A DNA stretch of 60,860 bases from the NCBI GenBank assembly GCA_035626895.1, contig DASPMU010000060.1, positions 1 through 60,860 of the forward strand, given 5' to 3'. Below, one piece after another: positions 1-60,860 of the stretch. The notes under the pieces were generated by a model. The model ran no database searches. It saw only the letters and a list, made by a program, of their open reading frames with translations, and was not told the DNA's origin. How positions within the stretch are numbered: position 1 is the stretch's first letter; each line of letters begins with the position of its first letter. A program made the position numbers and the translations under genes. The stretch comes from Alphaproteobacteria bacterium. Its GTDB lineage: Archaea > Nanobdellota > Nanobdellia > Woesearchaeales > UBA9642.

Positions 1-1004
1 TCGGATATAACAGGAATGCAATTTTACCGACGATCGCATATCTTACCTCGTTAATAATTGTTCTTTTGCTATTTACAAAACCAATACTGAAGTTTCTTTC
101 CTGCTATAGCAGCCCAAGCAAGGGCGACATTAAAAAGAAACATCAAAAACATAGACTGACTTATTTTGACAAGAAGCTATTTTCTAAAATAACAAGGTTT
201 GCAATCCCTAGTACAATATCAAATATATCAGGAACAGTCATAGGATACATCGATACAATTGTTCTGATTTTCCTTGCTCCTCTTGCAACAGTTGGAATAT
301 ACAATGCTACAATTTCCACAATCTTGATTGTCAGCTATCTTGGCGGAGTAATATCGATAGTCCTTTTCCCGCTGATATCAGAGCTTCACACAAGAAAAGA
401 TAAAAAAAGCCTAGAGACAGTCGTAAATATAACATACAGGTATTCCTTGATGGTCGTTCTGCCTCTTGCAATAGCAATGCTTTTCTTCTCAAGGCTAATC
501 TTGAAGCTTCTTTTTGGAGCGGCATTCGAGATGGGAGCAACAGCAATGAGTGTTCTTGCAATTGGAACAATTTTCTTGACTATCTTCCAGGTAAATTCTT
601 CAGTAATTAACGGCATTGGAAAACCTAAAATATTAACTTATATAACAATAACTGCTGCAGCATTCAACCTTGCAGGAAACATCATATTAATCCCGTATCT
701 TGGAATAAATGGCGCCGCCCTAGCAACCACGACTAGTTATTTCATAATGATGCTGTGGTCACAGATATATTTATACAATAAAGTAAACATCAGATTCCAT
801 AAAATACTTCAGACATTTATATCAGCAGCAATTTTCTTTGCCGCCCTATATTTTGTCAAAATCCTCATAAACACAAACATACTTCTAGAAATAATCGCGA
901 CATGCATCATTGCAGGAATATTCTATGCAATATCACTGCTTGTTCTAAAGGCAATAACAATTGAAGAAATCAGATCATTATTTGGAAAGATAACAAAGAA
1001 ATAA
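1..1004 (+). CDS. Wzx/MOP-superfamily polysaccharide flippase, C-terminal part (5' end outside window)
   Basis: The frame of listed ORF 66..1004 is open from base 3 (GYNRNAILPTIAYLTS...), so the gene enters from the left edge. The product is a string of hydrophobic helices with a Polysacc_synt_C-like stretch AFNLAGNIILIPYLGINGAALATTTSYFIMMLW. Confidence 0.7.
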   Translation, partial: GYNRNAILPTIAYLTSLIIVLLLFTKPILKFLSCYSSPSKGDIKKKHQKHRLTYFDKKLFSKITRFAIPSTISNISGTVIGYIDTIVLIFLAPLATVGIYNATISTILIVSYLGGVISIVLFPLISELHTRKDKKSLETVVNITYRYSLMVVLPLAIAMLFFSRLILKLLFGAAFEMGATAMSVLAIGTIFLTIFQVNSSVINGIGKPKILTYITITAAAFNLAGNIILIPYLGINGAALATTTSYFIMMLWSQIYLYNKVNIRFHKILQTFISAAIFFAALYFVKILINTNILLEIIATCIIAGIFYAISLLVLKAITIEEIRSLFGKITKK

Positions 1005-1027
1005 GCCTTCTCTAGAATGTATCTAAA

Positions 1028-1122
1028 TTAATGCCGCCTAGCGAGTTCAGGAAATTATATGCCTTTGCGTCTAGACTCGTTTGCGAGCAGCGATTAAAGA
1101 ATCTGTACGAGCGCGGCATTAA
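1028..1122 (+). repeat. Copy 1 of a ~95-nt GC-rich structured repeat (candidate ncRNA or MITE-like element)
   Basis: Perfect 10-nt terminal complementarity TTAATGCCGC (1028-1037) / GCGGCATTAA (1113-1122). Core CCTTTGCGTCTAGACTCGT at 1062-1080 is shared with copies at 1166-1259(-), 14802-14890 and 41008-41109. It begins about 24 nt after the stop of the + strand flippase gene, in the same sense. Confidence 0.8.
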
Positions 1123-1165
1123 TTATTTAAGAAATTACAAGACTTGTTTCTAATTTCTCTTGTAT

Positions 1166-1259
1166 TGCCATCGGGCTCACACAACATGTAGTTTTCGATT
1201 CCCACCTACGAGTCTAGACGCAAAGGATTATTGTATCGAGGGTTCGCTAGCCGATGGCA
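1166..1259 (-). repeat. Copy 2 (inverted orientation) of the ~95-nt structured repeat
   Basis: On the + strand TGCCATCGG (1166-1174) pairs with CCGATGGCA (1251-1259). The reverse complement of 1205-1226 is CCTTTGCGTCTAGACTCGTAGG, the family core. The reverse-complement 5' part GCCATCGGCTAGCGAACCCTC nearly equals copy 4 (GCCATCTGCTAGCGAACCCTC). It lies about 30 nt past the stop of the minus-strand gene 1289..2410, in the same sense. Confidence 0.8.
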
Positions 1260-1288
1260 TAGCAGTCTATGACCTTAAAGCAGGATTT

Positions 1289-2410
1289 TTACAATATCTT
1301 CTTCTCGTAAAGCAAAGCCCTGATTGTTTCTTTGTCAAGTAGGGGGGCATTCTTTGAAGTGTAATCTCTTTGTTTTGCTAAGGTCTCTGAATTCTCTGAT
1401 CTATCTCTTGAGAGATGATTCTTCCCATAGTGTGCCTGTATAGAATTATACAATACAAATACATCTTCTTTCTCTAATGCATAGTTTGATTCTTCAGGAG
1501 TTAGTAATATCTCATCAGTCTTCTCTCCAGGCCTTGTTCCGATATATTCTATCTTGATGTCTTGTGGCTTAAAGCCATGCTTTGGAGCAAGCTCTTGTAT
1601 CATTACTTCTGCAAGATCAACTATCTTTAGAGCGTCCATCTTTAGAATAAATATTTCTCCTGACTCTGTCATCTGAGCGCTCTTTAGGACTAGTTTTACA
1701 GCGTCATCTATGCTCATGAAAAATCTAGTCATGTCTTTGTGAGTTACTGTTACAGGGCCGCCTTGGGCTATTTGTTTTTTGAATATCGGGATAATTGAGC
1801 CTACTGAATTTAGAACGTTTCCAAACCTTACGCAACAGAAATTACACTCGATAAGTCCTGGATTGTTAGTTATTAATTTCTCCATCATCAGCTTTGTTGC
1901 TCCAAGAGTGCTTATAGGATTTGCAGCCTTGTCAGTTGAAATCCCGACTAATACTTTGACATTATGATGTGTTGCAGCGTCAATTAAATTCTGCGTTCCG
2001 ATGATGTTTGTATTTACTGCCTCAAACGGATTATATTCGCAGAAAGGTACATGCTTCAATGCTGCTGCATGGAAGATTATGTCGCATCCTTCAACAGCTC
2101 TCATTACCCTGTTTCGGTCCCTTATATCTCCGACGAGATTTCGTATCTTATCTGATTGGACAGTCTGGTTGAAATTGAAATGTGCTGTCTCGCTGTTATC
2201 CAATATTCTTATTCTCTTAGGATTGAATGCCAAAAGCTGCCGAACTATTTCTGAGCCAATAGATCCGCATCCACCAGTCACTAAGATATCTTTTCCTTCA
2301 AAGAAATTTGAAACTGGAATAGTTGCATTATTAGCTGATACACTAACTGTATTATTCACAGTATTTTTTGTTTCTAAGTTAATCATATTTAAGTTACCCA
2401 TAATATACAC
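1289..2410 (-). CDS. CapD/PglF/WbpM-type NDP-HexNAc 4,6-dehydratase (extended SDR)
   Basis: Rossmann motif GKDILVTGGCGSIGSEI. CapD-family catalytic stretch STLGATKLMMEKL, with Leu at the position that is Tyr in PseB/FlaA1 and Met in PglF. First gene of the aminosugar block next to a DegT aminotransferase. Confidence 0.75.
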   Translation of the reverse strand: MYIMGNLNMINLETKNTVNNTVSVSANNATIPVSNFFEGKDILVTGGCGSIGSEIVRQLLAFNPKRIRILDNSETAHFNFNQTVQSDKIRNLVGDIRDRNRVMRAVEGCDIIFHAAALKHVPFCEYNPFEAVNTNIIGTQNLIDAATHHNVKVLVGISTDKAANPISTLGATKLMMEKLITNNPGLIECNFCCVRFGNVLNSVGSIIPIFKKQIAQGGPVTVTHKDMTRFFMSIDDAVKLVLKSAQMTESGEIFILKMDALKIVDLAEVMIQELAPKHGFKPQDIKIEYIGTRPGEKTDEILLTPEESNYALEKEDVFVLYNSIQAHYGKNHLSRDRSENSETLAKQRDYTSKNAPLLDKETIRALLYEKKIL

Positions 2411-2432
2411 CTTACTAAATTATTTTTAATTA

Positions 2433-3608
2433 TCAGACTATATATTCCTCGTCTTTATCAGTATTAGATTCTATTTTTGATTTTGATTTCATAAATTTAT
2501 TTTGGATGTCAGCGATATTTTTGCAAACATACTCTATATCTTCAATGCTCATATTTGTATGGAATGGAATTGCAAGAGTCGTCTTTGAAATTTTCTCGCA
2601 TACAGGATAATCCCCTTCCTTGAAACCCATTTCCTTGTAGAATTTCATCAAATGTATTGGAGAGAAATAAGGGGAGCATGCAATGCCTCTTGCGATCAAT
2701 TCTTTCATGAAATCTTCCCTGTTTCCATTTTCAATTTGAATTATGTAAACAAACCATGATACTTTATGTTTATCATCTGAAAATATAGGGATTTTAATTC
2801 CTGGAACATCTTTTAATCTTTTTGTATATTCTTCTGCGACTTTAGTTCTCATATCAAGGATTTTATCGATTTTCTTGAGCTGTGATATTCCAAGAGCGCA
2901 ATTTATATCGCTTAGCCTGTAATTGTATCCTATCCGAACATGAGTATGCCAGTCGCTTGTTATTCCTCTTCCCTGATTTCTGTAGCTCTTGCATAATTCA
3001 TAGATTTTTTCATTGTTAGTAACAAGCATTCCTCCTTCTCCTGTTGTCATTTGCTTGTTTGGATAAAATGCAAATATACCGCAATCTCCGAATGTTCCGA
3101 CTTGCCTGTTATTGTACAAGGCTCCGATTGCTTCAGCTGTATCTTCTATAACATGCAGATTATGTTTTTTTGCTATTGCAAGTATTTCATCTTTCTCGCA
3201 AGGTTTTCCAAAAATATCAACAGGAATTATCGCCTTTGTTTTTGGAGTGATTTTCTCTTCAATTTTTTTTGGATCAATGTTAAATGTTACTGGATCGATG
3301 TCTACAAATACTGGAGTTGCTCCCTCGAACAATACGCAGTTGCTTGACGCTACAAAACTGAACGGAACAACAATCACTTCATCTCCAGGACCTATGCCTA
3401 AGGCTTTTACAGCAAGATGGAGCGCGCTTGTTCCTGAATTCAATGCAACAGCATACTTTGTTCCGACGTATTCTGCAAATTTCTCCTCGAACTCGACAAG
3501 CTTTGGTCCAAGGCTTAATGTATTAGTCTTAAGGACTTCAACTACTGCATTGATGTCGTCCTCTCCAATGTATGGAGCTGATAGGTTGATTTTTCTAAAC
3601 TCACTCAT
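2433..3608 (-). CDS. DegT/DnrJ/EryC1-family PLP-dependent sugar aminotransferase (PglE/LegC/PseC-like)
   Basis: NSGTSALHLAVKALGIGPGDEVIV and the PLP-lysine context FAFYPNKQMTTGEGGM. 4-nt overlap with the upstream gene. Confidence 0.85.
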   Translation of the reverse strand: MSEFRKINLSAPYIGEDDINAVVEVLKTNTLSLGPKLVEFEEKFAEYVGTKYAVALNSGTSALHLAVKALGIGPGDEVIVVPFSFVASSNCVLFEGATPVFVDIDPVTFNIDPKKIEEKITPKTKAIIPVDIFGKPCEKDEILAIAKKHNLHVIEDTAEAIGALYNNRQVGTFGDCGIFAFYPNKQMTTGEGGMLVTNNEKIYELCKSYRNQGRGITSDWHTHVRIGYNYRLSDINCALGISQLKKIDKILDMRTKVAEEYTKRLKDVPGIKIPIFSDDKHKVSWFVYIIQIENGNREDFMKELIARGIACSPYFSPIHLMKFYKEMGFKEGDYPVCEKISKTTLAIPFHTNMSIEDIEYVCKNIADIQNKFMKSKSKIESNTDKDEEYIV

Positions 3609-6253
3609 TTTTTGTCCCTCTGATTAGTTATTTCATTAATTAGTTCATTTTGTAAATTTCTTGCGACTAGAAGATTATCAATTAACATTGCAACAGTCAT
3701 AGGCCCAACGCCGCCAGGAACAGGAGTTATGTAAGATGCTTTTTTTGATGCTTGCTCAAAATCTACATCCCCGACTATTTTTCCGCTGGATTCAGATGTA
3801 CCGGCGTCAATAACTACAGCGCCTTCTTTGACCATGCCCGAAGTTATTATATTAGGAATTCCGGCTGCAGATATCAATATATCAGCTTTGAGGCATTCTT
3901 CTTTCAAATTAGTAGTCTTGCTGTTGCAAACAACAGGATTAATTCCCCTGTTCTTTAGCATTACAGATAATGGTTTTCCAACGAGTTTTCCGTTTCCAAC
4001 AAGAACAACGTTCTTTCCTTTCATGTCAATATTATACGATTCTAAAATCTTAAGTATTCCTTTCGGGGTGCATGGAACAAGCTTTTCATTCCCTAGCTCC
4101 ATTTCCTGTATATTATAGTTAGTCAAGCTATCAACATCTTTTATAGGAATCACTGAATTAATTACTCTATCATAATCCACATTTTTAGGGAGAGGCAATT
4201 GCACGATTATTCCATTTATTGATTCATCGTCATTTAACTCAGCTATTTTAGAAACAATTTTCTCTTCATCTGCTTCAAGCCTCAATATTTCAAAGTCTAC
4301 GCCTATTGATTCACATTTCTTTGCCTTGCTCTTTATGTATGATTCTGAAACTGAATTCTCTCCTGCAAGAACTATTGCAAGCTTTAGTCTTATATTTTTT
4401 GATTTTATTTCATTGCCTACTTCATTTATTACTTTCTCTGCAAGCTTTTTGCCGTCAAGGATTATTGGATTTAGCGATTTTCCTGTAGAATTGATTATTT
4501 CAGAAGATTTGTGAAGTATTGCTTTATCGTAGCTGAATTCTTTTGATAGATCTATAACTTCGTTTCTTAAGTTATCTAAGTTTTCTTTCTTGATCAATGC
4601 CCTTGCCATGAACCGGGCAATTTTTTTCATCTCTTCTTCTTTCATGCCTCTTGTTGTCATTGCAGGAGTTCCTATCCTGATGCCGCTCGGATCAAGCGGA
4701 CTTCTTGGATCGTAAGGAATCATGTTTCTGTTGACTGTTATGTTTATTGAATCAAGTATTTCCTCTGCCTGTTTTCCTGTATAGCCAGTATTTGTCAAAT
4801 CGATGAGCATCAAATGATTATCTGAGCCATTAGTTACAACTTTGAATCCCTGAAGGATAAGTTCGTCAGCAAATGCTTTCGTATTCTTGACTATTTGAGA
4901 TGCATATTCCCTGAATTTGCTCGTGGAAGCTTCTTTTAGCGCGATTGCAATTCCTGCTGTCGTATTATTATGCGGTCCGCCCTGCATTCCAGGGAATACT
5001 GCCTTGTCAATCTTGTCAGCAAATTTCTGCTTGCACATAATCATTGCGCCTCTTGGGCCTCTTAATGTCTTATGAGTTGTTGTTGTTACAACATCAGTGA
5101 ATGGGAAAGGCGATGGATGGTTGCCAGTTGCTACAAGCCCTGAAATATGCGAGATGTCAGCTAGATGTATTGCCCCGACTTCCTCAGCTATCTCCTGGAA
5201 TTTCTTGAAATCAATAGTTCGCGGATATGCTGTTGCTCCCGAAACAATTATTGCAGGCTTTTCTTTCAATGCAATCTGCCTTATCTCCTCGTAATCAAGC
5301 TGCATCGTGTCTTTATTCACGCCGTAATTTACTATAGTATAATTTTTCCCTGAGAAATTTACCTTATGACCATGAGTCAAATGTCCTCCCTGAGCAAGGC
5401 TTAAAGATAAAATCTTATCGCCATTTTTTATCAATGCAGAATAAACCTCAATATTTGCAGGAGAGCCGGAATAAGGCTGCACGTTTGCATGCTCTGCGCC
5501 GAATAATTTCTTTGCGCGATCGATTGCAATATTTTCTATCTCATCGATATATTTATTTCCGCCGTAATATCTCTTTCCAGGATATCCTTCAGAATACTTA
5601 CTATTCAGAATTGATCCCAAAGCGCTAAGTACATCTGAGCTTGCATAATTTTCAGATGGGATAAGATTGATACTCTCATTTACTCTTTCGTTTTCTTTCT
5701 TTATCAAGTCGAAGATTTCTTTAGAAGCATTTTCTGAAATATTTTCTTTGCTTTTTTCGTGCTCTAGAGTTATTTCATCAATTCTCTTTATCAATTTAAC
5801 AGGAGAGCCAAAAGCTAGATATCCGTCAGGAATATCTTTGTTTACAAATGAATGCGCTCCAACTATTGCATTCTCTCCGATGTGAACTCCAGGCATTATC
5901 GTGCTGTGAGAGCCGACGCAGGAATTCTTTCCTATATGAACTTTTCCTGCAAAACCTTTTCCTGTCCTTGGATCAGGAATTGTGCTGATGCTGTAGATCA
6001 CGCAGTGGCTTCCTATCTGGACATTGTCCTCGATTTCAACGCCGTAATGCGCAAATATTGCAGTGTATGCTCCAATGTCGGTGTATTTTCCTAATTTGAA
6101 TTTATCAGGAGAGTATACTGTCCAGTTGTAGATTGTCGGCTTGCCATGGATTATTTCAGGCATCTTCCATTCTTTTCCAGCAGATTTGTCGAATCTTTTA
6201 TCTAAGTCGATATCCACAAGTTCATGTCCTGGTTTTTGATCCCTGTTTACCAT
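3605..6253 (-). CDS. Three-domain fusion: hexapeptide-repeat acyltransferase + serine hydroxymethyltransferase (GlyA-like) + methylene-THF dehydrogenase/cyclohydrolase (FolD-like)
   Basis: One uninterrupted 882-aa ORF. aa ~1-160 (nt 5774-6253): left-handed beta-helix repeats IGAYTAIFAHYGVEIEDNVQIGSHCVIY...IGKNSCVGSHSTIMPGVHIGENAIVGAHSFV. aa ~176-577 (nt 4523-5728): SHMT signatures INLIPSENYASSDVL, YPGKRYYGG, VVTTTTHKTLRGPRG. aa ~596-866 (nt 3656-4468): FolD signatures GIIVQLPLPKNVD, CTPKGI, VVLVGNGKLVGKP, ITPVPGGVGPMTVAML. Confidence 0.8.
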   Translation of the reverse strand: MVNRDQKPGHELVDIDLDKRFDKSAGKEWKMPEIIHGKPTIYNWTVYSPDKFKLGKYTDIGAYTAIFAHYGVEIEDNVQIGSHCVIYSISTIPDPRTGKGFAGKVHIGKNSCVGSHSTIMPGVHIGENAIVGAHSFVNKDIPDGYLAFGSPVKLIKRIDEITLEHEKSKENISENASKEIFDLIKKENERVNESINLIPSENYASSDVLSALGSILNSKYSEGYPGKRYYGGNKYIDEIENIAIDRAKKLFGAEHANVQPYSGSPANIEVYSALIKNGDKILSLSLAQGGHLTHGHKVNFSGKNYTIVNYGVNKDTMQLDYEEIRQIALKEKPAIIVSGATAYPRTIDFKKFQEIAEEVGAIHLADISHISGLVATGNHPSPFPFTDVVTTTTHKTLRGPRGAMIMCKQKFADKIDKAVFPGMQGGPHNNTTAGIAIALKEASTSKFREYASQIVKNTKAFADELILQGFKVVTNGSDNHLMLIDLTNTGYTGKQAEEILDSINITVNRNMIPYDPRSPLDPSGIRIGTPAMTTRGMKEEEMKKIARFMARALIKKENLDNLRNEVIDLSKEFSYDKAILHKSSEIINSTGKSLNPIILDGKKLAEKVINEVGNEIKSKNIRLKLAIVLAGENSVSESYIKSKAKKCESIGVDFEILRLEADEEKIVSKIAELNDDESINGIIVQLPLPKNVDYDRVINSVIPIKDVDSLTNYNIQEMELGNEKLVPCTPKGILKILESYNIDMKGKNVVLVGNGKLVGKPLSVMLKNRGINPVVCNSKTTNLKEECLKADILISAAGIPNIITSGMVKEGAVVIDAGTSESSGKIVGDVDFEQASKKASYITPVPGGVGPMTVAMLIDNLLVARNLQNELINEITNQRDKK

Positions 6254-6297
6254 TTTATTTGATTAATTTATTGTGATTAATTTTTTTATTTAATTAT

Positions 6298-7440
6298 TCA
6301 ATAAGAGTTAGTCTTATGCAATAATTTTTTATCTATGACAATGTCAGATAATATATTTGCGATTCTTTTTCCTGCCGTTCCATCACCATAAAGATTGACA
6401 GACTTCATGTTTTTCTTAAATTCATCCGATAAAGCTTTTTCTATTGCAAGCAATATTTGATTTCTATCGTGGCCTGCATCAATTACATTATCACTTCTAT
6501 CCCTGCCATTTTGCCTTATTCCAATATTTACAACAGGAATTTTAAATGATGCACTTTCAGTCATGCCGCTGCTTGAATTTCCTACGAGTACAGCTGCATA
6601 CTTCATAAGGCTCAGATATTCTTTATGTGAAAGATTGGTGTAGGATATTACATTATCAAGATCTTCATATTTTTTTATTTTTTCAATAATTGCCCGTCCG
6701 CCGCTATCAGAATTAGGATAAATAATTATTGCCTGCATTCCAAGAAGCTTGATTGCTTCAAGAGTTTCAGTTATTTGATTTACAGACTCGCTTGGCTGAG
6801 TAGATACCGGATGCTGCACTACAAGAAGGTATTTTTCTTCAAGTTTGGCATTTATGTTTGATTCTAATTCTTCTTTTGAAAATAATTCTTCGTTTAATAT
6901 CTCATCAATTGCTGGAGAACCTACATAATGGATACGCCAAAAATCTTCTCCCATTTTTTTTATTCTCTCTTCACTATAAGGAGTTGCAGGGAAATGAATA
7001 TGAGCAAATTTAGTTATTGCATGCCTTGCAGATTCATCAAGTCCTGCCATTGTCCTATCTCCTCCATGAAGATGAGCTACAGGAATATTTAGATATGACG
7101 CACTAATTGCTGCAGCAAGAGCTTCAGTTCTATCTCCAAGAATTAAAACTACATCAGGCTGCAATTTTATGAAAGCTTGAGATAACCCTTCAATTCCTTT
7201 TGCTATTGCAATATTCATGCCATGGCCAGTATCATCTTCAGAATCAGTTTTTACTGAATCATCGATCTTAAATCCATCCTTTATTATTTCCTGATAGCTG
7301 TTTCCATGCCTCTCTGAGAGATGCATTCCTGTAGCTATTATCTGCAATTGAAGATTTTCTGATTCCTTGATTGCTCTCATTACAGGCCTGAGTAATCCGT
7401 ACTCTGCTCTTGTTCCTGTAACCACGCATATTTTTCTCAT
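6298..7440 (-). CDS. Hydrolysing UDP-HexNAc 2-epimerase (NeuC/LegG-like)
   Basis: N-terminus MRKICVVTGTRAEYGLLRPVM and GDRTEALAAAISASYLNIPVAHLHGGD are typical of the NeuC branch of the 2-epimerase family. Confidence 0.75.
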   Translation of the reverse strand: MRKICVVTGTRAEYGLLRPVMRAIKESENLQLQIIATGMHLSERHGNSYQEIIKDGFKIDDSVKTDSEDDTGHGMNIAIAKGIEGLSQAFIKLQPDVVLILGDRTEALAAAISASYLNIPVAHLHGGDRTMAGLDESARHAITKFAHIHFPATPYSEERIKKMGEDFWRIHYVGSPAIDEILNEELFSKEELESNINAKLEEKYLLVVQHPVSTQPSESVNQITETLEAIKLLGMQAIIIYPNSDSGGRAIIEKIKKYEDLDNVISYTNLSHKEYLSLMKYAAVLVGNSSSGMTESASFKIPVVNIGIRQNGRDRSDNVIDAGHDRNQILLAIEKALSDEFKKNMKSVNLYGDGTAGKRIANILSDIVIDKKLLHKTNSY

Positions 7441-7465
7441 TTTGTATTACACTGCTTAAAATTAT

Positions 7466-8287
7466 TTAAGCAGTCTCCTCGTTCTTTTCCTGATAATATT
7501 GATATAATGATTCGACGTTCCAGATTTTTATTTCCTGTCCGTCGGAACCAATCACGTATGCCCCGGCATAAGGCTTCGACAATGCCCGCACTTTTAATGC
7601 AGCATGCTCTAAGGATTCTTTTGATGGATCGATTTGATTGTTTTTTAGCGATAGCTTAGGGAAGTATGTTGCTTGCGAATCGTCCTGCTTGATTCTTGGA
7701 GCAGCCTTTTTAATAACTGCTGGAAGATAATTCCTGATTAATATTCTTCCTGCATCAATTACTTTGTTGTAAACATCCTGCGCATAATCTTTTTTTCTGT
7801 CAATTGTAAATGCCTGCTGGCCGATTATATCGCCTGAATCGACGCCGTCTTCAGCATAAAACATTGTAAGGCCAGTTGAGTTGAAATTTTCATCAAGTAT
7901 TGAATTTATTATTGGAGCAGGCCCCCTGCCTTTTGGGAGAAGAGTTGGGTGAAATCCTACAACACCGTCTTTTGGCCATTCAAGTATTTTTTTATCGAGC
8001 ATCTGTCTCCAGCCGCACATTATTACAACATCCGGATTAATTGATGATATTTTGTCAAAATCATTGTTGATATTTGTAACAGCGTAGGTTCTTATGCCAT
8101 ATTTTTTTCCTATTTCCTGCCATTTATCAAGACTAACTCCGTCGTACATCACAGTCTTTGCATCTTCATCTAATGTCACGATTGAATCTATTGTAACTCC
8201 GATGCTCAAGGATTCCTGCAATAGTTCATAGCCAAGCTTGTTAGCTGAAAGCCATACTATTTTGTAATTTTGATTTGTATCGTTCAT
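7466..8287 (-). CDS. 10-formyl-THF-dependent formyltransferase (Fmt/ArnA-N-like; probable sugar N-formyltransferase)
   Basis: Formyl_trans_N core VVIMCGWRQML...GFHPTLLPKGRGPAPI...GVDSGDIIGQ followed by a Formyl_trans_C-like tail. Sits inside an aminosugar operon. Confidence 0.7.
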   Translation of the reverse strand: MNDTNQNYKIVWLSANKLGYELLQESLSIGVTIDSIVTLDEDAKTVMYDGVSLDKWQEIGKKYGIRTYAVTNINNDFDKISSINPDVVIMCGWRQMLDKKILEWPKDGVVGFHPTLLPKGRGPAPIINSILDENFNSTGLTMFYAEDGVDSGDIIGQQAFTIDRKKDYAQDVYNKVIDAGRILIRNYLPAVIKKAAPRIKQDDSQATYFPKLSLKNNQIDPSKESLEHAALKVRALSKPYAGAYVIGSDGQEIKIWNVESLYQYYQEKNEETA

Positions 8288-8331
8288 TTTATTTTGTATT
8301 ATTTATTTTATCTTATTATTTTAATTCAGAT

Positions 8332-9063
8332 TTAAATCCCATAATCCCTGAATACTATTAATCCTTCAGCGTACTCTACGCAAATATCCATCCCGTATTT
8401 TCTGGCCTGTATTTCAAGTCCTTTTGCGCTTCTTGGATGAGGATATTCTTTTACTTCAGTGTCATAGCATAAGAATGCCCGGATTTTTTTATCGACATGA
8501 GATTTTTCAAGAGGAATATATTTTGTCGGCTTGAATCCGATTACTCCCCATTCTGTTTCTGAGACAGTGTCAAAACAGTATACCTTGATTTTCTTTTCCG
8601 CCTGGGGACGTGTTGCAACATTTACAGCCTCAAACACCAAGACGTGATCTTTATTTACATCGCCCCAATAATGAGTGTAGATTATGTCAGGATTAATTTT
8701 TGCTACGACCTGAGCAACTGCATTGTTCAATTCTCCATGAGCAAGAGTGTTCAACTTTACAGTAGGAAAACCAAGTTCAGCTCTTGAATTTATTTCCAAG
8801 ATTTTGTCAACATTTGCAGCGCATACTTTTTTCTTCTGAATATATTCTTCAGTCCATGGAGGAACAGTAGGCTTTGTTACAATGCAAATATGAACTTCGT
8901 GGCCTGCTTGTTTGTGCCTTGCAATTGTTCCGCCAATTCCAAGGACTTCGTCATCAGGATGCGCAGCTACAACTAAGACTTTTAATTTTCTGTCTGAAGC
9001 AGAAAATTGTCCATCGTTTAGAATCTTGATATCTCCATTGATCATATTATTTTCCCAATTCAT
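8332..9063 (-). CDS. PIG-L/LmbE-family N-acetyl-sugar deacetylase
   Basis: Family signature VLVVAAHPDDEVLGIGGTIARH near the N-terminus. 4-nt overlap with the upstream cytidylyltransferase gene. Confidence 0.75.
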   Translation of the reverse strand: MNWENNMINGDIKILNDGQFSASDRKLKVLVVAAHPDDEVLGIGGTIARHKQAGHEVHICIVTKPTVPPWTEEYIQKKKVCAANVDKILEINSRAELGFPTVKLNTLAHGELNNAVAQVVAKINPDIIYTHYWGDVNKDHVLVFEAVNVATRPQAEKKIKVYCFDTVSETEWGVIGFKPTKYIPLEKSHVDKKIRAFLCYDTEVKEYPHPRSAKGLEIQARKYGMDICVEYAEGLIVFRDYGI

Positions 9064-9938
9064 CCCTTGCTGTTTCCTGCCATCAAAACTTCTTTGTTTT
9101 TTGCAAAGAATTCAGCGACTAAAAAATCTTGGTAAGTATCAATATCTGAAGATAAAAACTCGCTCATTTCATATGCAACAGTCCTAGGAGGCTCAAATGT
9201 ATTCTCTTCATAGAACACATTTGTCTTGATCAAGTATATCGCGCCATTTAGAAGATAAGTCTTCGGGACATTTCCTAAAGTTCTCATGTATTTTCTTCCT
9301 CCAGGCGTGAAATAATTATGATAGAATCCAAAATCATCAATTGTGTTTGTATAATGAGGATCAAGCTTTGTCTGGACGACAGATACGCATGCATTTGCAT
9401 TCCTTGAAAACATTAATTCGCATGCATTGTCAATATCAGTGCTAGTTCTTAGAGGAGATGTTGCCTGTAAAAAACATATATAATCAGGATCATATCCATG
9501 CTCTTTGCTCATGAATTCTACAGCATGCTTTATTGTATCGACGCTTGTTGCAGTGTCAGTTGCAAGTTCAGCAGGTCTTTTGAAAGGAACTTCAGCGCCG
9601 TATCTTCTTGATACTTCTGCGATTTTATCGTCGTCAGTTGACACGATGACTCGGTCAATATATTTAGAATTTTTTGCGGCTTCAATAGTCCATGCAATCA
9701 TTGGCTTTCCATGAAACATCATGATGTTTTTCCCCGGCAATCTTTTCGATCCGCCTCGCGCAGGAATTATTGCAAGTATTTTTTTGCTTGCACTTAGCGG
9801 AAAATTCCCTGAAATCTCAGAAGAGCCTGCTGCTGGAGCAATTTTTTCTATTGCATCGTTGATTTCAACATAAGCAGATGCAGCCTTAGCTGCAATATTT
9901 TCAGAATTATTTGCCAGTTTATCGACCATATTAACCAT
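9060..9938 (-). CDS. CMP-nonulosonic acid synthetase (NeuA/LegF/PseF-type cytidylyltransferase) with ~60-aa N-terminal extension
   Basis: ILAIIPARGGSKRLPGKNI...IDRVIVSTDDDKIAEV...PFKRPAELATDTA matches acylneuraminate cytidylyltransferase signatures. The start codon choice is uncertain. Confidence 0.75.
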   Translation of the reverse strand: MVNMVDKLANNSENIAAKAASAYVEINDAIEKIAPAAGSSEISGNFPLSASKKILAIIPARGGSKRLPGKNIMMFHGKPMIAWTIEAAKNSKYIDRVIVSTDDDKIAEVSRRYGAEVPFKRPAELATDTATSVDTIKHAVEFMSKEHGYDPDYICFLQATSPLRTSTDIDNACELMFSRNANACVSVVQTKLDPHYTNTIDDFGFYHNYFTPGGRKYMRTLGNVPKTYLLNGAIYLIKTNVFYEENTFEPPRTVAYEMSEFLSSDIDTYQDFLVAEFFAKNKEVLMAGNSKG

Positions 9939-10032
9939 CTTTGTAGATTAAAATATCGTTTTATAAATCTTGTTAAAGAGTAGTCATTTTGTCCTCGATG
10001 ACTAGTAAAATTATCGTCTAAGAAATTTTGCA

Positions 10033-10800
10033 TTAAAATAGTCCCCTAATTGGGACGAAATTCTTTATTTTTTCTTTGATTTCAGAAACAGTAAGCGTTT
10101 TGTAATGAAGAACTGATGCAAGCGATACTGCGTCGACGCCTTTCTTGAATGCTTCCTCTATATGAGCAAGATTTCCTGCCCCGCCGCTTATTATCAAAGG
10201 AATTGTGCAAACTTTTGAAGCCTCGTCAATTAGTTCAGAGTCAAATCCTTTCTTCACGCCTTCGCAATCAATTGATGTCAATAAAATTTCTCCAGCGCCA
10301 AGCTTTATTGCTTCTTTTATCCATTCAATGACATCTTTGTGAGTTCTCTCCCTTCCGTTTTCAGTGTATGCTTCCCATTTTACAATGCCATGCTCTTCCC
10401 TGCGTTTTGCCTCGATTGACACGACGATGCACTGGCTTCCGAATCTTTCTGCAGCCTTTGTTATTATTTGCGGATTATTTATTGCCGCGGTATTGATTGC
10501 AACCTTATCAGCGCCGCATTTCAAAAGATCATTGATATCTTCAAGCGTTCGGATTCCGCCGCCGACAGTTATCGGGATGAAAATATCTTTAGTAGTCTTC
10601 TTTACGATTTCAACCAAGTTATCTCGCCCGTAAAGGCTTGCAACAGTATCGATATAGATTATTTCATCCGCGCCCTGCTCTTCGTATCTTTTTGCAAGTT
10701 CGTAGGGATTTCCAATTATCCTAAGTCCTTCAAGGTGAACGCCTTTGACGACGTTTGGGCCTTTTACATCAAGTCTTGCTATTATTCTTTTGCAGTGCAT
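10033..10800 (-). CDS. HisF-like cyclase subunit (WbuZ/AglZ-type, acetamidino-sugar formation)
   Basis: RIIARLDVKGPNVVKGV, GADKVAINTAA, GAGEILLTSIDCEGVKKGFD and PLIISGGAG give a HisF TIM-barrel. It is clustered with a HisH-like gene and a PP-loop amidotransferase rather than with his genes. Confidence 0.75.
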   Translation of the reverse strand: MHCKRIIARLDVKGPNVVKGVHLEGLRIIGNPYELAKRYEEQGADEIIYIDTVASLYGRDNLVEIVKKTTKDIFIPITVGGGIRTLEDINDLLKCGADKVAINTAAINNPQIITKAAERFGSQCIVVSIEAKRREEHGIVKWEAYTENGRERTHKDVIEWIKEAIKLGAGEILLTSIDCEGVKKGFDSELIDEASKVCTIPLIISGGAGNLAHIEEAFKKGVDAVSLASVLHYKTLTVSEIKEKIKNFVPIRGLF

Positions 10801-10846
10801 TTTGTTTGATATATCAACTGTTATTATTTGTATCTATTGTTATCAT

Positions 10847-12058
10847 CTACTGAACCTTATGCTTTAATACCCACTCGCCATCTTTCTTTTCCCAAAGATG
10901 AGGAGATCTCCAGCTATCAAGGCATTCATGGACTCTTGCTTCAGTAAGGCCAGTATATTCAAGGAAAGTCTTGTAGTGTTTTTTCGGGAATTCGCCATCA
11001 AATTTATTGACCAGTTTCACTCCTTCGTCCCGAGTTATGTGTCCATCCCTGATTTCGTGAGCGGCATCAGATGTTGCTCTTCCGATCCCGAATTTGATGT
11101 ATGAAAGATAATAATGAAATCCATCTATTTCATCATCAAGGCTTGCATATTTAGAATATGTTCCTTCACTTCTTCCGTCAGGATTTGCCTCAAAATTAGT
11201 ATGCTCGACTGCATAATAATAGTTCTCCTGAGGAACCCACTTCATGTAATATCCAAGGAAATGGCATTGTATTCCTACTTTTTTCATCTCTTCAACTGGC
11301 GGGGCCGTGTAGTAATGCAAGTCTTCATCCGTGAAGCCATACTCTTTCCAATAATGAACATCAATTCCGCTGAAATAATGTTTTGTCAGGTCGTCTTCAA
11401 CATTGTGAGATGGCTTGTCTTCGTTCTTTGAATCCCCGCCATACTCAACCTCGCCGTTTTCTCCGTACATGATTAACGGGATGTTGAATTTTGTTGCAAT
11501 CCTCATAGGAAAAGTTTTCTGGCCGTAGATGAACGGCTGGAATGGATCTCCTAGTATCTCAAATGCAAGCCTCGTTAATTTTCTATGAACTGCCCCGTTT
11601 GGAGTTCCCATGATATTATCAAATCCGCTGTGGATAAATCTTTGGAAATTTCTCCAGCCGATGTCAGAATATTTGTGAGGCGCCCATGTAACAGTTAGTG
11701 GATGCATGCCGTATTTAGTCTTTAGAATATGAGCTGTGATTGCGCTATCTTTTCCGCCGCTGCATGGGATTATTACGTCCCATGATCCGTCTTTGCTTCT
11801 ATGCTTGTCGCATAATGCCTGCAGTTCTTTTTCTCTTGCTTCCCAGTCAATTTTGTTTGCTTTCTTTTCAGCATACCTGCATGCGCTGCATATGCCTTCA
11901 GCATCGAATCTTATTCTCGGTCTTTGGTTTGAAATGACGCATTTCTTGCAGTACTTAACTTCAGTTGGCAAATTGTATTTCTTAACAACGTCTTTGTGTT
12001 CTATCACGACATCTTTTGTAAAATCAAATTCTATTTTTGGTAACTTAAAATCAGCCAT
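10847..12058 (-). CDS. N-acetyl-sugar amidotransferase (WbuX/PseA/AglX-type PP-loop enzyme)
   Basis: Cys-rich N-terminus CKKCVISNQRPRIRFDAEGICSAC and PP-loop IIPCSGGKDSA. Flanked by the HisF-like and HisH-like genes. Confidence 0.7.
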   Translation of the reverse strand: MADFKLPKIEFDFTKDVVIEHKDVVKKYNLPTEVKYCKKCVISNQRPRIRFDAEGICSACRYAEKKANKIDWEAREKELQALCDKHRSKDGSWDVIIPCSGGKDSAITAHILKTKYGMHPLTVTWAPHKYSDIGWRNFQRFIHSGFDNIMGTPNGAVHRKLTRLAFEILGDPFQPFIYGQKTFPMRIATKFNIPLIMYGENGEVEYGGDSKNEDKPSHNVEDDLTKHYFSGIDVHYWKEYGFTDEDLHYYTAPPVEEMKKVGIQCHFLGYYMKWVPQENYYYAVEHTNFEANPDGRSEGTYSKYASLDDEIDGFHYYLSYIKFGIGRATSDAAHEIRDGHITRDEGVKLVNKFDGEFPKKHYKTFLEYTGLTEARVHECLDSWRSPHLWEKKDGEWVLKHKVQ

Positions 12059-12130
12059 TTTATCAATCCTCGACTATTCAAAATTTTTTAATCAAATTTT
12101 ATTTTTAATATTTTTTCTTAATATATTATT

Positions 12131-12754
12131 TTAATTTTTATTTGTCAATTCATCATTGATCCATCTTCGGTAAAATTCTATTCCCCATTTCCCGCTTCTT
12201 TCAGGATGGAACTGGACTCCTATGACATTATCTTTTGCAACCCCGCTGCAGAAAGTTTCTCCATAATCAGATTCGAATAAAATTACGCTTTTATCTTCGG
12301 GCTTTGGATAGAATGAATGGACGAAATACGCGTAGCCATTGTTGAATTTGTCTTGATCATGATCTTGTGAAATTAGCTTCGGATTTTTTACATTATTCCA
12401 TCCAACATGAGGAACTTTTCCCCACTTGAATTTCACAACCTGTCCCTTGAACAATCCAAGGCCTTTTGCTCCAGGGCTTTCTTCGCTTGAATCAAACATT
12501 GCCTGAAATCCTAAACATACTCCAAGAAAAGGTTTGTTGTTATTGTATACTTGATTGTGTATTTCCTTGTCAAGGCCTTTTTCAGAAAGATTTTTCATCA
12601 TGTAGCCAAAAGCTCCAACGCCAGGCAAGACAATCCTATCAGCTTTTTTCAAATCCTCAGGATCAGAAGTAACAATAACGTCCTGCTTTAAGTGCTCAAG
12701 AATGCTTCGTACATTATGAATATTTCCCGCGCCATAGTCGATTATTGCTATCAT
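12131..12754 (-). CDS. HisH-like class-I glutamine amidotransferase subunit (WbuY/AglY-type)
   Basis: IAIIDYGAGNIHNV, LPGVGAFG, the catalytic Cys context FLGVCLGFQAMF, and GVQFHPERSG. Confidence 0.8.
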   Translation of the reverse strand: MIAIIDYGAGNIHNVRSILEHLKQDVIVTSDPEDLKKADRIVLPGVGAFGYMMKNLSEKGLDKEIHNQVYNNNKPFLGVCLGFQAMFDSSEESPGAKGLGLFKGQVVKFKWGKVPHVGWNNVKNPKLISQDHDQDKFNNGYAYFVHSFYPKPEDKSVILFESDYGETFCSGVAKDNVIGVQFHPERSGKWGIEFYRRWINDELTNKN

Positions 12755-12823
12755 GATGTATCAGTCCAAAATATTATTTATATGCTTTCTGTATTTCAAA
12801 TCAATATGTTCAATTATGACAAA

Positions 12824-14782
12824 TTATAAAAGTTTCTCTATCTGTTTTGCAACCCTGCTGGCGGCCTTGCCGTCGTTGCCATAATGCAGCCTATTTACGA
12901 AATGCTTGATGTTTTCCTTCATGTGTTTTTCGTAAACAGGATTCTTCAATTTATGCAGCGCGTCTTTAACATCTGAACCATCCGCAACTTCAATTACAGC
13001 TCCAGTGTCCTTGAATTTAATTCCATCAGGTTCAATATCATTATAAATTATCATCAAGACTATTTTTCCAAAAAGCATTGCTTCAAAGCCAGCTGTTGTG
13101 TTAAACATCAATACATAATCGGAGAAATTCAGCAAGCTGTAAGTGTCTGCTGCAGGCTCAACTATTATCAAGTTCTTAGGCCTGTTTTTGAATGAATTCA
13201 GGACTAACTCCAAGCTCTCGTTAGGATGAGGCTTGTAGACGAATAAATATTCCGAATTTTTTCTTGCAACATCAAGATAAATATTGAAATGATCAAGCAT
13301 GTTTGATGAAACAATAAGTATTTTCTTTCTTGGATCATTGAAGAAAGAATATTTCTTGACGAATTTTTCTCGATCGTAATGAGCATTGAAGATCCAATCA
13401 AATTTAGGACTGCCTGTGACCTTAACAACGTTTTCAGGATACGCGCAATATTTTACGAGAACATCTTTTGAATACTCGCTCCATTGGCAGCTGACATCCG
13501 GAAGAGGCCTCCAGGCTGGAGAATTTCTATCCATCGCAATCTTATTTTTGGTTGAAGTATGAAGGCATCCAGGATATATCTGTTCGTGCGAGAGGGCGAC
13601 AACACTTCGTTTTTTTCTCTTTGCGTTTGCATTCTTTTCAAGATTGTTGTGTATCATGAACGCTTTTCCAAGAGTGTTTTCTGCATGATCTATTACTATT
13701 GCCTTGTAATTTTCTTTTTCGTTTATTCTTGCAGCAATATTTTTCATGTCGCATGAAAGATAAGATAATGCATTGAATAATAGTTCAAGCCTTGGCCTGA
13801 TTAATTCATAATAATTATATCCATTGTACTTGAAACTTGCCTGGAATTTCGTCGTGTTTTTAAGTTCATTCCACCTGTTTTTTAGTTTCTTGAAGTCTTT
13901 GTCATTATTTCTAAAGTGTGTGTAAGTATAATAATCTCCTATATAAGATCCTTTCATGAATGCATATTTCTTTAGCAGCTTGATATTTTTTGATTGTATT
14001 GCTTCTTCGTAGAATAAAGTCTTGCTTGTTGTTTTCTTTTTCAGGTTTTTCATGACAGACCCAAACATCAGATTATCATCGAAATTCTTTCTCAAAAACC
14101 TTATATTTGCAAGGAAAAGTACATCTTCTTTAGAATCAGAGTTAGATTTCCCTAAAATTCTCCTGACAAGACCTAATGCATGCCTCAGGCCAAGCCTGCC
14201 TCTAAGAAGCAAATACATAGGAAAAGAATTTTCGTATATGAAACTTAATTTTTTGCTCAATGTCTTATTTTTTATAACGTGAAGCTTGAAGCCTTTCTCT
14301 TTTGCAATTATCTCTGCGCATTTGACAAAGGTATTCTCATAGAAATCCTCGACTTCAAGCGTCAATGTCTGGCCTTTTTTCAAATTCAGCGAATCAAGTA
14401 TTTCGATATAATTGTAAATTATCAAAGTCCCGGGAGATTTCTGGAAAAAATAATCATGCTGATAGAGTATCGGCATCAAAAGATCAGAATAATTGTATCC
14501 ATCGATTATGAAATTTTTTCTCATTGCATGAAGCAAATTACTATGCTGCAAGAGCATATCTGTTATATTAGAATAATAGCCATTGAACCAATGTATTTTT
14601 TTTGCGCTTACACTATCTTTGCCTTCGCGGCTATCTTTGCTTGGCTTTATCGTTATAGATTGATCCTTAAAATCCAGTTTTACATACATAAAATCACGCT
14701 TCATTCCAAAAGCAAGGATCGCTTTAAAAATATTAAGGATTATACGTCTAGAAGAAGAGAAAAACAATAAACTCCGTTTCAA
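12824..14782 (-). CDS. Large protein with a TagF/KpsS/polysialyltransferase-like GT-B C-terminal half; candidate nonulosonate (or other acidic sugar) transferase
   Basis: C-terminal region VKVTGSPKFDWIF...KILIVSSNM...LFVYKPHPNE...MFNTTAGFEAMLFGKIVL resembles the HP-motif GT-B transferases. I could not match the N-terminal ~380 aa to any family. The listed start is TTG; an in-frame ATG (MKRDFMYVKL) lies at 14704. Confidence 0.35.
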   Translation of the reverse strand: MKRSLLFFSSSRRIILNIFKAILAFGMKRDFMYVKLDFKDQSITIKPSKDSREGKDSVSAKKIHWFNGYYSNITDMLLQHSNLLHAMRKNFIIDGYNYSDLLMPILYQHDYFFQKSPGTLIIYNYIEILDSLNLKKGQTLTLEVEDFYENTFVKCAEIIAKEKGFKLHVIKNKTLSKKLSFIYENSFPMYLLLRGRLGLRHALGLVRRILGKSNSDSKEDVLFLANIRFLRKNFDDNLMFGSVMKNLKKKTTSKTLFYEEAIQSKNIKLLKKYAFMKGSYIGDYYTYTHFRNNDKDFKKLKNRWNELKNTTKFQASFKYNGYNYYELIRPRLELLFNALSYLSCDMKNIAARINEKENYKAIVIDHAENTLGKAFMIHNNLEKNANAKRKKRSVVALSHEQIYPGCLHTSTKNKIAMDRNSPAWRPLPDVSCQWSEYSKDVLVKYCAYPENVVKVTGSPKFDWIFNAHYDREKFVKKYSFFNDPRKKILIVSSNMLDHFNIYLDVARKNSEYLFVYKPHPNESLELVLNSFKNRPKNLIIVEPAADTYSLLNFSDYVLMFNTTAGFEAMLFGKIVLMIIYNDIEPDGIKFKDTGAVIEVADGSDVKDALHKLKNPVYEKHMKENIKHFVNRLHYGNDGKAASRVAKQIEKLL

Positions 14783-14801
14783 CTAACCCCCTCCTACGGC
14801 C

Positions 14802-14890
14802 TTGTCACCTGGCGAGCCCTCATTGACATCTCCTTTGCGTCTAGACTCGTAGGCGGCAAACGATTAAAGAAGCGATGCGAGCGCTGGCAA
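14802..14890 (+). repeat. Copy 3 of the ~95-nt structured repeat (antisense to both flanking genes)
   Basis: Core 14832-14871 CCTTTGCGTCTAGACTCGTAGGCGGCAAACGATTAAAGAA is identical at 39 of 40 positions to copy 4. The termini TTGTCACC / GCTGGCAA pair as RNA with one G-U and one mismatch. Confidence 0.75.
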
Positions 14891-14895
14891 TGCCA

Positions 14896-14921
14896 TCTCG
14901 AGAAAACGAGAGAGTATTTTT
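14896..14921 (+). terminator. Small hairpin plus T-run directly after repeat copy 3
   Basis: TCTCG-AGAAAA-CGAGA (14896-14911) followed by GAGTATTTTT. No + strand CDS lies upstream, only the repeat element. Confidence 0.3.
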
Positions 14922-14951
14922 AGCTAAGAAATCAAATATAGACTAGCCGTC

Positions 14952-17345
14952 TTACTTGTAAAGAACTTTATACAGGGAATAATCTCCATTGTCCCAGACT
15001 TTCTTGAAGTATTCTTCGTTGTTGATATTCTTTGTGATGATGGATTCTGAGTATAGGTCGTTTCTTCCAAATACATTTTCTTCCCAGCCAGGATTCTTAT
15101 ACAGGATGAATTCTATTCCTAAGTTTTCGAGAACAATCATAGAATAATCCAAGTCTGAATCATATGTTGAAGCAAGCTTTGACGAGTCTATTAAAACATA
15201 GTCTCTTTCTGAATAGTAAGATACGCCGCCGTATTGCAATGTAACGGTGTCAGCAGGAGTCCCATCTCTTATTATTAGCTGAGCTTCATATCCTTTGCCG
15301 AAATTCATCAAAAGAACAGAACTATCGTCCGGATTGAACCTGAAAATATTATCATCGTATATTTCTTTGTTATCAAGATATTTTGAATATAGTATCTGGC
15401 CTGTTGCTTCGTCAGTTAGGCCATAATTTATCACAGCAAGACCCCAAAGCGAAGGAATTGCAAGTATTACAAGCAAAATTGCAGACCATGCTCTTCGAGC
15501 TGTCTTTGAATTTAATTTTACAAATTTGTTTACAAGAACCCATACCAAAAGAGCAACAATTGCCGTCAATAGGCTAATCATTATTATAATATCTATTCCG
15601 GAAATAAATCTTGCTGAAAGAGGACCAAGAAGTCCTATAAAGAAATTTGAATAATACAGCATCAATAGATAGCCGACCAAGCTTAATGAAATTAATCCAA
15701 GAGACCAGTACAATATTTTCTTCTCAAGCCTTGAAACCCTGAATTTTAGGAAATCATCAAACTTCGACGCTACAACGACGCAAAGTATTGCTGCTCCGAT
15801 CATGAAATATCGATATTTTACAAGTATTGTATAAACAAAGAAAATAGTGTAAATTCCAAGGAAATAAAGCAGGTATCTCTGCTGCTCATTCATTTTTCTG
15901 AAATTGATTATTGCAATTAAAAGCAGTACTGCAAAAAGAACTGACATTGAATAATCCTTATCTCTGGCGTAATTTGTTATGCTAAAAGCCGTGTATGCAG
16001 GAGAATAGAATAGATTCAGCCTGTCATGCGCTTCTGCAAGCGGCTCGAAGAGGAAAGGATGGAAATTCTTTCCTGCAAAAATTTCAGTTGATGAAAGATA
16101 AGGATATACTGGATCGTTGAAGTACACATAGTTTCTCAGGAAATACGGCGCAATTACTATAAGCAATACGACTAGCGAAAGCAATAGAAGCTTGAATTTC
16201 TTGCTTGTGAATATTTTCTTGATATCGCGTCCAAAGTTTCCAAACCTGTCCTTGAATATCCCTATTAATTCTTTCTTGAATAATATTAATACAAATGGAA
16301 TGAAAACGCTTGCAAACAATATGACGCCAAGATGCTTTGCATTGACTGCAAACCCAAGTATTGCAAATGATAATAGCATATATCTGCCATTAGTCTTTCT
16401 GTCCGGAACTTCGGAGTTTTCCTTGAAATATTTCATGAGGAAATATATTCCTAGTATCCCAAAGAAAGTGAAGATTGTGTCATTGTTCAGATAGACATTA
16501 TGATTTGCAAACATCGGAAATGTCATCAATAAGAAAGTTGCAAGAAGAGCTTTTCTCTTGCCGTCCAAGAGAGGGCTGTCCTTGAATACAATGTTTTTTG
16601 CGAGAAGATAGACAACAATCAAAGTCAAAAATCCAAATAGGAGCGGCATTAGCTTTATGAAAACTTCGCTGTACTCAGCATCAAGTATTGATGGCCAGGC
16701 TCCAAGGATAAAGAATGTCGGAGGATATGCTCTTGTGAATTCGATGGTGTTAGATCCGACGTCATGCGACAGGCCGCCATCATTGTATAAATCACGAATT
16801 ATAGGAGCGTGATATCCTATCCCATCTCCATTTATTATAGGGAAGAAAAGTGATTTGTAAATTATTAAGATAAACATCAATGCAATCAGGATCTTGATCG
16901 TCCTATTCTCGGAAATCAGATCCTTGAATTTTTCCTTGAGTACTTTCCTTGAGAAATTTCTTGACAAGAATGCCTTAAATGATCTCATGTGATGGAAATC
17001 TTCATCGAAATGAAGGACAAATATCCCGATTAAAAACATCAAAAGAGAATATGCAAAAGCAATCGTGGAATTAAATCCTACGCCTGCTGCTGAAAATATG
17101 AATTGATCGACTATAAAAAATATCAAACTGAAAGTTCCGACTCCTACGGCGACTGATGAAACAAAGTATTCTTTATTGCTTATTCTATCTTGCTGCGAGT
17201 TCTTGAAGAATGATTTAACTATAGCGTAGCCAAATATAAGTATGGCAAGCAAACCAAATAATGCTAATATCAACATTCTCTTAGGCAAACACATAGCAAT
17301 AAAAAGTTTATTAAAATTAAGATAAAATTCAGATGATTTCTGCAC
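14952..17345 (-). CDS. Polytopic GT-C-like glycosyltransferase (ArnT/PMT-type) with soluble C-terminal domain
   Basis: 797 aa. Hydrophobic helices run through most of the first ~650 aa, with an early loop FPIINGDGIGYHAPIIRDLYNDGG. The last ~150 aa are hydrophilic. Several in-frame Met are available near the start (M18, M24). Confidence 0.5.
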   Translation of the reverse strand: MQKSSEFYLNFNKLFIAMCLPKRMLILALFGLLAILIFGYAIVKSFFKNSQQDRISNKEYFVSSVAVGVGTFSLIFFIVDQFIFSAAGVGFNSTIAFAYSLLMFLIGIFVLHFDEDFHHMRSFKAFLSRNFSRKVLKEKFKDLISENRTIKILIALMFILIIYKSLFFPIINGDGIGYHAPIIRDLYNDGGLSHDVGSNTIEFTRAYPPTFFILGAWPSILDAEYSEVFIKLMPLLFGFLTLIVVYLLAKNIVFKDSPLLDGKRKALLATFLLMTFPMFANHNVYLNNDTIFTFFGILGIYFLMKYFKENSEVPDRKTNGRYMLLSFAILGFAVNAKHLGVILFASVFIPFVLILFKKELIGIFKDRFGNFGRDIKKIFTSKKFKLLLLSLVVLLIVIAPYFLRNYVYFNDPVYPYLSSTEIFAGKNFHPFLFEPLAEAHDRLNLFYSPAYTAFSITNYARDKDYSMSVLFAVLLLIAIINFRKMNEQQRYLLYFLGIYTIFFVYTILVKYRYFMIGAAILCVVVASKFDDFLKFRVSRLEKKILYWSLGLISLSLVGYLLMLYYSNFFIGLLGPLSARFISGIDIIIMISLLTAIVALLVWVLVNKFVKLNSKTARRAWSAILLVILAIPSLWGLAVINYGLTDEATGQILYSKYLDNKEIYDDNIFRFNPDDSSVLLMNFGKGYEAQLIIRDGTPADTVTLQYGGVSYYSERDYVLIDSSKLASTYDSDLDYSMIVLENLGIEFILYKNPGWEENVFGRNDLYSESIITKNINNEEYFKKVWDNGDYSLYKVLYK

Positions 17346-17427
17346 TTTTGACTAAATCCTAAAATACTCTAATTTCGTCACCACTCGAGGATAAATTGAT
17401 TAACATTCAGTATTTTAAGTAGGCAAA

Positions 17428-17437
17428 ATTTATAAAT
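17428..17437 (+). promoter_or_regulatory. TATA-like box ATTTATAAAT in a divergent spacer
   Basis: Palindromic 10-mer preceded by CAAA, about 40 nt upstream of the GTG start at 17476. Confidence 0.4.
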
Positions 17438-17475
17438 GATTATTCAACAATTTCAATATTAAACATGAGCACAAG

Positions 17476-18657
17476 GTGTATTATTTGCAAGTACCATTTT
17501 TAGATTTAAAACAGCAGTATAATTCTTTAAAGAATGAGATAATTCCGGAGATAGAATCAGTTCTTGAAAATTCACAATTTATACTAGGACCAAAAGTTAT
17601 TGCATTTGAAGAAAATTTTGCAAAGTACTGCAACGTCAAGCACGCAATCGCGCTCAATAATGGAACTGAAGCTCTTGCTTTGGCTTTGATGGCTCTTGGC
17701 ATAAAGACGGGCGATGAAGTAATAATTCCTGCAAACACATTTGTTGCAACAGCTGAAGCAATAGTACAATGCGGCGCCGTGCCAGTTCTAGTCGACATTG
17801 ATCCTGAAAGCTATAACATCAATACAAAATTAATAGAATCAAAAATAACTTCTAAAACAAAGGCAATAATGCCAGTTCATCTTTACGGCCAAATGGCAGA
17901 TATGGATGAAATTCTATCTATTGCAAAAAAACACAATCTCTACGTAATTGAGGATGCATGCCAGGCTCACGGAGCAGAATATAAGGGAAAGAAAGCAGGA
18001 AGCCTTGGAATAATTGGATGCTTTAGCTTCTATCCGGGAAAAAACCTGGGCGCTTATGGAGAGGGCGGAGCATGCGTTACAAATTCAGATGAACTTGCAA
18101 GAAAAATTAAATTATTGCGCGAGCATGGTTCAGAGAAAAAATATTATCATGATATCGTAGGATACAATTACAGGATGCATGGGCTGCAGGGAGCAGTCCT
18201 TAATGTAAAACTGAAATATCTTGACAATTGGAATAATTCGCGAATCAAAAACGCAGGAATATACACTAAAAATCTTGAAGGCTTGAAAGGCTTGATTATT
18301 CCAAAAGCCGGGGCAAATAACAAGCATGTATTCCATCTTTATGTCGTGCAGCTCGCCCAGGCAGGAATTGACAGGGAAGAATTCATCGACAAGCTAAAGA
18401 AACAAGATATAACAGCATTGATACACTATCCTCTTCCGATACATTTGCAAAAAGGATACCAGTTCCTCGGATATAAAGAAGGAGATTTTCCAGTAACAGA
18501 ATCTGCAGCAAGGAGAATTGTTTCACTTCCAATGTATCCGGAGCTTTCAGAAGAACAAATACTTCATGTGTGTAATTCGATAAAGCATATCCTTGCTGAT
18601 ACAAAGACGCAAATTGACGGCGCGGATCAAAGTTATGACTACGAGGATGCTGAATAA
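17476..18657 (+). CDS. DegT/DnrJ/EryC1-family sugar aminotransferase (WbpE-like)
   Basis: NNGTEALALALMALGIKTGDEVIIP and the PLP-lysine context FSFYPGKNLGAYGEGGA. Followed by an oxidoreductase and an acetyltransferase, as in WbpB/E/D sets. GTG start. Confidence 0.85.
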   Translation: MYYLQVPFLDLKQQYNSLKNEIIPEIESVLENSQFILGPKVIAFEENFAKYCNVKHAIALNNGTEALALALMALGIKTGDEVIIPANTFVATAEAIVQCGAVPVLVDIDPESYNINTKLIESKITSKTKAIMPVHLYGQMADMDEILSIAKKHNLYVIEDACQAHGAEYKGKKAGSLGIIGCFSFYPGKNLGAYGEGGACVTNSDELARKIKLLREHGSEKKYYHDIVGYNYRMHGLQGAVLNVKLKYLDNWNNSRIKNAGIYTKNLEGLKGLIIPKAGANNKHVFHLYVVQLAQAGIDREEFIDKLKKQDITALIHYPLPIHLQKGYQFLGYKEGDFPVTESAARRIVSLPMYPELSEEQILHVCNSIKHILADTKTQIDGADQSYDYEDAE

Positions 18658-18658
18658 A

Positions 18659-19741
18659 ATGGAAACTACCAACACTTCAAATTCAAAAATAAGCAGTGAT
18701 AAGATAAGCATCGCAATAGTCGGCCTTGGATACTGGGGACCAAACCTGGTCAGAAATTTCGACAAAGTAAAAGATGTCGAGAAAGTATACATCTGCGATT
18801 TAAAGCAAGAAAGGCTTGATTCTATTAAGGCAATATATCCTAATACCATTGCAACTCGCGATTATAATGAGATTTTAGCAAACAAGGAAATAAAGGCAGT
18901 AGTAATTGCAACCCAGCCTGTTTCAACACATTACAAGCTTGCAAAGCTTGCTTTGGAAAATAGCAAGAATGTATTCCTCGAAAAGCCCATGACCGAATCA
19001 TCGCAGCAGGCTGTTGAGTTAATAGAACTTGCAAAGAAAAACAACCTGATAATACACGTCGATCATACATTCGAGTATTCTGCTCCTGTAAAAATGATAA
19101 AGCAATTAATCGACAGCGGAGAGATAGGAGAAATTTATTCCATAGAAATGCTTAGATTGAATCTTGGAATATTCCAGAATGATTTCAATGTAATCTGGGA
19201 CTTGTGCCCTCATGACTTTTCGATATTAAATTATTGGCTAAATACTGATCCTAAAGATCTCTACGCATCAGGAAGATGCCATATCAATCCGAAAATCGAA
19301 GATGACGCTCATCTGATTGTAAATTATAATGATAAGTTCAATGTTCATATCCATGTAAGCTGGCTAAATCCTCAGAAGGTCAGAAAGACTACAATTGTCG
19401 GCAGCAAGAAAATGATTGTATATGATGATGCTGATCCTATAGAAAAAATGAGGATATATGACAAAGGCGTGACTACTGGAAATGTCGAAGGGATAAACCA
19501 AGAATACGGGACTACAAATCCTAATGAATATACTTACAATTACCGGCATGGAGATATACTCATACCAAAAATAGATTTTACGGAGCCTCTCTTAGATGAA
19601 GCAATACATTTTGTTGATTGCATAAAGCGCGGGGTTAAAACAAAGACTCCCGGTGAATCAGGGCTAAGAGTAATTCGAATGATCGAGCATGCAGCAAAAT
19701 CCTTGAAAGAAGGAAGCAGGGTGAATTTCAATGCCAATTAA
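18659..19741 (+). CDS. Gfo/Idh/MocA-family NAD-dependent sugar oxidoreductase (WbpB-like 3-dehydrogenase)
   Basis: ISIAIVGLGYWGPNLVRNF Rossmann motif and the EKPM motif. The listed ORF starts at 18593 inside the previous gene. ATG at 18659 (METTN...), or at 18647, just after or overlapping the upstream stop, is more likely. Confidence 0.75.
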   Translation: METTNTSNSKISSDKISIAIVGLGYWGPNLVRNFDKVKDVEKVYICDLKQERLDSIKAIYPNTIATRDYNEILANKEIKAVVIATQPVSTHYKLAKLALENSKNVFLEKPMTESSQQAVELIELAKKNNLIIHVDHTFEYSAPVKMIKQLIDSGEIGEIYSIEMLRLNLGIFQNDFNVIWDLCPHDFSILNYWLNTDPKDLYASGRCHINPKIEDDAHLIVNYNDKFNVHIHVSWLNPQKVRKTTIVGSKKMIVYDDADPIEKMRIYDKGVTTGNVEGINQEYGTTNPNEYTYNYRHGDILIPKIDFTEPLLDEAIHFVDCIKRGVKTKTPGESGLRVIRMIEHAAKSLKEGSRVNFNAN

Positions 19742-20195
19742 CAATGTCAAACTTGGAAAGAACACAAAAATATTCCATGAGACTTTAGTAAATATCTACG
19801 GATGCGAGCTTGGGGATAATGTTACAGTGGGGCCATTCATCGAGATACAAAAAGGAGTCAAGATAGGAAACAATGTAAAAGTCCAAAGCCATTCTTTCAT
19901 TTGCGAGGGAGTTACAATTGAAGATGATTGCTTCATTGGCCACAGCGTAATTTTCATCAATGATAAATATCCAAAATCAGTAAATGCCGACGGCACAAAA
20001 CAGTCCGATGGAGACTGGAAAGTTATCCCGACGCTTATAAAGAAAGGAGCATCGCTTGGCAGCGGCTCCATTATAATGTGCGGAATTACAATCGGCGAGA
20101 ATTCAGTAATAGGCGCTGGAGCTGTTGTTACAAAAGACGTTCCGGCAAATACTGTTGTTGCAGGAGTTCCTGCAAGGCTTATTAGAAATCTATAA
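19731..20195 (+). CDS. Hexapeptide-repeat N-acetyltransferase (WbpD/WlbB-like)
   Basis: Left-handed beta-helix repeats VGPFIEIQKGVKIGNNVKVQSHSFICEGVTIEDDCFIGHSV...IGENSVIGAGAVV. 11-nt overlap with the upstream gene. Confidence 0.8.
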   Translation: MPINNVKLGKNTKIFHETLVNIYGCELGDNVTVGPFIEIQKGVKIGNNVKVQSHSFICEGVTIEDDCFIGHSVIFINDKYPKSVNADGTKQSDGDWKVIPTLIKKGASLGSGSIIMCGITIGENSVIGAGAVVTKDVPANTVVAGVPARLIRNL

Positions 20196-20207
20196 TTAAA
20201 TTTATAT

Positions 20208-20954
20208 ATGATCGATAATTTTGTTTATCTAATGAAAAGTTTAACAACTAAAGACAAGGAATACTTCAAAGGCAAGACTATTATGATAGCAATGCCTACA
20301 TATAATGAAGAAAAAAATATCGGAATTGTTGTTCGGGATGCATTTAACGTTCTTAAGAAAATAACTCCGAATCACGGTGTTTTGGTTTTTAATGATGGAA
20401 GTACTGATTCTACAGGCAAGGTTCTTGAAAACTTGAAGAAAAAATATTCAAAACTTAAGGTAATTCACATTCCTAAAAATAAGGGAGTTGGAAATGCAAA
20501 TAATGTAATATATAAGAGCGTAAAGGGAGACATCTTATTCTGGAACGCTTCAGACAACCAGATTCACATGGATGAAATATTTACAATGCTTCCTCACATA
20601 AAGGATAATGACATTGTAGTAGGAAACAGAGTTCATAGGGCAGATAATTGGCTTCGAAGATTAATGTCCGGGTGCTTTAGCCTCGCTCTTCGAATAAGAT
20701 TCGGCCTTCCTGTAAAGGATATCGATTCAGTTAAAATATTTAGAATTGACGTATTCAAGAAAATAAAGCCGGAATCAAAGACTGCGTTCATTGAAACTGA
20801 AATACTGATCCGGGCAAAAAAGAAGGGCCTTAGAATAATTGAAGTTCCAATAAAGCATTATCCGAGATTAAGCGGAAAAGCGCAAGGAGTTAGACTTAGG
20901 ATAATTATTCCTCAACTAAAGCAAATGTTCAAGGCAATATTTACTCGATGGTAA
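20208..20954 (+). CDS. GT2 glycosyltransferase, polyprenol-phosphate sugar synthase type (DPM1/ArnC/AglD-like)
   Basis: IMIAMPTYNEEKNIG...VFNDGSTDSTGKVL...WNASDNQ (GT-A fold with DxD-like motifs). Paralogue of 46134..46841. Alternative in-frame starts at M9 and M26. Confidence 0.7.
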   Translation: MIDNFVYLMKSLTTKDKEYFKGKTIMIAMPTYNEEKNIGIVVRDAFNVLKKITPNHGVLVFNDGSTDSTGKVLENLKKKYSKLKVIHIPKNKGVGNANNVIYKSVKGDILFWNASDNQIHMDEIFTMLPHIKDNDIVVGNRVHRADNWLRRLMSGCFSLALRIRFGLPVKDIDSVKIFRIDVFKKIKPESKTAFIETEILIRAKKKGLRIIEVPIKHYPRLSGKAQGVRLRIIIPQLKQMFKAIFTRW

Positions 20955-21034
20955 AGATAATAATACCTATGGATAATTATAGGATGTAATATCAAATATA
21001 ATCATAAATAATATTAAATTATGGAGATGAAATA

Positions 21035-21727
21035 ATGGCCAAAGATTCTTTTCACAAGATTGCATTGATAAACCAGAAGAGCCGTGACGTGGCACTAGCA
21101 GAATTTCTAAAATTAAATGTTCCAAAAACTGCAAAAATAATTGATGTGGGATGCGGCAGCGGATCATGGCTAAAAGTATTAAGAGATCTTGGGTACAAAA
21201 ATATCTATGGAACAGACATGAATGCTGAAGAGCTTTATGTAGATAAGATAAAAGTCCCGTTCAAGGAAGCAAATTTCAACAAGCCATTCCCTTACAAGGA
21301 CAAGGAATTTGACGTCGTATTCTCTCTTGAAGTAATCGAGCATGTAGAAAACCCTTGGTTTTTCATGGAAGAGATACAAAGAATACTAAAACCTAATGGA
21401 TATTGCATAATGACAACTCCAAATCCAGATATGCTTGCGAGCAGGATAATATTTTTGCTTGCAGGAAGATTCGTGCATTTTGGCGGTGGAAGCCTAAGCT
21501 ATGAGCAGAATAGGAAAGAGCCTCTAAAAGACAAGCATAGAACTCCAGTCTTTCATTTCTTATATAGGGAAATGGTCTATAAAAGATTCAAAATTCTTGC
21601 GTACAAGGGGAACGGAGTTCATCCATTGATTGCGGGGCATGAAGCGTATATAGGAATAAAGAGCCCGTTATTTGGGATGAACAAGATATATGTTCTTCAA
21701 AAAACATTCCCATATTTCAAGATGTGA
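21035..21727 (+). CDS. Class I SAM-dependent methyltransferase
   Basis: SAM-binding motif IIDVGCGSGSWLKVLRDLGY, plus DVVFSLEVIEHV and ILKPNGYCIMTTPN. Confidence 0.75.
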   Translation: MAKDSFHKIALINQKSRDVALAEFLKLNVPKTAKIIDVGCGSGSWLKVLRDLGYKNIYGTDMNAEELYVDKIKVPFKEANFNKPFPYKDKEFDVVFSLEVIEHVENPWFFMEEIQRILKPNGYCIMTTPNPDMLASRIIFLLAGRFVHFGGGSLSYEQNRKEPLKDKHRTPVFHFLYREMVYKRFKILAYKGNGVHPLIAGHEAYIGIKSPLFGMNKIYVLQKTFPYFKM

Positions 21728-21737
21728 ATATATTCTC

Positions 21738-22133
21738 ATGACTAAAAAAAATAAATCTACACAAAAACAAAGAACATCTCTTTCTGCGATAATTCTTGTA
21801 GTAATATGCACATTATTTACAGCTGCAGGACAATATTTCATAAAGAAAGGCCTGCTCAATGTTGGAAATTTCTGGGATTTAATCAATTTTTATCTAATAG
21901 GAGGATTTGTAATATACGGCCTTGGGGCAATTCTTTTGATCAAGGCTCTTAGAAGAGGGTCGCTTTCAGTTTTATATCCGATAATTGCCCTGGGATTTAT
22001 CTGGGTAGCGCTTCTTGGAACGCTAGTTCTTGGAGAAAAACTTACAACACTAAATTGGCTTGGAATATTTAGCATAATCTGCGGCGTAACATTTGTCGGG
22101 CTTAGCGAGAATTACAAAGGTGATTCAAAATGA
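21738..22133 (+). CDS. Small EamA/SMR-like membrane protein, first of a pair (ArnE/ArnF-like candidate lipid-linked sugar flippase subunit)
   Basis: Basic N-terminus MTKKNKSTQKQRTS followed by hydrophobic helices (LFTAAGQYFIKKGL...). The ATG at 21738 is preferred over the listed 21690, which overlaps the previous gene. Confidence 0.5.
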   Translation: MTKKNKSTQKQRTSLSAIILVVICTLFTAAGQYFIKKGLLNVGNFWDLINFYLIGGFVIYGLGAILLIKALRRGSLSVLYPIIALGFIWVALLGTLVLGEKLTTLNWLGIFSIICGVTFVGLSENYKGDSK

Positions 22134-22471
22134 TTGCCTGGTATAATCTGCTACTAATAATAATATCAACAATGATAGGCGCAGTTGGAGCTTTAACACT
22201 AAAAAATGGGGCGATGAACATGCGCGGAACAATAATCCAGAAGATTTTGAATTTCAAAGTCTGGCTGGGATTATTCTTATATGGCCTTGCATCATTGATT
22301 GCAATATTTGTTCTTCTCAAAGAGAATGTTTCATTGATATATCCACTGACAGCAATGAGCTACATATGGGTAATACTGCTTTCAAAGATATATCTGAAAG
22401 AAAACATCAATGCATACAAGATTCTTGCAATAATATTTATTATTCTAGGCGTGACGCTATTAACCATATAA
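22130..22471 (+). CDS. Small EamA/SMR-like membrane protein, second of the pair
   Basis: 113 aa, almost entirely hydrophobic helices. 4-nt overlap with its partner. Similar in layout to 41132..41482. Confidence 0.5.
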   Translation: MIAWYNLLLIIISTMIGAVGALTLKNGAMNMRGTIIQKILNFKVWLGLFLYGLASLIAIFVLLKENVSLIYPLTAMSYIWVILLSKIYLKENINAYKILAIIFIILGVTLLTI

Positions 22472-22492
22472 GCTAGTACGTACCAACTATAT

Positions 22493-23758
22493 TTAATTCT
22501 GAGAAAGAGTATCGTATATCCTCTCGTAAGTTTTTAGGATTTTGCCTGCATCATAATTATCATGATAATTCTTTATTGAGTTCTTGCTCATTTTCTTCAA
22601 GAGAGTTTTGTTTTTAGCAAGCTTTACAACTCTTGCTGAGTATTTGTAAAAATCATTGCTTAATTCTAGTTCGCCGTTGTAGCCAGTCTTGATGATATCG
22701 CGAACACCACCGATGTTAAATCCTACGACTGGAAGTCCTGCTCCTTGGCATTCTATAAGCGCGTTAGGAGTTCCCTCAAATTTCACGTTCCTGTTTGTAT
22801 GAAGGAATAAATCCGAAGCATGATAATATTTGAACAAATCTTCCTTGACGACCCAGTCGATTAATTTGCAGTTGCTTGCTCCGTGTTTTTCTTTTGCTTC
22901 TGCTATTGCATTCTTTATTTCTTTTGAGCACTCGCCGCTTCCGATTATTAAGAAGTATAGATTTTTATTGTTTTTATCCTGGAGTTTTTCTATGATTGCC
23001 TTTGCAGCCTTTCCTGATCCCTTGCCTTTCATCAATCTGCCTGCATACATTAGTATTGTCTTATCTTTCGGAAGATCAAGTTCTTTTCTCAGTTCTGATT
23101 TTGATTTTTTTACATTAACCAAGTCAACAGGATTTGGTGCATACATGACTTTATTCTTTGGCAATTTGTAGAATCCAAGAAGCTTTTTCTCCTCATCTTT
23201 ATTCTCTGCAACAACAAGCTTTGCGAACTTGAATATTATCCTGTTCATTATCCAGTATTTATAGATAGAATAAGGAAGAGTCTTGATGCTAAATCCTGCT
23301 CCCCGGTGATGCAATGCGAAATTTTGTTTGTATTTTCGCAAAATTATTGAAATAGGGTCAGACATTAAAAGGTAATAAGAATTTATATGCCAGATTAATT
23401 CTTTGTTTTTTCCTTCTTCGGACTTGCATAAATCCATTATGTATTCTAGCATGCTCTCAGATGTCTCAAGAGGAAGAGGAGAGAATTTTGGGAAATCTTT
23501 TGGAAATAATTTTATTGTAAAGCCTTTGTTATGCTTGATAGTGAGAGGTTTTTTTATTGCAGAGCTTATTGCAAGAAGCTCAAAATTGTATTTGTTTGTA
23601 TGCCTGATCATGAAGTCGATGTATCTCGTGCTGAAATGATCAAGAGACTTTATGTCCTTGATGTTTTTCCTTAATTTTGGAAAGAAAGGCTCATAGGTAT
23701 GTGGGAGAACAAATATTACTTTTCTTCTAGTCATGCTTTTAAGCGCGAGGAGCTCCAT
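22493..23758 (-). CDS. GT4-family (GT-B) glycosyltransferase
   Basis: C-terminal domain with ILMYAGRLMKGKG and E-x7-E motif FEGTPNALIECQGAGLPVVG. Confidence 0.75.
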   Translation of the reverse strand: MELLALKSMTRRKVIFVLPHTYEPFFPKLRKNIKDIKSLDHFSTRYIDFMIRHTNKYNFELLAISSAIKKPLTIKHNKGFTIKLFPKDFPKFSPLPLETSESMLEYIMDLCKSEEGKNKELIWHINSYYLLMSDPISIILRKYKQNFALHHRGAGFSIKTLPYSIYKYWIMNRIIFKFAKLVVAENKDEEKKLLGFYKLPKNKVMYAPNPVDLVNVKKSKSELRKELDLPKDKTILMYAGRLMKGKGSGKAAKAIIEKLQDKNNKNLYFLIIGSGECSKEIKNAIAEAKEKHGASNCKLIDWVVKEDLFKYYHASDLFLHTNRNVKFEGTPNALIECQGAGLPVVGFNIGGVRDIIKTGYNGELELSNDFYKYSARVVKLAKNKTLLKKMSKNSIKNYHDNYDAGKILKTYERIYDTLSQN

Positions 23759-23822
23759 TTAAAGTTTGTGAAAATATTCTGCATATTAAATGATCACTTA
23801 ATGATAGTAAATTTTCATAATA

Positions 23823-23830
23823 TTTATAAA
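23823..23830 (+). promoter_or_regulatory. TATA-like box TTTATAAA, leaderless geometry
   Basis: Centre is about 26 nt upstream of the ATG at 23852. Confidence 0.45.
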
Positions 23831-23851
23831 CAATGTTGTGATTATTGTTTT

Positions 23852-24736
23852 ATGAAGAAAAAGATACTATCATTCGGATATGATGATGAAAGACCTTACG
23901 GAAATCTTGCCGATACAGACAAAGGCAGGGAATTTCGCTCAAGGAAAATGGATTTCATGGAACAATTAAATCAAATGTTTGATGATTATAATTGCCCGAG
24001 AACATTCTTTATATTAGGACAGTATCTTGACAAATGCACAGAAACAGTAAATATCTCAAGATTAAGAGAAATCTATAACAAAGATAATTCTAAAATAGAT
24101 ATTCAGCAGCATTCCTATTCTCATCCTGCAATCAGAAAGATAGCAGGAAGAGATGATAAAATTCCTATGAACGCAAAAGAATTTGCAGCTGACATTACAA
24201 AAGCAAGCAATACAATTGAATCAATCATAGGAGTCAGGCCTTACGGACTTAGAACCCCTCTTGGATACCCTCATGACCTATCAGATCTGCCAGAATTAGT
24301 AAATGAATTAAGAAATGCAGGAATAACATATGTATCTTCAGATTTAAGGTCCATAAGCGATTGGCCTGAAGATACGCTTAATGGCCCTCTTACAAAAAAC
24401 AGGCAGCCTCACAATTACAAAAACATTGGCGTTCCTGAATTAATTGAAATACCGTCGCATGGCCTTCAGGACGTAGTATTTACAGAAGAAATGTCTATGA
24501 GATTTCTAGGAGTTCACCCATGGCCTGAAAATAAGATATTTGATCACTATAATGATATATTGATTCAATCAGATAAAATTGATGCTCCAGTTGTAAGCGT
24601 TGCATTATGCCTGCATCCATGGGCAGTAATGGAATATGATAAGAATCTAAACATCCATAAAGAATTGATCACTTCTGCCAAAGATAAAGGCTTTGAAATA
24701 AAATCTTATTCTCAAGTTGCAGATATGTTTAGATAA
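23852..24736 (+). CDS. Polysaccharide deacetylase (CE4/NodB-like)
   Basis: MKKKILSFGYDDERPYG (Asp-Asp motif) and QQHSYSHP (His-x-x-x-His-like motif). The listed ORF start 23699 overlaps the divergent gene; the ATG at 23852 fits the TATA spacing. Confidence 0.6.
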   Translation: MKKKILSFGYDDERPYGNLADTDKGREFRSRKMDFMEQLNQMFDDYNCPRTFFILGQYLDKCTETVNISRLREIYNKDNSKIDIQQHSYSHPAIRKIAGRDDKIPMNAKEFAADITKASNTIESIIGVRPYGLRTPLGYPHDLSDLPELVNELRNAGITYVSSDLRSISDWPEDTLNGPLTKNRQPHNYKNIGVPELIEIPSHGLQDVVFTEEMSMRFLGVHPWPENKIFDHYNDILIQSDKIDAPVVSVALCLHPWAVMEYDKNLNIHKELITSAKDKGFEIKSYSQVADMFR

Positions 24737-24768
24737 AAAAATCCGCGAGCCTGATGGCATTTTTAGAA

Positions 24769-25644
24769 TTAAACAGAATAATCCAATTCTCTGAATTTAA
24801 ACCTTATTATAGAATGAAGTTTTGTAGTATCGCAGACAATCTTTGGAGTTTCATTTGCCCTGTATCTTTTTTCATCGACAACTATCTTGAGATCTTTTCC
24901 AGAAGATTTTATCATTTTATTTATCATGTCGCGCAGATTGTATTCAATGCCGCTTCCTATATTATATATCTCGCGAGAAGGAGCATATTCTAAAAGAAGC
25001 CTGTATGATTTTACAACATCGCGGACGTCAGAGAAATCTTTTACTATGTCAATGTTTCCAACATATATTGAATCGCCATCTTTGGCATCTCTTATCTGTT
25101 TCTTAAGTGAAGGGACAAAGAAGTTTTCTGCCTGGCCTTCTCCAGTATGGTTGAATTGCCTTGCAATTATCACGTCAAGGCCTGAATCAAGGGAAAGTAT
25201 TTCCTGTCTTATTCTTGAATCTGCATAAGGAGACTCTGGAGTTGGAATTGGGCAAAGCTCATCAATCGGAACATATAAAGGATTTCCGTATACAAGAACT
25301 GAAGAAACTATTAGTATTCTTGGATTTATATTAGAATCTTTGTTTAATTTATCAGCTGCATTTAAGAGGCTTTTCGTTCCCTTGACATTTATATCCATGC
25401 ATTCCTGTGGATGCTTGAAGCTTTCAGGAAGATTGCTAAATCCAGCCAAGTGATATATATGAGTAGGCTTGATTTTAGATACTATCTCGCTGACTTTATC
25501 ATTATCACGAACGTCGCATGAGAATCTGTTATGTCCTGACGCGTTCCTTGAGAAACCAAAAACCTCATAGCCGTGGCTTAGAAGCTCCTTTTCCAGATGT
25601 TTTCCCGTAAATCCATCGATCCCTGTTATCAATGCGGTTTTCAT
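24769..25644 (-). CDS. Extended SDR, GDP-4-keto-6-deoxy-D-mannose reductase-like (Rmd-like)
   Basis: MKTALITGIDGFTGKHL Rossmann motif. Immediately downstream of gmd. The catalytic motif reads SPYADSR (Arg where YxxxK has Lys). Confidence 0.55.
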   Translation of the reverse strand: MKTALITGIDGFTGKHLEKELLSHGYEVFGFSRNASGHNRFSCDVRDNDKVSEIVSKIKPTHIYHLAGFSNLPESFKHPQECMDINVKGTKSLLNAADKLNKDSNINPRILIVSSVLVYGNPLYVPIDELCPIPTPESPYADSRIRQEILSLDSGLDVIIARQFNHTGEGQAENFFVPSLKKQIRDAKDGDSIYVGNIDIVKDFSDVRDVVKSYRLLLEYAPSREIYNIGSGIEYNLRDMINKMIKSSGKDLKIVVDEKRYRANETPKIVCDTTKLHSIIRFKFRELDYSV

Positions 25645-25667
25645 GTTTATTATAGATAAATTAATAT

Positions 25668-26828
25668 TTATTTTATGTGAAAGTTAGTATTGTCCTGGAC
25701 GGATCTTTTTTGCGCAAAATCAGGAGCTGAATTATTCTGGATTTTCATGAAATGCATGTCATTGTTTACTGTATTTACAACGCTTCTGTCTGCATTCTTT
25801 CCAATCCATATTAGATCATATTCGACCATTTCTTTGACTAACTCTTTGAATGTTACTTTTGGAGACCATCCAAGCTTTTCTTTTGCTTTTGTACTATCTC
25901 CTATTAAAATATCAACTTCAGCAGGCCTGAAATAATAAGGACTTATCTTGACAATTGTCTTGCCGGTGTCAGTTCTGATATATTCTTCTTCAAGGCCTTT
26001 CTTGCCATTGCTTTTGACTGGAATTCCTGCGACGGCAAATGCTTCTTCTAAAAATTCTCTTACTGAATATGTTTCTCCTGTTGCGACTACATAATCATCT
26101 CCTTCAGGCTGCTGCAGCATTAGCCACATTGCTTCGACATAATCTTTAGCATGTCCCCAATCTCTTTTAGCGTCAAGGTTTCCTAAATACATGCAATCCT
26201 TCAAGCCTTTCGTGATTGAGGCGATATCCATAGTTATTTTTCTTGTCACAAAATTTTCTCCTCTTCGCGGAGATTCGTGATTGAATAAAATTCCGTTGCT
26301 CGTGAATATATTGTAGCTTTCCCTATAATTCTTGCAAATCCAGAATGCATACAATTTGGCAACGCCGTACGGGCTTCTTGGATAGAACGGAGTTGTTTCC
26401 TTCTGAGGAATTTCCTGAACTTTTCCATAAAGCTCTGAAGTTGATGCTTGGTAGAATTTTATGCTCTTGCCAGTCTCATCCTTGATTTTTCTGATTATTT
26501 CTAAAAATCTAGTTACTGCAAGCCCTGACGCTTCTCCAGTATATTCCGGGATGTCAAAGCTGATTCTTACATGGCTTTGCGCCGCCAAGTTGTAAATTTC
26601 ATCAGGCATTATCTTGTGGATAGCGTTTGATAATGACAATGCATCATTTAGATCGCCGTAGAATAATTTGAAATTAGGATTATCATGCAGATGATCAATT
26701 CTTTCCCTTGTAAATGTTGATGTTCTTCGAACAAGACCATAGACAGTATAGCCTTTCTCCAGCAAGAATTCTGCCAGATATGAACCGTCTTGACCGGTAA
26801 CACCTGTTACAAATGCCACTTTACCCAT
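25668..26828 (-). CDS. gmd: GDP-mannose 4,6-dehydratase
   Basis: [50 protein letters not shown] and [17 protein letters not shown] are textbook Gmd signatures. There is a ~45-aa C-terminal tail. Confidence 0.9.
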
Positions 26829-26930
26829 GTATTCAGAAATTCAAGATTTGCTTTTAAACTTTATGGTGTTGTAATCAATACCTGTCGACAATATGTTGTG
26901 ATAGTTAGGGGACGAAATTAAATAAAGAAT

Positions 26931-28079
26931 TCATTTCTTCTTCAATATATCATTATACTCTTTAGAAAGTCTTTGCGCAATTGATGCCCAGCTGAGTTCC
27001 CCCATTGCTTTCTTATAGCCGTTTTCTCCAAGGAACTCGCGTTTCTTTTTATCATGGATCAATTTCACGATCGCGTCAGCCAAAGCTTTAGGATCTTCAG
27101 GTTTTACTAGAATACCAGTTTTGCCGTCGTCAATAAATTCTCTCAATGCGCCGACATCAGTGCATACTAATGCTTTCTTGAAGACATATGCGATCGGAAC
27201 AATTCCTGATGAGGATGCATCCCTGTAAGGCATTACAATTATTGAGGATTCCTGGAAATATGGAGGAACTGCCTGCTCCGGGATGTATTTGTTTAATACT
27301 TCGATATTTTTCTTGTCGATTTTTTCAACCAGTTTATTGTAGGGGAGCATGTCTCCTTCTCCAGCAACAATTAATTTTATGTCCGGGATTTTTTTAGTCA
27401 AGATAGGCATTGCCTTGAGCAAAGTATCAAGGCCTTTGTATTCGAGGATTCTGCCGAAGAACAAAATAGTTTTGTCATCCTCCCTGATCCCAGGTTTCTT
27501 CCATTTAAGATAGAATGAAAAATCCCCCATGAGAAAAACTGAAATCTTGTCTTTCTTGATTTTGTATAATTTAACTAAATCATCGCGAAGCTTGTAGCCT
27601 AAGACTGCAACCCTGTCTGCTTTTCTGTTCAAGACTTGATTTACATGAATTGTTATCTTTCCTTTCAATCCCTCTCCAAGATGGGGAGTTATATCGTGCA
27701 TAGTAACATAGAACTTCTTGTCCTTGAATGCGTTTAATATGACAAGCGACCATGGATGGTTGTCAACAAAATGTATCAATTCAGGATCTACTTTCTTGAT
27801 TTTTTTAATCATGCTGTAGAAATGGAATGGATTGATGCTAAGCAGAGCAGTTTTCCAAGCGCTAGGAGGAGCCTTTATCCTGATCAATTTGACTTTTTTG
27901 TCGAATAAGAATGTATCAGAATAATCCGGGAGCAAGACGTGAACGTCATAATACTTTGTCAAGGAATTTGCAAGCTGGGATGCATACTGAAGCATACCGC
28001 TTCTGCCGTATAAAGAACACAGAAGTATCCTTGTCTTTTGTTTATATTGTCTTGGACTTGATTTCTTTGCTTTAGCCAT
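26931..28079 (-). CDS. GT4-family (GT-B) glycosyltransferase
   Basis: ILFFGRILEYKGLDTLLKAM...LVCTDVGALREFIDDGKTGILV, a typical Glycos_transf_1 C-terminal domain. Confidence 0.7.
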   Translation of the reverse strand: MAKAKKSSPRQYKQKTRILLCSLYGRSGMLQYASQLANSLTKYYDVHVLLPDYSDTFLFDKKVKLIRIKAPPSAWKTALLSINPFHFYSMIKKIKKVDPELIHFVDNHPWSLVILNAFKDKKFYVTMHDITPHLGEGLKGKITIHVNQVLNRKADRVAVLGYKLRDDLVKLYKIKKDKISVFLMGDFSFYLKWKKPGIREDDKTILFFGRILEYKGLDTLLKAMPILTKKIPDIKLIVAGEGDMLPYNKLVEKIDKKNIEVLNKYIPEQAVPPYFQESSIIVMPYRDASSSGIVPIAYVFKKALVCTDVGALREFIDDGKTGILVKPEDPKALADAIVKLIHDKKKREFLGENGYKKAMGELSWASIAQRLSKEYNDILKKK

Positions 28080-28147
28080 TATAATATAGCCCTATTTAGG
28101 CTATTTATATTTTTTGTTAATTAAGAGAACAAGAAGAAATATGAAAA

Positions 28148-28534
28148 TCAATTAAGTTTAGGAGAATAATCCACATTTGTTTCATAAATATTGGCAAATC
28201 CTGATTCTTTCTTCTCTCCAAATTTGAAAACTTTTGCTCCAGTAAATAATGTGATAGTATAAGCAATATATTTAGGTATTATAACTTTATATCCTGCTTC
28301 TAATTTGCGTTCTTCATGGTAGCCGCGAATTACATCCTCGAGAAGAATAGATCCTGATCCTTTCGCAATGAATAATAAATGCCTGTCATTAGAAGTGTCA
28401 TCCTGAATTTTTATGTGATCGTCATCAGAAAGATTATTTGATGCATCTATAAGGCGAAAGTAATTAAAATCAAATTGTATCTTAGAGAAACTCTTATCAT
28501 GCCTCTTCTCAAACACAACACCAGGTACACCCAT
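28148..28534 (-). CDS. Hypothetical protein, single cupin-like domain
   Basis: LLFIAKGSGSILLEDV...KLEAGYKVIIPKYIAYTITLFTGAKVFKF parallels the N-terminal half of the neighbouring 248-aa protein (LIYLLKGSATFRITDF...LSEGDRIIVPERALYELHAEPGSKIFTF). Confidence 0.35.
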   Translation of the reverse strand: MGVPGVVFEKRHDKSFSKIQFDFNYFRLIDASNNLSDDDHIKIQDDTSNDRHLLFIAKGSGSILLEDVIRGYHEERKLEAGYKVIIPKYIAYTITLFTGAKVFKFGEKKESGFANIYETNVDYSPKLN

Positions 28535-28628
28535 GAAAATAAACTGCTAATAACTAATATATAAATTTTTTCAAGAGTTAAATTAGAAATAAATTAGAAA
28601 ATTAATATACATAATAAAATAAACAATA

Positions 28629-29375
28629 TTATTTGCCAGTAGGCAAATTGTAGAAGCTATCGCCTTCTATTTTATGATCATTGTGCTCAGGAGAAATATA
28701 AGGCTCTTCTGTAAATCCTACAAGCAGCGAATCCTTCTTCAAAAATGCCTTATGACCGACAAACGCTGGGACAAAAAGCTTGCTTTCTGGCGCGAGCAAA
28801 TGCAGTTCTTGCAACGCATCAGGGGTCTTCGTGTCCTTGAAATAGAAATTTCCTTCCCCGTTTATCAAGAAGAAAAATTCATTATATTTATGATAATGTC
28901 CGCCGAGAGGAAAATCATCCTTAAGGAATGCAAACTTGGCTTGTTTTGCATTGAATCCTTCAGGCAAAATATTGTCCCAATTATAAGGACTATAATTGCT
29001 TAGTTTTTCATTGAATGTAAATATCTTAGAGCCCGGTTCTGCATGCAGTTCATATAATGCTCTTTCAGGAACAATGATCCTATCTCCTTCACTTAGCATG
29101 TATACATTTGGGTCCTCAAATATAGAAAAATCAGTTATTCTAAATGTTGCACTTCCCTTAAGCAAATATATAAGCTGCTTATTTCCAAGAGAAGTACCGT
29201 CAATAATTTCTATTTTGCCATTTTTGATATTTGCATTTTTTTCAAGATCAATGTAACTGGCATACTCTGCAGAAAAATCTCCATTGAAGGCAGTTGTCAA
29301 AAGCCTTCTATTATTATCACTTAGACCATTGTTTGGCCTGTCCTTTGTCTCATGGATAATCCTATCTAGCGTCAT
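28629..29375 (-). CDS. Two-domain cupin-like protein (possible FdtA/WxcM-type sugar ketoisomerase or epimerase)
   Basis: The C-terminal half GGHYHKYNEFFFLINGEGNFYF...LFVPAFVGHKAF looks like a cupin with His ligands. The N-terminal half is a second jelly-roll-like repeat. Confidence 0.4.
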   Translation of the reverse strand: MTLDRIIHETKDRPNNGLSDNNRRLLTTAFNGDFSAEYASYIDLEKNANIKNGKIEIIDGTSLGNKQLIYLLKGSATFRITDFSIFEDPNVYMLSEGDRIIVPERALYELHAEPGSKIFTFNEKLSNYSPYNWDNILPEGFNAKQAKFAFLKDDFPLGGHYHKYNEFFFLINGEGNFYFKDTKTPDALQELHLLAPESKLFVPAFVGHKAFLKKDSLLVGFTEEPYISPEHNDHKIEGDSFYNLPTGK

Positions 29376-29396
29376 AATTTAAGGAAATGAATAGTG

Positions 29397-29405
29397 TTTA
29401 TAAAT
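29397..29405 (-). promoter_or_regulatory. TATA-like box TTTATAAAT, leaderless geometry for the minus-strand gene starting at 29375
   Basis: Centre 29401 is 26 nt upstream of the start codon at 29375-29373. Confidence 0.45.
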
Positions 29406-29496
29406 ATTTTGTTATCTATCAGTAGTATCATTTTGTGCTTAGATTAGAAATAGATAATATTTAAAAATAGAATTTGAATCGAAACTCTAAAGTAAG

Positions 29497-29507
29497 AAAT
29501 TTATAAC
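29497..29507 (+). promoter_or_regulatory. TATA-like box AAATTTATAAC for the gene starting at 29536
   Basis: About 34 nt upstream of the ATG. A GGGGG Shine-Dalgarno-like run at 29524-29528 lies between them. Confidence 0.35.
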
Positions 29508-29535
29508 ATTATAACAATTCATCGGGGGAAAATCC

Positions 29536-30765
29536 ATGACAAAAGAACTTTTCACATTAGGAGATTTATACGTTTCTGATTTTATCAAGGGCGACGAGCA
29601 GCCTCGCGGATCAAAGCACGAAATGAAGCTTATCTGGGATTCTAAAAACCATGCAGCAAGGTTAGAAAAAGCTGTTCCGATACACACAATGTTTGGAAAA
29701 TACTGGTATAGATCAGGAATCAACACGACAATGGTCAATGAACTTCGAGGAATTGTTGAGAGCATAACTTCCGTCATGAAATTAAAAGATGGCGACGTAT
29801 GGCTTGACATCGCCTGCAACGATGGAACATTATTCAAATTCGTCCCTAAAGGAATTTTCAAGATAGGAATCGATCCGTGCGATGATAGCTTTGCAGCTGA
29901 ATCAAGAAAAGTCGCTGACGTGATAGTCCAGGATTATTTCTCAAAAGAAGCATACAGGAAAACAGAACATCATCACAGAAAAGCAAAAATAATAACAACA
30001 ATTGCAATGTTCTACGATCTTGATGATATTGATTCATTCGTGCAAGACATTTACGAAGTCCTTGAAGATGATGGAATGTGGGTAATACAATTAAGCTACA
30101 CTCCATTAATGATCGAGCAGCTTGCATTCGACAACATCTGCCATGAGCATGTATATTATCATTCGATGACAAGTATCAACGAGATTGCTCGAAGAAACGG
30201 CCTAAAAATAATGGACGCGCAATTAAACGACGTCAACGGCGGAAGCTTCAGGGTTTACATGATGAAAGATAAAGGAGATGTCAAGAAATTCGGCAGCGCT
30301 CCATACAGGGATGTCTGCAGGATGAGAGTTGAGTCCTTGCTTGCATATGAAAAAACATCAGGCCTTGGCGGACCGGAAGTCTGGAAAGAATTCTTTACAA
30401 GAATACAAGAATTGAAAGAGCAGACTTACAATTTCATCAAACATGAAAAAGCAAAAGGAAAGACAGTATGGGGCTATGGAGCTTCAACAAAAGGAAACAC
30501 TCTTTTGCAATATTTCAATCTTGACAATACACTAATCGACGGAATCGCAGAGAGAAGTCCATATAAATTCGGCCATCGAACTGTAGGAACTAACATACCG
30601 ATCTATTCTGAAGAAGAGGCAAGAAAAGCAAAGCCTGATTACATGCTTGTTCTTCCATGGCATTTCATAAACGAATTCATAGTCAGGGAAAAAGATTATT
30701 TAGACAACGGCGGGAAATTCATCGTACCATGCCCGAAATTCGAGATAATTGGAAAACAGGATTGA
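29536..30765 (+). CDS. NDP-hexose C-methyltransferase family protein (TylCIII-like), lacking the N-terminal zinc ribbon
   Basis: GDVWLDIACNDGTL SAM motif, FDNICHEHVYYHS, and the C-terminal domain VWGYGASTKGNTLLQYF...YMLVLPWHFINEFIVRE. Confidence 0.65.
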   Translation: MTKELFTLGDLYVSDFIKGDEQPRGSKHEMKLIWDSKNHAARLEKAVPIHTMFGKYWYRSGINTTMVNELRGIVESITSVMKLKDGDVWLDIACNDGTLFKFVPKGIFKIGIDPCDDSFAAESRKVADVIVQDYFSKEAYRKTEHHHRKAKIITTIAMFYDLDDIDSFVQDIYEVLEDDGMWVIQLSYTPLMIEQLAFDNICHEHVYYHSMTSINEIARRNGLKIMDAQLNDVNGGSFRVYMMKDKGDVKKFGSAPYRDVCRMRVESLLAYEKTSGLGGPEVWKEFFTRIQELKEQTYNFIKHEKAKGKTVWGYGASTKGNTLLQYFNLDNTLIDGIAERSPYKFGHRTVGTNIPIYSEEEARKAKPDYMLVLPWHFINEFIVREKDYLDNGGKFIVPCPKFEIIGKQD

Positions 30766-30789
30766 ATCATTAATACAGTTTGAGAGAAA

Positions 30790-31320
30790 ATGGAAGAATA
30801 CGCTGTCGAAGGCAAGGAAATAGTGAACATTTCTAAACTCACTTCGCCGCAGATGGACAAAGAACATTACATAGCGGCGCACAAGGGAACAGTCATCGTA
30901 TGCCACGATATTTTCATAAAATATAATGATCCCAAGACAGGAGATGCAGGAGTACTTCTTGTCGTCAGGAAAAACGTCCCTGCAAAGGATCTTCTCTGGC
31001 CAATAGGCGGAAGAATACAGCGCGGCGTTAAAACAACAGAATCATTAAAACATAAAGTCAAAGAAGAATGCAGCCTTGAAATTACTCACATAAAAGAAAT
31101 CGGCTTGACAAGAACATACTTTGAAACTGAGCCATTCGGCCACGGAAAAGGAACAGACACAATAAACATCGTCTATTTTGCTGAAGGGAATGGAGAGATA
31201 AAATTAAACAACCTTCATGCGCAGCCAACAATAATCACAAAGGATAATTTCTCTGAATACAAAAATGAAATGCATCCTTATATAAGAGAATATGTTGAGA
31301 AATGTTTAAAATTAATTTGA
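30790..31320 (+). CDS. Hypothetical protein, Nudix-like fold suspected (paralogue A)
   Basis: LLWPIGGRIQRGVKTTESLKHKVKEECSLE resembles a degenerate Nudix box. Clearly paralogous to the next gene (shared CHD, PAKDL.WPIGG, PFGHG.GTDT, KLN.LHA.PTIIT). Confidence 0.35.
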   Translation: MEEYAVEGKEIVNISKLTSPQMDKEHYIAAHKGTVIVCHDIFIKYNDPKTGDAGVLLVVRKNVPAKDLLWPIGGRIQRGVKTTESLKHKVKEECSLEITHIKEIGLTRTYFETEPFGHGKGTDTINIVYFAEGNGEIKLNNLHAQPTIITKDNFSEYKNEMHPYIREYVEKCLKLI

Positions 31321-31336
31321 AAAATACGAGGACAAA

Positions 31337-31912
31337 ATGAAAGAATACGCAATTGAATATTTTCCAGTAGACCTAAGCAAACTGACAGCTGAACGTGTAA
31401 GCGATGAAAAATACAAAGAAATGCATCAGAACTCAGTCATACCCTGCCATGATGTTTACATAAGACACACATATAACAATAAAGACGGAATACTTCTTGT
31501 TCAGAGAAAGGGAAAGCCTGCAAAAGATTTATTTTGGCCAATAGGCGGAAAACTTCTTAGAGGAGTACCGACACTAGAGTCATTAAATAAAAAATCATTG
31601 GAAGAATGCAATCTTCAACTTGAAGACATTGTCGAGATAGATAATTCAAGGCAATTTTGGCAAACAGATCCATTCGGGCATGGAAGAGGAACAGATACAA
31701 CTTCAACAATTTATTATGCAAAAGGAAAAGGAGAATTGAAACTCAACGATCTTCATGCAAAACCCACAATAATAACACCTAAAGAATACCAATTATACAG
31801 AAATTCATTCCACAAATATGTTAAAGAAGCCATGGATATAATATTCTATCAAGGAGTATTTGAGACAGGAATATATAAAAAAGGATTTGCTGGTTCAAGC
31901 CTGCAGGGCTAA
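31337..31912 (+). CDS. Hypothetical protein, Nudix-like fold suspected (paralogue B)
   Basis: LFWPIGGKLLRGVPTLESLNKKSLEECNLQL. Tandem duplicate of 30790..31320 with a GAGGA SD-like sequence upstream. Confidence 0.35.
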   Translation: MKEYAIEYFPVDLSKLTAERVSDEKYKEMHQNSVIPCHDVYIRHTYNNKDGILLVQRKGKPAKDLFWPIGGKLLRGVPTLESLNKKSLEECNLQLEDIVEIDNSRQFWQTDPFGHGRGTDTTSTIYYAKGKGELKLNDLHAKPTIITPKEYQLYRNSFHKYVKEAMDIIFYQGVFETGIYKKGFAGSSLQG

Positions 31913-31922
31913 TTCTATCTTC

Positions 31923-33875
31923 CTATTTATTTAATTTCTCTTTCAATATAAACTGCCTATACCATAGAGAGTAAGTCATTAAAGACCATAATTGCCTTGC
32001 ATAATACAATTTTCCATCAGAATATTTCTTGTAGATTCCATCAACATACTCCCGTTTAATCATTGGAGGAAGATTTTCCCTTCCAAGGCTTTCCTGTACA
32101 GAATCTTTGAGCTGCGAATTTAGCCAATTCTCAACAGGCATATGGAATCCCTGCTTTTTCCTGTAAAGTATTTCCGAAGGAAGATTGCTGTTTGAATGCA
32201 AAGATTTCTTGAGTATATATTTAGTATGATTTATTCCTCGAAGTTTCAAATCTGAAGGCATGTTAAATGCAAGCTCGACAATCCTATGATCAAGGAACGG
32301 TACGCGAGATTCGACGCAGTTCGCCATCGTCATTTTATCTGTTTTCATCAGGAATAATTCAGGAAGCATTCTTTTTGTATCAAATAAAAGCAGCTGGCTG
32401 ACATAATCCTGCTTTGACCCATTTTGATTTTTATCCTGGCTGAAATATTCTTTGTTCAAAGACTCGAAATCAATATCTTTATAAGATTCTGTTTCTAAAA
32501 GCTTTTTTCTTTCCTCTTCGCTGAATGTTCCGAATAGTGCATAATATGCTTTCGCTTTGTCATGCTTGATATTTCTTATCAGTTCATCGCTTCGAACATA
32601 AGCATCTTCTCCCAAGTCTGAAGCATACTTGTGGAATTTATCCCATGTCTTTAAAGGAATTGCCCTTGTCATCTTCGGGCCTAGATGTTTGAATCCTGGA
32701 ATTTTTCCAGCGATATTTGTTGCTTTCAATATCTTATGATGGTCATAGCCTGCAAATAGTTCATCTCCGCCGTCTCCCGTCAAGACAACTGTTGAAGTTT
32801 TCTTCGATTCTTTTGAAAGAAGATAAAGAGGAATTAAAGCAGGATCTGAAAGCGGCTCATCAGTATGATACGCTATTTTTGGAAGAAGCTCTACAAGATT
32901 TGGCTCTACAACAAATTCCTTATGATCAGTGTTGAATAATTTGCTGACTTGGTTTGCGTAAACTGACTCATTGACTTTTTCTCCATCAGCAAATGATATA
33001 TTGTAAGTTTTTATTGTCGCATTGTCTTTTTTCTCATCGATCAATTCCCTCATCATTGCAACTATCGCGCTGCTGTCAACTCCGCCGCTTAAGTATACTC
33101 CGAGCGGAACATCGCTTATCATGACTTTTCGGACTGAATCTTTGAGCAAGAAATAAAGATGGTTTGCATAAAATTCTGCAGACTTATTTCCATTCCTGTC
33201 GACTTGATTTAATGATATATCCCAATATTTAGTTATATCATATTTTCCTGTCTCTACATCAAGTTTAATATAATGCCCTGGCTTCAGCCTGAATATCCCT
33301 TTGAAGAAAGTTTCCTCCAGAGGATTGTATCTTAGAGAAAGATAATTGTTCAATGCGTCAGCATTAACTTCGCGCTTAACATCTGTAATTTCAAGGATGC
33401 TTTTTATCTCGCTTGAAAATGCAAATTTTCCGTCTGAACCAGTGTAATAATATAACGGTTTTATTCCTATCCTGTCTCGCGCAATAATCAATACTTTCTT
33501 TTTTGAATCGTAAAGCGCTATCGCGTACATTCCATTTAGTCTTTCAAGGAAAGCTTCGCCATATTCTTCATATGCATGAACAATAGTTTCTCCATCGCAA
33601 TTCGTCTTGAATTTATGCCCTTTTATTACCAGAACTCTTCGAAGTTCCTGGAAGTTGTAAATCTCTCCATTGAATATGCAAAAAATATCTTCAGCCTCAT
33701 TAGTCAGAGGATAAATTCCTTTGGTCAAATCAATGATGCTAAGTCTCCTCATCCCCAGAGATAAATTCTTGTCGAAATGATATGCAACATCATTGGGGCC
33801 CCTATGCATTACAGCGTCAGCCATCCTTTTCAGGAGTTTTTCATCGTTCCAATTGAATCCTGTTATTCCGCACAT
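31923..33875 (-). CDS. AsnB-like glutamine-hydrolysing amidotransferase (asparagine synthase family; WbpS-type in glycan clusters)
   Basis: Ntn nucleophile MCGITGF and PP-loop LSGGVDSSAIVA. 650 aa. Embedded between glycosyltransferase genes. Confidence 0.7.
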   Translation of the reverse strand: MCGITGFNWNDEKLLKRMADAVMHRGPNDVAYHFDKNLSLGMRRLSIIDLTKGIYPLTNEAEDIFCIFNGEIYNFQELRRVLVIKGHKFKTNCDGETIVHAYEEYGEAFLERLNGMYAIALYDSKKKVLIIARDRIGIKPLYYYTGSDGKFAFSSEIKSILEITDVKREVNADALNNYLSLRYNPLEETFFKGIFRLKPGHYIKLDVETGKYDITKYWDISLNQVDRNGNKSAEFYANHLYFLLKDSVRKVMISDVPLGVYLSGGVDSSAIVAMMRELIDEKKDNATIKTYNISFADGEKVNESVYANQVSKLFNTDHKEFVVEPNLVELLPKIAYHTDEPLSDPALIPLYLLSKESKKTSTVVLTGDGGDELFAGYDHHKILKATNIAGKIPGFKHLGPKMTRAIPLKTWDKFHKYASDLGEDAYVRSDELIRNIKHDKAKAYYALFGTFSEEERKKLLETESYKDIDFESLNKEYFSQDKNQNGSKQDYVSQLLLFDTKRMLPELFLMKTDKMTMANCVESRVPFLDHRIVELAFNMPSDLKLRGINHTKYILKKSLHSNSNLPSEILYRKKQGFHMPVENWLNSQLKDSVQESLGRENLPPMIKREYVDGIYKKYSDGKLYYARQLWSLMTYSLWYRQFILKEKLNK

Positions 33876-33888
33876 TTTAGTTCTCAGC

Positions 33889-35145
33889 TTATTTTCTCAG
33901 ATTATCCTCGAGCAATTCCGAATATAATTTTTGATACTTGGAGATTATTACATCCCAGTCAAAGCTTTTCATTTTTGAAATTGAATTGTGTCCCATCTTA
34001 TGCCGAAGATCCTTTTTCTTCGACAACTCTTTAATTCTTTTTGCAAATTCTGCCGGGCGGTCTTTATTGCATAAATATCCTGATTTTCCATCTTCAATCA
34101 AGTCAGGAATGCAAGGAATATCGCTTGCAACGCATGGAAGGCCATAGCTCATTGCTTCCATTACAACTCCCGGAAGTCCTTCGCCTTCGGCAGGAAGTAC
34201 TAAAAGATCTGAACCTTTGTACATTTTATCCATGTCTTTTCGCCATCCTAAAAACGACATCTTTCCAAGAAGGCCAAGTTCTGCTGCTTTTTGGATATAC
34301 AAATCTTTATTCGGCCCGTCGCCGCACATTATGAAATAAATATTTTCTTTCTTCAGGATTTTTGCCATCTCAATTATTTTCTCAACGCCCTTTCTTGGAA
34401 CCATAAGGCCTGCGAAAACAACAATAGTTGAATTTTCAGGAATGTTAAGTTCCTTGCATAATTCTTTTCTTGTTTTTTTCCGGATTTCATCATTCACATC
34501 TTTCTGTGAAATTCCAGTCGATATTACTTGTATTTTGCTTTTCGGAATTCCTGCCTTGATTGCAAAAGGCACTAAACTTTTTCCGTAAAGAGTCACAACA
34601 TCAGGAGTCTTATATATAATCCATCCGAAAAGCTTATTGTAAATTTTGAAAATCTTATCAAGCGGCTTTCCCATGCTGAAACTATATCCCGGAACTGTAT
34701 CCATCGTCAGGATTAATTTTTTCTTTGGAAAAAATAATTTTTTTATGAATATGAATTTCAAGTTAGTAATGTAATAAGGAACCCACATATGAACTATGTC
34801 ATTATTTTTGAAAATAGTGAATGCATAGTAAGAATACGCAAACGTCACAGGTATTGGCTGCTCTGATTTGAGCGGCAAATTAAGAGTGGAATAATTTATT
34901 ACATTGCTATGCTCGAGCAGTTTTGAATGATGCAAGGATTTGTCAGATTTCCTGAATAATTTCTTAGGGTAAATCACAGTTGTGTCAACATGCTTTCCAT
35001 TGACCCCCTTGGATTTAATTTTTGAGCTTATCTCTGAAACCGGGCGCTTTATCAAAAGCGTCGGATTGACATAACATATTCTTATCTTTTTTGCATCTGC
35101 TGCCTTCTTTGAAGTTTTCTTCTTTGCCATCTTTGCACTTGCCAT
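33889..35145 (-). CDS. GT4-family (GT-B) glycosyltransferase
   Basis: VVFAGLMVPRKGVEKII and E-x7-E motif PAEGEGLPGVVMEAMSYGLPCVASD. Lys-rich N-terminus. Confidence 0.75.
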   Translation of the reverse strand: MASAKMAKKKTSKKAADAKKIRICYVNPTLLIKRPVSEISSKIKSKGVNGKHVDTTVIYPKKLFRKSDKSLHHSKLLEHSNVINYSTLNLPLKSEQPIPVTFAYSYYAFTIFKNNDIVHMWVPYYITNLKFIFIKKLFFPKKKLILTMDTVPGYSFSMGKPLDKIFKIYNKLFGWIIYKTPDVVTLYGKSLVPFAIKAGIPKSKIQVISTGISQKDVNDEIRKKTRKELCKELNIPENSTIVVFAGLMVPRKGVEKIIEMAKILKKENIYFIMCGDGPNKDLYIQKAAELGLLGKMSFLGWRKDMDKMYKGSDLLVLPAEGEGLPGVVMEAMSYGLPCVASDIPCIPDLIEDGKSGYLCNKDRPAEFAKRIKELSKKKDLRHKMGHNSISKMKSFDWDVIISKYQKLYSELLEDNLRK

Positions 35146-35248
35146 AAATCAAATCAACCGTAATATCTTATTAAGTTTACTATTCCTGTTACTTTACTTC
35201 GCTCGCGCTATCTTATAAATACTGCCTATATCTACTCAGTAAATCAAT

Positions 35249-35266
35249 TTCATCAAATTTATAAAT
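35249..35266 (+). promoter_or_regulatory. Promoter 18-mer TTCATCAAATTTATAAAT (TATA box plus upstream element), leaderless geometry
   Basis: The TATA centre (~35262) is 27 nt upstream of the ATG at 35289. The same 18-mer recurs at 36265-36282. Confidence 0.5.
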
Positions 35267-35288
35267 TTAGGGCAAGAAAATAATATGA

Positions 35289-36194
35289 ATGAAATATTGC
35301 ATAGTGTGCGGATCTAAAAAAAATTCTGAAAAAATAGGCGTGAACATCAAATTCGGATGGGACGTCTTATATTGCAATAAATGCAAGCTTGCATACGGCG
35401 ATGAAGAAGATTCTAAGATAAAGAAAAGATATACTAAATATTACACTGAAGAATACTGGCACAGCAAGGAAGGAAAGAAAAATATCCTTGGAACAGATCC
35501 TGAGCAGCAAAAGATGTCAAAAGCAGAAGCAATCTTGTCTACAAAAATAATTCCTGCAGGAATAAAATTTATCAGGGCATTAGGCGTCAAGCCCCTTATT
35601 GCAGTATCCCATCATCATATGATCAAGAAATATGTTCGTGATGATAAGAAAATAAAATTCCTGGAGATTGGTCCGGGAGAAGGTTATAGTTTAAGATATT
35701 TTAACAAGTTATACGACATATCAGCAATAGAGCCAGATAAACCTAATACTAAAAATATCAACAAATATTTTGGAAGAAAAGTCTGTGTAAGCGGAGATGC
35801 TGAAACAGACAAGATAGCAGGAAAGTACGATATAGTATACATGTGCCACGTATTTGAGCACATTGTTTCCCCCTTGAAATTTTTGCACAACATAAAAAAT
35901 AACATAAAAGATGATGGAATATTATTTATCGAAGTTCCAAACTGCGAATGGCCTAGGATGATGCAGATCTCTGCATTAGAAAATGAAACTCACACATATC
36001 ATTACAAGCTTGAGGGAATAAACAAGCTTCTAAAGAAAGCCGGATACAAAATCTTGGAATCAGGAGTCTACAGCGCAACAACCAATAATCCTATAACAAC
36101 AACATTCAGATCAATCTTCAATATTTACAGCTACAAAAAAATGCCATTAAAGCAAGGCATCAAAATAGTTGTGATTGCAAAGAAAGACAAATAA
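35289..36194 (+). CDS. Class I SAM-dependent methyltransferase with N-terminal zinc-ribbon
   Basis: CIVCGS...YCNKCKLAY (two CxxC pairs). SAM motif FLEIGPGEGYSLRYF. DIVYMCHVFEHI. Confidence 0.7.
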   Translation: MKYCIVCGSKKNSEKIGVNIKFGWDVLYCNKCKLAYGDEEDSKIKKRYTKYYTEEYWHSKEGKKNILGTDPEQQKMSKAEAILSTKIIPAGIKFIRALGVKPLIAVSHHHMIKKYVRDDKKIKFLEIGPGEGYSLRYFNKLYDISAIEPDKPNTKNINKYFGRKVCVSGDAETDKIAGKYDIVYMCHVFEHIVSPLKFLHNIKNNIKDDGILFIEVPNCEWPRMMQISALENETHTYHYKLEGINKLLKKAGYKILESGVYSATTNNPITTTFRSIFNIYSYKKMPLKQGIKIVVIAKKDK

Positions 36195-36264
36195 ATTCAA
36201 AATAGTTCATTTCTAAAGTTTGTCCCAAATTAGTGACACATTTTTTTCATTTTCTCGACAATAA

Positions 36265-36282
36265 TTCATCAAATTTATAAAT
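36265..36282 (+). promoter_or_regulatory. Second copy of promoter 18-mer TTCATCAAATTTATAAAT, upstream of aglB
   Basis: Exact repeat of 35249-35266. It ends only 4 nt before the listed ATG 36286. Confidence 0.45.
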
Positions 36283-36285
36283 GAA

Positions 36286-39258
36286 ATGGGAGTAACTGAG
36301 CGTATAATATTATTAGTATGCGGGGTGTTTATTATCAGTTCGGACCACAATAATTCAGATTCAGAAAGTGTTGAAAATTTAGACTTTACTAAAGTAAAGG
36401 AATTCATAAAAAGCAAGCATTTTAGCACATTGCTTTTAGTTCTATTGGTTTTGATACCAGTAATTCTTACAATGTATATCAGGCTTTCACCGCTAGAATT
36501 AGGCCAGACTGATAGCTGGGCAGAAAGTTCAGTCCATAATTATTACAGAAACGGAATAGCGCAGCAAGTTGCAGCGCAATATCCTAATTTGCCTGAAGCA
36601 AACAGAGCGCAGCTAGTTGAGCAGCAATTCCAGGAATTTGCAAAGAGCAACAAAGAAACACTTGAGCAGCAAGTTGCTCAGACTTCTGAATATTTCAAGA
36701 CAGGTTTTAGATACACTGAAAACGGAAATACATACGTTTTCCTCGGAGACCTTGATTCATATTTCTATTTAAGACAAGCAAGAAACATTGCAGAGAAAGG
36801 AATGGTCTGCGATGAAATTCGCGACGGAAAATGTTATGACTCATACAAATTTGCTCCACTAGGAGAGGAAGCTTCACCATCAATGCATCCTTACGGAATA
36901 TTCTATTTATACAAAGTATTGCATTTCTTCAATGATAAGGCAAATCTAATGCACGCAGCATTTATATTGCCAACAATTCTTGCAGTAATTGCAGCAATAT
37001 CCGCGTTTTTCATCGGAAGAAGACTAATGAATACAGCAGCAGGATTCTTTGCTTCAATGTTTGTAACATTAAGCCCGATGTTTATTACAAGATCACTTGG
37101 ATCTGATACTGACATCTGGAATATCATGTTCCCACTCGTAGTATTATGGATAGTTCTTGAAGCTATACACACAGATAAATTAAATTGGAAAATCGGCCTT
37201 ACAGCATTTGCAGGATTAGTCCTTGGAATATTCTGCTGGGCATGGGGAGGCTGGTGGTATATCTTTGATTTCATCATATTGACTTTGATAGCATACATTG
37301 GAATAGTTCTCCTGAAGAATTATCTCAAGCATAAGAATTTCAAGCACATGATGAATAAGGATGTAAAAGACACAGCAATAGTTCTTGGAGTATTATTTGT
37401 CAGCGCATTCATCTTTGTTGTAATGTTCAATTCGATACATTCATTTACAAATACAATAAATGAGCCTCTGGCAAGAAACACTCAGTTAAAGGCAGCAACT
37501 AACATGGACCTTTGGCCAAACGTTCTGACAACAGTTGCAGAATTAAATGAAGCAGGCCTTGGAACAATAATCGGCCAGACAGCATTTGGCTCAGCCGGAC
37601 TTTTCACATTAGCGCTTCTTGGAATCATATTCACAATGGTAAGACGCGAGCCAAGGCTCAAGGATTATCTATTGATAATATTTTCAGCATTGCTATTCTT
37701 GTATTTGACATCAGCAAGCGGCCAGGCATTAAAGCCTACAACATTCTTGATACTGCTAATAGCAACAGTTGCTGTCGCAGTATTCATGTATATATTCGAC
37801 AAAGATGAAGACCACGCAGGACATCACAAGATAGACATCAGAGCTGGACTATTATTCACATTATGGTTCATCGCAATGATCTATGCAAGTACTAAAGGTG
37901 TCAGATTCATCATGATGTTAACACCAGTATTCGGAATCGCTCTTGGAATTGCATTCGGATATATCTACCAATACTTAGTAAGAGTATTCAAAGACTGGAT
38001 GAACATGAACCTGAATCTTTCAAAAGTAATTGCATTCGGACTCCTTTGCTTAATTTTGATAATGCCACTTCAAGTCGGAATTGCAGCAGGAAAAGGCTAC
38101 ATGCCATCAATGACAACAGGATGGTGGGATTCTCTTGGAAAGATAAGAGAACAGTCAGAGCCTGATGCAATAATTAATTCATGGTGGGACTTTGGACACT
38201 GGTTCAAGTATGTTGCAGACAGAAGAGTAACTCTTGATGGAGCATCGCAGAACCATCCTAACGCGCATTGGCTTGGAAAAATACTCCAGACAAATAATGA
38301 AAGAGAAAGCGTCGGAATACTAAGGATGCTTGATTGTGGATCTAATACTGCATTTGAATTAGTCAACCAGAAGTTCCAGGACACTGAAATATCGCAAAAT
38401 ATTGTCGCTAAATTAGTCGTAATGAACAAGGCAGATTCAATAGAACTCCTTGAAGAGAATGGCTTTACAAGTACAGAAATAGACGAGATAATGAAAAACA
38501 TGTACTGCGACGCACCTGAAGATTATTTCATAACATCAGGCGATATGGTCGGAAAAGCAGGAGTGTGGGCGCACTTTGGACTTTGGGATTTCGACAGGGC
38601 ATTTATAATAAATAATATATTAAACGAAGAGAAGAGCTTGCCAGAGGCAATAGCAATAATGAAAGAAAGATGGAATTACACTGAAGAAGAAGCAACAAGA
38701 ATATACTATGATATACAAGCGCTTTCATCAGACAGGGCAATGAATGACTGGATTGCTCCATGGCCAGGCTATGCTGGCGGAACATTCATGCCATGCACTG
38801 CAACACCAGGAAATGTAGTCTATTGTAATGTAGGATTAAATCTTGGAAATAACGGCCAGGCAAATGTAGTTGTAGAAAGACTTGCAGTAAACATGTCAAA
38901 TCCGTCAAAAGCTCAAGCATTGCTTGGATTCTATGATGTAAATACTGGAGCAAGAGTTGGAGAGAGTGTAGGATCATGGACTAAAATAGTGATCGCTGAT
39001 GAAGATCTAAAGATATACACGCCAACAAACGCTACAATAAACTTCGGCGCATTGATCAGAGTACAGCATGAAAACAACAACACATACTACAGCTTGCTGC
39101 TTGCAGATCAGCTCTTGATAGATTCAACATTCACAAAGCTATTCTATCTTGACGGAAAATACAGCGATAAATATTTCGAGAAATTCTCGGATGTAACAGA
39201 TATCACTGGAACAAGAATAATAATCTGGAAGGTAAAGTGGCCGACAGATGCTGAGTAA
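36286..39258 (+). CDS. aglB: STT3/AglB-type oligosaccharyltransferase
   Basis: Polytopic N-terminal half with FLGDLDSYFYLRQAR and GSDTDIWN loop motifs. Catalytic-site motif INSWWDFGHWFKYVADRRVTLDGASQNHPNAHWLGKIL (WWDYG plus DK-type region, as in eukaryotic STT3). ~350-aa soluble C-terminal domain. The true start may be the GTG at 36325 (see findings). Confidence 0.9.
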   Translation: MGVTERIILLVCGVFIISSDHNNSDSESVENLDFTKVKEFIKSKHFSTLLLVLLVLIPVILTMYIRLSPLELGQTDSWAESSVHNYYRNGIAQQVAAQYPNLPEANRAQLVEQQFQEFAKSNKETLEQQVAQTSEYFKTGFRYTENGNTYVFLGDLDSYFYLRQARNIAEKGMVCDEIRDGKCYDSYKFAPLGEEASPSMHPYGIFYLYKVLHFFNDKANLMHAAFILPTILAVIAAISAFFIGRRLMNTAAGFFASMFVTLSPMFITRSLGSDTDIWNIMFPLVVLWIVLEAIHTDKLNWKIGLTAFAGLVLGIFCWAWGGWWYIFDFIILTLIAYIGIVLLKNYLKHKNFKHMMNKDVKDTAIVLGVLFVSAFIFVVMFNSIHSFTNTINEPLARNTQLKAATNMDLWPNVLTTVAELNEAGLGTIIGQTAFGSAGLFTLALLGIIFTMVRREPRLKDYLLIIFSALLFLYLTSASGQALKPTTFLILLIATVAVAVFMYIFDKDEDHAGHHKIDIRAGLLFTLWFIAMIYASTKGVRFIMMLTPVFGIALGIAFGYIYQYLVRVFKDWMNMNLNLSKVIAFGLLCLILIMPLQVGIAAGKGYMPSMTTGWWDSLGKIREQSEPDAIINSWWDFGHWFKYVADRRVTLDGASQNHPNAHWLGKILQTNNERESVGILRMLDCGSNTAFELVNQKFQDTEISQNIVAKLVVMNKADSIELLEENGFTSTEIDEIMKNMYCDAPEDYFITSGDMVGKAGVWAHFGLWDFDRAFIINNILNEEKSLPEAIAIMKERWNYTEEEATRIYYDIQALSSDRAMNDWIAPWPGYAGGTFMPCTATPGNVVYCNVGLNLGNNGQANVVVERLAVNMSNPSKAQALLGFYDVNTGARVGESVGSWTKIVIADEDLKIYTPTNATINFGALIRVQHENNNTYYSLLLADQLLIDSTFTKLFYLDGKYSDKYFEKFSDVTDITGTRIIIWKVKWPTDAE

Positions 39259-39314
39259 TGAAAATAAAATGATAATATTGAATGACTTGAAACGTGGGAT
39301 TGCGGGGGATAACG

Positions 39315-39947
39315 ATGCATAAAAATAAACTTGACGAGATATATGCAGAGTCGCAGAATGCGGCAGAATATTCAAAGAAGTATTCAGAATATCTTGCTAC
39401 ATTAATACTCACGATGGACCATGACAAAGTCGGGCAGATAGTTGATCTTCTGCTGCAAGCGCAAGAAAATGATAAGTCAATATTTTTCATCGGAAACGGC
39501 GGAAGTGCAGCAACAGCAACGCATTACAATTGTGATTTTGGCAAGGGAACAAAAACTGGCGACAAGACTAAGTTCTTCAAGACATTTTCATTTGCAGACA
39601 ACGTCTCTTCATTTACAGCAATAGGAAATGATGATGGTTATGAATACGTTTTCAGAAACCAGCTTGAGAATTTCCTAAAAGAAGGAGACATCGTGTTTAG
39701 TATATCAGCATCTGGAAATTCCCCCAACTTGATTAAGGCAGTGGAATACGCAAAAGAAGTTGGCGCAATAACAATAAGCCTTCTTGGCTTTGACGGCGGA
39801 AAATTAAAAGACATGTCAGATATTGCATTCGTCATAGAAACAAGAAAAGGCGAATATGGCCCGGTCGAAGACGCTCACATGATACTAGATCACATAATGA
39901 GCACATATATATTCAGATTATTCAAAGAATATCAGGAGAAGAATTAA
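39315..39947 (+). CDS. gmhA: SIS-domain sedoheptulose-7-phosphate isomerase (GmhA-like)
   Basis: IFFIGNGGSAATATHYNCDF...FSISASGNSPNLIKAVEYAKEVGAITISLLGFDGGKLK is the GmhA-type SIS pattern. The ATG at 39315 is preferred over the listed GTG at 39294. Confidence 0.75.
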   Translation: MHKNKLDEIYAESQNAAEYSKKYSEYLATLILTMDHDKVGQIVDLLLQAQENDKSIFFIGNGGSAATATHYNCDFGKGTKTGDKTKFFKTFSFADNVSSFTAIGNDDGYEYVFRNQLENFLKEGDIVFSISASGNSPNLIKAVEYAKEVGAITISLLGFDGGKLKDMSDIAFVIETRKGEYGPVEDAHMILDHIMSTYIFRLFKEYQEKN

Positions 39948-39951
39948 TAAA

Positions 39952-40983
39952 ATGGTTGACGCAGAAAGATTAAAACAATTGCTCGAAAATTCTAAAGTCA
40001 AAGATATTGATGGGTTGTTTAATTCATTAAAAGATATCAAAGTGATGATAATCGGGGATACAATAATAGATCATTACGTATTTGTACATCCTAAAGGAAG
40101 GGCTGTAAAAGATCCAATACTTTCTGTAGAATATCTTAGAGATGAAAAATACGCTGGAGGCGTCCTGGCAGTTGCAAGGCACGTGAGCGACTTTGTAGAC
40201 AAAATAAAAGTAGTCACGCTTCTTGGAGAAAAAGAAGATCATCATGAATTCATCCAGGATTCAATAAAAGGAAAGAATATTGACATGGACGTTTTCATCA
40301 AGCCTAACGCATTCACGACAGTCAAAAGAAGATACATCGATTATCACAGGGGAAATAAGCTGTTTAAGATAGAGCATATTGATGAAAAAGATGTAGACGC
40401 CCAGCTTACAAAAAAAATAACAGAATACTTAATCAAAGAGCTTCCTTCATATGATCTTGTAATGGTATCAGATTTCGGCCACGGATTCTTGAATAGCGAG
40501 CTTCGAAAAGTAATTGAAGAAAACTCAAAATATTTGACAATAAACGTACAATCAAATAGCTCTAACATGGGATATAATTATGTTACAAGATATAGCAAGG
40601 CAGACTATCTCACAATGAACGAGACAGAAATAAGGCTTCCTCTAATGATGCGCTATGAAGATATATCAGAAGTCATGAAAGAATTCAGCAACAAGACTAA
40701 TTTCAAGAATTATCTTGTAACTTTAGGAAGGCGCGGCTCAGTTTTCAGTACAGGGGAAAAGATGCATGATGCTCCTCTTCTTGCAACAACAGTAGTTGAC
40801 ACTGTCGGCGCTGGGGACGCAGTATTCTCATTTACGTCCCTATTAGTATTCAAGAAAATCGACCATGAATTAATACCATTCTTTGCAAACTGCGCAGGCG
40901 GAGTTGCAACAAACATAATGGGAAACAAAGACAGCATAGATAAAGAATCGATCAAGAAATTTATTCTTGCGATGAATGCTTAA
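39952..40983 (+). CDS. PfkB-family sugar kinase (HldE domain-I/RfaE-like heptose-7-phosphate kinase candidate)
   Basis: VMIIGDTIIDHYVFV near the N-terminus and the ATP-site motif VVDTVGAGDAVFS. Directly follows the GmhA-like gene. Confidence 0.65.
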   Translation: MVDAERLKQLLENSKVKDIDGLFNSLKDIKVMIIGDTIIDHYVFVHPKGRAVKDPILSVEYLRDEKYAGGVLAVARHVSDFVDKIKVVTLLGEKEDHHEFIQDSIKGKNIDMDVFIKPNAFTTVKRRYIDYHRGNKLFKIEHIDEKDVDAQLTKKITEYLIKELPSYDLVMVSDFGHGFLNSELRKVIEENSKYLTINVQSNSSNMGYNYVTRYSKADYLTMNETEIRLPLMMRYEDISEVMKEFSNKTNFKNYLVTLGRRGSVFSTGEKMHDAPLLATTVVDTVGAGDAVFSFTSLLVFKKIDHELIPFFANCAGGVATNIMGNKDSIDKESIKKFILAMNA

Positions 40984-41007
40984 TCTGCTCCAACATTTTC
41001 TTATGCA

Positions 41008-41109
41008 AAAACGCCATCTGCTAGCGAACCCTCTGATAAACTATCCTTTTCGTCTAGACTCGTAGGCGGCAAACGATTAAAGAATAAAATGTGAGCCTGA
41101 TGGCGTTTT
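41008..41109 (+). repeat. Copy 4 of the ~95-nt structured repeat
   Basis: 11-nt terminal complementarity AAAACGCCATC (41008-41018) / GATGGCGTTTT (41099-41109). Core 41045-41084 CCTTTTCGTCTAGACTCGTAGGCGGCAAACGATTAAAGAA. Starts about 24 nt after the stop of the + strand kinase gene, in the same sense, and ends in a T-run. Confidence 0.8.
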
Positions 41110-41131
41110 GTATTATAGATTATTTACTTGC

Positions 41132-41482
41132 CTACGGCTTTAGCGCAATAATCAGGATTATTCCGACAATTATCAAGGACATTCCAATCCATTTACGCAG
41201 GCTGATCTTTTCTTTTAGAATGTTATGAGATAGCAGATATACCCAGATATAAGTAAGGGAGGTCAAAGGATATATTAGAGAGAGATTGTCAAGAGTCAAT
41301 GCATATATGTAGGTGACAGTTCCTATAATATACATTATTGCCGCCCCATACAGATATTTATTTTTGATTTGCTTGAAAATATTCAGATTGAATTCTTTGG
41401 ATGCTTTCTTCATGAATAAAGATGTGAGAGCGCCAGCTATCGTGCATGCGATTATAAGTATTAATATTAGCAGCGTTTCCAT
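41132..41482 (-). CDS. Small EamA/SMR-like membrane protein, second of a pair (ArnE/ArnF-like)
   Basis: 116 aa of hydrophobic helices (LTSLFMKKASKEF...LSLIYPLTSLTYIWVYLL). Abuts its partner (start 41482, partner stop 41484). Confidence 0.5.
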   Translation of the reverse strand: METLLILILIIACTIAGALTSLFMKKASKEFNLNIFKQIKNKYLYGAAIMYIIGTVTYIYALTLDNLSLIYPLTSLTYIWVYLLSHNILKEKISLRKWIGMSLIIVGIILIIALKP

Positions 41483-41483
41483 T

Positions 41484-41945
41484 TTAATCTTTATCCGATC
41501 CTATCAATATGACTCCTATTATGATAATTATTATTCCAATTATTTGCGCAAAGAAGATTTTTTCTCCAAGCACAAAATAAGAAAGCATAGATACCCACAT
41601 GAAATTTAGGCTCATGAAAGGATAAGCATAGCTTAGATTAACATTTTTCATTGAATAAATAAGGAAAATTGCCCCGAAAGCATACAAAACTATTCCTGTA
41701 AGCAAATAAGGATTGAATATTATAGATTGAGCCATGTAATAGCTTACTGACAAGTGCTGGGCGCCAAGCTTTAGAAACAATTGGCCAAATGATGTGCATA
41801 TTGTCGCAAGAAGTATGAATATTAGAAAAGAATGTTTATGAGATAATTCCTTGAATCCTTGTAAGTATTCCTTAAAAGATCCTGGCTTAGATGTTGATCC
41901 TGATCCACTCACCTTTCTCTTTCCTTTGCTAGTCTTAGATTTCAT
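41484..41945 (-). CDS. Small EamA/SMR-like membrane protein, first of the pair
   Basis: Basic N-terminus MKSKTSKGKRKVSGSGS followed by hydrophobic helices. Its start overlaps the stop of the upstream GT-C-like gene by 1 nt. Confidence 0.5.
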   Translation of the reverse strand: MKSKTSKGKRKVSGSGSTSKPGSFKEYLQGFKELSHKHSFLIFILLATICTSFGQLFLKLGAQHLSVSYYMAQSIIFNPYLLTGIVLYAFGAIFLIYSMKNVNLSYAYPFMSLNFMWVSMLSYFVLGEKIFFAQIIGIIIIIIGVILIGSDKD

Positions 41946-43903
41946 TATTGAGGAATACGTACTTCATATAATGCAGCAAGTTCTTGGCCGTTTGAACTAT
42001 AAGACCATACCTTGCTTAGAATTGGATCAATACTAGGATTCCATGGATGCATGACGCTCTGATAATTTTGAGGGCTTGCAATAATCAATCTATGCTGCAT
42101 TACGTCTGGGCCCCTAACTGACGGGTCAAGCCAGCCATTTTCAATTGCATAAGATACATTGTTTTCTTGAAGCGCAAGTTCTATATTTACATCATAAACC
42201 ATAAGCAAAGGATCGAACAATCCTACAACTCTTCCCTGCCCGTCAAGCTGGAATTCGCTGTTTATCCAGTAATAATCCCAGTATAGATATTTTACATCGT
42301 ATTTTTTTAGAAGATCAATTTTCTTCTCTAAATTTTGACCGTAGAGCATTATTGCAAGATCTTTTTCCCTTATATCTGATTGTATATATTGGAATTGCCC
42401 GGCGTGTCCTCTTCGTGAGGCAACTATCTTTCTTCCAGTCATAGAGTTTACTGCAAAGCCAAGTTCCTTAGGAGTAATTATTGTGTCAGTGACTTCTGAA
42501 TTTTCAAGCAGATACTCTTGCAGAGAAACATAGTTCTCCCCGAATGGAGCCTTTCCTGATTCATACCATTTGTTTGCAGTATAAACATCAAATGCCTGAT
42601 AAAGAAGAAGAAAGCCCAAAAGCATGACGATGATTCCTATATAATCTATTATTTTCCTATTTAGATTTCTTCCTAAAAATCCGCCAAGCATTGCCCCGAA
42701 TACTTTGACTCCGTAGCATACAAATATTGCCTGCACAAAATAGAATGTTATCATCAGATAATCAGCAACAAAGTTTATCCCGAAGAAATTCTGCGTGACG
42801 AGGAAATGCAGGACTATTATGCTATAGCAAGTGAATAAAAATATTGCAAACTTTGTTTCCTCTTTCTTGTTTTTCAGGAAAAATGCCCCGAACAATCCCA
42901 AAAGGGAGAATAACGATAACACTATTCCTTTAAGTGTAAAACCGTGGAAGAAATTCTGCTTGATGAACATCCAAAGAAGCGCCATCTGATATTTGAAAGT
43001 ATATTCATATCCGATGAACATGTTTGCCTTTCCATGGAATACAAATAATGGCGCATACCACCAAAGCAGCGCAACTATTGTTCCCATTATTGCAACAATT
43101 GCATAATCAAGAAGATTGTCGATATTTATGCTTGAGAAAAATCTTTTGCCAGGATTTGATTCAGCAGAATTTTTCCTGAAATTCTTGTAAATGTTCTGAT
43201 ACAATTCATAATATAGGAAAGTAAGTATCAAGAAGAATGTTGAAGATATAAATATTATAGAATGAGTAATTCCTGTAATTCCATACATCAGGCCCAAGAG
43301 AATGCCGTTCATTATTGATTTATGGAATACAAACCTGTAAAGGCACAAAAGGAACAATGGTACAATTAATATCATTCCAAATGACAAATACTTATAGACA
43401 GGCAGGCCAGTCAGGACTGTAAATATTGCTGAGCCGAATATTGCTATATAATAATCATCAAATAACTTATATAATAAATAGAACGCGACAGTCATTCCGA
43501 GCGCAATTATTATGTACGACATAAAATTCATTGCCGCAAATGCGTCAAGGCCAAACACCTTGGCAAAGCCTGCTGTCAGGATAGAATACAGCGGCTGATA
43601 TACGGCTATTTCGCCGTTTGACGTGCTTGAATGGAATGGATTCCCGCCGGAAAGTATATGATTTACGCTTCCCATCTGGAAATAATAATCCCCGCCGTAG
43701 ATTGGGGAAGGAAGAGAATTCATTTCCCTAGTATACATGTAGTTCAAGAATAATCCTAGAATGAATACGCCTATCATGAGGCATAATAAGACTTTATTTT
43801 TCAAAATCTTGTGCTTGAGAGTTATTGTATCTTTTGTTATTTCTTTTTCTATCTTGTGTTCAATATTTTCTATTTTATCAGTTAATGTAGATTGTCCGCT
43901 CAA
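41945..43903 (-). CDS. Polytopic GT-C-like glycosyltransferase with soluble C-terminal domain
   Basis: 652 aa. Early periplasm-type loop SPIYGGDYYFQMGSVNHILSGGNPF. Hydrophobic helices through ~aa 440, then a hydrophilic domain. Translationally coupled to the EamA-like pair. Confidence 0.45.
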   Translation of the reverse strand: MSGQSTLTDKIENIEHKIEKEITKDTITLKHKILKNKVLLCLMIGVFILGLFLNYMYTREMNSLPSPIYGGDYYFQMGSVNHILSGGNPFHSSTSNGEIAVYQPLYSILTAGFAKVFGLDAFAAMNFMSYIIIALGMTVAFYLLYKLFDDYYIAIFGSAIFTVLTGLPVYKYLSFGMILIVPLFLLCLYRFVFHKSIMNGILLGLMYGITGITHSIIFISSTFFLILTFLYYELYQNIYKNFRKNSAESNPGKRFFSSINIDNLLDYAIVAIMGTIVALLWWYAPLFVFHGKANMFIGYEYTFKYQMALLWMFIKQNFFHGFTLKGIVLSLFSLLGLFGAFFLKNKKEETKFAIFLFTCYSIIVLHFLVTQNFFGINFVADYLMITFYFVQAIFVCYGVKVFGAMLGGFLGRNLNRKIIDYIGIIVMLLGFLLLYQAFDVYTANKWYESGKAPFGENYVSLQEYLLENSEVTDTIITPKELGFAVNSMTGRKIVASRRGHAGQFQYIQSDIREKDLAIMLYGQNLEKKIDLLKKYDVKYLYWDYYWINSEFQLDGQGRVVGLFDPLLMVYDVNIELALQENNVSYAIENGWLDPSVRGPDVMQHRLIIASPQNYQSVMHPWNPSIDPILSKVWSYSSNGQELAALYEVRIPQ

Positions 43904-43950
43904 AAAACTTACCCCGTGATACTTTGTATATAATTAGTGTATCTTCATGC

Positions 43951-43964
43951 TCAAATTTATAAAT
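43951..43964. promoter_or_regulatory. TATA-like palindrome TCAAATTTATAAAT in a divergent spacer
   Basis: Lies between the divergent starts 43903 (-) and 44082 (+). A second ATTTATAAAT is at 44011-44020. Confidence 0.35.
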
Positions 43965-44010
43965 TTTCTCTACGGTAAGCAGCATTTAAACTACTCTGAA
44001 GTGGCGAAAT

Positions 44011-44020
44011 ATTTATAAAT
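44011..44020 (+). promoter_or_regulatory. TATA-like box ATTTATAAAT upstream of 44082
   Basis: About 62 nt before the ATG. A GGGGGA SD-like sequence at 44070-44075 implies a leadered transcript. Confidence 0.35.
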
Positions 44021-44081
44021 AGGATTTGTTTATCTAAATAAGCATAGATTTTGAATAAAAATATTCCATGGGGGATTTAAT

Positions 44082-45116
44082 ATGACAACAGCAAACCAGA
44101 TAGAACAATTAATAGACAGTTATAAACCAAAAGTAGATTTATCAGATAAAAAACAATTCTTAGTAAAATGGGGCCAAGCATTAGAATCATACGGAACTCC
44201 AGTTGAGTTTGTAATGTCAACAAGATTTGAAGAAGGAAAATTCGATCTTTCAGGAAAGACTTACGGTTTGAGAAGAATAATTTCAGAGAATAATGCAATG
44301 AGACAGGAATTAATGTCAAAGCAAAAGAAGTATGAAAACAAATCAGAAAAATATGATTTAAATTTAAGCCTTGATAATTGCTTCCTGTGCCAGAATATTG
44401 CCCAAGCAGAAGATTCAAAGGCAAATAGTGATGTAGCAAGCAACATTGTAGAGGAATTGCAAGATTATTATGTCCTGCCAAATAGGTATCCTGCAAACTG
44501 GGGGCATTCATTATGGATTCCAAAAAACATTGATGATATGACATTCAGAGTAGCTCCTACAGGAGAGAAAAAAGATATCTATATACCGGAAGAGGGAAAG
44601 ACTCGCGGAAAAGTATTGAAAGAAAACGAACTAAAGCAATTATTTGAACTATGCGATAATTTAGGATATGTTGCCCAAAGAAATCATGTTCTTGACGCTA
44701 TGAGCATTCCTGGACACGATCATTTCCATCTGCAGTTTGACAAGTATCCAAACTATGGAACAGTAGATATGCTAGCATTGCCTCTTGCAGCAAACAAAAT
44801 AACTAAAGGAATATACAGGGCAAATGCCACTCCATTTGATACATTAGTAATAACTCCTGCATTGAGTAATTTGCCAGAAGCTGCAGCTTACATCCTTGAA
44901 AATATGGAAAAAGATAATCAAGTATTTACTTTAGCGTATCATAAAGGAAATCTATTAGTTAGTCCTAGAAAAAACAATGAAGACAATAAGAGACTTGCAG
45001 TAGGCGCAGGCGTTCATCTTCATAGCTTCGACAAAGATCCAACTGTCGATATTGCAAATAACGTGTTGAAACATGTTCCATTGAAAGGAGAATTCAACTG
45101 GAAAAAGTATTTGTAA
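44082..45116 (+). CDS. HIT-superfamily, GalT/Ap4A-phosphorylase-branch nucleotidyltransferase/phosphorylase-like protein
   Basis: CFLCQ Cys pair, LPNRYPANWGHSLWIP, and the histidine triad variant IPGHDHFHLQF (contains both HxHxH and HxHxQ). Confidence 0.45.
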   Translation: MTTANQIEQLIDSYKPKVDLSDKKQFLVKWGQALESYGTPVEFVMSTRFEEGKFDLSGKTYGLRRIISENNAMRQELMSKQKKYENKSEKYDLNLSLDNCFLCQNIAQAEDSKANSDVASNIVEELQDYYVLPNRYPANWGHSLWIPKNIDDMTFRVAPTGEKKDIYIPEEGKTRGKVLKENELKQLFELCDNLGYVAQRNHVLDAMSIPGHDHFHLQFDKYPNYGTVDMLALPLAANKITKGIYRANATPFDTLVITPALSNLPEAAAYILENMEKDNQVFTLAYHKGNLLVSPRKNNEDNKRLAVGAGVHLHSFDKDPTVDIANNVLKHVPLKGEFNWKKYL

Positions 45117-45142
45117 ATAAAGTATAAACTAGGGAAATAAAA

Positions 45143-46057
45143 ATGGCAAAAGAATTCAATTTAGACAATTACGAAATTATAGATTATAGTACTTTCAAGT
45201 ACAAAGATGAATCGAAGAAAGGAGCAAATATCAGAGATAAATTATTGCAGTTCCCTAATGGGCAAAAATATCTTGATATTTGGAATGAGTCATATAATTT
45301 CAGGGGCCAGAGAAGAGATCCAGAGCAAGAAGAGCAAGTTACAAGATTTGCAATGGAACTTCTAAAATACGAAGAAGGAAATCCTGATGTAGTAATACCG
45401 GCAGCAATGCTTCACGATACCGGATTTTATTTTGAAAAAGATAAAAATGCATGGAAAGCAAATGTAAATGCCGGCGGAGCAACCGAAGGAGAAGCAAAAA
45501 GAAGGCCTCACCAGAACAGAGGAATACTTCTAGCAACTCAAATCTTGACAAAGACAGGATATCCTGAGGAATATCTCTGCGAGATAGCAGATATTATAGG
45601 AGACCATGATACAAGACTCTTATCTACAACTCCAAGCGGAGTATTAATGAGAGAAGCAGATTATTTGTGGAGAATCACATACACAGACATGAGACACTAT
45701 TTTACAGATAAAAGCATAAGATGGAATTTCGACAGGATGACTGGGGGATTAGTCCATGAAGATGGAGATAAGAAAGGACAGCCAATTGAAAGCATATGCT
45801 TATACAATAAAGCGCCCTTCAATTTAAGAGAAGCGGCAACTGGAATAGGACGAGTGGAACTAATCAACTCACTATATGTAAGAGCAATGCAAACATATCC
45901 TATGGAGGAACAGCAGAAGAGTCTTGATGATTTTGATGCAATTCCCGGATATAAAGAAGAGAAATTTCATGTTGCTCAATCATATGCAGGAAAAATAGAA
46001 GCGTTGATAGCAAAAAATAGGCCTCCATCCATAGAAAGCTACCTTAAGGATGATTAA
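45143..46057 (+). CDS. HD-domain metal-dependent phosphohydrolase
   Basis: IPAAMLHDTGF (H..HD) and IADIIGDHD motifs. Same transcription unit as the HIT-like gene by spacing (26 nt). Confidence 0.55.
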   Translation: MAKEFNLDNYEIIDYSTFKYKDESKKGANIRDKLLQFPNGQKYLDIWNESYNFRGQRRDPEQEEQVTRFAMELLKYEEGNPDVVIPAAMLHDTGFYFEKDKNAWKANVNAGGATEGEAKRRPHQNRGILLATQILTKTGYPEEYLCEIADIIGDHDTRLLSTTPSGVLMREADYLWRITYTDMRHYFTDKSIRWNFDRMTGGLVHEDGDKKGQPIESICLYNKAPFNLREAATGIGRVELINSLYVRAMQTYPMEEQQKSLDDFDAIPGYKEEKFHVAQSYAGKIEALIAKNRPPSIESYLKDD

Positions 46058-46133
46058 TTTTTCTTAATTAATTTATTTTTGCAATTCTTTTATTTTGATA
46101 ATCTTTATAAAAGAATCCTATCGTCTTCTTATC

Positions 46134-46841
46134 ATGGCAAGCCAAGTTAAGAATACAAGCATGACCATCATGGTTCCTGCATATAATGAAGAGAAACATA
46201 TTGAGAAAGTAACGTTAAAGCTTCTAAAATCTCTAAAGAAATATTTCAAGAGATACGAAATTATAATTTTTGATGATTGCAGCAAGGACAAGACTTACGA
46301 AATAACTGAAAGGCTTGCAAAAAAATATAAGGAAGTCCGGGTAGTTCATAATAATCCTAACAAGGGAATCGGATACAACTATAAGCAGGGAATAAAGCTT
46401 GCAAAAACTGAATACTTCATGTATTTCCCTGGCGACGGATCAAAAGAGCCGGTTGAGCATGTGTTAAAAGAAGTTGGAAGGGCTGATGTCTTAATTCCTT
46501 ACATCGATAATCAAAATGAAAGATCCATTCTTCGAAGAACAATATCAGAATCATACACCGGCTTCATAAATCTATTATTCGGCCTGAAAGTCAAATATTA
46601 CAATGGATTTGTTGTAAGCAAGTTAAAATACACAAAGAAACTTCATCTAGTGACTGATAGTTTTTCCCTGCAGACAGAGGTCGTAGTTAAATTACTAAAG
46701 AAAGGTTCAACATATTATCACATCCCCTATAAGGCTGTTCCTCAGGCAAAGACAGGAATATTCAAATGGAGAAACATCAAGGGAGTAATAAAGTCTATTG
46801 CATTATTGTTCTGGAATGTACGGATAAAAAAGAAATATTGA
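46134..46841 (+). CDS. GT2 glycosyltransferase, polyprenol-phosphate sugar synthase type (DPM1/ArnC-like), paralogue of 20208..20954
   Basis: MTIMVPAYNEEKHIE...IIFDDCSKDKTYEI...YFPGDGS. The ATG at 46134 is preferred over the listed TTG at 46095. Confidence 0.7.
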   Translation: MASQVKNTSMTIMVPAYNEEKHIEKVTLKLLKSLKKYFKRYEIIIFDDCSKDKTYEITERLAKKYKEVRVVHNNPNKGIGYNYKQGIKLAKTEYFMYFPGDGSKEPVEHVLKEVGRADVLIPYIDNQNERSILRRTISESYTGFINLLFGLKVKYYNGFVVSKLKYTKKLHLVTDSFSLQTEVVVKLLKKGSTYYHIPYKAVPQAKTGIFKWRNIKGVIKSIALLFWNVRIKKKY

Positions 46842-46842
46842 C

Positions 46843-47838
46843 TTATTTTTCTTCGATTTTTCCATCAATGGACAAATTTGCTGGTTCGCTATTCTTCGGG
46901 CTATTTATATAATGTCCCTGTTGGTATTTTCTCATTGAATCAACATGTCCTGCAAAATTTTCCATCACTTCATCCATGGAAGTGAATTTAAATTCTCCAC
47001 CCTTCTTATGGACATCTCTTAAAAATTTGGATGAATCAATATTAGTCCTAAGAGGTCTTGAAGATAAATTCAACTCCTCGAGAGTGCCCTCAATGATTGG
47101 AACATCATTTCGCTTCATGTGATGCAAGAATTTTCTCGCAAGTTCAGCCCTATAAATTGGCTGATTATTCGATAAGTTATATATTCCTGACAAATCAAGC
47201 TTGCATCCAATTGCTACAGCATTAGCAACGTCCTGCACAAATATCGGGGAGAAATACTGATCCTTGATGCATTTTATTGGATCTCCTTTTTTGATGCTAT
47301 CATACCATTGGTTGAACAAATGATCTCCTTTAGGGAATTCATCGACAATCTTATCGATCCTGTATATAAGATAATCCTTTACGTTTTCCATCAGATATTT
47401 TTCAACAACTGATTTTTGCCGGGCGTATTCTGATTGTGGATTTATCTTATCAGTCTCGACATATTTTTCATGCACGCCTTCATATACGTAGCTTGTTGAT
47501 ATAAATACAGGCTTAATCTTAAGCTCTACCATGTCATTTATCAAATCTATTGTCTTATCAATATTTAATTTTTCAGCTGAAGAATCCTGGACTTGCTCCA
47601 TCTGCCTGATTGCTGCTGCGATTATGCCGTAGAATTTATTTCCATGTTCCATTATTTCCTGATGGTCCCAGAAATATTTGCCGAATTTTTCCTTGAAAGA
47701 ATCTTTTGACATATCATATTTCATTAATGCAGAGTCTTTTCCAGAATTCTGCGTTCCTATGACATCTGACTCTCGGCTTATTGCCTTCATGATGTTTCTT
47801 CCAACAAAACCTGATGCTCCTATTACGATTGTTCTCAT
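46843..47838 (-). CDS. NAD(P)-dependent sugar reductase/epimerase (RmlD-like extended SDR)
   Basis: MRTIVIGASGFVGRNI Rossmann motif and SEYARQK (YxxxK). Confidence 0.55.
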   Translation of the reverse strand: MRTIVIGASGFVGRNIMKAISRESDVIGTQNSGKDSALMKYDMSKDSFKEKFGKYFWDHQEIMEHGNKFYGIIAAAIRQMEQVQDSSAEKLNIDKTIDLINDMVELKIKPVFISTSYVYEGVHEKYVETDKINPQSEYARQKSVVEKYLMENVKDYLIYRIDKIVDEFPKGDHLFNQWYDSIKKGDPIKCIKDQYFSPIFVQDVANAVAIGCKLDLSGIYNLSNNQPIYRAELARKFLHHMKRNDVPIIEGTLEELNLSSRPLRTNIDSSKFLRDVHKKGGEFKFTSMDEVMENFAGHVDSMRKYQQGHYINSPKNSEPANLSIDGKIEEK

Positions 47839-47890
47839 GTTAATTCACCAAACATATGATTTAATATTCAATATGATTATTATTTTAATA

Positions 47891-48646
47891 TTATTTATTC
47901 AATATCTTTCTCATCATCAGGCTTTCCTGATTTATCAAGCTTATCCCGCCGTCAAGAACTATCTGAGATCCTGTGACAAGATATGACTTCTCATTGCAGA
48001 AGAATTCAACTACATTTGCAATATCATCAGTATTAGTCATTCTTCCAAGAGGAGCAGTTCCTTCAAGAACTTTCTTCTCTTCGCTTGCATCATAGAATGC
48101 CTTTGATTCTGGCTTGATAAACATTCCTGGAAGAACTGAATTGAATCTTATTCCAAGTGGCCCAAGAGTTACAGCATAATAATTCATTAGCGCCATTATT
48201 CCTGCTTTTCCTACAGCGTAGCTTTCAGGTTGCTGATACAATATTCCTTTCCCGCCGACAGAACTTATCGCAACTACGGATTTATCTCCATCAGCAAATA
48301 ATTTTTGCGCGATCATAGTATCGATAATTTTCTTTGTAGAATTTATTGTCACATTGAATTCATTGATTAATGAATCTTCTTTTCCCTTGAATCTTTGCGA
48401 AAATACGACATAATTTATCGGGCCGTTTTTCTTATGCACATTTGACAGTGCAAATAGTATTGACTCTGCATCAGGCTTTTCAAGATCTAATTTTTCAAAA
48501 AGGATATTTTCGCTATATCCGTCAGAATTTATATCTTCAGGGTGGCTCCTGGATAATATCGATACCTTGTATCCTTTTCCCTTGAACATTTGAGCTATTA
48601 CTTTTCCTGCTCCTTTGCTTCCGCCGACAATCAATGCATGTTTCAT
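47891..48646 (-). CDS. Classical short-chain dehydrogenase/reductase
   Basis: ALIVGGSKGAGKVIA cofactor motif and SYAVGKAG (YxxxK). Confidence 0.7.
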   Translation of the reverse strand: MKHALIVGGSKGAGKVIAQMFKGKGYKVSILSRSHPEDINSDGYSENILFEKLDLEKPDAESILFALSNVHKKNGPINYVVFSQRFKGKEDSLINEFNVTINSTKKIIDTMIAQKLFADGDKSVVAISSVGGKGILYQQPESYAVGKAGIMALMNYYAVTLGPLGIRFNSVLPGMFIKPESKAFYDASEEKKVLEGTAPLGRMTNTDDIANVVEFFCNEKSYLVTGSQIVLDGGISLINQESLMMRKILNK

Positions 48647-48682
48647 TTAATCACCTAATAATAATTTAATCATCTAATAATA

Positions 48683-50530
48683 TTATATTAGCTTGCTCTC
48701 CTTCTTTATTTTTAAAATATAGTTCCTTATCTTTGCGACGCTTTCTTCATCTTTTAAATCTTCAGGAGCCCAGTCTGCAAATGTTGCGTCTTCCTTTCTG
48801 AACGGGCCTGTTGTAGTTTCATGTATTATTGCATATTTATCACGTATTAAAACTGTATGGAAAATATCTCCATTGAGCCTGTAATATGTGTTGCCATTCT
48901 TTGCATTCAGGCTTACGACTTCCTTGATAGTTCCATCGTCATTGAATAAAACAATATCAAGCGCTCCTTCAATTACGTGATAAGATTCTGCCTTTACAGC
49001 TCCGCTCGGAGAGCCATGCTTGTGAGGCCTGACGTATCCATTTGAATCAAGAAGAATTATCATCTCATGAAGCAAATCATTTGAAGACATATGTCCGCAT
49101 ACCCTTATTCTTTTATTGACTGTAAGTCCGACTCGTGATCTTAAAAAATCAAGATGCTGTTTATAATATTTGACTATCTGTGTTCCGTCAATAGGGTAAA
49201 ACACTTCATCATTATATCTCTTCAAATTCAATGCTTCAAGTTCATAATATGCAGGCATCGGATTTTGGCTGTTCAAAAATATTGAATAGAATTTTCCTCC
49301 AGTCTCAAGGAAGTCTTTATTGTTATCCAGGAATTTCTGTTCATTTCTCGGATTGATGCTCAAAAGAAGAGTCTTTAAAGCTTTGTCTTCCTTTATCACA
49401 GAAGATGGAACTATCTGAATATCAGTTCCTGGCATGTATAATCCTGATTTATTGGAATTATCATCAATTACATATTTGAAATTTTCCTTGACATCAAAAT
49501 AGTTTAGGAATGCTGCGCCCAAGTGTCCAGCTCCGACCAGGCCAAAAGCAAAGTTCTCAGAAGAGTCGTTTGATGAATATTTCAAAAAGCTCTTAATTCT
49601 TTTCTTGATTATATCAAATGATTCCCCAAATCTTGTTCCTAAAGCAATCTTATCAGTTATGTCAACAGAATATTCTTCAAGTATTTTTTCTATAACTTCA
49701 TTGTCGACATATTTTTCTGATTTTTCTTTATCTGCGTTCTTGACAAGTATCATCAAAGAATTTTCCATTGGATAATCATAATTTTTGAAAAATGCTCTTG
49801 GCATGTTGTAAATGTCAAAAGTTGCCTTCAATGTTGATTCAGTGAAATATATTGTATGCTCTTCCCATATTGAAGGATAATCAAGATTATTGAGTGATTT
49901 TTCAAAGTCAGGGACTTCAAATAAGATATACCCATCATCAGTCAAAAGCTGCTTTAAGGTATTTAAGAAATTGTCAAGATCATAGCTATGCTCGACAATA
50001 TGCCTTGCAACTATAAGATCAAATTTGCCGATGTCTGCAACTACATTCTTTATGATGTTAGGAAGATCTTTTTGTATGGATTCAATTCCTGCTTTTCCTT
50101 CTCCTAGATATTTAGAAAGATCGAGCATAGTAGTATTGTAGCCTTTCTTCTTGAATCTTTCAAGCGTTGATTCATCCTTGAAGCTTAAGCCCAAAATCCT
50201 GGAATTCCCGTCGAAAGCGCCAATCTTTAGAGTTTCTTCGACAGTATCATCAAGATGCTGCTCAGGCTCCATGTAAGTTATCCAATCAAATTCAGCCTTC
50301 AAAAATTCCATCGGGACTTTATCAGTGAGCTGTATTAAACTGCATCGAGAACATTGCCCGAGTGACAATTTGTAAAGACCGTAAGGTCCTGCAATAGTAG
50401 TATTGCTGAATTTATCTTTAAGGAATTTATTTGAAACAGGCTGCTCTCCAAAATCCACCAATACGTCAACATTCTTTGAATCGCATAAAATGCATTTCTT
50501 TATTTCCGGATGCTTGTCTTGGTTTTCCAT
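48683..50530 (-). CDS. NDP-hexose C-methyltransferase fused to a C-terminal WbuC-like cupin
   Basis: N-terminal zinc ribbon CILCDS...CSRCSLIQ. Methyltransferase core FDLIVARHIVEHS. C-methyltransferase C-domain FGLVGAGHLGAAFLNYF. The last ~150 aa, RPHKHGSPSGAVKAESYHVIEGALDIVLFNDDG...FHTVLIRDKYAIIHETTTGPF, is cupin-like. Confidence 0.65.
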   Translation of the reverse strand: MENQDKHPEIKKCILCDSKNVDVLVDFGEQPVSNKFLKDKFSNTTIAGPYGLYKLSLGQCSRCSLIQLTDKVPMEFLKAEFDWITYMEPEQHLDDTVEETLKIGAFDGNSRILGLSFKDESTLERFKKKGYNTTMLDLSKYLGEGKAGIESIQKDLPNIIKNVVADIGKFDLIVARHIVEHSYDLDNFLNTLKQLLTDDGYILFEVPDFEKSLNNLDYPSIWEEHTIYFTESTLKATFDIYNMPRAFFKNYDYPMENSLMILVKNADKEKSEKYVDNEVIEKILEEYSVDITDKIALGTRFGESFDIIKKRIKSFLKYSSNDSSENFAFGLVGAGHLGAAFLNYFDVKENFKYVIDDNSNKSGLYMPGTDIQIVPSSVIKEDKALKTLLLSINPRNEQKFLDNNKDFLETGGKFYSIFLNSQNPMPAYYELEALNLKRYNDEVFYPIDGTQIVKYYKQHLDFLRSRVGLTVNKRIRVCGHMSSNDLLHEMIILLDSNGYVRPHKHGSPSGAVKAESYHVIEGALDIVLFNDDGTIKEVVSLNAKNGNTYYRLNGDIFHTVLIRDKYAIIHETTTGPFRKEDATFADWAPEDLKDEESVAKIRNYILKIKKESKLI

Positions 50531-50552
50531 TTTGTGAAGTAATGCTTACTCT

Positions 50553-51602
50553 TTACTCCTTGTGCTGATATTCTAATGGCTCGTTTTGGATTATATCCCA
50601 GTCTCTATCGATCCATGCGATCATGCCATCGATTCCTTCATCAAGCTCGATTGTCGGAGCCCAATTGAAGTCTTTCTTTGCCTTTGCTGAATCTAAGATA
50701 TATGCCATGTCAAGACCAGGCCTTGTTCCTACAACATCAACTGCATCGTCGTAGTTCTTGCCCATGCGCTCAGCGATTTTTCTTACAATATCCCTAACTG
50801 AAATTAATTTATCAGTTGATAGATGATAAGTCTCGCCGATTTTTGCCTTTTCCATGACGTCAAGTGTCCCTTGGCAGACGTCTCTTATGTGTATGAATGA
50901 TCTTTCTGCAAATCCTCCGCCGTGTAGAGGGATCTTTATTCCTTTCTTCATGTAAATTATTGCTCTTGGGATTATCCTGAATAATTGCTGCCCGTCTCCG
51001 TAGACGTTTGCTGCCCTTGTGAAAACTGCCGGGAAACCATACTGCTTGATTAATAATTTCAAGAAGACATCTCCTGCCTCTCTTGACGCAGCGTAAGGAC
51101 TGCTAGGATTGAATGGAGCATTCTCAGTAACTGAACCTGAGCAGCTTCCATAAACTTCAGGAGTTGATATGTGAACATATTTTTCCATGAAAATTTCTTT
51201 GTCCTTGACTCGCATGTTATTTAATCCTTCAAGAAGCGCAACAGTTGAGAGGACATTGGTTTTGTACCAATGAAGAGGGAATTGCCAGCTTTCTCCTACC
51301 ATGCTCTGTGAAGCAAAATTTACGACGTATTTCGCCTTATTATCTCTAATAATTTGGAGCATTGCATCAAGATCCTTGTTCAAGTCAAGCTGATGGAACT
51401 CAAAGCTTCCAATGTTAGGATTTCTCTTGTAAGGAAGATAGATATCTTTCTTTGCAGATCTGCTCATTCCAATGACATGATATTTTCCAGTCTCCAAGAG
51501 GAAATCAACATAACTTGCCCCGCTAAATGAATTGCATCCTATTACAACAACAATTTCTTTTTTTCCGCCAGTTTTATTTTCATTATTTGCATTTGTCATC
51601 AA
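50553..51602 (-). CDS. NDP-hexose 4,6-dehydratase-like extended SDR (RfbB-like)
   Basis: VVVIGCNSFSGASYVDFLL Rossmann motif and HISTPEVYG. The active-site stretch SSPYAASREAGD has Arg where YxxxK has Lys. Confidence 0.6.
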   Translation of the reverse strand: MMTNANNENKTGGKKEIVVVIGCNSFSGASYVDFLLETGKYHVIGMSRSAKKDIYLPYKRNPNIGSFEFHQLDLNKDLDAMLQIIRDNKAKYVVNFASQSMVGESWQFPLHWYKTNVLSTVALLEGLNNMRVKDKEIFMEKYVHISTPEVYGSCSGSVTENAPFNPSSPYAASREAGDVFLKLLIKQYGFPAVFTRAANVYGDGQQLFRIIPRAIIYMKKGIKIPLHGGGFAERSFIHIRDVCQGTLDVMEKAKIGETYHLSTDKLISVRDIVRKIAERMGKNYDDAVDVVGTRPGLDMAYILDSAKAKKDFNWAPTIELDEGIDGMIAWIDRDWDIIQNEPLEYQHKE

Positions 51603-51638
51603 ATCACCTTATTAACATTATTCATAATCATTCGTAAT

Positions 51639-52676
51639 TTAATCATTCATCTTTATAGCCACACGAACAGCGTCGCCAGATCTCACCATTTCAAGTGCTT
51701 CATTTATTTGGTCAAGCGTGAAAGTGTGAGTTATCATCTTGTCAATGTTCAATCTTCCTGCTTTATGCAATCCGATTAATTTTGGAATATCGATAGAAGG
51801 CTCGCTGTCTCCGCCGTGTGATCCAGTGAGTTTCTTTCCGAAATGAAGAGGCATTGTGTCAATGCTTATTTTGTCTCCAACCTTTGGAACTCCTACAAGA
51901 ATTGTTCTTCCCTTGTTGTTTGTTAATTCGTATGATAATTCCATGACAGGTTTTATTCCAGTAGTGTCGATTATTACATCAAGCCCTTTAGGAACTAGTT
52001 CCTGAATCATCTTCTTTGCATCTTCGTTCTTTGAATTTATGACGTGAGTTGCCCCGTATGCAATCGCATTCTTCAATTTGAAATCATTTATGTCAACAGC
52101 AATTATAGGGTTTGCTCCTGCAAGATGCGCTGCTGCAATTGTTGCAATGCCGACGCCGCCAGCACCAAATATTACAACCGATTCTCCTGATTTTAACTCC
52201 GCATCGTTATGTACAACGCCATAAGCTGTAGTTAAAGCGCATCCATAAAGCGTTGCTGTTTTTAAGTCGACATCTTTTGATATTGGAGTGACCCTGTTTT
52301 CAGAAACTATTGCATATTCATTAAATGTAGTGACCCATCCTGCATTGACTTGCTTTCCATTCCAATTGTATTTTGGAGTTGAAGAGGTTATTCCAGCTCC
52401 AGGCCTCCAGTGCAAGACTACATGATCTCCAGGCTTTACAACCGTAACTCCTGATCCGACTTTCTCGACGATACCGCCGCCTTCATGTCCTAGAAGATGA
52501 GGAAGATATTTGTCAGGGCCTTTTACTCCTGAAATTTCTCCAAGCTGAGATCCGCATATGCCGCTGTATTTTATCTTTACAAGTACCTGACCGTATTCCA
52601 AGTGGTCTGGAAGTTCTATAGTATCTACAATTAATGGTTTGTTTAATTCTGTTAATATTGCAGCTTTTGATTTCAT
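51639..52676 (-). CDS. Zinc-dependent medium-chain alcohol dehydrogenase
   Basis: CGICGSQ, GHEGGGIVEKVGSGVTVVKPGDHV, and NAD motif VVIFGAGGVG. Confidence 0.75.
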   Translation of the reverse strand: MKSKAAILTELNKPLIVDTIELPDHLEYGQVLVKIKYSGICGSQLGEISGVKGPDKYLPHLLGHEGGGIVEKVGSGVTVVKPGDHVVLHWRPGAGITSSTPKYNWNGKQVNAGWVTTFNEYAIVSENRVTPISKDVDLKTATLYGCALTTAYGVVHNDAELKSGESVVIFGAGGVGIATIAAAHLAGANPIIAVDINDFKLKNAIAYGATHVINSKNEDAKKMIQELVPKGLDVIIDTTGIKPVMELSYELTNNKGRTILVGVPKVGDKISIDTMPLHFGKKLTGSHGGDSEPSIDIPKLIGLHKAGRLNIDKMITHTFTLDQINEALEMVRSGDAVRVAIKMND

Positions 52677-52737
52677 TTTAATTTTATCTCCTTGTTCATT
52701 AAATTAAATTTTATTGCTGTTAAACATTTATAATCAT

Positions 52738-53403
52738 TTATTCAAAATATATAAATTCATAATCTCCCGTGTAGCCGAATTCTTTGAATAAAAATACCCA
52801 TTCTTCCGGCGTGAAGAATGCTTTTGCAGTAAGGGCCCAGCATTGCAGGTTAAAGAGCTCGGCTTCATTCCTGTAGCCTTCAACGACGATATATTTGTGC
52901 TTTCCTACTCTTTCAATTTCCTGCAGGGCTTTTTTTAGATTGAATACTTCAAGATTGTGAAGAGTTGTCAATGAAATTACTAAATCAAATTCCTTGTCTT
53001 TGAAAGGGTATTTGTCTTCAGCCTTGTGAATGAATAATTTATCTTTGATTTCTTCTTTAGCATTATCAAGAGCGTATTGAGAAATATCAAAGCCGTGGAT
53101 TTCAATTTCTGGCAATAATTGTTTTATCTCGTATAATAAGAATCCTTTTCCGCATCCGACATCGAGAATTTTTGATTCGTTAGTCAGATTATATTGCTCT
53201 ATCAGGGCTTTTGCAACAGGCTCCATTCTTCCAGGCATGTATCTAAAGCCGCCGTAGCCGTATTTTCGATCGCCGTCCCAGTATTCCTGGCCGTACTTGC
53301 GAGCTATCTTCATGCACTCAATCTTATCATTATTCATCCTGCCTATATAATCGCGTTTAGTTCCCTGATGAACGGCAGTTATTATCTTTAGTAAATGTCC
53401 CAT
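52738..53403 (-). CDS. Class I SAM-dependent methyltransferase
   Basis: ILDVGCGKGFLLYEI SAM motif and FDLVISLTTLHNL. Confidence 0.75.
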   Translation of the reverse strand: MGHLLKIITAVHQGTKRDYIGRMNNDKIECMKIARKYGQEYWDGDRKYGYGGFRYMPGRMEPVAKALIEQYNLTNESKILDVGCGKGFLLYEIKQLLPEIEIHGFDISQYALDNAKEEIKDKLFIHKAEDKYPFKDKEFDLVISLTTLHNLEVFNLKKALQEIERVGKHKYIVVEGYRNEAELFNLQCWALTAKAFFTPEEWVFLFKEFGYTGDYEFIYFE

Positions 53404-53444
53404 TTTTCCCCCAAAATAAGCATAATTCCGAGAACAAATCTCGG

Positions 53445-53453
53445 TTTATAAAT
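53445..53453 (-). promoter_or_regulatory. TATA-like box TTTATAAAT upstream of the minus-strand gene starting at 53403
   Basis: About 46 nt upstream of the start. The CCGAGA-ACAAA-TCTCGG hairpin (53428-53444) and a GGGGG SD-like run (complement of 53408-53412) lie between them. Confidence 0.35.
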
Positions 53454-53486
53454 TATATTAAAAATCCATTATTTTGTATTATCTTG

Positions 53487-55325
53487 TTATTCCTCCAGAT
53501 TTTTCCTGAAGTATTCCTCTGCCTTTGCAAGCTGGATTATTTTTTGCGAATCAATATTTTCTGAAACAGCAAATTTCCTTCTTTCTGCATCTGATTTCAA
53601 AAACTCGTTGAGCATTATGCAGCACCATTTTATCCTGAAAACAGAAAGCAGCAATCTTGTTCTTTTAGCAAATGAATCAATGTCATGGAATAATTTCTTT
53701 TCAGAGATTGTTTCAAGGAAAAGATCGTAATATCTTATATCGGGCGCAGGCTCGGGTCTTGCGAAAAAATCATTTACAAGCTTTGACGGATCGTCAATTC
53801 CTGCGTATTCAAAATCTAGGAAATACAGCTGATTATTTTCTCCAATAAGGGCGTTATGGAATCCGAAGTCGGATGGAGAGATGCATACATTGGAATCTTC
53901 AAGCATTTTTTTTGTATCAATGCTATATTCTTCTGCCTGGGCCAAGACCTCATCTTTTATTTCAACCCATTTTGGGATAAGTTTTGATGAAATGAATTCT
54001 GCAGCCTTTGAATTTATATCACTTGATTCTGGGTCGATCCCGCTGAACCTTTCTATTCTGGAATCAACCATTGCAAGATGAGAATCAATATTGAAGCATG
54101 CTTCTGAAGCATTGCCAAGGCTATCTTTTTTTTCCAGAAGGTTTATTGATTCTAATTTATTTTCATTAAGCTGCACAAAAAAATGCATGAATTTTTTTAT
54201 GTTTATTTCAGTAATATCTGATGGCTCCGGCTTTCTTCCTTCAATAAAAGAATACAGCGCGATATTATCTCCGCGCTTTATTGGGAGAGGAACAGAATCT
54301 ATCCCGAGCTCCTCGCAATACTCTAGGAATGAAAATTCTGATTCTATCCTATTTCTGCCATCTTTTACATTATGATGATAAACTTTCATTAAAAGAACAG
54401 TTGCTGGAACGTCAGAAAGAGTGTCTGAGTCTGAATCCATTGCGTATTTCTCTATCCGGTAAGCCCTGTTGTTTTTTCCGCCTAGAATTCTTGTGAAATT
54501 CCAGTCTTCAATATTGCTTTGGTCAAAATCATATAATAAATTGTCAATTCTCTCGATTGTATAATCGTCAAATTCATGATCGCCTTCATTTTTTATAAGC
54601 TGCTTTGCAAAGAAATCAGTTATCTGCTCCCAGCCATTTTTTATTATGACATCATTTTCTTTAAGTTTTGATAAAGTTTCTTTCGAGTTATTGGAATTTG
54701 ATAAGGAAGAACTAGAGAGAAGCGAGCCGTTTGGATCAAAAAGTATTTTCTTTATTTCCTTAGGGAAATTCTCTGAAAGCAAAAGTTCTGGAAGATCGTC
54801 GATGAAATAATCGCATTCCAAAGCCTTTATCCTTTCTATTTTTTCTTCTTTTGTAAGCTCAAGGAACACATCTGATTTAGTTATCCCAGTCCCATTTTCA
54901 AAAAAACCGTTTTGTTCAAGCCAAAACATTGCCGCGTTATGCAGATTATGTTTCTCGCCGATATAAGGATACATGGTCTTATGGCTTATGACGTATAATT
55001 TAATATTATTAGAATTGCAGAATACGAAAAAATCTTTTAAGCCTTCGTAAATTTTTGCCCCGGCAATATGCTTACCATATGTCAGGCCTTGAAGCTCCGT
55101 CCAGAGATCTTCTTTTCCAGTTCCCCTAAGAAAATCTTTTACATCAGTTTTTGAAGTTCCTACATCCCTACCGTCAGGATGCCTTGAATCTTTAGAAATA
55201 AAGCCGACGCTTAGCGCGACAGTGTGGAATAAATCCTCGTAATTCACTATTGTATTGTCAAAATCTATTCCGATCTTCATTGTCATCAATCCGCTTGCCC
55301 TAGTTTTTGCTTTGACTAGCGTCAA
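53487..55325 (-). CDS. Fusion of a HAD-superfamily phosphatase domain and an APH/choline-kinase-like small-molecule kinase domain
   Basis: HAD motif I MKIGIDFDNTIVNY, motif II YVISHK, motif IV YFIDD. Ser/Asn-rich linker. Kinase Brenner/DFG-type region SPSDFGFHNALIGENNQLYFLDFEYAGIDDP. Confidence 0.65.
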   Translation of the reverse strand: MTLVKAKTRASGLMTMKIGIDFDNTIVNYEDLFHTVALSVGFISKDSRHPDGRDVGTSKTDVKDFLRGTGKEDLWTELQGLTYGKHIAGAKIYEGLKDFFVFCNSNNIKLYVISHKTMYPYIGEKHNLHNAAMFWLEQNGFFENGTGITKSDVFLELTKEEKIERIKALECDYFIDDLPELLLSENFPKEIKKILFDPNGSLLSSSSLSNSNNSKETLSKLKENDVIIKNGWEQITDFFAKQLIKNEGDHEFDDYTIERIDNLLYDFDQSNIEDWNFTRILGGKNNRAYRIEKYAMDSDSDTLSDVPATVLLMKVYHHNVKDGRNRIESEFSFLEYCEELGIDSVPLPIKRGDNIALYSFIEGRKPEPSDITEINIKKFMHFFVQLNENKLESINLLEKKDSLGNASEACFNIDSHLAMVDSRIERFSGIDPESSDINSKAAEFISSKLIPKWVEIKDEVLAQAEEYSIDTKKMLEDSNVCISPSDFGFHNALIGENNQLYFLDFEYAGIDDPSKLVNDFFARPEPAPDIRYYDLFLETISEKKLFHDIDSFAKRTRLLLSVFRIKWCCIMLNEFLKSDAERRKFAVSENIDSQKIIQLAKAEEYFRKNLEE

Positions 55326-56256
55326 GCCTCTCGATTATTCTTTTGATTATTACCTCTTTGTTTATTCCTAATTTTTGCCTTGCATATTCCTGATGGCCAG
55401 CTTCATGCATGAATCTGTCATCAGTTCCAACCCTTATTAATTTATTTTCAACATTATTGTCCACAAGCCATTCTGAAATTGCGCTTCCAAGCCCGCCGAT
55501 AAGCGAATGCTCTTCAAGTGAAACAACAACTTTGTATCTTTGGAACGCGTCTAGTAAGAATTCAGAATCAAGCGGCTTTATAGTATGGAAGCTTACAAAT
55601 GTCGTGCTGATTCCTTTTGCTTCAAGTTCTTTATGAATTTCGTCAGACAGCTGAAGCATATTCCCGACGCTTAGAAGGCATACATCATTTAATCTTCCAT
55701 CAATATCTTTTGCCTTGCTCATCACATATGCTTTTCCGATTTCAAGCTTTGGAACTTCTGGGTGGATATTTTTTTCTCCTTTCTTTCCCATCCTCATGTA
55801 AACAGGAGTGTTTCTTTTGACTGCTTCGCGCAGTAATGCGCGAACTTCCATAGGGTCTCCAGGACATAATACAGTCATTGTCGGAAGAGATCTTAGAATT
55901 GCAATATCCTCGCAGGAATGATGCGTCGGCCCTAATTCTCCGTATGACAAGCCTGCACCAACACCGACAACTATTGCAGGCTGCTCTTGATAGCATAAAT
56001 CATCCCTGATATGCTCAAGGCATCTGTTTGTAATGAATGGAGTAATAGTATATGCAATAGGCTTGTAGCCGCACATTGAAAGGCCTGATGCTACGCCGAT
56101 TGTATTCTGCTCTGCAACACCAGTATTGTAAAACCTGTCAGGGAATTTTTCCTTGAATTTATCAAATAGCTTGTTGCCTATGTCAGCTGATAGCATTACT
56201 ACTTTATCATTCTCTTCTGCTATTTTTCCAAGTTCGTCTGCGAATGCGTTTCTCAT
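55300..56256 (-). CDS. Transketolase, C-terminal (pyrimidine-binding) subunit
   Basis: FYNTGVAEQNTIGVASGL...GPTHHSCEDIAILRSLPTMTVLCPGD. 26-nt overlap with the downstream gene. Confidence 0.85.
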   Translation of the reverse strand: MRNAFADELGKIAEENDKVVMLSADIGNKLFDKFKEKFPDRFYNTGVAEQNTIGVASGLSMCGYKPIAYTITPFITNRCLEHIRDDLCYQEQPAIVVGVGAGLSYGELGPTHHSCEDIAILRSLPTMTVLCPGDPMEVRALLREAVKRNTPVYMRMGKKGEKNIHPEVPKLEIGKAYVMSKAKDIDGRLNDVCLLSVGNMLQLSDEIHKELEAKGISTTFVSFHTIKPLDSEFLLDAFQRYKVVVSLEEHSLIGGLGSAISEWLVDNNVENKLIRVGTDDRFMHEAGHQEYARQKLGINKEVIIKRIIERLDASQSKN

Positions 56257-56294
56257 GTTAATTATTTTTTATTTATTTCTATTGAATTATTGAT

Positions 56295-57206
56295 CTACTC
56301 GACTCCCAATTCTTTTTTCACTAGATCTATTTCTGCAGGTGTCGGGGCCCTGTAATGCCAGTTGTTGTCATCTTCCATAAAGCTCGCGCCTTTTCCTTTG
56401 ACAGTATGACAAACTATTATCGAAGGCTTGCCGTTTGCCTGATTTGTGCGAATAGAGCTTTTGATCTTGCTTAAAGTATCAACTATCTGATTGACATTGT
56501 TTCCATCAATTTCGTAAACGTTCCATCCGAAGGATTTCCATTTATCGATCATCGGGTGAAGTCCAAGGACTTCATTGCTCCGTCCTGTTGCCTGCCATTT
56601 GTTATAGTCGACCATTACGATAAGATTGTCAAGTTTTTTTGCGGGAGCAAATAATGCTGCTTCCCAAGTCGATCCTTCATTGCATTCTCCATCGCTGATT
56701 ATCACGTAAGTAAGATAATTTTTCTTTGAGATCTTTGCAGCGAGAGCAATTCCTGCGCCGATGCACAGGCCATGGCCAAGCGAGCCAGTAGCTGCTTCAA
56801 TTCCAGGGACGCATTTTGGACCTGGATGTTCAGGCAATCTTCCGCCATCCTGCGAATATTCTGATAAGATGCTTTTGTCAAAGAAACCTTTGAATGCTAG
56901 AACGCTATATAGTGCAGTTGCCGCATGCCCCTTGCTTAATATGAATCTATCCCTGTCAGGATCGTTCGGGTTTTTTGGATCAATGTCAAGTATATTATAA
57001 TATAGAGAAGCAATCATGTCGACGCAGCTTAATGCTGATCCAAGGTGCGCAGCTCCAGTCGCGCTTGACATGTTCATTATTTGCACGCGCAGCTGTTTTA
57101 AAATTTCTATAGTGTCATTTACATTTCCATGAATATATCTGGAAGCAGAATAAGTAGAAAAATTATTTACTGCGGGGCTCATTTTATTTTCGTTTGATAT
57201 GTTCAA
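56295..57206 (-). CDS. Transketolase, N-terminal (thiamine-diphosphate-binding) subunit
   Basis: HLGSALSCVDMIASLYY, DRFILSKGHAATALY, GSLGHGLCIGAGIA, and ThDP motif ISDGECNEGSTWEA...VDYN. Confidence 0.85.
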   Translation of the reverse strand: MNISNENKMSPAVNNFSTYSASRYIHGNVNDTIEILKQLRVQIMNMSSATGAAHLGSALSCVDMIASLYYNILDIDPKNPNDPDRDRFILSKGHAATALYSVLAFKGFFDKSILSEYSQDGGRLPEHPGPKCVPGIEAATGSLGHGLCIGAGIALAAKISKKNYLTYVIISDGECNEGSTWEAALFAPAKKLDNLIVMVDYNKWQATGRSNEVLGLHPMIDKWKSFGWNVYEIDGNNVNQIVDTLSKIKSSIRTNQANGKPSIIVCHTVKGKGASFMEDDNNWHYRAPTPAEIDLVKKELGVE

Positions 57207-57217
57207 TAGATTTTTAC

Positions 57218-58225
57218 CTATTTTAGAGATATCTCCTTCATCTTCATGATATTATGATATGATGGATTTGTGAGGCCGTCAACTATGAGGCCTTTATCGT
57301 AAGCATCTATCAAGCTGTTTATTGCTTCTTTGAAATCATATTTGCATTCAAATCCCAGAACTCTCTTTAGTTTGTCAGTATTTACGTGATATGACCTGTT
57401 GTCGTTAGTCGGCAATACTTCAAATGTTATATCGCTATATTCTTCAGGCTTTCTATGCTGGACGACTTCCTTTACTTCCTCAGCTATCTGTTTTATTGTT
57501 ACATTCTTGTATGAAATATTGAATGCATGCTTATTGATTAAATGCCCGTCAGCCTCTAATAAAAATTCATAGAATCTTACCATGTCCTTGATATTAAGCG
57601 CTGGGCGCATCTGGTTTCCGCCAAAGATCTTTATCTTGTGATTTACGAGAGCGTTGATTGTCAATATATTTACGCTCAGGTCAAGCCTTAATCTTGGCGC
57701 GTAGCCGCATAATGTTGCAGGCCTTGCAAATGCATATTCAGTTTCTCCCATGTCGGCATTATTGATCAGTATTTCAGATTCAATCTTGTATTTTGCGTAA
57801 TCAGTTGTAGGTTCTGCTTCAATATCTTCAGTAACCTGGACATGTTCTGGCTTTATTCCATACTGGCTTGTTGAACTTGCAACCAGAAGCCTTTTGATTT
57901 TGTTTTCCTTGCATGCAGCTATAATATTGTGTGTTGCATCAAGATTTATTGATTTTCCTAAAACCGGATCTAAATCAAAGCTTGGATCGTTAGAAATAGA
58001 TGCTAAATGTATCATGGCGTCGCATCCCTTTGATGCTTCTATTAATTTATGCTTGTCGCGGATGTCTGCTTTTATTTGCTTAAGGTTTGGATGATCGTTG
58101 AATCTATATCCGTATATATACAAATCATAAACTGTTACATGATAGCCTTTTTCTAGAAGTTTCGGTACAAGAGAGCTCCCAACATAACCTGCTCCGCCAG
58201 TCACTAAAATATTTTTGAATTTCAT
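57218..58225 (-). CDS. NAD-dependent NDP-sugar epimerase/dehydratase (GalE-like extended SDR)
   Basis: ILVTGGAGYVGSSLVPKLLEKGY Rossmann motif and DYAKYK (YxxxK). Confidence 0.65.
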   Translation of the reverse strand: MKFKNILVTGGAGYVGSSLVPKLLEKGYHVTVYDLYIYGYRFNDHPNLKQIKADIRDKHKLIEASKGCDAMIHLASISNDPSFDLDPVLGKSINLDATHNIIAACKENKIKRLLVASSTSQYGIKPEHVQVTEDIEAEPTTDYAKYKIESEILINNADMGETEYAFARPATLCGYAPRLRLDLSVNILTINALVNHKIKIFGGNQMRPALNIKDMVRFYEFLLEADGHLINKHAFNISYKNVTIKQIAEEVKEVVQHRKPEEYSDITFEVLPTNDNRSYHVNTDKLKRVLGFECKYDFKEAINSLIDAYDKGLIVDGLTNPSYHNIMKMKEISLK

Positions 58226-58252
58226 TTCTTCCCCCAGATTTCCAACATTCTA

Positions 58253-58347
58253 AGCTGTAATATCTGCAATATTACCTAAATCTTATAGCTTTATAATAAA
58301 TCTTATAGCTGTATATATCTGCAATATTGCCTATAAATCTTATAAAT
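58253..58347. repeat. Two ~38-nt direct repeats plus a third partial copy in the longest spacer of the window
   Basis: AGCTGTAATATCTGCAATATTACCTAAATCTTATAGCT (58253-58290) versus AGCTGTATATATCTGCAATATTGCCTATAAATCTTATAAAT (58307-58347). AAATCTTATAGCT also occurs at 58298-58310. Confidence 0.7.
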
Positions 58348-58530
58348 GTGAATTTATAACACTATTATAAATTTTATGAAACGATAAAAAAGACACTCAA
58401 GTGTTGTCACTCCCCAATAGATAATCAACCGCAAACTTTATAAATTAGTTTACACTTCTTAGTAGTATTACTTTTCACAAGGTAATTATATGCATTTTAT
58501 GTACACTCGAATAAAATAGGGGGAATTTAA

Positions 58531-60138
58531 ATGAAGACATTGAAAAATATATTATTATCAGCAGCTTTGGCAGCTGGAACAGTTTTAGGAGCATACGCTC
58601 AGCAAGGAGCAAAAGAAGGAAAACAAGAATCGCCAGTCGATAACAGACCAGCAATAATAAATATTGACAGTGCAAATTTATTGACCTATTCTCAGGCAGA
58701 CACTACAATTTTGCAATCATTCTTCCAGATAAAAGATTTGACAGTTGATCAGTTAGATATGGCAGATAAAACATACCATATCGATGCAAACGGAAAAGCA
58801 GTAGATGCAAAAGGAAAGCATTATCCGGATAAAATCATACCATTTAGTAATTTCACGGCATTCGAACAATTAGTAATGGGATACGATCAGTTTGTAAAGA
58901 CTGGAAACGGTGTAAAAAAAGTACATGTTCCTCCGTCAATCAAGCCATCAAAAATCCCGGGACAAACTCTAGATAAATTAACATTTGAAGATTTATGGGC
59001 AAAGGACGGATTATTAAAATTAGGAGAATATGATCCATCGCCAAAGCCATACAATAATTCAAACATTCCTTGCCAAAGTGATTGCGATGAACCATTGACA
59101 AGAAATCCATTAGAGCAGGATTTATTGCAATATTTCTCTTCATTAATGAATAAATACAGCGCAGTATGCGTCAAATCAAGCAGGATAGATACTAAAACAC
59201 AAAAGCCAATAAATGGTATAGTTGCGCCGCTCAATGGACTAATCACCGCAGAAGAAACACACATCTTAAATGAAAAAGCAAGAAAAGTATTAAAGCAATA
59301 TCCAGGAAAGTATGGCTTAGTATTCGGCGTTTCAGAATTAAATGAAGGATATGTATACAGTACAAGAGACAATCTTGGAAATGTAGTTAGAAACTTAATG
59401 CCTGCTCAAAATGTAGGATATATAGTCGGAATACTTCCACCTCAAATGATTGAAGGTCCAAAAGGATACGATTTCTTCAAGGAAAAAGATCTGATAATTG
59501 ATGGAGCAATAGAAGACCCAATCGTTCCATGCGACGCATGCGGCGATGATGACAAGAAAGCAAAGAAGAAATCAGATGATCAAACAGGAGTATACTTCGG
59601 GCTAGGAATCGGAAAGAACAATAGATGGGATATTATAATTCCAAACATTGCATTAGGTGGATATGTCGGAAATTTCGGAGTAGGATTAAATGCAGGATTT
59701 GCTAAGGGGAAAGGCATTGAAACTACAATATTCAATGGTCCTCAAGGAGGATATCCGAACGGATTATACACTAAGACTGATGTAAATAATGAAACATCAT
59801 TGACACAGTTCGGCGGAGAATTAAGCTACAGAATATTTGACGGCAGATTAGTATTATATGCTGGCGCTCAGAAAAATATAGTTAACAAGGAAAGCACTTC
59901 AGGAATTGTCGAAACTAGAGTTGTAGACGGCAATAATAATCCGAACATGACTAGAAATCCAATGGCAGCAAATACGCTTCCAGCAGATATCGATGCAGAT
60001 TATGTAACATTCAATTTAGGCGGCGGAATAAGAGTCGTAAAGAATCTTGATATAATAGTTCAAGGAAAATTTAACTCAGGCTTAAATGAAGTTTCAGGCG
60101 GAGTAAGATATAGCATACCAATAAAGAGCAACTACTAA
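58531..60138 (+). CDS. Secreted protein with cleavable-type signal peptide and an 8-strand beta-barrel-like (OmpA/OmpX-like) C-terminal region
   Basis: MKTLKNILLSAALAAGTVLGAYAQQ signal. The last ~190 aa show alternating hydrophobic, Gly/aromatic-rich segments (GVYFGLGIG, IALGGYVGNFGVGLNAGFA, FGGELSYRIF, LVLYAGAQ, YVTFNLGGGIRVV, LDIIVQGKF, GGVRYSI) and end in an aromatic residue. GGGGGA SD-like sequence upstream. Confidence 0.45.
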   Translation: MKTLKNILLSAALAAGTVLGAYAQQGAKEGKQESPVDNRPAIINIDSANLLTYSQADTTILQSFFQIKDLTVDQLDMADKTYHIDANGKAVDAKGKHYPDKIIPFSNFTAFEQLVMGYDQFVKTGNGVKKVHVPPSIKPSKIPGQTLDKLTFEDLWAKDGLLKLGEYDPSPKPYNNSNIPCQSDCDEPLTRNPLEQDLLQYFSSLMNKYSAVCVKSSRIDTKTQKPINGIVAPLNGLITAEETHILNEKARKVLKQYPGKYGLVFGVSELNEGYVYSTRDNLGNVVRNLMPAQNVGYIVGILPPQMIEGPKGYDFFKEKDLIIDGAIEDPIVPCDACGDDDKKAKKKSDDQTGVYFGLGIGKNNRWDIIIPNIALGGYVGNFGVGLNAGFAKGKGIETTIFNGPQGGYPNGLYTKTDVNNETSLTQFGGELSYRIFDGRLVLYAGAQKNIVNKESTSGIVETRVVDGNNNPNMTRNPMAANTLPADIDADYVTFNLGGGIRVVKNLDIIVQGKFNSGLNEVSGGVRYSIPIKSNY

Positions 60139-60214
60139 TTTTTTTATAAATTTACAATATAATTTACACAAAAAAACAATCATCAAACAAACTTAAATTT
60201 AATGAGGACATAAA

Positions 60215-60860
60215 ATGAACAAAACATTCCTTGGAATAATGTTTGCAATTCTTGCATTATTATTAATCAATCCAGTATCTGCATCATTAACTATCGGATC
60301 ATGGACTGCAAATAATCAGGTTGCATTGACAATCAATAATGGAGAAACTGCAGAGTTCACATACGGCGTAACTGCTGTCACAAGCATGAACGGAAGATAT
60401 TCTATAAATCTATACAATTCCAATAATCAGATAATCAAGACATATGTTAACAACCAGCCAGTTCAAAACAATGGCGTTGTAGGTTGGCAGACAATAAACG
60501 CTGCAGATTACTCAAATGCTGCAGGAAGCTATTATGTATTAATTAGCGGTTCAGATAATTTCGGCCCTCATTCTTTCAAATTAAATTTAACAGTAAATCC
60601 AGTTGTAGTTCCAAATCCATTAAGCATTGTATGCTCAGCTGATAGGCTAAGTGGAACAACTCCATTAAATGTCGGATTTAGTTCAACTGCAACAGGCGGA
60701 ACTGGATCATACACATACAGATGGACATTCGGAGACAATACAAACAGCACAACAACAACTAATACAACATCACACACTTACAATAATGCAGGAACTTTCG
60801 TTACATCAGTAAGAGTTACTGACGCAGCAGGAAATACTGCAAATGCAGCTTGCGGATCTA
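60215..60860 (+). CDS. Secreted PKD-domain protein, 3' end outside window (not in the supplied ORF track)
   Basis: Hand translation from the ATG at 60215 (GAGGA at 60204-60208) is open to the window end: MNKTFLGIMFAILALLLINPVSASLTIGSW...PLNVGFSSTATGGTGSYTYRWTFGDNTNSTTTTNTTSHTYNNAGTFVTSVRVTDAAGNTA, a canonical PKD repeat. Confidence 0.75.
   Translation, partial: MNKTFLGIMFAILALLLINPVSASLTIGSWTANNQVALTINNGETAEFTYGVTAVTSMNGRYSINLYNSNNQIIKTYVNNQPVQNNGVVGWQTINAADYSNAAGSYYVLISGSDNFGPHSFKLNLTVNPVVVPNPLSIVCSADRLSGTTPLNVGFSSTATGGTGSYTYRWTFGDNTNSTTTTNTTSHTYNNAGTFVTSVRVTDAAGNTANAACGS

Follow-up and report, generated by a model that had tools for sequence, protein, structure and literature searches.

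Interspersed intergenic elements with a covarying closing fold in the glycosylation island of a Woesearchaeota-like DPANN archaeon

Results

A lineage-restricted family of intergenic elements

A Woesearchaeota-like DPANN archaeon carries a lineage-restricted family of interspersed intergenic elements, each about 95-100 nt long. Their conserved feature is the fold of one strand: the closing fold, which brings the two ends of each copy together, is under selection.

The window analysed here is a stretch of 60,860 nt (record positions 10,963-71,822 of ENA ERZ27252493 k141_667464, 90,691 nt), the whole of which is a single large N-glycosylation (glycan-biosynthesis) island. Besides an STT3/AglB oligosaccharyltransferase and many glycosyltransferases, its genes specify nucleotide-sugar enzymes, a flippase and EamA transporters. 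TATA boxes of the TTTATAAA type occur in its promoter regions, and many of its genes have ribosome-binding sites of the form GGGGG or GGTGA. For the S-layer-like protein, AglB and PfkB, the nearest homologues bear the names Woesearchaeota or Nanoarchaeota. Together with the archaeal promoter and ribosome-binding-site setting, these homologues lead us to regard the host as a Woesearchaeota-like DPANN archaeon; the label ‘Alphaproteobacteria bacterium’ that its NCBI proteins carry looks wrong. Over 88 kb of the contig there is no gene for a transposase, an integrase or a reverse transcriptase, and the RVT domain is absent from every ORF of the window and its flanks.

The initial annotation, made from the sequence of the window, had reported four copies of one element, and all four are recovered at the same places (c1-c4, Table 1). 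The core CCTTTKCGTCTAGACTCGT has four matches in the window with at most three mismatches, against 0.01 expected from dinucleotide-preserving shuffles. The four copies align over about 95 nt with a mean column identity of 70-78%, and c3 and c4 do agree at 39 of 40 core positions, as had been noted. The elements have a G+C content of 47-55% against 36% for the window.

Public metagenome contigs scanned for the core yielded one true match, JGI Ga0196981_1000537 (hereafter L013), which is 99.95% identical to positions 1-2166 of the window and extends about 9 kb leftward. Profile search recovered a fifth copy, c5, whose core has one mismatch, as well as a relic at 24740-24762. A covariance model built from c1-c5 (R1) scores the five full copies at 88-103 bits; searched against the window, L013 and the 27 kb rightward of the last copy, it found no further copies. 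Five copies lie within 55 kb of the island, and zero in the adjacent 27 kb.

Table 1 Copies of the element and their parts, in window positions unless L013 is named.
Feature	Positions	Strand	Score and remarks
c1	1026..1124	+	covariance model 94 bits
c1 P1 arms	1026-1037 / 1113-1124	+	12 bp perfect
c1 bulge CUA	1038-1040	+	
c1 P2 strands	5' GCGAGU 1041-1046; 3' ACGAGC 1107-1112	+	
c1 core 19-mer	1062-1080	+	
c1/c2 spacer	1125..1165	.	41 nt; c1 and c2 tail to tail
c2	1166..1259	-	102.7 bits; P1 9 bp perfect, TGCCATCGG / CCGATGGCA
c2 core 19-mer	1208-1226	-	
c3	14800..14892	+	88.2 bits; most degenerate P1, 11/14 paired including one G-U
c3 core 19-mer	14832-14850	+	
3' relic	24740..24762	+	GCGAGC + arm CTGATGGCA + TTTTT; nhmmer E 0.056
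c4	41008..41109	+	102.5 bits; P1 12/13 with one U.U
c4 core 19-mer	41045-41063	+	
c5	L013 4083-4182	- (= window + strand)	about 2 kb left of base 1 of the window; E 4e-21

Neither 185,579 species-representative genomes nor viral contigs contain the exact core; among 241 million metagenome records it occurs in the host itself only. Five core matches among the species-representative genomes are unrelated to the family, three of them belonging to a conserved coding locus that also appears in the metagenome scan, and the 19-mer matches in Acidobacteria and Actinobacteria are a coincidence within coding sequence. Phages and plasmids gave no blastn match. A viral or plasmid origin was further pursued with a gapped two-block pattern: of the 35 viral loci that it retrieved, none obtains a score from the covariance model, and we reject this origin. 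A literature search on the core sequence and the sample accessions yielded nothing relevant.

A covarying closing fold

The closing helix of the element, P1, has 9-15 bp, and its sequence drifts while its pairing is retained. Complementary, covarying ends had already been described; they are real, and the helix is longer than first stated. In c5 it is composed of 7 bp, a 2-nt bulge and then 8 bp. A 3-nt bulge of the form CUR follows P1 and leads into P2, a 4-bp helix split by tandem G.A: G13-C85, C14-G84, G15.A83, A16.G82, R17-Y81 and Y18-R80, in columns of alignment A3. This register replaces the helix continuation proposed earlier, in which CU(A/G)GCG was paired with GAG(U/C)G; that pairing has one-sided changes only, and one break.

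Among the five host copies, changes on both sides are present in eight of nine P1 pairs and in two of four P2 pairs. Including the two copies from related genomes described below, seven distinct sequences from three genomes were aligned and fitted to the model, which introduces a bias in the model's favour, while the P2 columns are anchored by invariant neighbours. In this alignment 94.2% of closing-helix cells pair, with 12 of 13 pairs changed on both sides; none of 500 shuffles reaches the observed pairing, and slid registers pair at 20-42%. P2 is 100% paired and three of its four pairs carry compensatory changes. They amount to three independent double changes: G-C to A-U in c2 and c4 (c2 has A-U at this covarying pair), C-G to U-A in c1, and C-G to U-A in the copy of the related genome L031. 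The tandem G.A is invariant in all seven sequences.

RNAalifold, applied to the hand-curated seven-sequence alignment, returns P1 and P2 only, with -12.3 kcal/mol for the sense strand versus -5.2 kcal/mol for the antisense strand. G-U pairs exceed A.C mismatches by about 5:1 in the sense strand. The invariant G.A pairs, the G-U excess and the better consensus energy all favour the sense strand as the folded one.

Related arms around a conserved interior

The paired end sequence had been said to differ between copies. This holds for most pairs of copies, whose arm identity of 1/18 to 10/18 is near random, but some arms are related. Those of c2 and c4 are identical at 14 of 18 positions, and the relic at 24740-24762, which has no 5' half and sits in a 32-nt gap between convergent genes, carries an arm of the same type. 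The 3' arm of c3, GCTGGCAATG, matches the complement of the 5' arm of the copy in the related genome L032, CATTGCCAG, and a loose TGCC...GGCA core is common to all arms. The arms are thus inherited, and neither random nor derived from a target. Insertion of the element into older terminator hairpins is rejected because c2, c4 and the relic, and likewise c3 and the L032 copy, have arm types in common; the window is also free of other such hairpins. With near-random identity between most arms, the earlier conclusion stands that these ends are no sequence-conserved terminal inverted repeat such as a transposase binds. Arms that change quickly yet always pair, around an interior that changes slowly, indicate constraint on a folded single strand.

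The interior measures about 60 nt and is 64-84% identical between copies. A hairpin P3 (CGUCUA / UAGGCG) shows no variation or covariation, is broken in c1 and is absent from the L031 and L032 copies; we therefore do not retain it as a feature of the family. A small hairpin, P4 (UCGN...NCGA), is possible in seven of seven sequences, with a single variable pair (U-A, A-U, U-G or U.U), and in the L032 copy the interior has hardly any structure (-1.1 kcal/mol). What the interior conserves is therefore its sequence, without a demonstrable common fold. Covariation had been claimed for an inner hairpin after GACU; the case is weak, as the hairpin is essentially an invariant UCG...CGA with one variable pair and the c2 version cited lies in a different register.

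Copies in related genomes

Regions of about 20 kb around the AglB or S-layer gene of six relatives (L028, L029 and L031-L034) were searched with R1. In L032 (Logan ERR14790927; AglB 60% identical), a copy at 17334-17417 scores 29-35 bits, with E-values of 5e-6 to 1e-7. It is truncated by the contig end and lies upstream of a divergently oriented gene. In L031 (JGI Ga0182027_10000021; AglB 63% identical), a copy at 16842-16931 scores 17.8 bits, with E-values of 0.014-0.025; taken alone it is borderline (E 0.014-0.15 over all searches), but it is probably a genuine member of the family. The L031 and L032 copies reinforce each other, since the inclusion of one in the profile raises the score of the other, and they have CAAATAACTCGA in common. 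Both adjoin the AglB gene. The regions searched in L028, L029, L033 and L034 contain no copy, including the S-layer neighbourhoods of L028 and L029; L034 is a more distant relative (AglB 56% identical).

When sequence alone is used, in a profile of c1-c5, the L032 copy scores 10.8 bits (E 0.046) against 29-35 bits with the covariance model, so the structure terms supply much of the signal. Both relatives retain the blocks CU.G.GAGC, ACUCG, AAU.GA.U.AAUA and AUGCGARC and the 15-nt linker length; the GTCTAGAC palindrome of the 19-mer core is retained in neither. The interiors of the L032 copy and c5 are 72% identical, a value like that of paralogues within the host genome, despite an AglB identity of 60%. 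Positions of the element differ between relatives, and L029 has no copy at the promoter-upstream site that is occupied in L031. With c5, the relic and the copies of two related genomes, the description of c1 and c2 as founding copies of a four-member family proves too narrow, because the family extends to other Woesearchaeota.

Placement relative to genes

Copies c1, c2 and c4, the relic and the L031 copy start 3-39 nt past a stop codon, in the sense of the gene. The start of c1 lies 22-24 nt past the stop of a flippase-like gene (66-1004, +), that of c2 29 nt past the stop of a Polysacc_synt_2 gene (1289-2410, -), each in the same sense as its gene, and that of c4 24 nt past the PfkB stop (39952-40983, +). 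At its other end c4 stops 22 nt ahead of the stop of a convergent EamA gene. The placement described initially, of an element after a gene and in its sense, is thus good for c1, c2 and c4 but not for c3 and c5, which are antisense to both neighbours. Located between two minus-strand genes, c3 ends 61 nt from the stop of a PMT-like gene (14952-17345) and adjoins the Shine-Dalgarno sequence and start of a 652-aa gene (12824-14782). Position 14890 may hold a 5'-arm relic. Copy c5 lies 150 nt past the 3' end of a 5S rRNA gene, antisense to it and to a sugar-dehydrogenase gene, with a TATA-like box about 35-45 nt upstream.

None of the five divergent promoter regions of the window contains a copy, and a copy or relic is present at three of its six convergent junctions; both numbers are too small for significance. 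Likewise, five of the six copies and relics lie on the window + strand, which is not significant. A U-rich run follows P1 in c1, c4 and the relic and is missing in c2, c3 and the L031 copy; c4 is bounded by an A-run and a T-run (AAAAACGCCATCTG ... CTGATGGCGTTTT). Other short-loop, high-G+C hairpins with a stem of at least 8 bp were not found after genes anywhere in the window, so 3'-end hairpins are not general in this genome.

No promoter motif common to the copies is present upstream of them. At the helix ends of c1-c4 there is no direct repeat of the kind left by target-site duplication, and a 9-nt AGCTAAATA repeat at c5 sits in a locally repetitive stretch. The halves of the c1/c2 spacer are inverted related tails, AAGAAATTACAAGAC vs GAGAAATTAGAAACA, agreeing at 12 of 15 positions in a direct reading; local alignments at stricter scoring show no homology past the arms into this spacer. 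Copies occur in both orientations relative to genes and transcription; from this and the relics, we conclude that the element behaves as an interspersed repeat.

Searches against known RNAs and elements

Rfam 15 at gathering thresholds has no match in the window, and none on c1 or c2 at E<=10. On c4 and the L031 copy it returns only noise, with eukaryotic lncRNA and snoRNA models at E 0.86-9.9. ARAGORN detects no tRNA or tmRNA in the window, L013 or L024. These searches agree with the first reading of the DNA, which had assigned the element to no known RNA class and had found no tRNA cloverleaf in it; its failure to find C/D boxes or a bulge-helix-bulge motif was equally sound. As a C/D box sRNA the element can be dismissed: its conserved blocks are CUAGCGAR and RYGAGC, and UGAUGA occurs in no copy. 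Against a bulge-helix-bulge there is one bulge only, the columns of the second, 80-81, being paired and covarying with 17-18. A kink-turn is rejected because G13-C85 and C14-G84 separate the CUR bulge from the G.A pairs.

Other candidates were set aside on structural or genomic grounds. A hammerhead is contradicted by the two-way junction, by A/G at the equivalents of G5/A6 and by the absence of any Rfam match at E<=10; a retron RNA by the lack of a reverse transcriptase gene in the window or flanks. Rfam recognises a true 5S gene next to c5 and no 5S likeness in our element, whose duplexes with 5S rRNA have energies no better than those of shuffles, which disposes of both a 5S-derived element and a 5S guide. 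A small ORF is rejected on account of stop codons and of the lack of a start codon common to the copies, and a pair of replication-origin ORB sites given the dispersed copies and the lack of an orc1/cdc6 gene.

Discussion

By analogy with the bacterial REP, ERIC and BOX repeats, we tentatively propose, with rather less than even confidence, that the element is a transcribed structural element of 3' ends. It would be transcribed within the 3' ends of neighbouring glycosylation-gene transcripts. There its closed stem, often together with the U-rich run, could serve as a terminator, an exonuclease block or an insulator of convergent genes, and the conserved interior might be where a lineage-specific factor binds. 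For the bacterial repeats a mode of action of this sort has been proposed. Family, fold, conservation across species and placement are observations; transcription, the role at 3' ends, the binding partner and the route of dispersal are what we infer. The fold, the cross-species conservation, the sense placement after stop codons and the lack of copies in divergent promoter regions count for this proposal. The antisense position of c3 and c5, the missing U-run of c2, c3 and the L031 copy, an interior without a consistent fold, a window without other 3' hairpins and a sample of seven sequences from three genomes count against it.

The initial annotation had taken the conserved structure to point to a structured RNA and not to a transposase-bound TIR. 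The repeat family, the conserved core and the covarying closing helix are confirmed, but they do not decide between a structured RNA and a mobile element: the element behaves as an interspersed repeat, and covariation cannot separate a transcript-end structure from DNA moved as a single strand, because REPIN hairpins also covary (PMC3116915). A close rival, somewhat less likely in our judgement, is that these copies are non-autonomous DNA with no cell function, which a transposase whose gene lies elsewhere in the genome would move in the form of a single-stranded hairpin, like REPIN/RAYT or PATE/IS200/IS605 TnpA. The pairing of the ends would then be retained because the enzyme recognises the folded strand, and REPINs provide documented compensatory changes. 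Multiple copies at non-homologous sites and in both orientations relative to genes would follow, as would a 3' relic at 24740, a possible 5'-arm relic at 14890 and positions that differ between relatives, with the L031 site empty in L029. Elements of this sort can do without conservation of terminal inverted repeats and leave the target unduplicated, which fits the copies here. The predominance of the + strand (five of the six copies and relics) recalls replication-coupled insertion of single-stranded DNA, but this 5:1 bias is not significant. MITE-like repeats are reported at high density in a Woesearchaeal genome (PMC11602168); in our 88 kb of contig, however, no transposase is encoded, and the copies are old (64-84% identical) with no young cluster among them. 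No conserved target tetranucleotide accompanies the 5' arm. The layout is the reverse of a REPIN, with variable ends and a conserved, non-palindromic centre, and the exact core is absent outside the host from all the genomes, metagenome records and viral contigs searched. Finally, 72% interior identity across genomes whose AglB proteins are 60% identical suggests constraint beyond selfish spread. A 3'-end role and movement as single-stranded DNA are not exclusive, as a selfish repeat can become a transcript-end structure.

Two readings make the element an RNA in its own right. The broader one, which we judge unlikely, is a new class of structured RNA of Woesearchaeota-type DPANN, not selfish DNA, tied to cell-surface glycosylation loci, in which the closing helix with its G.A motif would display the interior of about 60 nt, and this interior would serve as the scaffold of an RNP, as a sensor or as a catalytic core. 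We give still less credence to independent small RNA genes of about 95 nt, which would encode paralogous trans-acting RNAs working in an RNP, with a protein on the G.A helix or the interior, or else a ribozyme. Paralogous structured RNAs do show this pattern, in which a closing helix varies yet always pairs and the interior is conserved; the preferred sense strand, the invariant tandem G.A and the conservation across species agree with it, and transcription could start divergently from the TATA-like box about 35-45 nt upstream of c5. Genes of this sort are nonetheless hard to reconcile with copies that have no promoter in common, with an interior whose fold is not conserved (-1.1 kcal/mol in L032), with the existence of relics and with the loss in relatives of the 19-mer including its GTCTAGAC palindrome. 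Five copies in 55 kb of the island and none in the adjacent 27 kb also speak against them.

A DNA recombination site at the junctions of exchangeable glycosylation modules, recognised by structure like attC, is very improbable: all copies do lie at gene-module boundaries of a variable glycosylation island, their stems covary and carry extrahelical bases, and integrons have reportedly been seen in Archaea by one study, but the ends of c1, c2 and c5 have no R''/R' boxes (RYYYAAC / GTTRRRY), no integrase is encoded in 88 kb, the spacing of 10-26 kb is not that of single cassettes, orientations are mixed, and a conserved centre with varying ends is the opposite of mobile attC sites.

The genomes of DPANN archaea are tiny and leave little space for spare DNA, and, to our knowledge, almost nothing is known of the non-coding RNAs and mobile elements of these organisms. 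With a fold conserved over sequence across species, the element would be either a new archaeal counterpart of REP/ERIC or a new structured RNA; in the latter case it would be linked to the variable surface-glycan islands that shape contact between symbiont and host. The case also carries a caution, in that covariation alone is no proof of an RNA gene.

Comparison with known systems

Two likenesses to catalytic or reverse-transcribed RNAs are local. The hammerhead core consists of CUGANGA and stem II, which CU(A/G)GCGA and the helix closed by tandem G.A resemble; here there is no third stem. Similarly, the closing helix followed by UAGCGAG is reminiscent of the a2 arm and branching-G region of the retron Ec86, but the length of the element does not suffice for msr and msd together.

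With integron attC sites the element shares its size, its site after genes, a folded single strand with extrahelical bases and the precedence of pairing over sequence. It differs in its conserved centre, in a spacing of 10-26 kb across operons and in its mixed orientations; moreover, the R''/R' boxes are absent in c1, c2 and c5 (c4 alone has AAC...GTT), there is no integrase and there is no cassette array. Classical MITEs are likewise small, non-coding, intergenic and taxon-specific, with complementary ends. Assignment to them fails on the lack of a conserved terminal inverted repeat and of target-site duplications; in addition, the copies are 64-84% identical, without a recent burst, and no related transposase is encoded in 88 kb.

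REPIN hairpins, in which compensatory changes are common, are moved as single-stranded hairpins and resemble the element in their length of about 70-110 nt, in forming a long-range hairpin in single-stranded DNA or mRNA and in the absence of target duplication (PMC3116915). The inverted pair c1/c2 looks superficially like a REPIN doublet; single copies are the rule here. The ends of REPINs are conserved inverted 16-mers around a variable spacer; here the ends vary and the centre is conserved, which is the reverse layout and excludes a REPIN, and no RAYT is encoded in 88 kb.

The nearest parallel is with REP, ERIC and BOX elements. These are bacterial, 35-130 nt long, G+C-rich relative to their surroundings, multi-copy and extragenic, often placed between convergent genes; their transcription goes along with that of the genes next to them, and they form stem-loops. 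ERIC sequences are conserved across species while their chromosomal positions differ, and the mode of spread and function of REP and ERIC are still debated. Our element is also short, G+C-rich, multi-copy and intergenic. In contrast to REP and ERIC it is archaeal, has no sequence similarity to them and closes with a freely varying helix, where their stems are conserved in sequence, around a non-palindromic interior and next to an invariant tandem G.A. None of the described families matches the element, and among prokaryotic intergenic repeats its layout is an unusual one; the general kind to which it belongs, the small structured interspersed repeat, is already known.

Copies of the element and its neighbourhood

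Two Logan contigs from SRR7004167, L022 and L023, end within c4 (the element copy at 41008-41109), from opposite sides, at their positions 2426 and 9714, respectively. That the assembler breaks at this repeat suggests more copies elsewhere in the same genome. The sequence directly following c3, the copy at 14800-14892, agrees with c4's 5′ arm in eight of nine positions; it may represent what is left of another copy once arranged in tandem with c3.

In two relatives, represented by contigs L029 and L031, a conserved promoter-like block is found upstream of a surface-protein gene. The probable element copy of L031 (16842-16931) is placed immediately upstream of this block; the corresponding site of L029 is empty. 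The L031 copy also comes immediately after a gene for one of the 614-624-aa membrane proteins that, in relatives, are encoded after the oligosaccharyltransferase AglB. Their counterparts in the window are two 652-aa paralogues, one of them with a weak match to DUF6541. An element copy lies near each paralogue gene.

The conserved core 19-mer occurs as well in many acidobacterial and actinobacterial contigs (L001, L004-L012, L014-L016, L018-L021). We rejected these matches as copies: they come from a conserved gene start (ATGACGAGTCTAGACGCAAAGG) read on the opposite strand, which misleads exact-word searches for the element.

Coordinates of features in the window and on related contigs
Feature	Location	Strand	Remark
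Predicted fusion protein, 882 aa	window 3605-6253	-	hexapeptide-repeat transferase + serine hydroxymethyltransferase + FolD
652-aa membrane-protein gene	window 12824-14782	-	
652-aa membrane-protein gene	window 41945-43903	-	
ATGCCATCTCGAG	window 14890-14902	+	immediately 3′ of c3
Promoter-like block TTTGTTGTCAC...AAAAACAATAAACTTTAAATA	L029 2575-2630; L031 16960-17015		
5S rRNA gene	L013 3816-3932	+	Rfam RF00001, 73.7 bits
Duplicated 5S-end segment	L013 ~3917-3967 and ~4010-4060		

Glycosylation island and its host

The island holds a lone 5S rRNA gene on the overlapping contig L013, ~2 kb to the left of the window's first base, with element copy c5 150 nt away. The final ~14 nt of the gene and ~37 nt downstream are duplicated, the second copy lying ~93 nt further on.

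The name 'Alphaproteobacteria bacterium' is the NCBI protein naming for ENA ERZ27252493 k141_667464, which spans the whole window. This label looks wrong: the window's promoters have TATA boxes of archaeal type, and homologues of the S-layer protein, AglB and PfkB belong to Woesearchaeota or Nanoarchaeota.

The predicted fusion protein is encoded within a sugar-modification operon and is possibly the formyl-group source for a formylated sugar; its FolD part is a methylene-THF dehydrogenase/cyclohydrolase.

Follow-up and report, generated by a model that had tools for sequence, protein, structure and literature searches.

On the minus strand of the window, by which we mean the whole 60,860-nt stretch of DNA analyzed, a single ORF joins a hexapeptide-repeat acyltransferase (HEX) to two enzymes of folate one-carbon metabolism, serine hydroxymethyltransferase (SHMT) and FolD. 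Its presence in a glycan operon raises the questions of whether the ORF is real and, if so, what one-carbon enzymes would be doing there. As judged from sequence, the ORF likely encodes a true enzyme of three domains that belongs to a nonulosonic acid (NulO) pathway of the legionaminic type, where the SHMT and FolD parts would supply 10-formyl-THF to a neighboring formyltransferase (FT).

Domains and junctions of the fusion

The ORF (3605..6253, minus strand, as are all the features below) was delimited by an open reading frame listing together with profile searches. It begins with ATG and encodes 882 aa, including VVTTTTHKTLRGPRG, with no internal stops. The HEX domain (aa 1–160; 5774..6253), a left-handed beta-helix acyltransferase, was recognized by a Pfam Hexapep match (aa 105–138, 42.3 bits, cutoff 27) and by alignment with stand-alone HEX proteins. 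The SHMT domain (aa 176–577; 4523..5728), with the PLP-lysine motif TTTTHKTLRGPRG in its translation, matched the Pfam profile over aa 176–549 (534 bits, E 2e-160, profile positions 4–399 of 399) and the NCBIfam model NF000586 over aa 178–574 (581.8 bits, cutoff 335). The FolD domain (aa 596–868; 3650..4468), a methylene-THF dehydrogenase/methenyl-THF cyclohydrolase, contains both FolD Pfam domains above their cutoffs (THF_DHG_CYH, aa 599–708, 105 bits; THF_DHG_CYH_C, aa 712–865, 195 bits), and Campylobacter jejuni FolD (3p2o, 251 bits) and 1b0a both align with it from end to end. The canonical FolD dinucleotide-binding motif is G-R-S-x-I-V-G-x-P; the loop reads GNGKLVGKP in the fusion and GASNIVGRP at the aligned position of the C. 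jejuni enzyme. Both the SHMT and the FolD domains are orthodox members of their own families. An earlier note on this DNA had correctly described one 882-aa ORF in which an acyltransferase is joined to SHMT and FolD, both complete, and the Pfam scan placed the boundaries within a few residues of those it had proposed.

The domains are separated by two short linkers. Linker 1 (aa 161–175; 5729..5773) was defined by the end of the HEX orthologs, the start of the SHMT homologs, pLDDT and a second assembly, and linker 2 (aa 578–595; 4469..4522) by alignment with the separate SHMT and FolD genes of two related loci, L106 and L115, by pLDDT and by a frame check. In the AlphaFold2 model, pLDDT fell below 50 at aa 163–177 and aa 580–595, matching both linkers, which are predicted to be disordered, and exceeded 90 across the C-terminal half of SHMT and the greater part of FolD.

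That such an ORF is an artifact, in which chimeric assembly or an error of reading frame merged separate HEX, glyA and folD genes, is very improbable, even though the source is a metagenome assembly (with the megahit-style contig name k141), a single contig on record carries the exact fusion protein, and the three genes are separate in homologous loci such as L106. At both junctions frame 0 alone is open, the linkers are clean and in frame, and homopolymer runs are absent. An independent Logan assembly of SRR7004167, made with a different assembler, contains a 6009-bp contig (L169) that is 100% identical to window positions 4664–10672 and reproduces the HEX–SHMT junction within an open partial ORF of 530 aa. 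This contig breaks between PSGIRIGTP and AMTTRG of the universal SHMT motif, so that the SHMT–FolD junction is out of its reach; the latter is therefore seen in one assembly and the former in two. The stop of the fusion ORF overlaps the start of the following PseC-like gene by 4 nt, so that a chimera would have to be joined in frame twice. GC content is uniform, as is skew, and SHMT-to-FolD fusions in the same order occur elsewhere (P0006 and P0008). In addition, in a relative whose FT is 79% identical, the ORF directly after NeuC runs off the contig end and is 256 aa or longer, at the position where HEX, which as a stand-alone protein does not exceed 155 aa, would be expected. The stops or frameshifts at the junctions against which the earlier note had cautioned are not present in the assembled sequence.

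The NulO operon and its formyltransferase

The operon is of the legionaminic type and is part of a 60-kb glycan island, in which AglB is encoded as well. Its genes are tightly packed, with intergenic gaps of −4 to 94 nt. Profile matches identified a PseB/PglF-like UDP-GlcNAc 4,6-dehydratase (1289..2410), the PseC/LegC-like aminotransferase of the DegT family (2433..3608) and a PseF/LegF-like CMP-nonulosonate cytidylyltransferase (9060..9938). Upstream of the fusion are a NeuC/LegG-type hydrolyzing UDP-sugar 2-epimerase (6298..7440; TIGR03568, 452 bits, cutoff 235.9), the FT (7466..8287; 273 aa, Formyl_trans_N, 64.5 bits), which shares the strand of the fusion and, as previously noted, is two genes upstream of it, and a PIG-L/LmbE-type de-N-acetylase (8332..9063), assigned by profile match and family context. 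Further along are HisF/WbuZ-like, WbuX and HisH/WbuY-like genes (10033..12754; WbuX, 385.7 bits, cutoff 203.2), a set for amidotransfer from N-acetyl to acetamidino, and a candidate nonulosonate transferase of 652 aa (12824..14782) with a C-terminal BFO_1060/TIGR04396-like domain scoring below the curated cutoffs.

The FT, presumed to be the consumer of 10-formyl-THF, belongs to a family of proteins of ~250 aa whose named members are mostly from DPANN archaea. At the catalytic Asn position, 75 of 77 family sequences have Gly, Ala or Ser, versus Asn in all characterized formyl-THF transferases. ArnA was among its best PDB and NCBIfam matches. The scores of the window's FT were far under the PurN and Fmt model cutoffs, and neither purine nor fmt genes were found in the window and flanking contig DNA (~77 kb of the 90.7-kb contig), so the PurN-like enzyme with purine genes that the earlier note had raised as a counter-case was not what we observed. 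The same ~77 kb held no second glyA or folD, and MTHFS and FolC are absent from the window.

PIG-L accompanies the FT in 59 of 80 related loci, and the conserved order of the cassette is NeuB-PIGL-FT-NeuC-HEX-PseC-PseB. In this cassette, HEX is a stand-alone gene of ~133 aa at the site held here by the fusion. The HEX domain of the fusion aligns with the stand-alone HEX of L087, L090, L106, L115 and L152, the orthologs starting at ~aa 17, and the best 120 HEX homologs are all 124–155 aa long. Because the domain is an ortholog of the stand-alone gene at that position, the fusion is best read as one of operon neighbors. The physical link between one-carbon metabolism and a sugar N-acyltransferase, to which the earlier note had drawn attention, is real as an uninterrupted ORF, but probably reflects this adjacency and not a mechanistic connection between acetylation and one-carbon transfer. 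Most likely, it would have arisen when stop codons, and the genes lying between, were lost.

Folate genes in related cassettes and the proposed role of SHMT-FolD

Folate genes were found inside the cassette in eight of the 80 related loci, and in six of the 30 that span 10 kb or more (rough binomial p = 2.5e-5 against an assumed background of 2%). For example, L106 carries HEX, MTHFS, FolC (TIGR01499, 362 bits, cutoff 163), a queuosine-precursor transporter gene on the opposite strand, SHMT, FolD and PseC, which is an unfused version of the HEX, SHMT and FolD order of the fusion. L135 encodes a FolD-FT fusion of 547 aa, L090 and L097 have FolD-MTHFS fusions adjoining the FT, and L152, L145 and L087 have FolD, with or without MTHFS, between NeuC/HEX and PseC. 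The FT proteins of L087 and L152 bear the source names Woesearchaeota and Nanoarchaeota, and FolD is variably present among cultivated DPANN (PMC10266531). Since only 10–20% of related cassettes contain folate genes, a linked supply is optional.

In architecture and homolog searches, the triple HEX-SHMT-FolD architecture was found nowhere else, nor was any other HEX-SHMT fusion, and true SHMT/FolD fusions are rare. Those of P0006 (MTHFS-SHMT-FolD) and P0001 (GATase-FolD-SHMT) adjoin Formyl_trans_N genes of other FT subfamilies, in glycan-type surroundings with glycosyltransferases, a flippase and a nucleotidyltransferase. The SHMT and FolD of the window have their nearest relatives in P0001 and P0002, where the two are fused in the opposite order, which implies separate fusion events. 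Together with the cassette genes and the FolD-FT fusion, these contexts support, at the level of gene content, the proposal of the earlier note that the fusion supplies sugar N-formylation, and suggest that a folate one-carbon module was repeatedly recruited to NulO cassettes to feed a sugar FT.

It is unlikely that SHMT-FolD is instead a general one-carbon unit, for thymidylate or Ser/Gly, with no special relation to the FT, only by chance a neighbor of glycan genes and then fused to the one beside it. Adjacent glyA and folD are widespread as housekeeping genes in reduced-genome CPR bacteria (PMC11974145), which, among genome representatives, provide the closest relatives of the SHMT part (57–62% identity), with the two genes separate and often overlapping in different frames. 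SHMT also has many fusion partners, DHFR, thymidylate kinase and RpiB among them, and one FolD-SHMT fusion (P0011) lies beside ThyX, which is a housekeeping context. Nevertheless, FolD, which carries out the formyl-specific step, is found repeatedly and at different positions in the NulO cassette and in L135 is fused to the FT itself, while none of 80 bacterial folD/glyA loci has an FT of the window's family within 10 kb. Purine genes are also missing nearby, and archaea are not known to have Fmt. With no second copy seen in the partial genome DNA examined, SHMT and FolD may be the sole copies, which could serve both housekeeping and formylation, and the two readings are not exclusive. More doubtful still is a main role in recycling or converting scavenged folates such as 5-formyl-THF, with the FT as one consumer among several. 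MTHFS (5-formyl-THF cyclo-ligase) accompanies FolD in five of the eight folate-bearing loci and in P0006, FolC is present in L106, and SHMT occurs in just two of the eight; the window, however, combines SHMT with FolD in the absence of both MTHFS and FolC. Moreover, MTHFS is a repair enzyme for 5-formyl-THF, a side product of SHMT, so its presence fits a serine-driven cycle as well.

In the supply pathway that we favor, the host, as judged from AglB/STT3 and the source names of FT homologs, would probably be a DPANN-like archaeon, and HEX the 4-amino-sugar N-acetyltransferase of the NulO pathway. SHMT would convert serine and THF to glycine and 5,10-methylene-THF, which FolD would oxidize and hydrolyze to 10-formyl-THF. 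The adjacent PIG-L deacetylase would expose an amino group, to be formylated by the FT with return of THF. We infer every substrate, as well as which position is formylated and that 10-formyl-THF passes to the FT. Such a closed cycle would need folate in catalytic amounts only, and serine would be the formyl donor of the sugar.

Comparison with known systems

A close parallel is the archaeal N-glycan NulO pathway of Halorubrum sp. PV6, whose cluster (legB, legC, legF, legG, the predicted formyltransferase HrrPV6_1050, neuD and legI) likewise places an FT by an epimerase of the LegG/NeuC type and by a hexapeptide acetyltransferase, and for which 5-N-formyl-legionaminic acid was demonstrated on the glycan (PMC6137143). 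Unlike in the window, neither folate enzymes in the cluster nor fusions were reported, and tetrahydrofolate is not mentioned (PMC6137143). The leg-like cluster of the bacterium Ca. Kuenenia stuttgartiensis also has a deacetylase and formyltransferase pair between leg genes, and its CMP-NulOs with a formyl group and a free amine, detected in the SugarBase preprint, support acetyl-to-formyl exchange at the nucleotide-sugar level; folate, FolD and SHMT are not mentioned there (bioRxiv 10.64898/2026.04.20.719630). PseJ (PDB 6ci2), the formyltransferase making Pse5Ac7Fo (cited in PMC11040635), is another Formyl_trans_N enzyme of a NulO pathway, to which the window's FT is a weak match (E 1.9e-8). 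PseJ replaces the N-acetyltransferase step, whereas in the window HEX is kept and the FT is paired with a deacetylase and belongs to another subfamily, with a G-F-H motif.

The folD-glyA pairs of CPR/Patescibacteria resemble the window in the adjacency of both enzymes and, among genome representatives, have the SHMT sequences nearest to its own (PMC11974145), but as neither an FT nor a complete NulO cassette lies within 10 kb, their context is presumably housekeeping. Consecutive folate enzymes are also fused in bacterial FolD, eukaryotic C1-THF synthase (MTHFD1) and SHMT-DHFR(-thymidylate kinase), without a sugar-modifying partner or a glycan operon, and the SHMT-DHFR-TMK fusions serve thymidylate synthesis. 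ArnA (UDP-Ara4N formyltransferase/UDP-GlcA decarboxylase) resembles the window in linking sugar N-formylation to a fusion of pathway enzymes, but there the FT itself, with the canonical Asn-His-Asp in place of G-F-H, is fused and 10-formyl-THF comes from general metabolism, while here the donor-making enzymes are fused. NodP and NodQ, which make PAPS for the NodH sulfotransferase, are a case of a modification cluster with its own donor-supply enzymes. The logic would be the same, for sulfate instead of formyl and with unrelated proteins: if our reading is true, donor-making folate enzymes are encoded in a sugar-decoration operon, both of them in one protein with a sugar acetyltransferase.

The HEX-SHMT-FolD reading frame

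The fusion is a single open reading frame (3605–6253, minus strand) with an ATG start and 882 aa translated without interruption. The coordinates and domain limits proposed in the earlier note proved correct, as Pfam placed Hexapep (PF00132, 42.3 bits, cutoff 27) at aa 105–138, SHMT (PF00464, 534.1 bits, cutoff 27, profile positions 4–399 of 399) at aa 176–549, and FolD, in canonical order, at aa 599–708 (PF00763, 105.2 bits, cutoff 32.8) and 712–865 (PF02882, 195 bits, cutoff 27).

The central domain is a full-length serine hydroxymethyltransferase, also by NCBIfam (NF000586, 581.8 bits, cutoff 335). Its PLP-lysine motif, T-T-T-T-H-K, is seen as VVTTTTHKTLRGPRG in the translation, together with the further active-site motifs SENY, YSEGYPGKRYYGG, SGSPAN, GGHLTHG, DISHISG, and SGIRIGT, the roles of which we take to be those established for the E. 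coli enzyme. This part is 57–65% identical to bacterial-type SHMTs, an identity from which we infer the use of THF rather than H4MPT. For the FolD part, the alignment with 3p2o runs from end to end (251 bits), and the clade-specific NCBIfam FolD equivalog cutoffs are missed (best 276.9 bits vs. 437); the domain is full length, yet divergent from every named FolD clade. In the alignment with solved FolDs, the motifs Y-x-x-x-K (SESYIKSKAKKCE), VQLPLP, KDVDS, and TPVPGGVGPMT are intact. The canonical loop that binds the 2'-phosphate of NADP is G-R-S-x-I-V-G-x-P, with Arg-Ser. Here the dinucleotide loop reads GNGKLVGKP vs. GASNIVGRP in 3p2o, and Arg-Ser is absent, so that the cofactor loop is atypical as judged from its residues. 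The same pair is variable (HS, NS, RS, KG) among the FolDs of the formyltransferase cassettes described below.

For the hexapeptide acyltransferase domain (HEX), the PDB matches are LacA/Maa-type and sugar N-acetyltransferases, with E-values down to 6e-18. The cutoff of TIGR03570, the NeuD/PglD/VioB family, was missed (59.5 bits vs. 160.8, over the C-terminal repeats only), and the domain belongs to a separate subfamily of ~133 aa. The best 120 homologs of HEX are all stand-alone proteins of 124–155 aa.

Because three enzymes in one frame could also be an assembly chimera joining separate genes, both junctions were inspected. Stops or frameshifts there, a concern of the earlier note, are absent from the sequence: the coding frame alone is open across both junctions, the other frames are closed, and neither junction contains a homopolymer run. 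Alignment with stand-alone orthologs showed two clean end-to-end joins with linkers of ~15 residues (aa 161–175 and 578–595). In the AlphaFold2 monomer model, the pLDDT falls below 50 at both linker positions; it exceeds 90 over most of FolD and in the C-terminal half of SHMT, and confidence is only moderate in the N-terminal half of SHMT and in HEX. A single ENA contig (90.7 kb) has the exact protein on record. A 6-kb contig from the Logan assembly of SRR7004167 (L169) is 100% identical to window positions 4664–10,672 and contains the HEX-SHMT junction inside an open 530-aa partial ORF. Its end falls within an SHMT motif that is universally conserved, PSGIRIGTP|AMTTRG, plausibly at a graph break, and the SHMT-FolD junction is therefore supported by one assembly. 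Exact-protein look-ups for the PseC-like protein and for the 535-aa ORF at 58531 returned no match, and PseB returned the same contig only, so that no second assembly spanning this junction was obtained from the three. A second Logan contig of the same run (L167) differs from the window by 1 nt in 9979; with L169 identical, this is the same organism from another run or assembler, and the two data sets thus sample a nearly clonal population.

Several features speak against a chimera: there is a 4-nt overlap between the FolD stop and the start of the PseC-like gene, base composition is uniform, and SHMT-to-FolD fusions of the same order are known elsewhere (proteins P0006 and P0008). In addition, a relative with a 79%-identical formyltransferase (P0271) has an ORF of at least 256 aa directly after NeuC, running off the contig end. 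This is too long for a stand-alone HEX, given the ≤155 aa of the best 120 homologs, and HEX is likely fused in this relative as well. We consider the observation of the three-domain fusion confirmed.

The operon and its formyltransferase family

The operon, on the minus strand, is tight, its intergenic gaps ranging from −4 to 94 nt, and the fusion is its eighth gene. The order is HisH-like, WbuX, HisF/WbuZ-like, CMP-transferase (CTP_transf_3, 102.9 bits), PIG-L deacetylase, formyltransferase (FT, 7466–8287), NeuC-type hydrolyzing epimerase (TIGR03568, 452.3 bits, cutoff 235.9), the fusion, a PseC-like aminotransferase, and a PseB-like dehydratase. NeuB is encoded ~10 kb outside the window, past its start, on the same contig (L001, 19,750–20,925), so that NeuC/LegG, NeuB, and the CMP-transferase form one cluster. 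By this cluster make-up, the operon is classed as a predicted legionaminic-type nonulosonic acid (NulO) pathway that also has additional genes for N-modification. The class is one of pathway type and not of stereochemistry, as the equivalog cutoffs were missed for PseB (298 bits, cutoff 408), PseC (356, 424), PseF (182, 206), LegC (298, 420), and LegB (73, 475).

The remainder of the window is a large glycan island with glycosyltransferases, sugar dehydratases, C- and O-methyltransferases, and an Asn-synthase-like amidotransferase. It includes a 990-aa STT3/AglB oligosaccharyltransferase (36,286–39,258, plus strand), which among solved structures is best matched by eukaryotic STT3A/B and by C-terminal domains of archaeal AglB and is the main evidence in the window from which we infer an archaeal origin. 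Adjoining the operon, a 652-aa protein without a Pfam match (12,824–14,782, minus strand) resembles, in its C-terminal third, the BFO_1060/TIGR04396 surface-carbohydrate proteins and is a candidate NulO transferase. A second 652-aa ORF (41,945–43,903) was considered as its paralog and rejected on comparison. At 17,476–20,195 (plus strand), genes for a DegT aminotransferase, a GFO_IDH_MocA oxidoreductase, and a NeuD/PglB-type hexapeptide transferase (154 aa) make up a WbpE/WbpB/WbpD-like trio. This trio points to a pathway for a 2,3-diacetamido sugar and would give the island a second acetyltransferase. A split transketolase (an N-terminal part, then a pyrimidine-binding plus C-terminal part) and two Methyltransf_14 genes of the sugar C-methyltransferase type (55,300–57,206 and 48,683–50,530, minus strand; 29,536–30,765, plus strand) may make branched-chain or C-methylated sugars.

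FT is a protein of 273 aa that matches Formyl_trans_N (PF00551) with 64.5 bits (cutoff 26.1) and stays well below the cutoffs of the named families fmt (101.6 bits, cutoff 201.5), PurN (49.4, 150.1), and ArnA (119.9, 777). The possibility raised earlier that it is PurN-like and set among purine genes was not borne out, as no purine genes were found in the window or in the flanking contig DNA read (~77 kb in total). Its family is populous, with proteins of ~250 aa, and Woesearchaeota, Nanoarchaeota, and other archaea account for most of the members named by their sources. Of the catalytic residues, His113 and Asp150 are invariant across 30 family members, but the canonical Asn of N-x-H is replaced, the motif being G-F-H in 68 of 77 family sequences and A/S-F-H in seven of 77; the replacement is a feature of the subfamily as a whole (window FT and loci L086–L165), in the context GFHPTLLPxGRG. 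A conserved residue, N128 (in PIINSI), might substitute for the missing Asn. Two members are themselves fusions: P0297 is NeuB-SAF-FT, and P0304 combines FT with another Formyl_trans_N domain, which is PurN-like and has the canonical N-x-H.

A metagenome scan was run with the FT family alignment, and the ORFs of the best 80 loci were searched with the window proteins. The result was a conserved cassette, NeuB-PIGL-FT-NeuC-HEX-PseC-PseB, with or without the CMP-transferase and WbuX/HisHF. Many of the contigs are short, and on the 80 loci we counted PIGL at 59, NeuC at 54, NeuB at 41, HEX at 33, and PseC at 27. In the cassettes, a stand-alone HEX lies between NeuC and PseC, the position held by the HEX domain of the fusion in the window; the two can be aligned along their entire length, and the conserved His motifs are kept. 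From this placement (33 of 80 cassettes), and as the sole acyltransferase of the operon, HEX would N-acetylate the 4-amino sugar intermediate.

Folate genes inside and outside the cassettes

Most cassettes lack linked folate genes. Folate one-carbon genes were found inside the cassette at eight of the 80 loci and, among the 30 loci that span 10 kb or more, at six. Compared with an assumed 2% chance of a folD within 10 kb, the latter count gives p ~2.5e-5, a value that is indicative only, the loci not being phylogenetically independent. FolD is present at all eight folate-bearing loci, MTHFS (5-formyl-THF cyclo-ligase) at five, SHMT at two, and FolC at one.

At L106 (9424–13,979), the folate genes form a full block within the cassette, in the order FT, NeuC, HEX, MTHFS (159 bits, cutoff 85), FolC (TIGR01499, 362 bits, cutoff 163), a queuosine-precursor transporter on the opposite strand, SHMT, FolD, PseC, and PseB, which is the unfused counterpart of the HEX-SHMT-FolD order in the window. 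The transporter, a Vut_1 gene first considered as a folate transporter, was excluded from the folate evidence on its NCBIfam assignment. At L135, a single 547-aa FolD-FT fusion (9110–10,753, plus strand) lies between PseB-like and NeuC-like genes and directly ties 10-formyl-THF synthesis to the FT family as a Rosetta-stone link. FolD-MTHFS fusions are found immediately upstream of FT at L090 (8616–10,028, plus strand) and L097 (2–676, plus strand), and FolD and SHMT lie beside the cassette, on the other strand, at L115. The order is NeuC-MTHFS-FolD-HEX-PseC at L087 and HEX, second FT, MTHFS, FolD, PseC at L152; the FT proteins of these two loci are named Woesearchaeota and Nanoarchaeota by their sources. 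At L145, HEX was not detected; its position, between PIG-L and FolD and just upstream of PseC, is taken by the second FT of the locus, a canonical sugar FT with a weak, below-cutoff N_formyltrans_C match. These second FTs (L145, 12,552–13,328; L152, 12,289–12,987; both plus strand) belong to a different subfamily and suggest that some NulOs are formylated on both amines. The varied placements and fusion partners argue for repeated recruitment of folate genes into the cassettes. The triple fusion is itself best explained as a product of operon neighbors, through the loss of stop codons and intervening genes, because the HEX ortholog is separate at the same position and is followed by folate genes at L106 and L152.

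Outside the cassettes, the best listed matches to the whole protein in a collection of 5.8 billion proteins included five SHMT/FolD fusions, none with Hexapep: P0001 (GATase/Peptidase_C26-FolD-SHMT; L002, 369–3074), P0002 and P0011 (FolD-SHMT), P0006 (MTHFS-SHMT-FolD), and P0008 (SHMT-FolD). The fusion protein was not in its own listed matches, and the absence of a triple-fusion homolog was judged by score ranking, without a self-hit control. A HMMER search of all representatives with the whole fusion gave single-domain SHMT matches only and is uninformative on architecture, because known fusions such as P0001 are not cluster representatives. With tblastn against one genome per GTDB species, many loci covered SHMT and FolD (aa 178–862), mostly in CPR/Patescibacteria and with the genes in either order. 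The reading of these as a fusion common in CPR was rejected, since ORF parsing shows adjacent separate genes; no homolog of FT was found within 10 kb of them. By these searches, fusions of SHMT and FolD are rare, and bacteria with reduced genomes often have folD and glyA side by side, the latter in agreement with PMC11974145. The earlier note had worried that the architecture might be common and housekeeping; the triple fusion was not found elsewhere and appears unique to the source organism and perhaps its close relatives.

The neighborhoods of the other fusions differ. P0011 adjoins ThyX, a housekeeping context, while P0006 and P0001 each adjoin a Formyl_trans_N gene of a different subfamily, the former among glycosyltransferases and a flippase and the latter beside a nucleotidyltransferase. 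P0001 and P0002, which have the opposite fusion order, contain the SHMT and FolD most similar to those of the window; the fusions therefore arose more than once. Peptidase_C26 includes gamma-glutamyl hydrolases, and it is conceivable that this domain of P0001 is linked to folate polyglutamate. Other SHMT fusions of uncultured lineages among the matches listed were SHMT-DHFR (one named Woesearchaeota), SHMT-DHFR-thymidylate kinase, SHMT-RpiB with or without a low-molecular-weight phosphatase, and SHMT-Sua5-like.

A proposed serine-driven formyl supply and known systems

In the proposed mechanism, SHMT would charge THF with the one-carbon unit of serine, FolD would take methylene-THF to 10-formyl-THF, and FT would formylate the amine exposed by the PIG-L deacetylase and free THF. 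The cycle would be closed, with folate needed in catalytic amounts only. FolD is the step required solely for formyl chemistry, and MTHFS repairs or salvages 5-formyl-THF. The suggestion of the earlier note that the fusion supplies a sugar formyltransferase thus gains support from independent comparative evidence, namely the folate genes in FT cassettes and the FolD-FT fusion, all of it genomic. The SHMT and FolD domains may also be the only copies in the genome, and hence serve housekeeping as well; no second glyA or folD, and no fmt or MTHFS, was found in the ~77 kb of window and flanking contig DNA read. Beyond the supply of formyl groups to the glycan, we regard as unlikely the stronger proposal that folate metabolism past methylene-THF in the source organism and related DPANN serves mainly or only surface NulO formylation, with the fusion as a metabolon core (for example, a trimer of dimers built from a trimeric beta-helix and dimeric SHMT/FolD) that holds scarce scavenged folate and passes 10-formyl-THF directly to the G-F-H FT. 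If this were true, serine would be the dedicated formyl donor for a cell-surface glycan. There may also be a functional reason for the attachment of HEX, possibly a shared complex or stoichiometric expression.

Through Rosetta-stone fusions and conserved neighborhood, these data provide a sequence-based functional link between folate and a large uncharacterized FT subfamily without the canonical Asn. They suggest a purpose for FolD in reduced archaea without formyl-Met initiation and, apparently, without folate-dependent purine synthesis. They also point to a self-contained, serine-driven formylation system of the fusion protein, FT, and catalytic THF, which could make N-formyl NulOs in vitro; such sugars are hard to synthesize, and they bear on how viruses and hosts recognize archaeal and bacterial surfaces. 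A glycan cluster with its own group-donor supply also matters for metabolic reconstruction of DPANN or CPR genomes from gene presence alone.

Literature searches turned up no paper that links NulO or polysaccharide clusters to folate genes. In cultivated nanohaloarchaea, glyA occurs with thyA, and folD in one of two strains (PMC10266531), a pattern that fits FolD being accessory in DPANN. Formylated NulOs are themselves documented. Halorubrum sp. PV6 makes 5-N-formyl-legionaminic acid, and its FT gene adjoins legG and a neuD-type acetyltransferase gene (PMC6137143); PseJ produces Pse5Ac7Fo (cited in PMC11040635). Ca. Kuenenia has formylated CMP-NulOs with a free amine and a leg-like cluster encoding both a deacetylase and a formyltransferase, in a preprint in which folate is not mentioned (10.64898/2026.04.20.719630). 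Every part of the system in the window is an orthodox member of a known family, and the supply of a donor encoded within the cluster has analogues.
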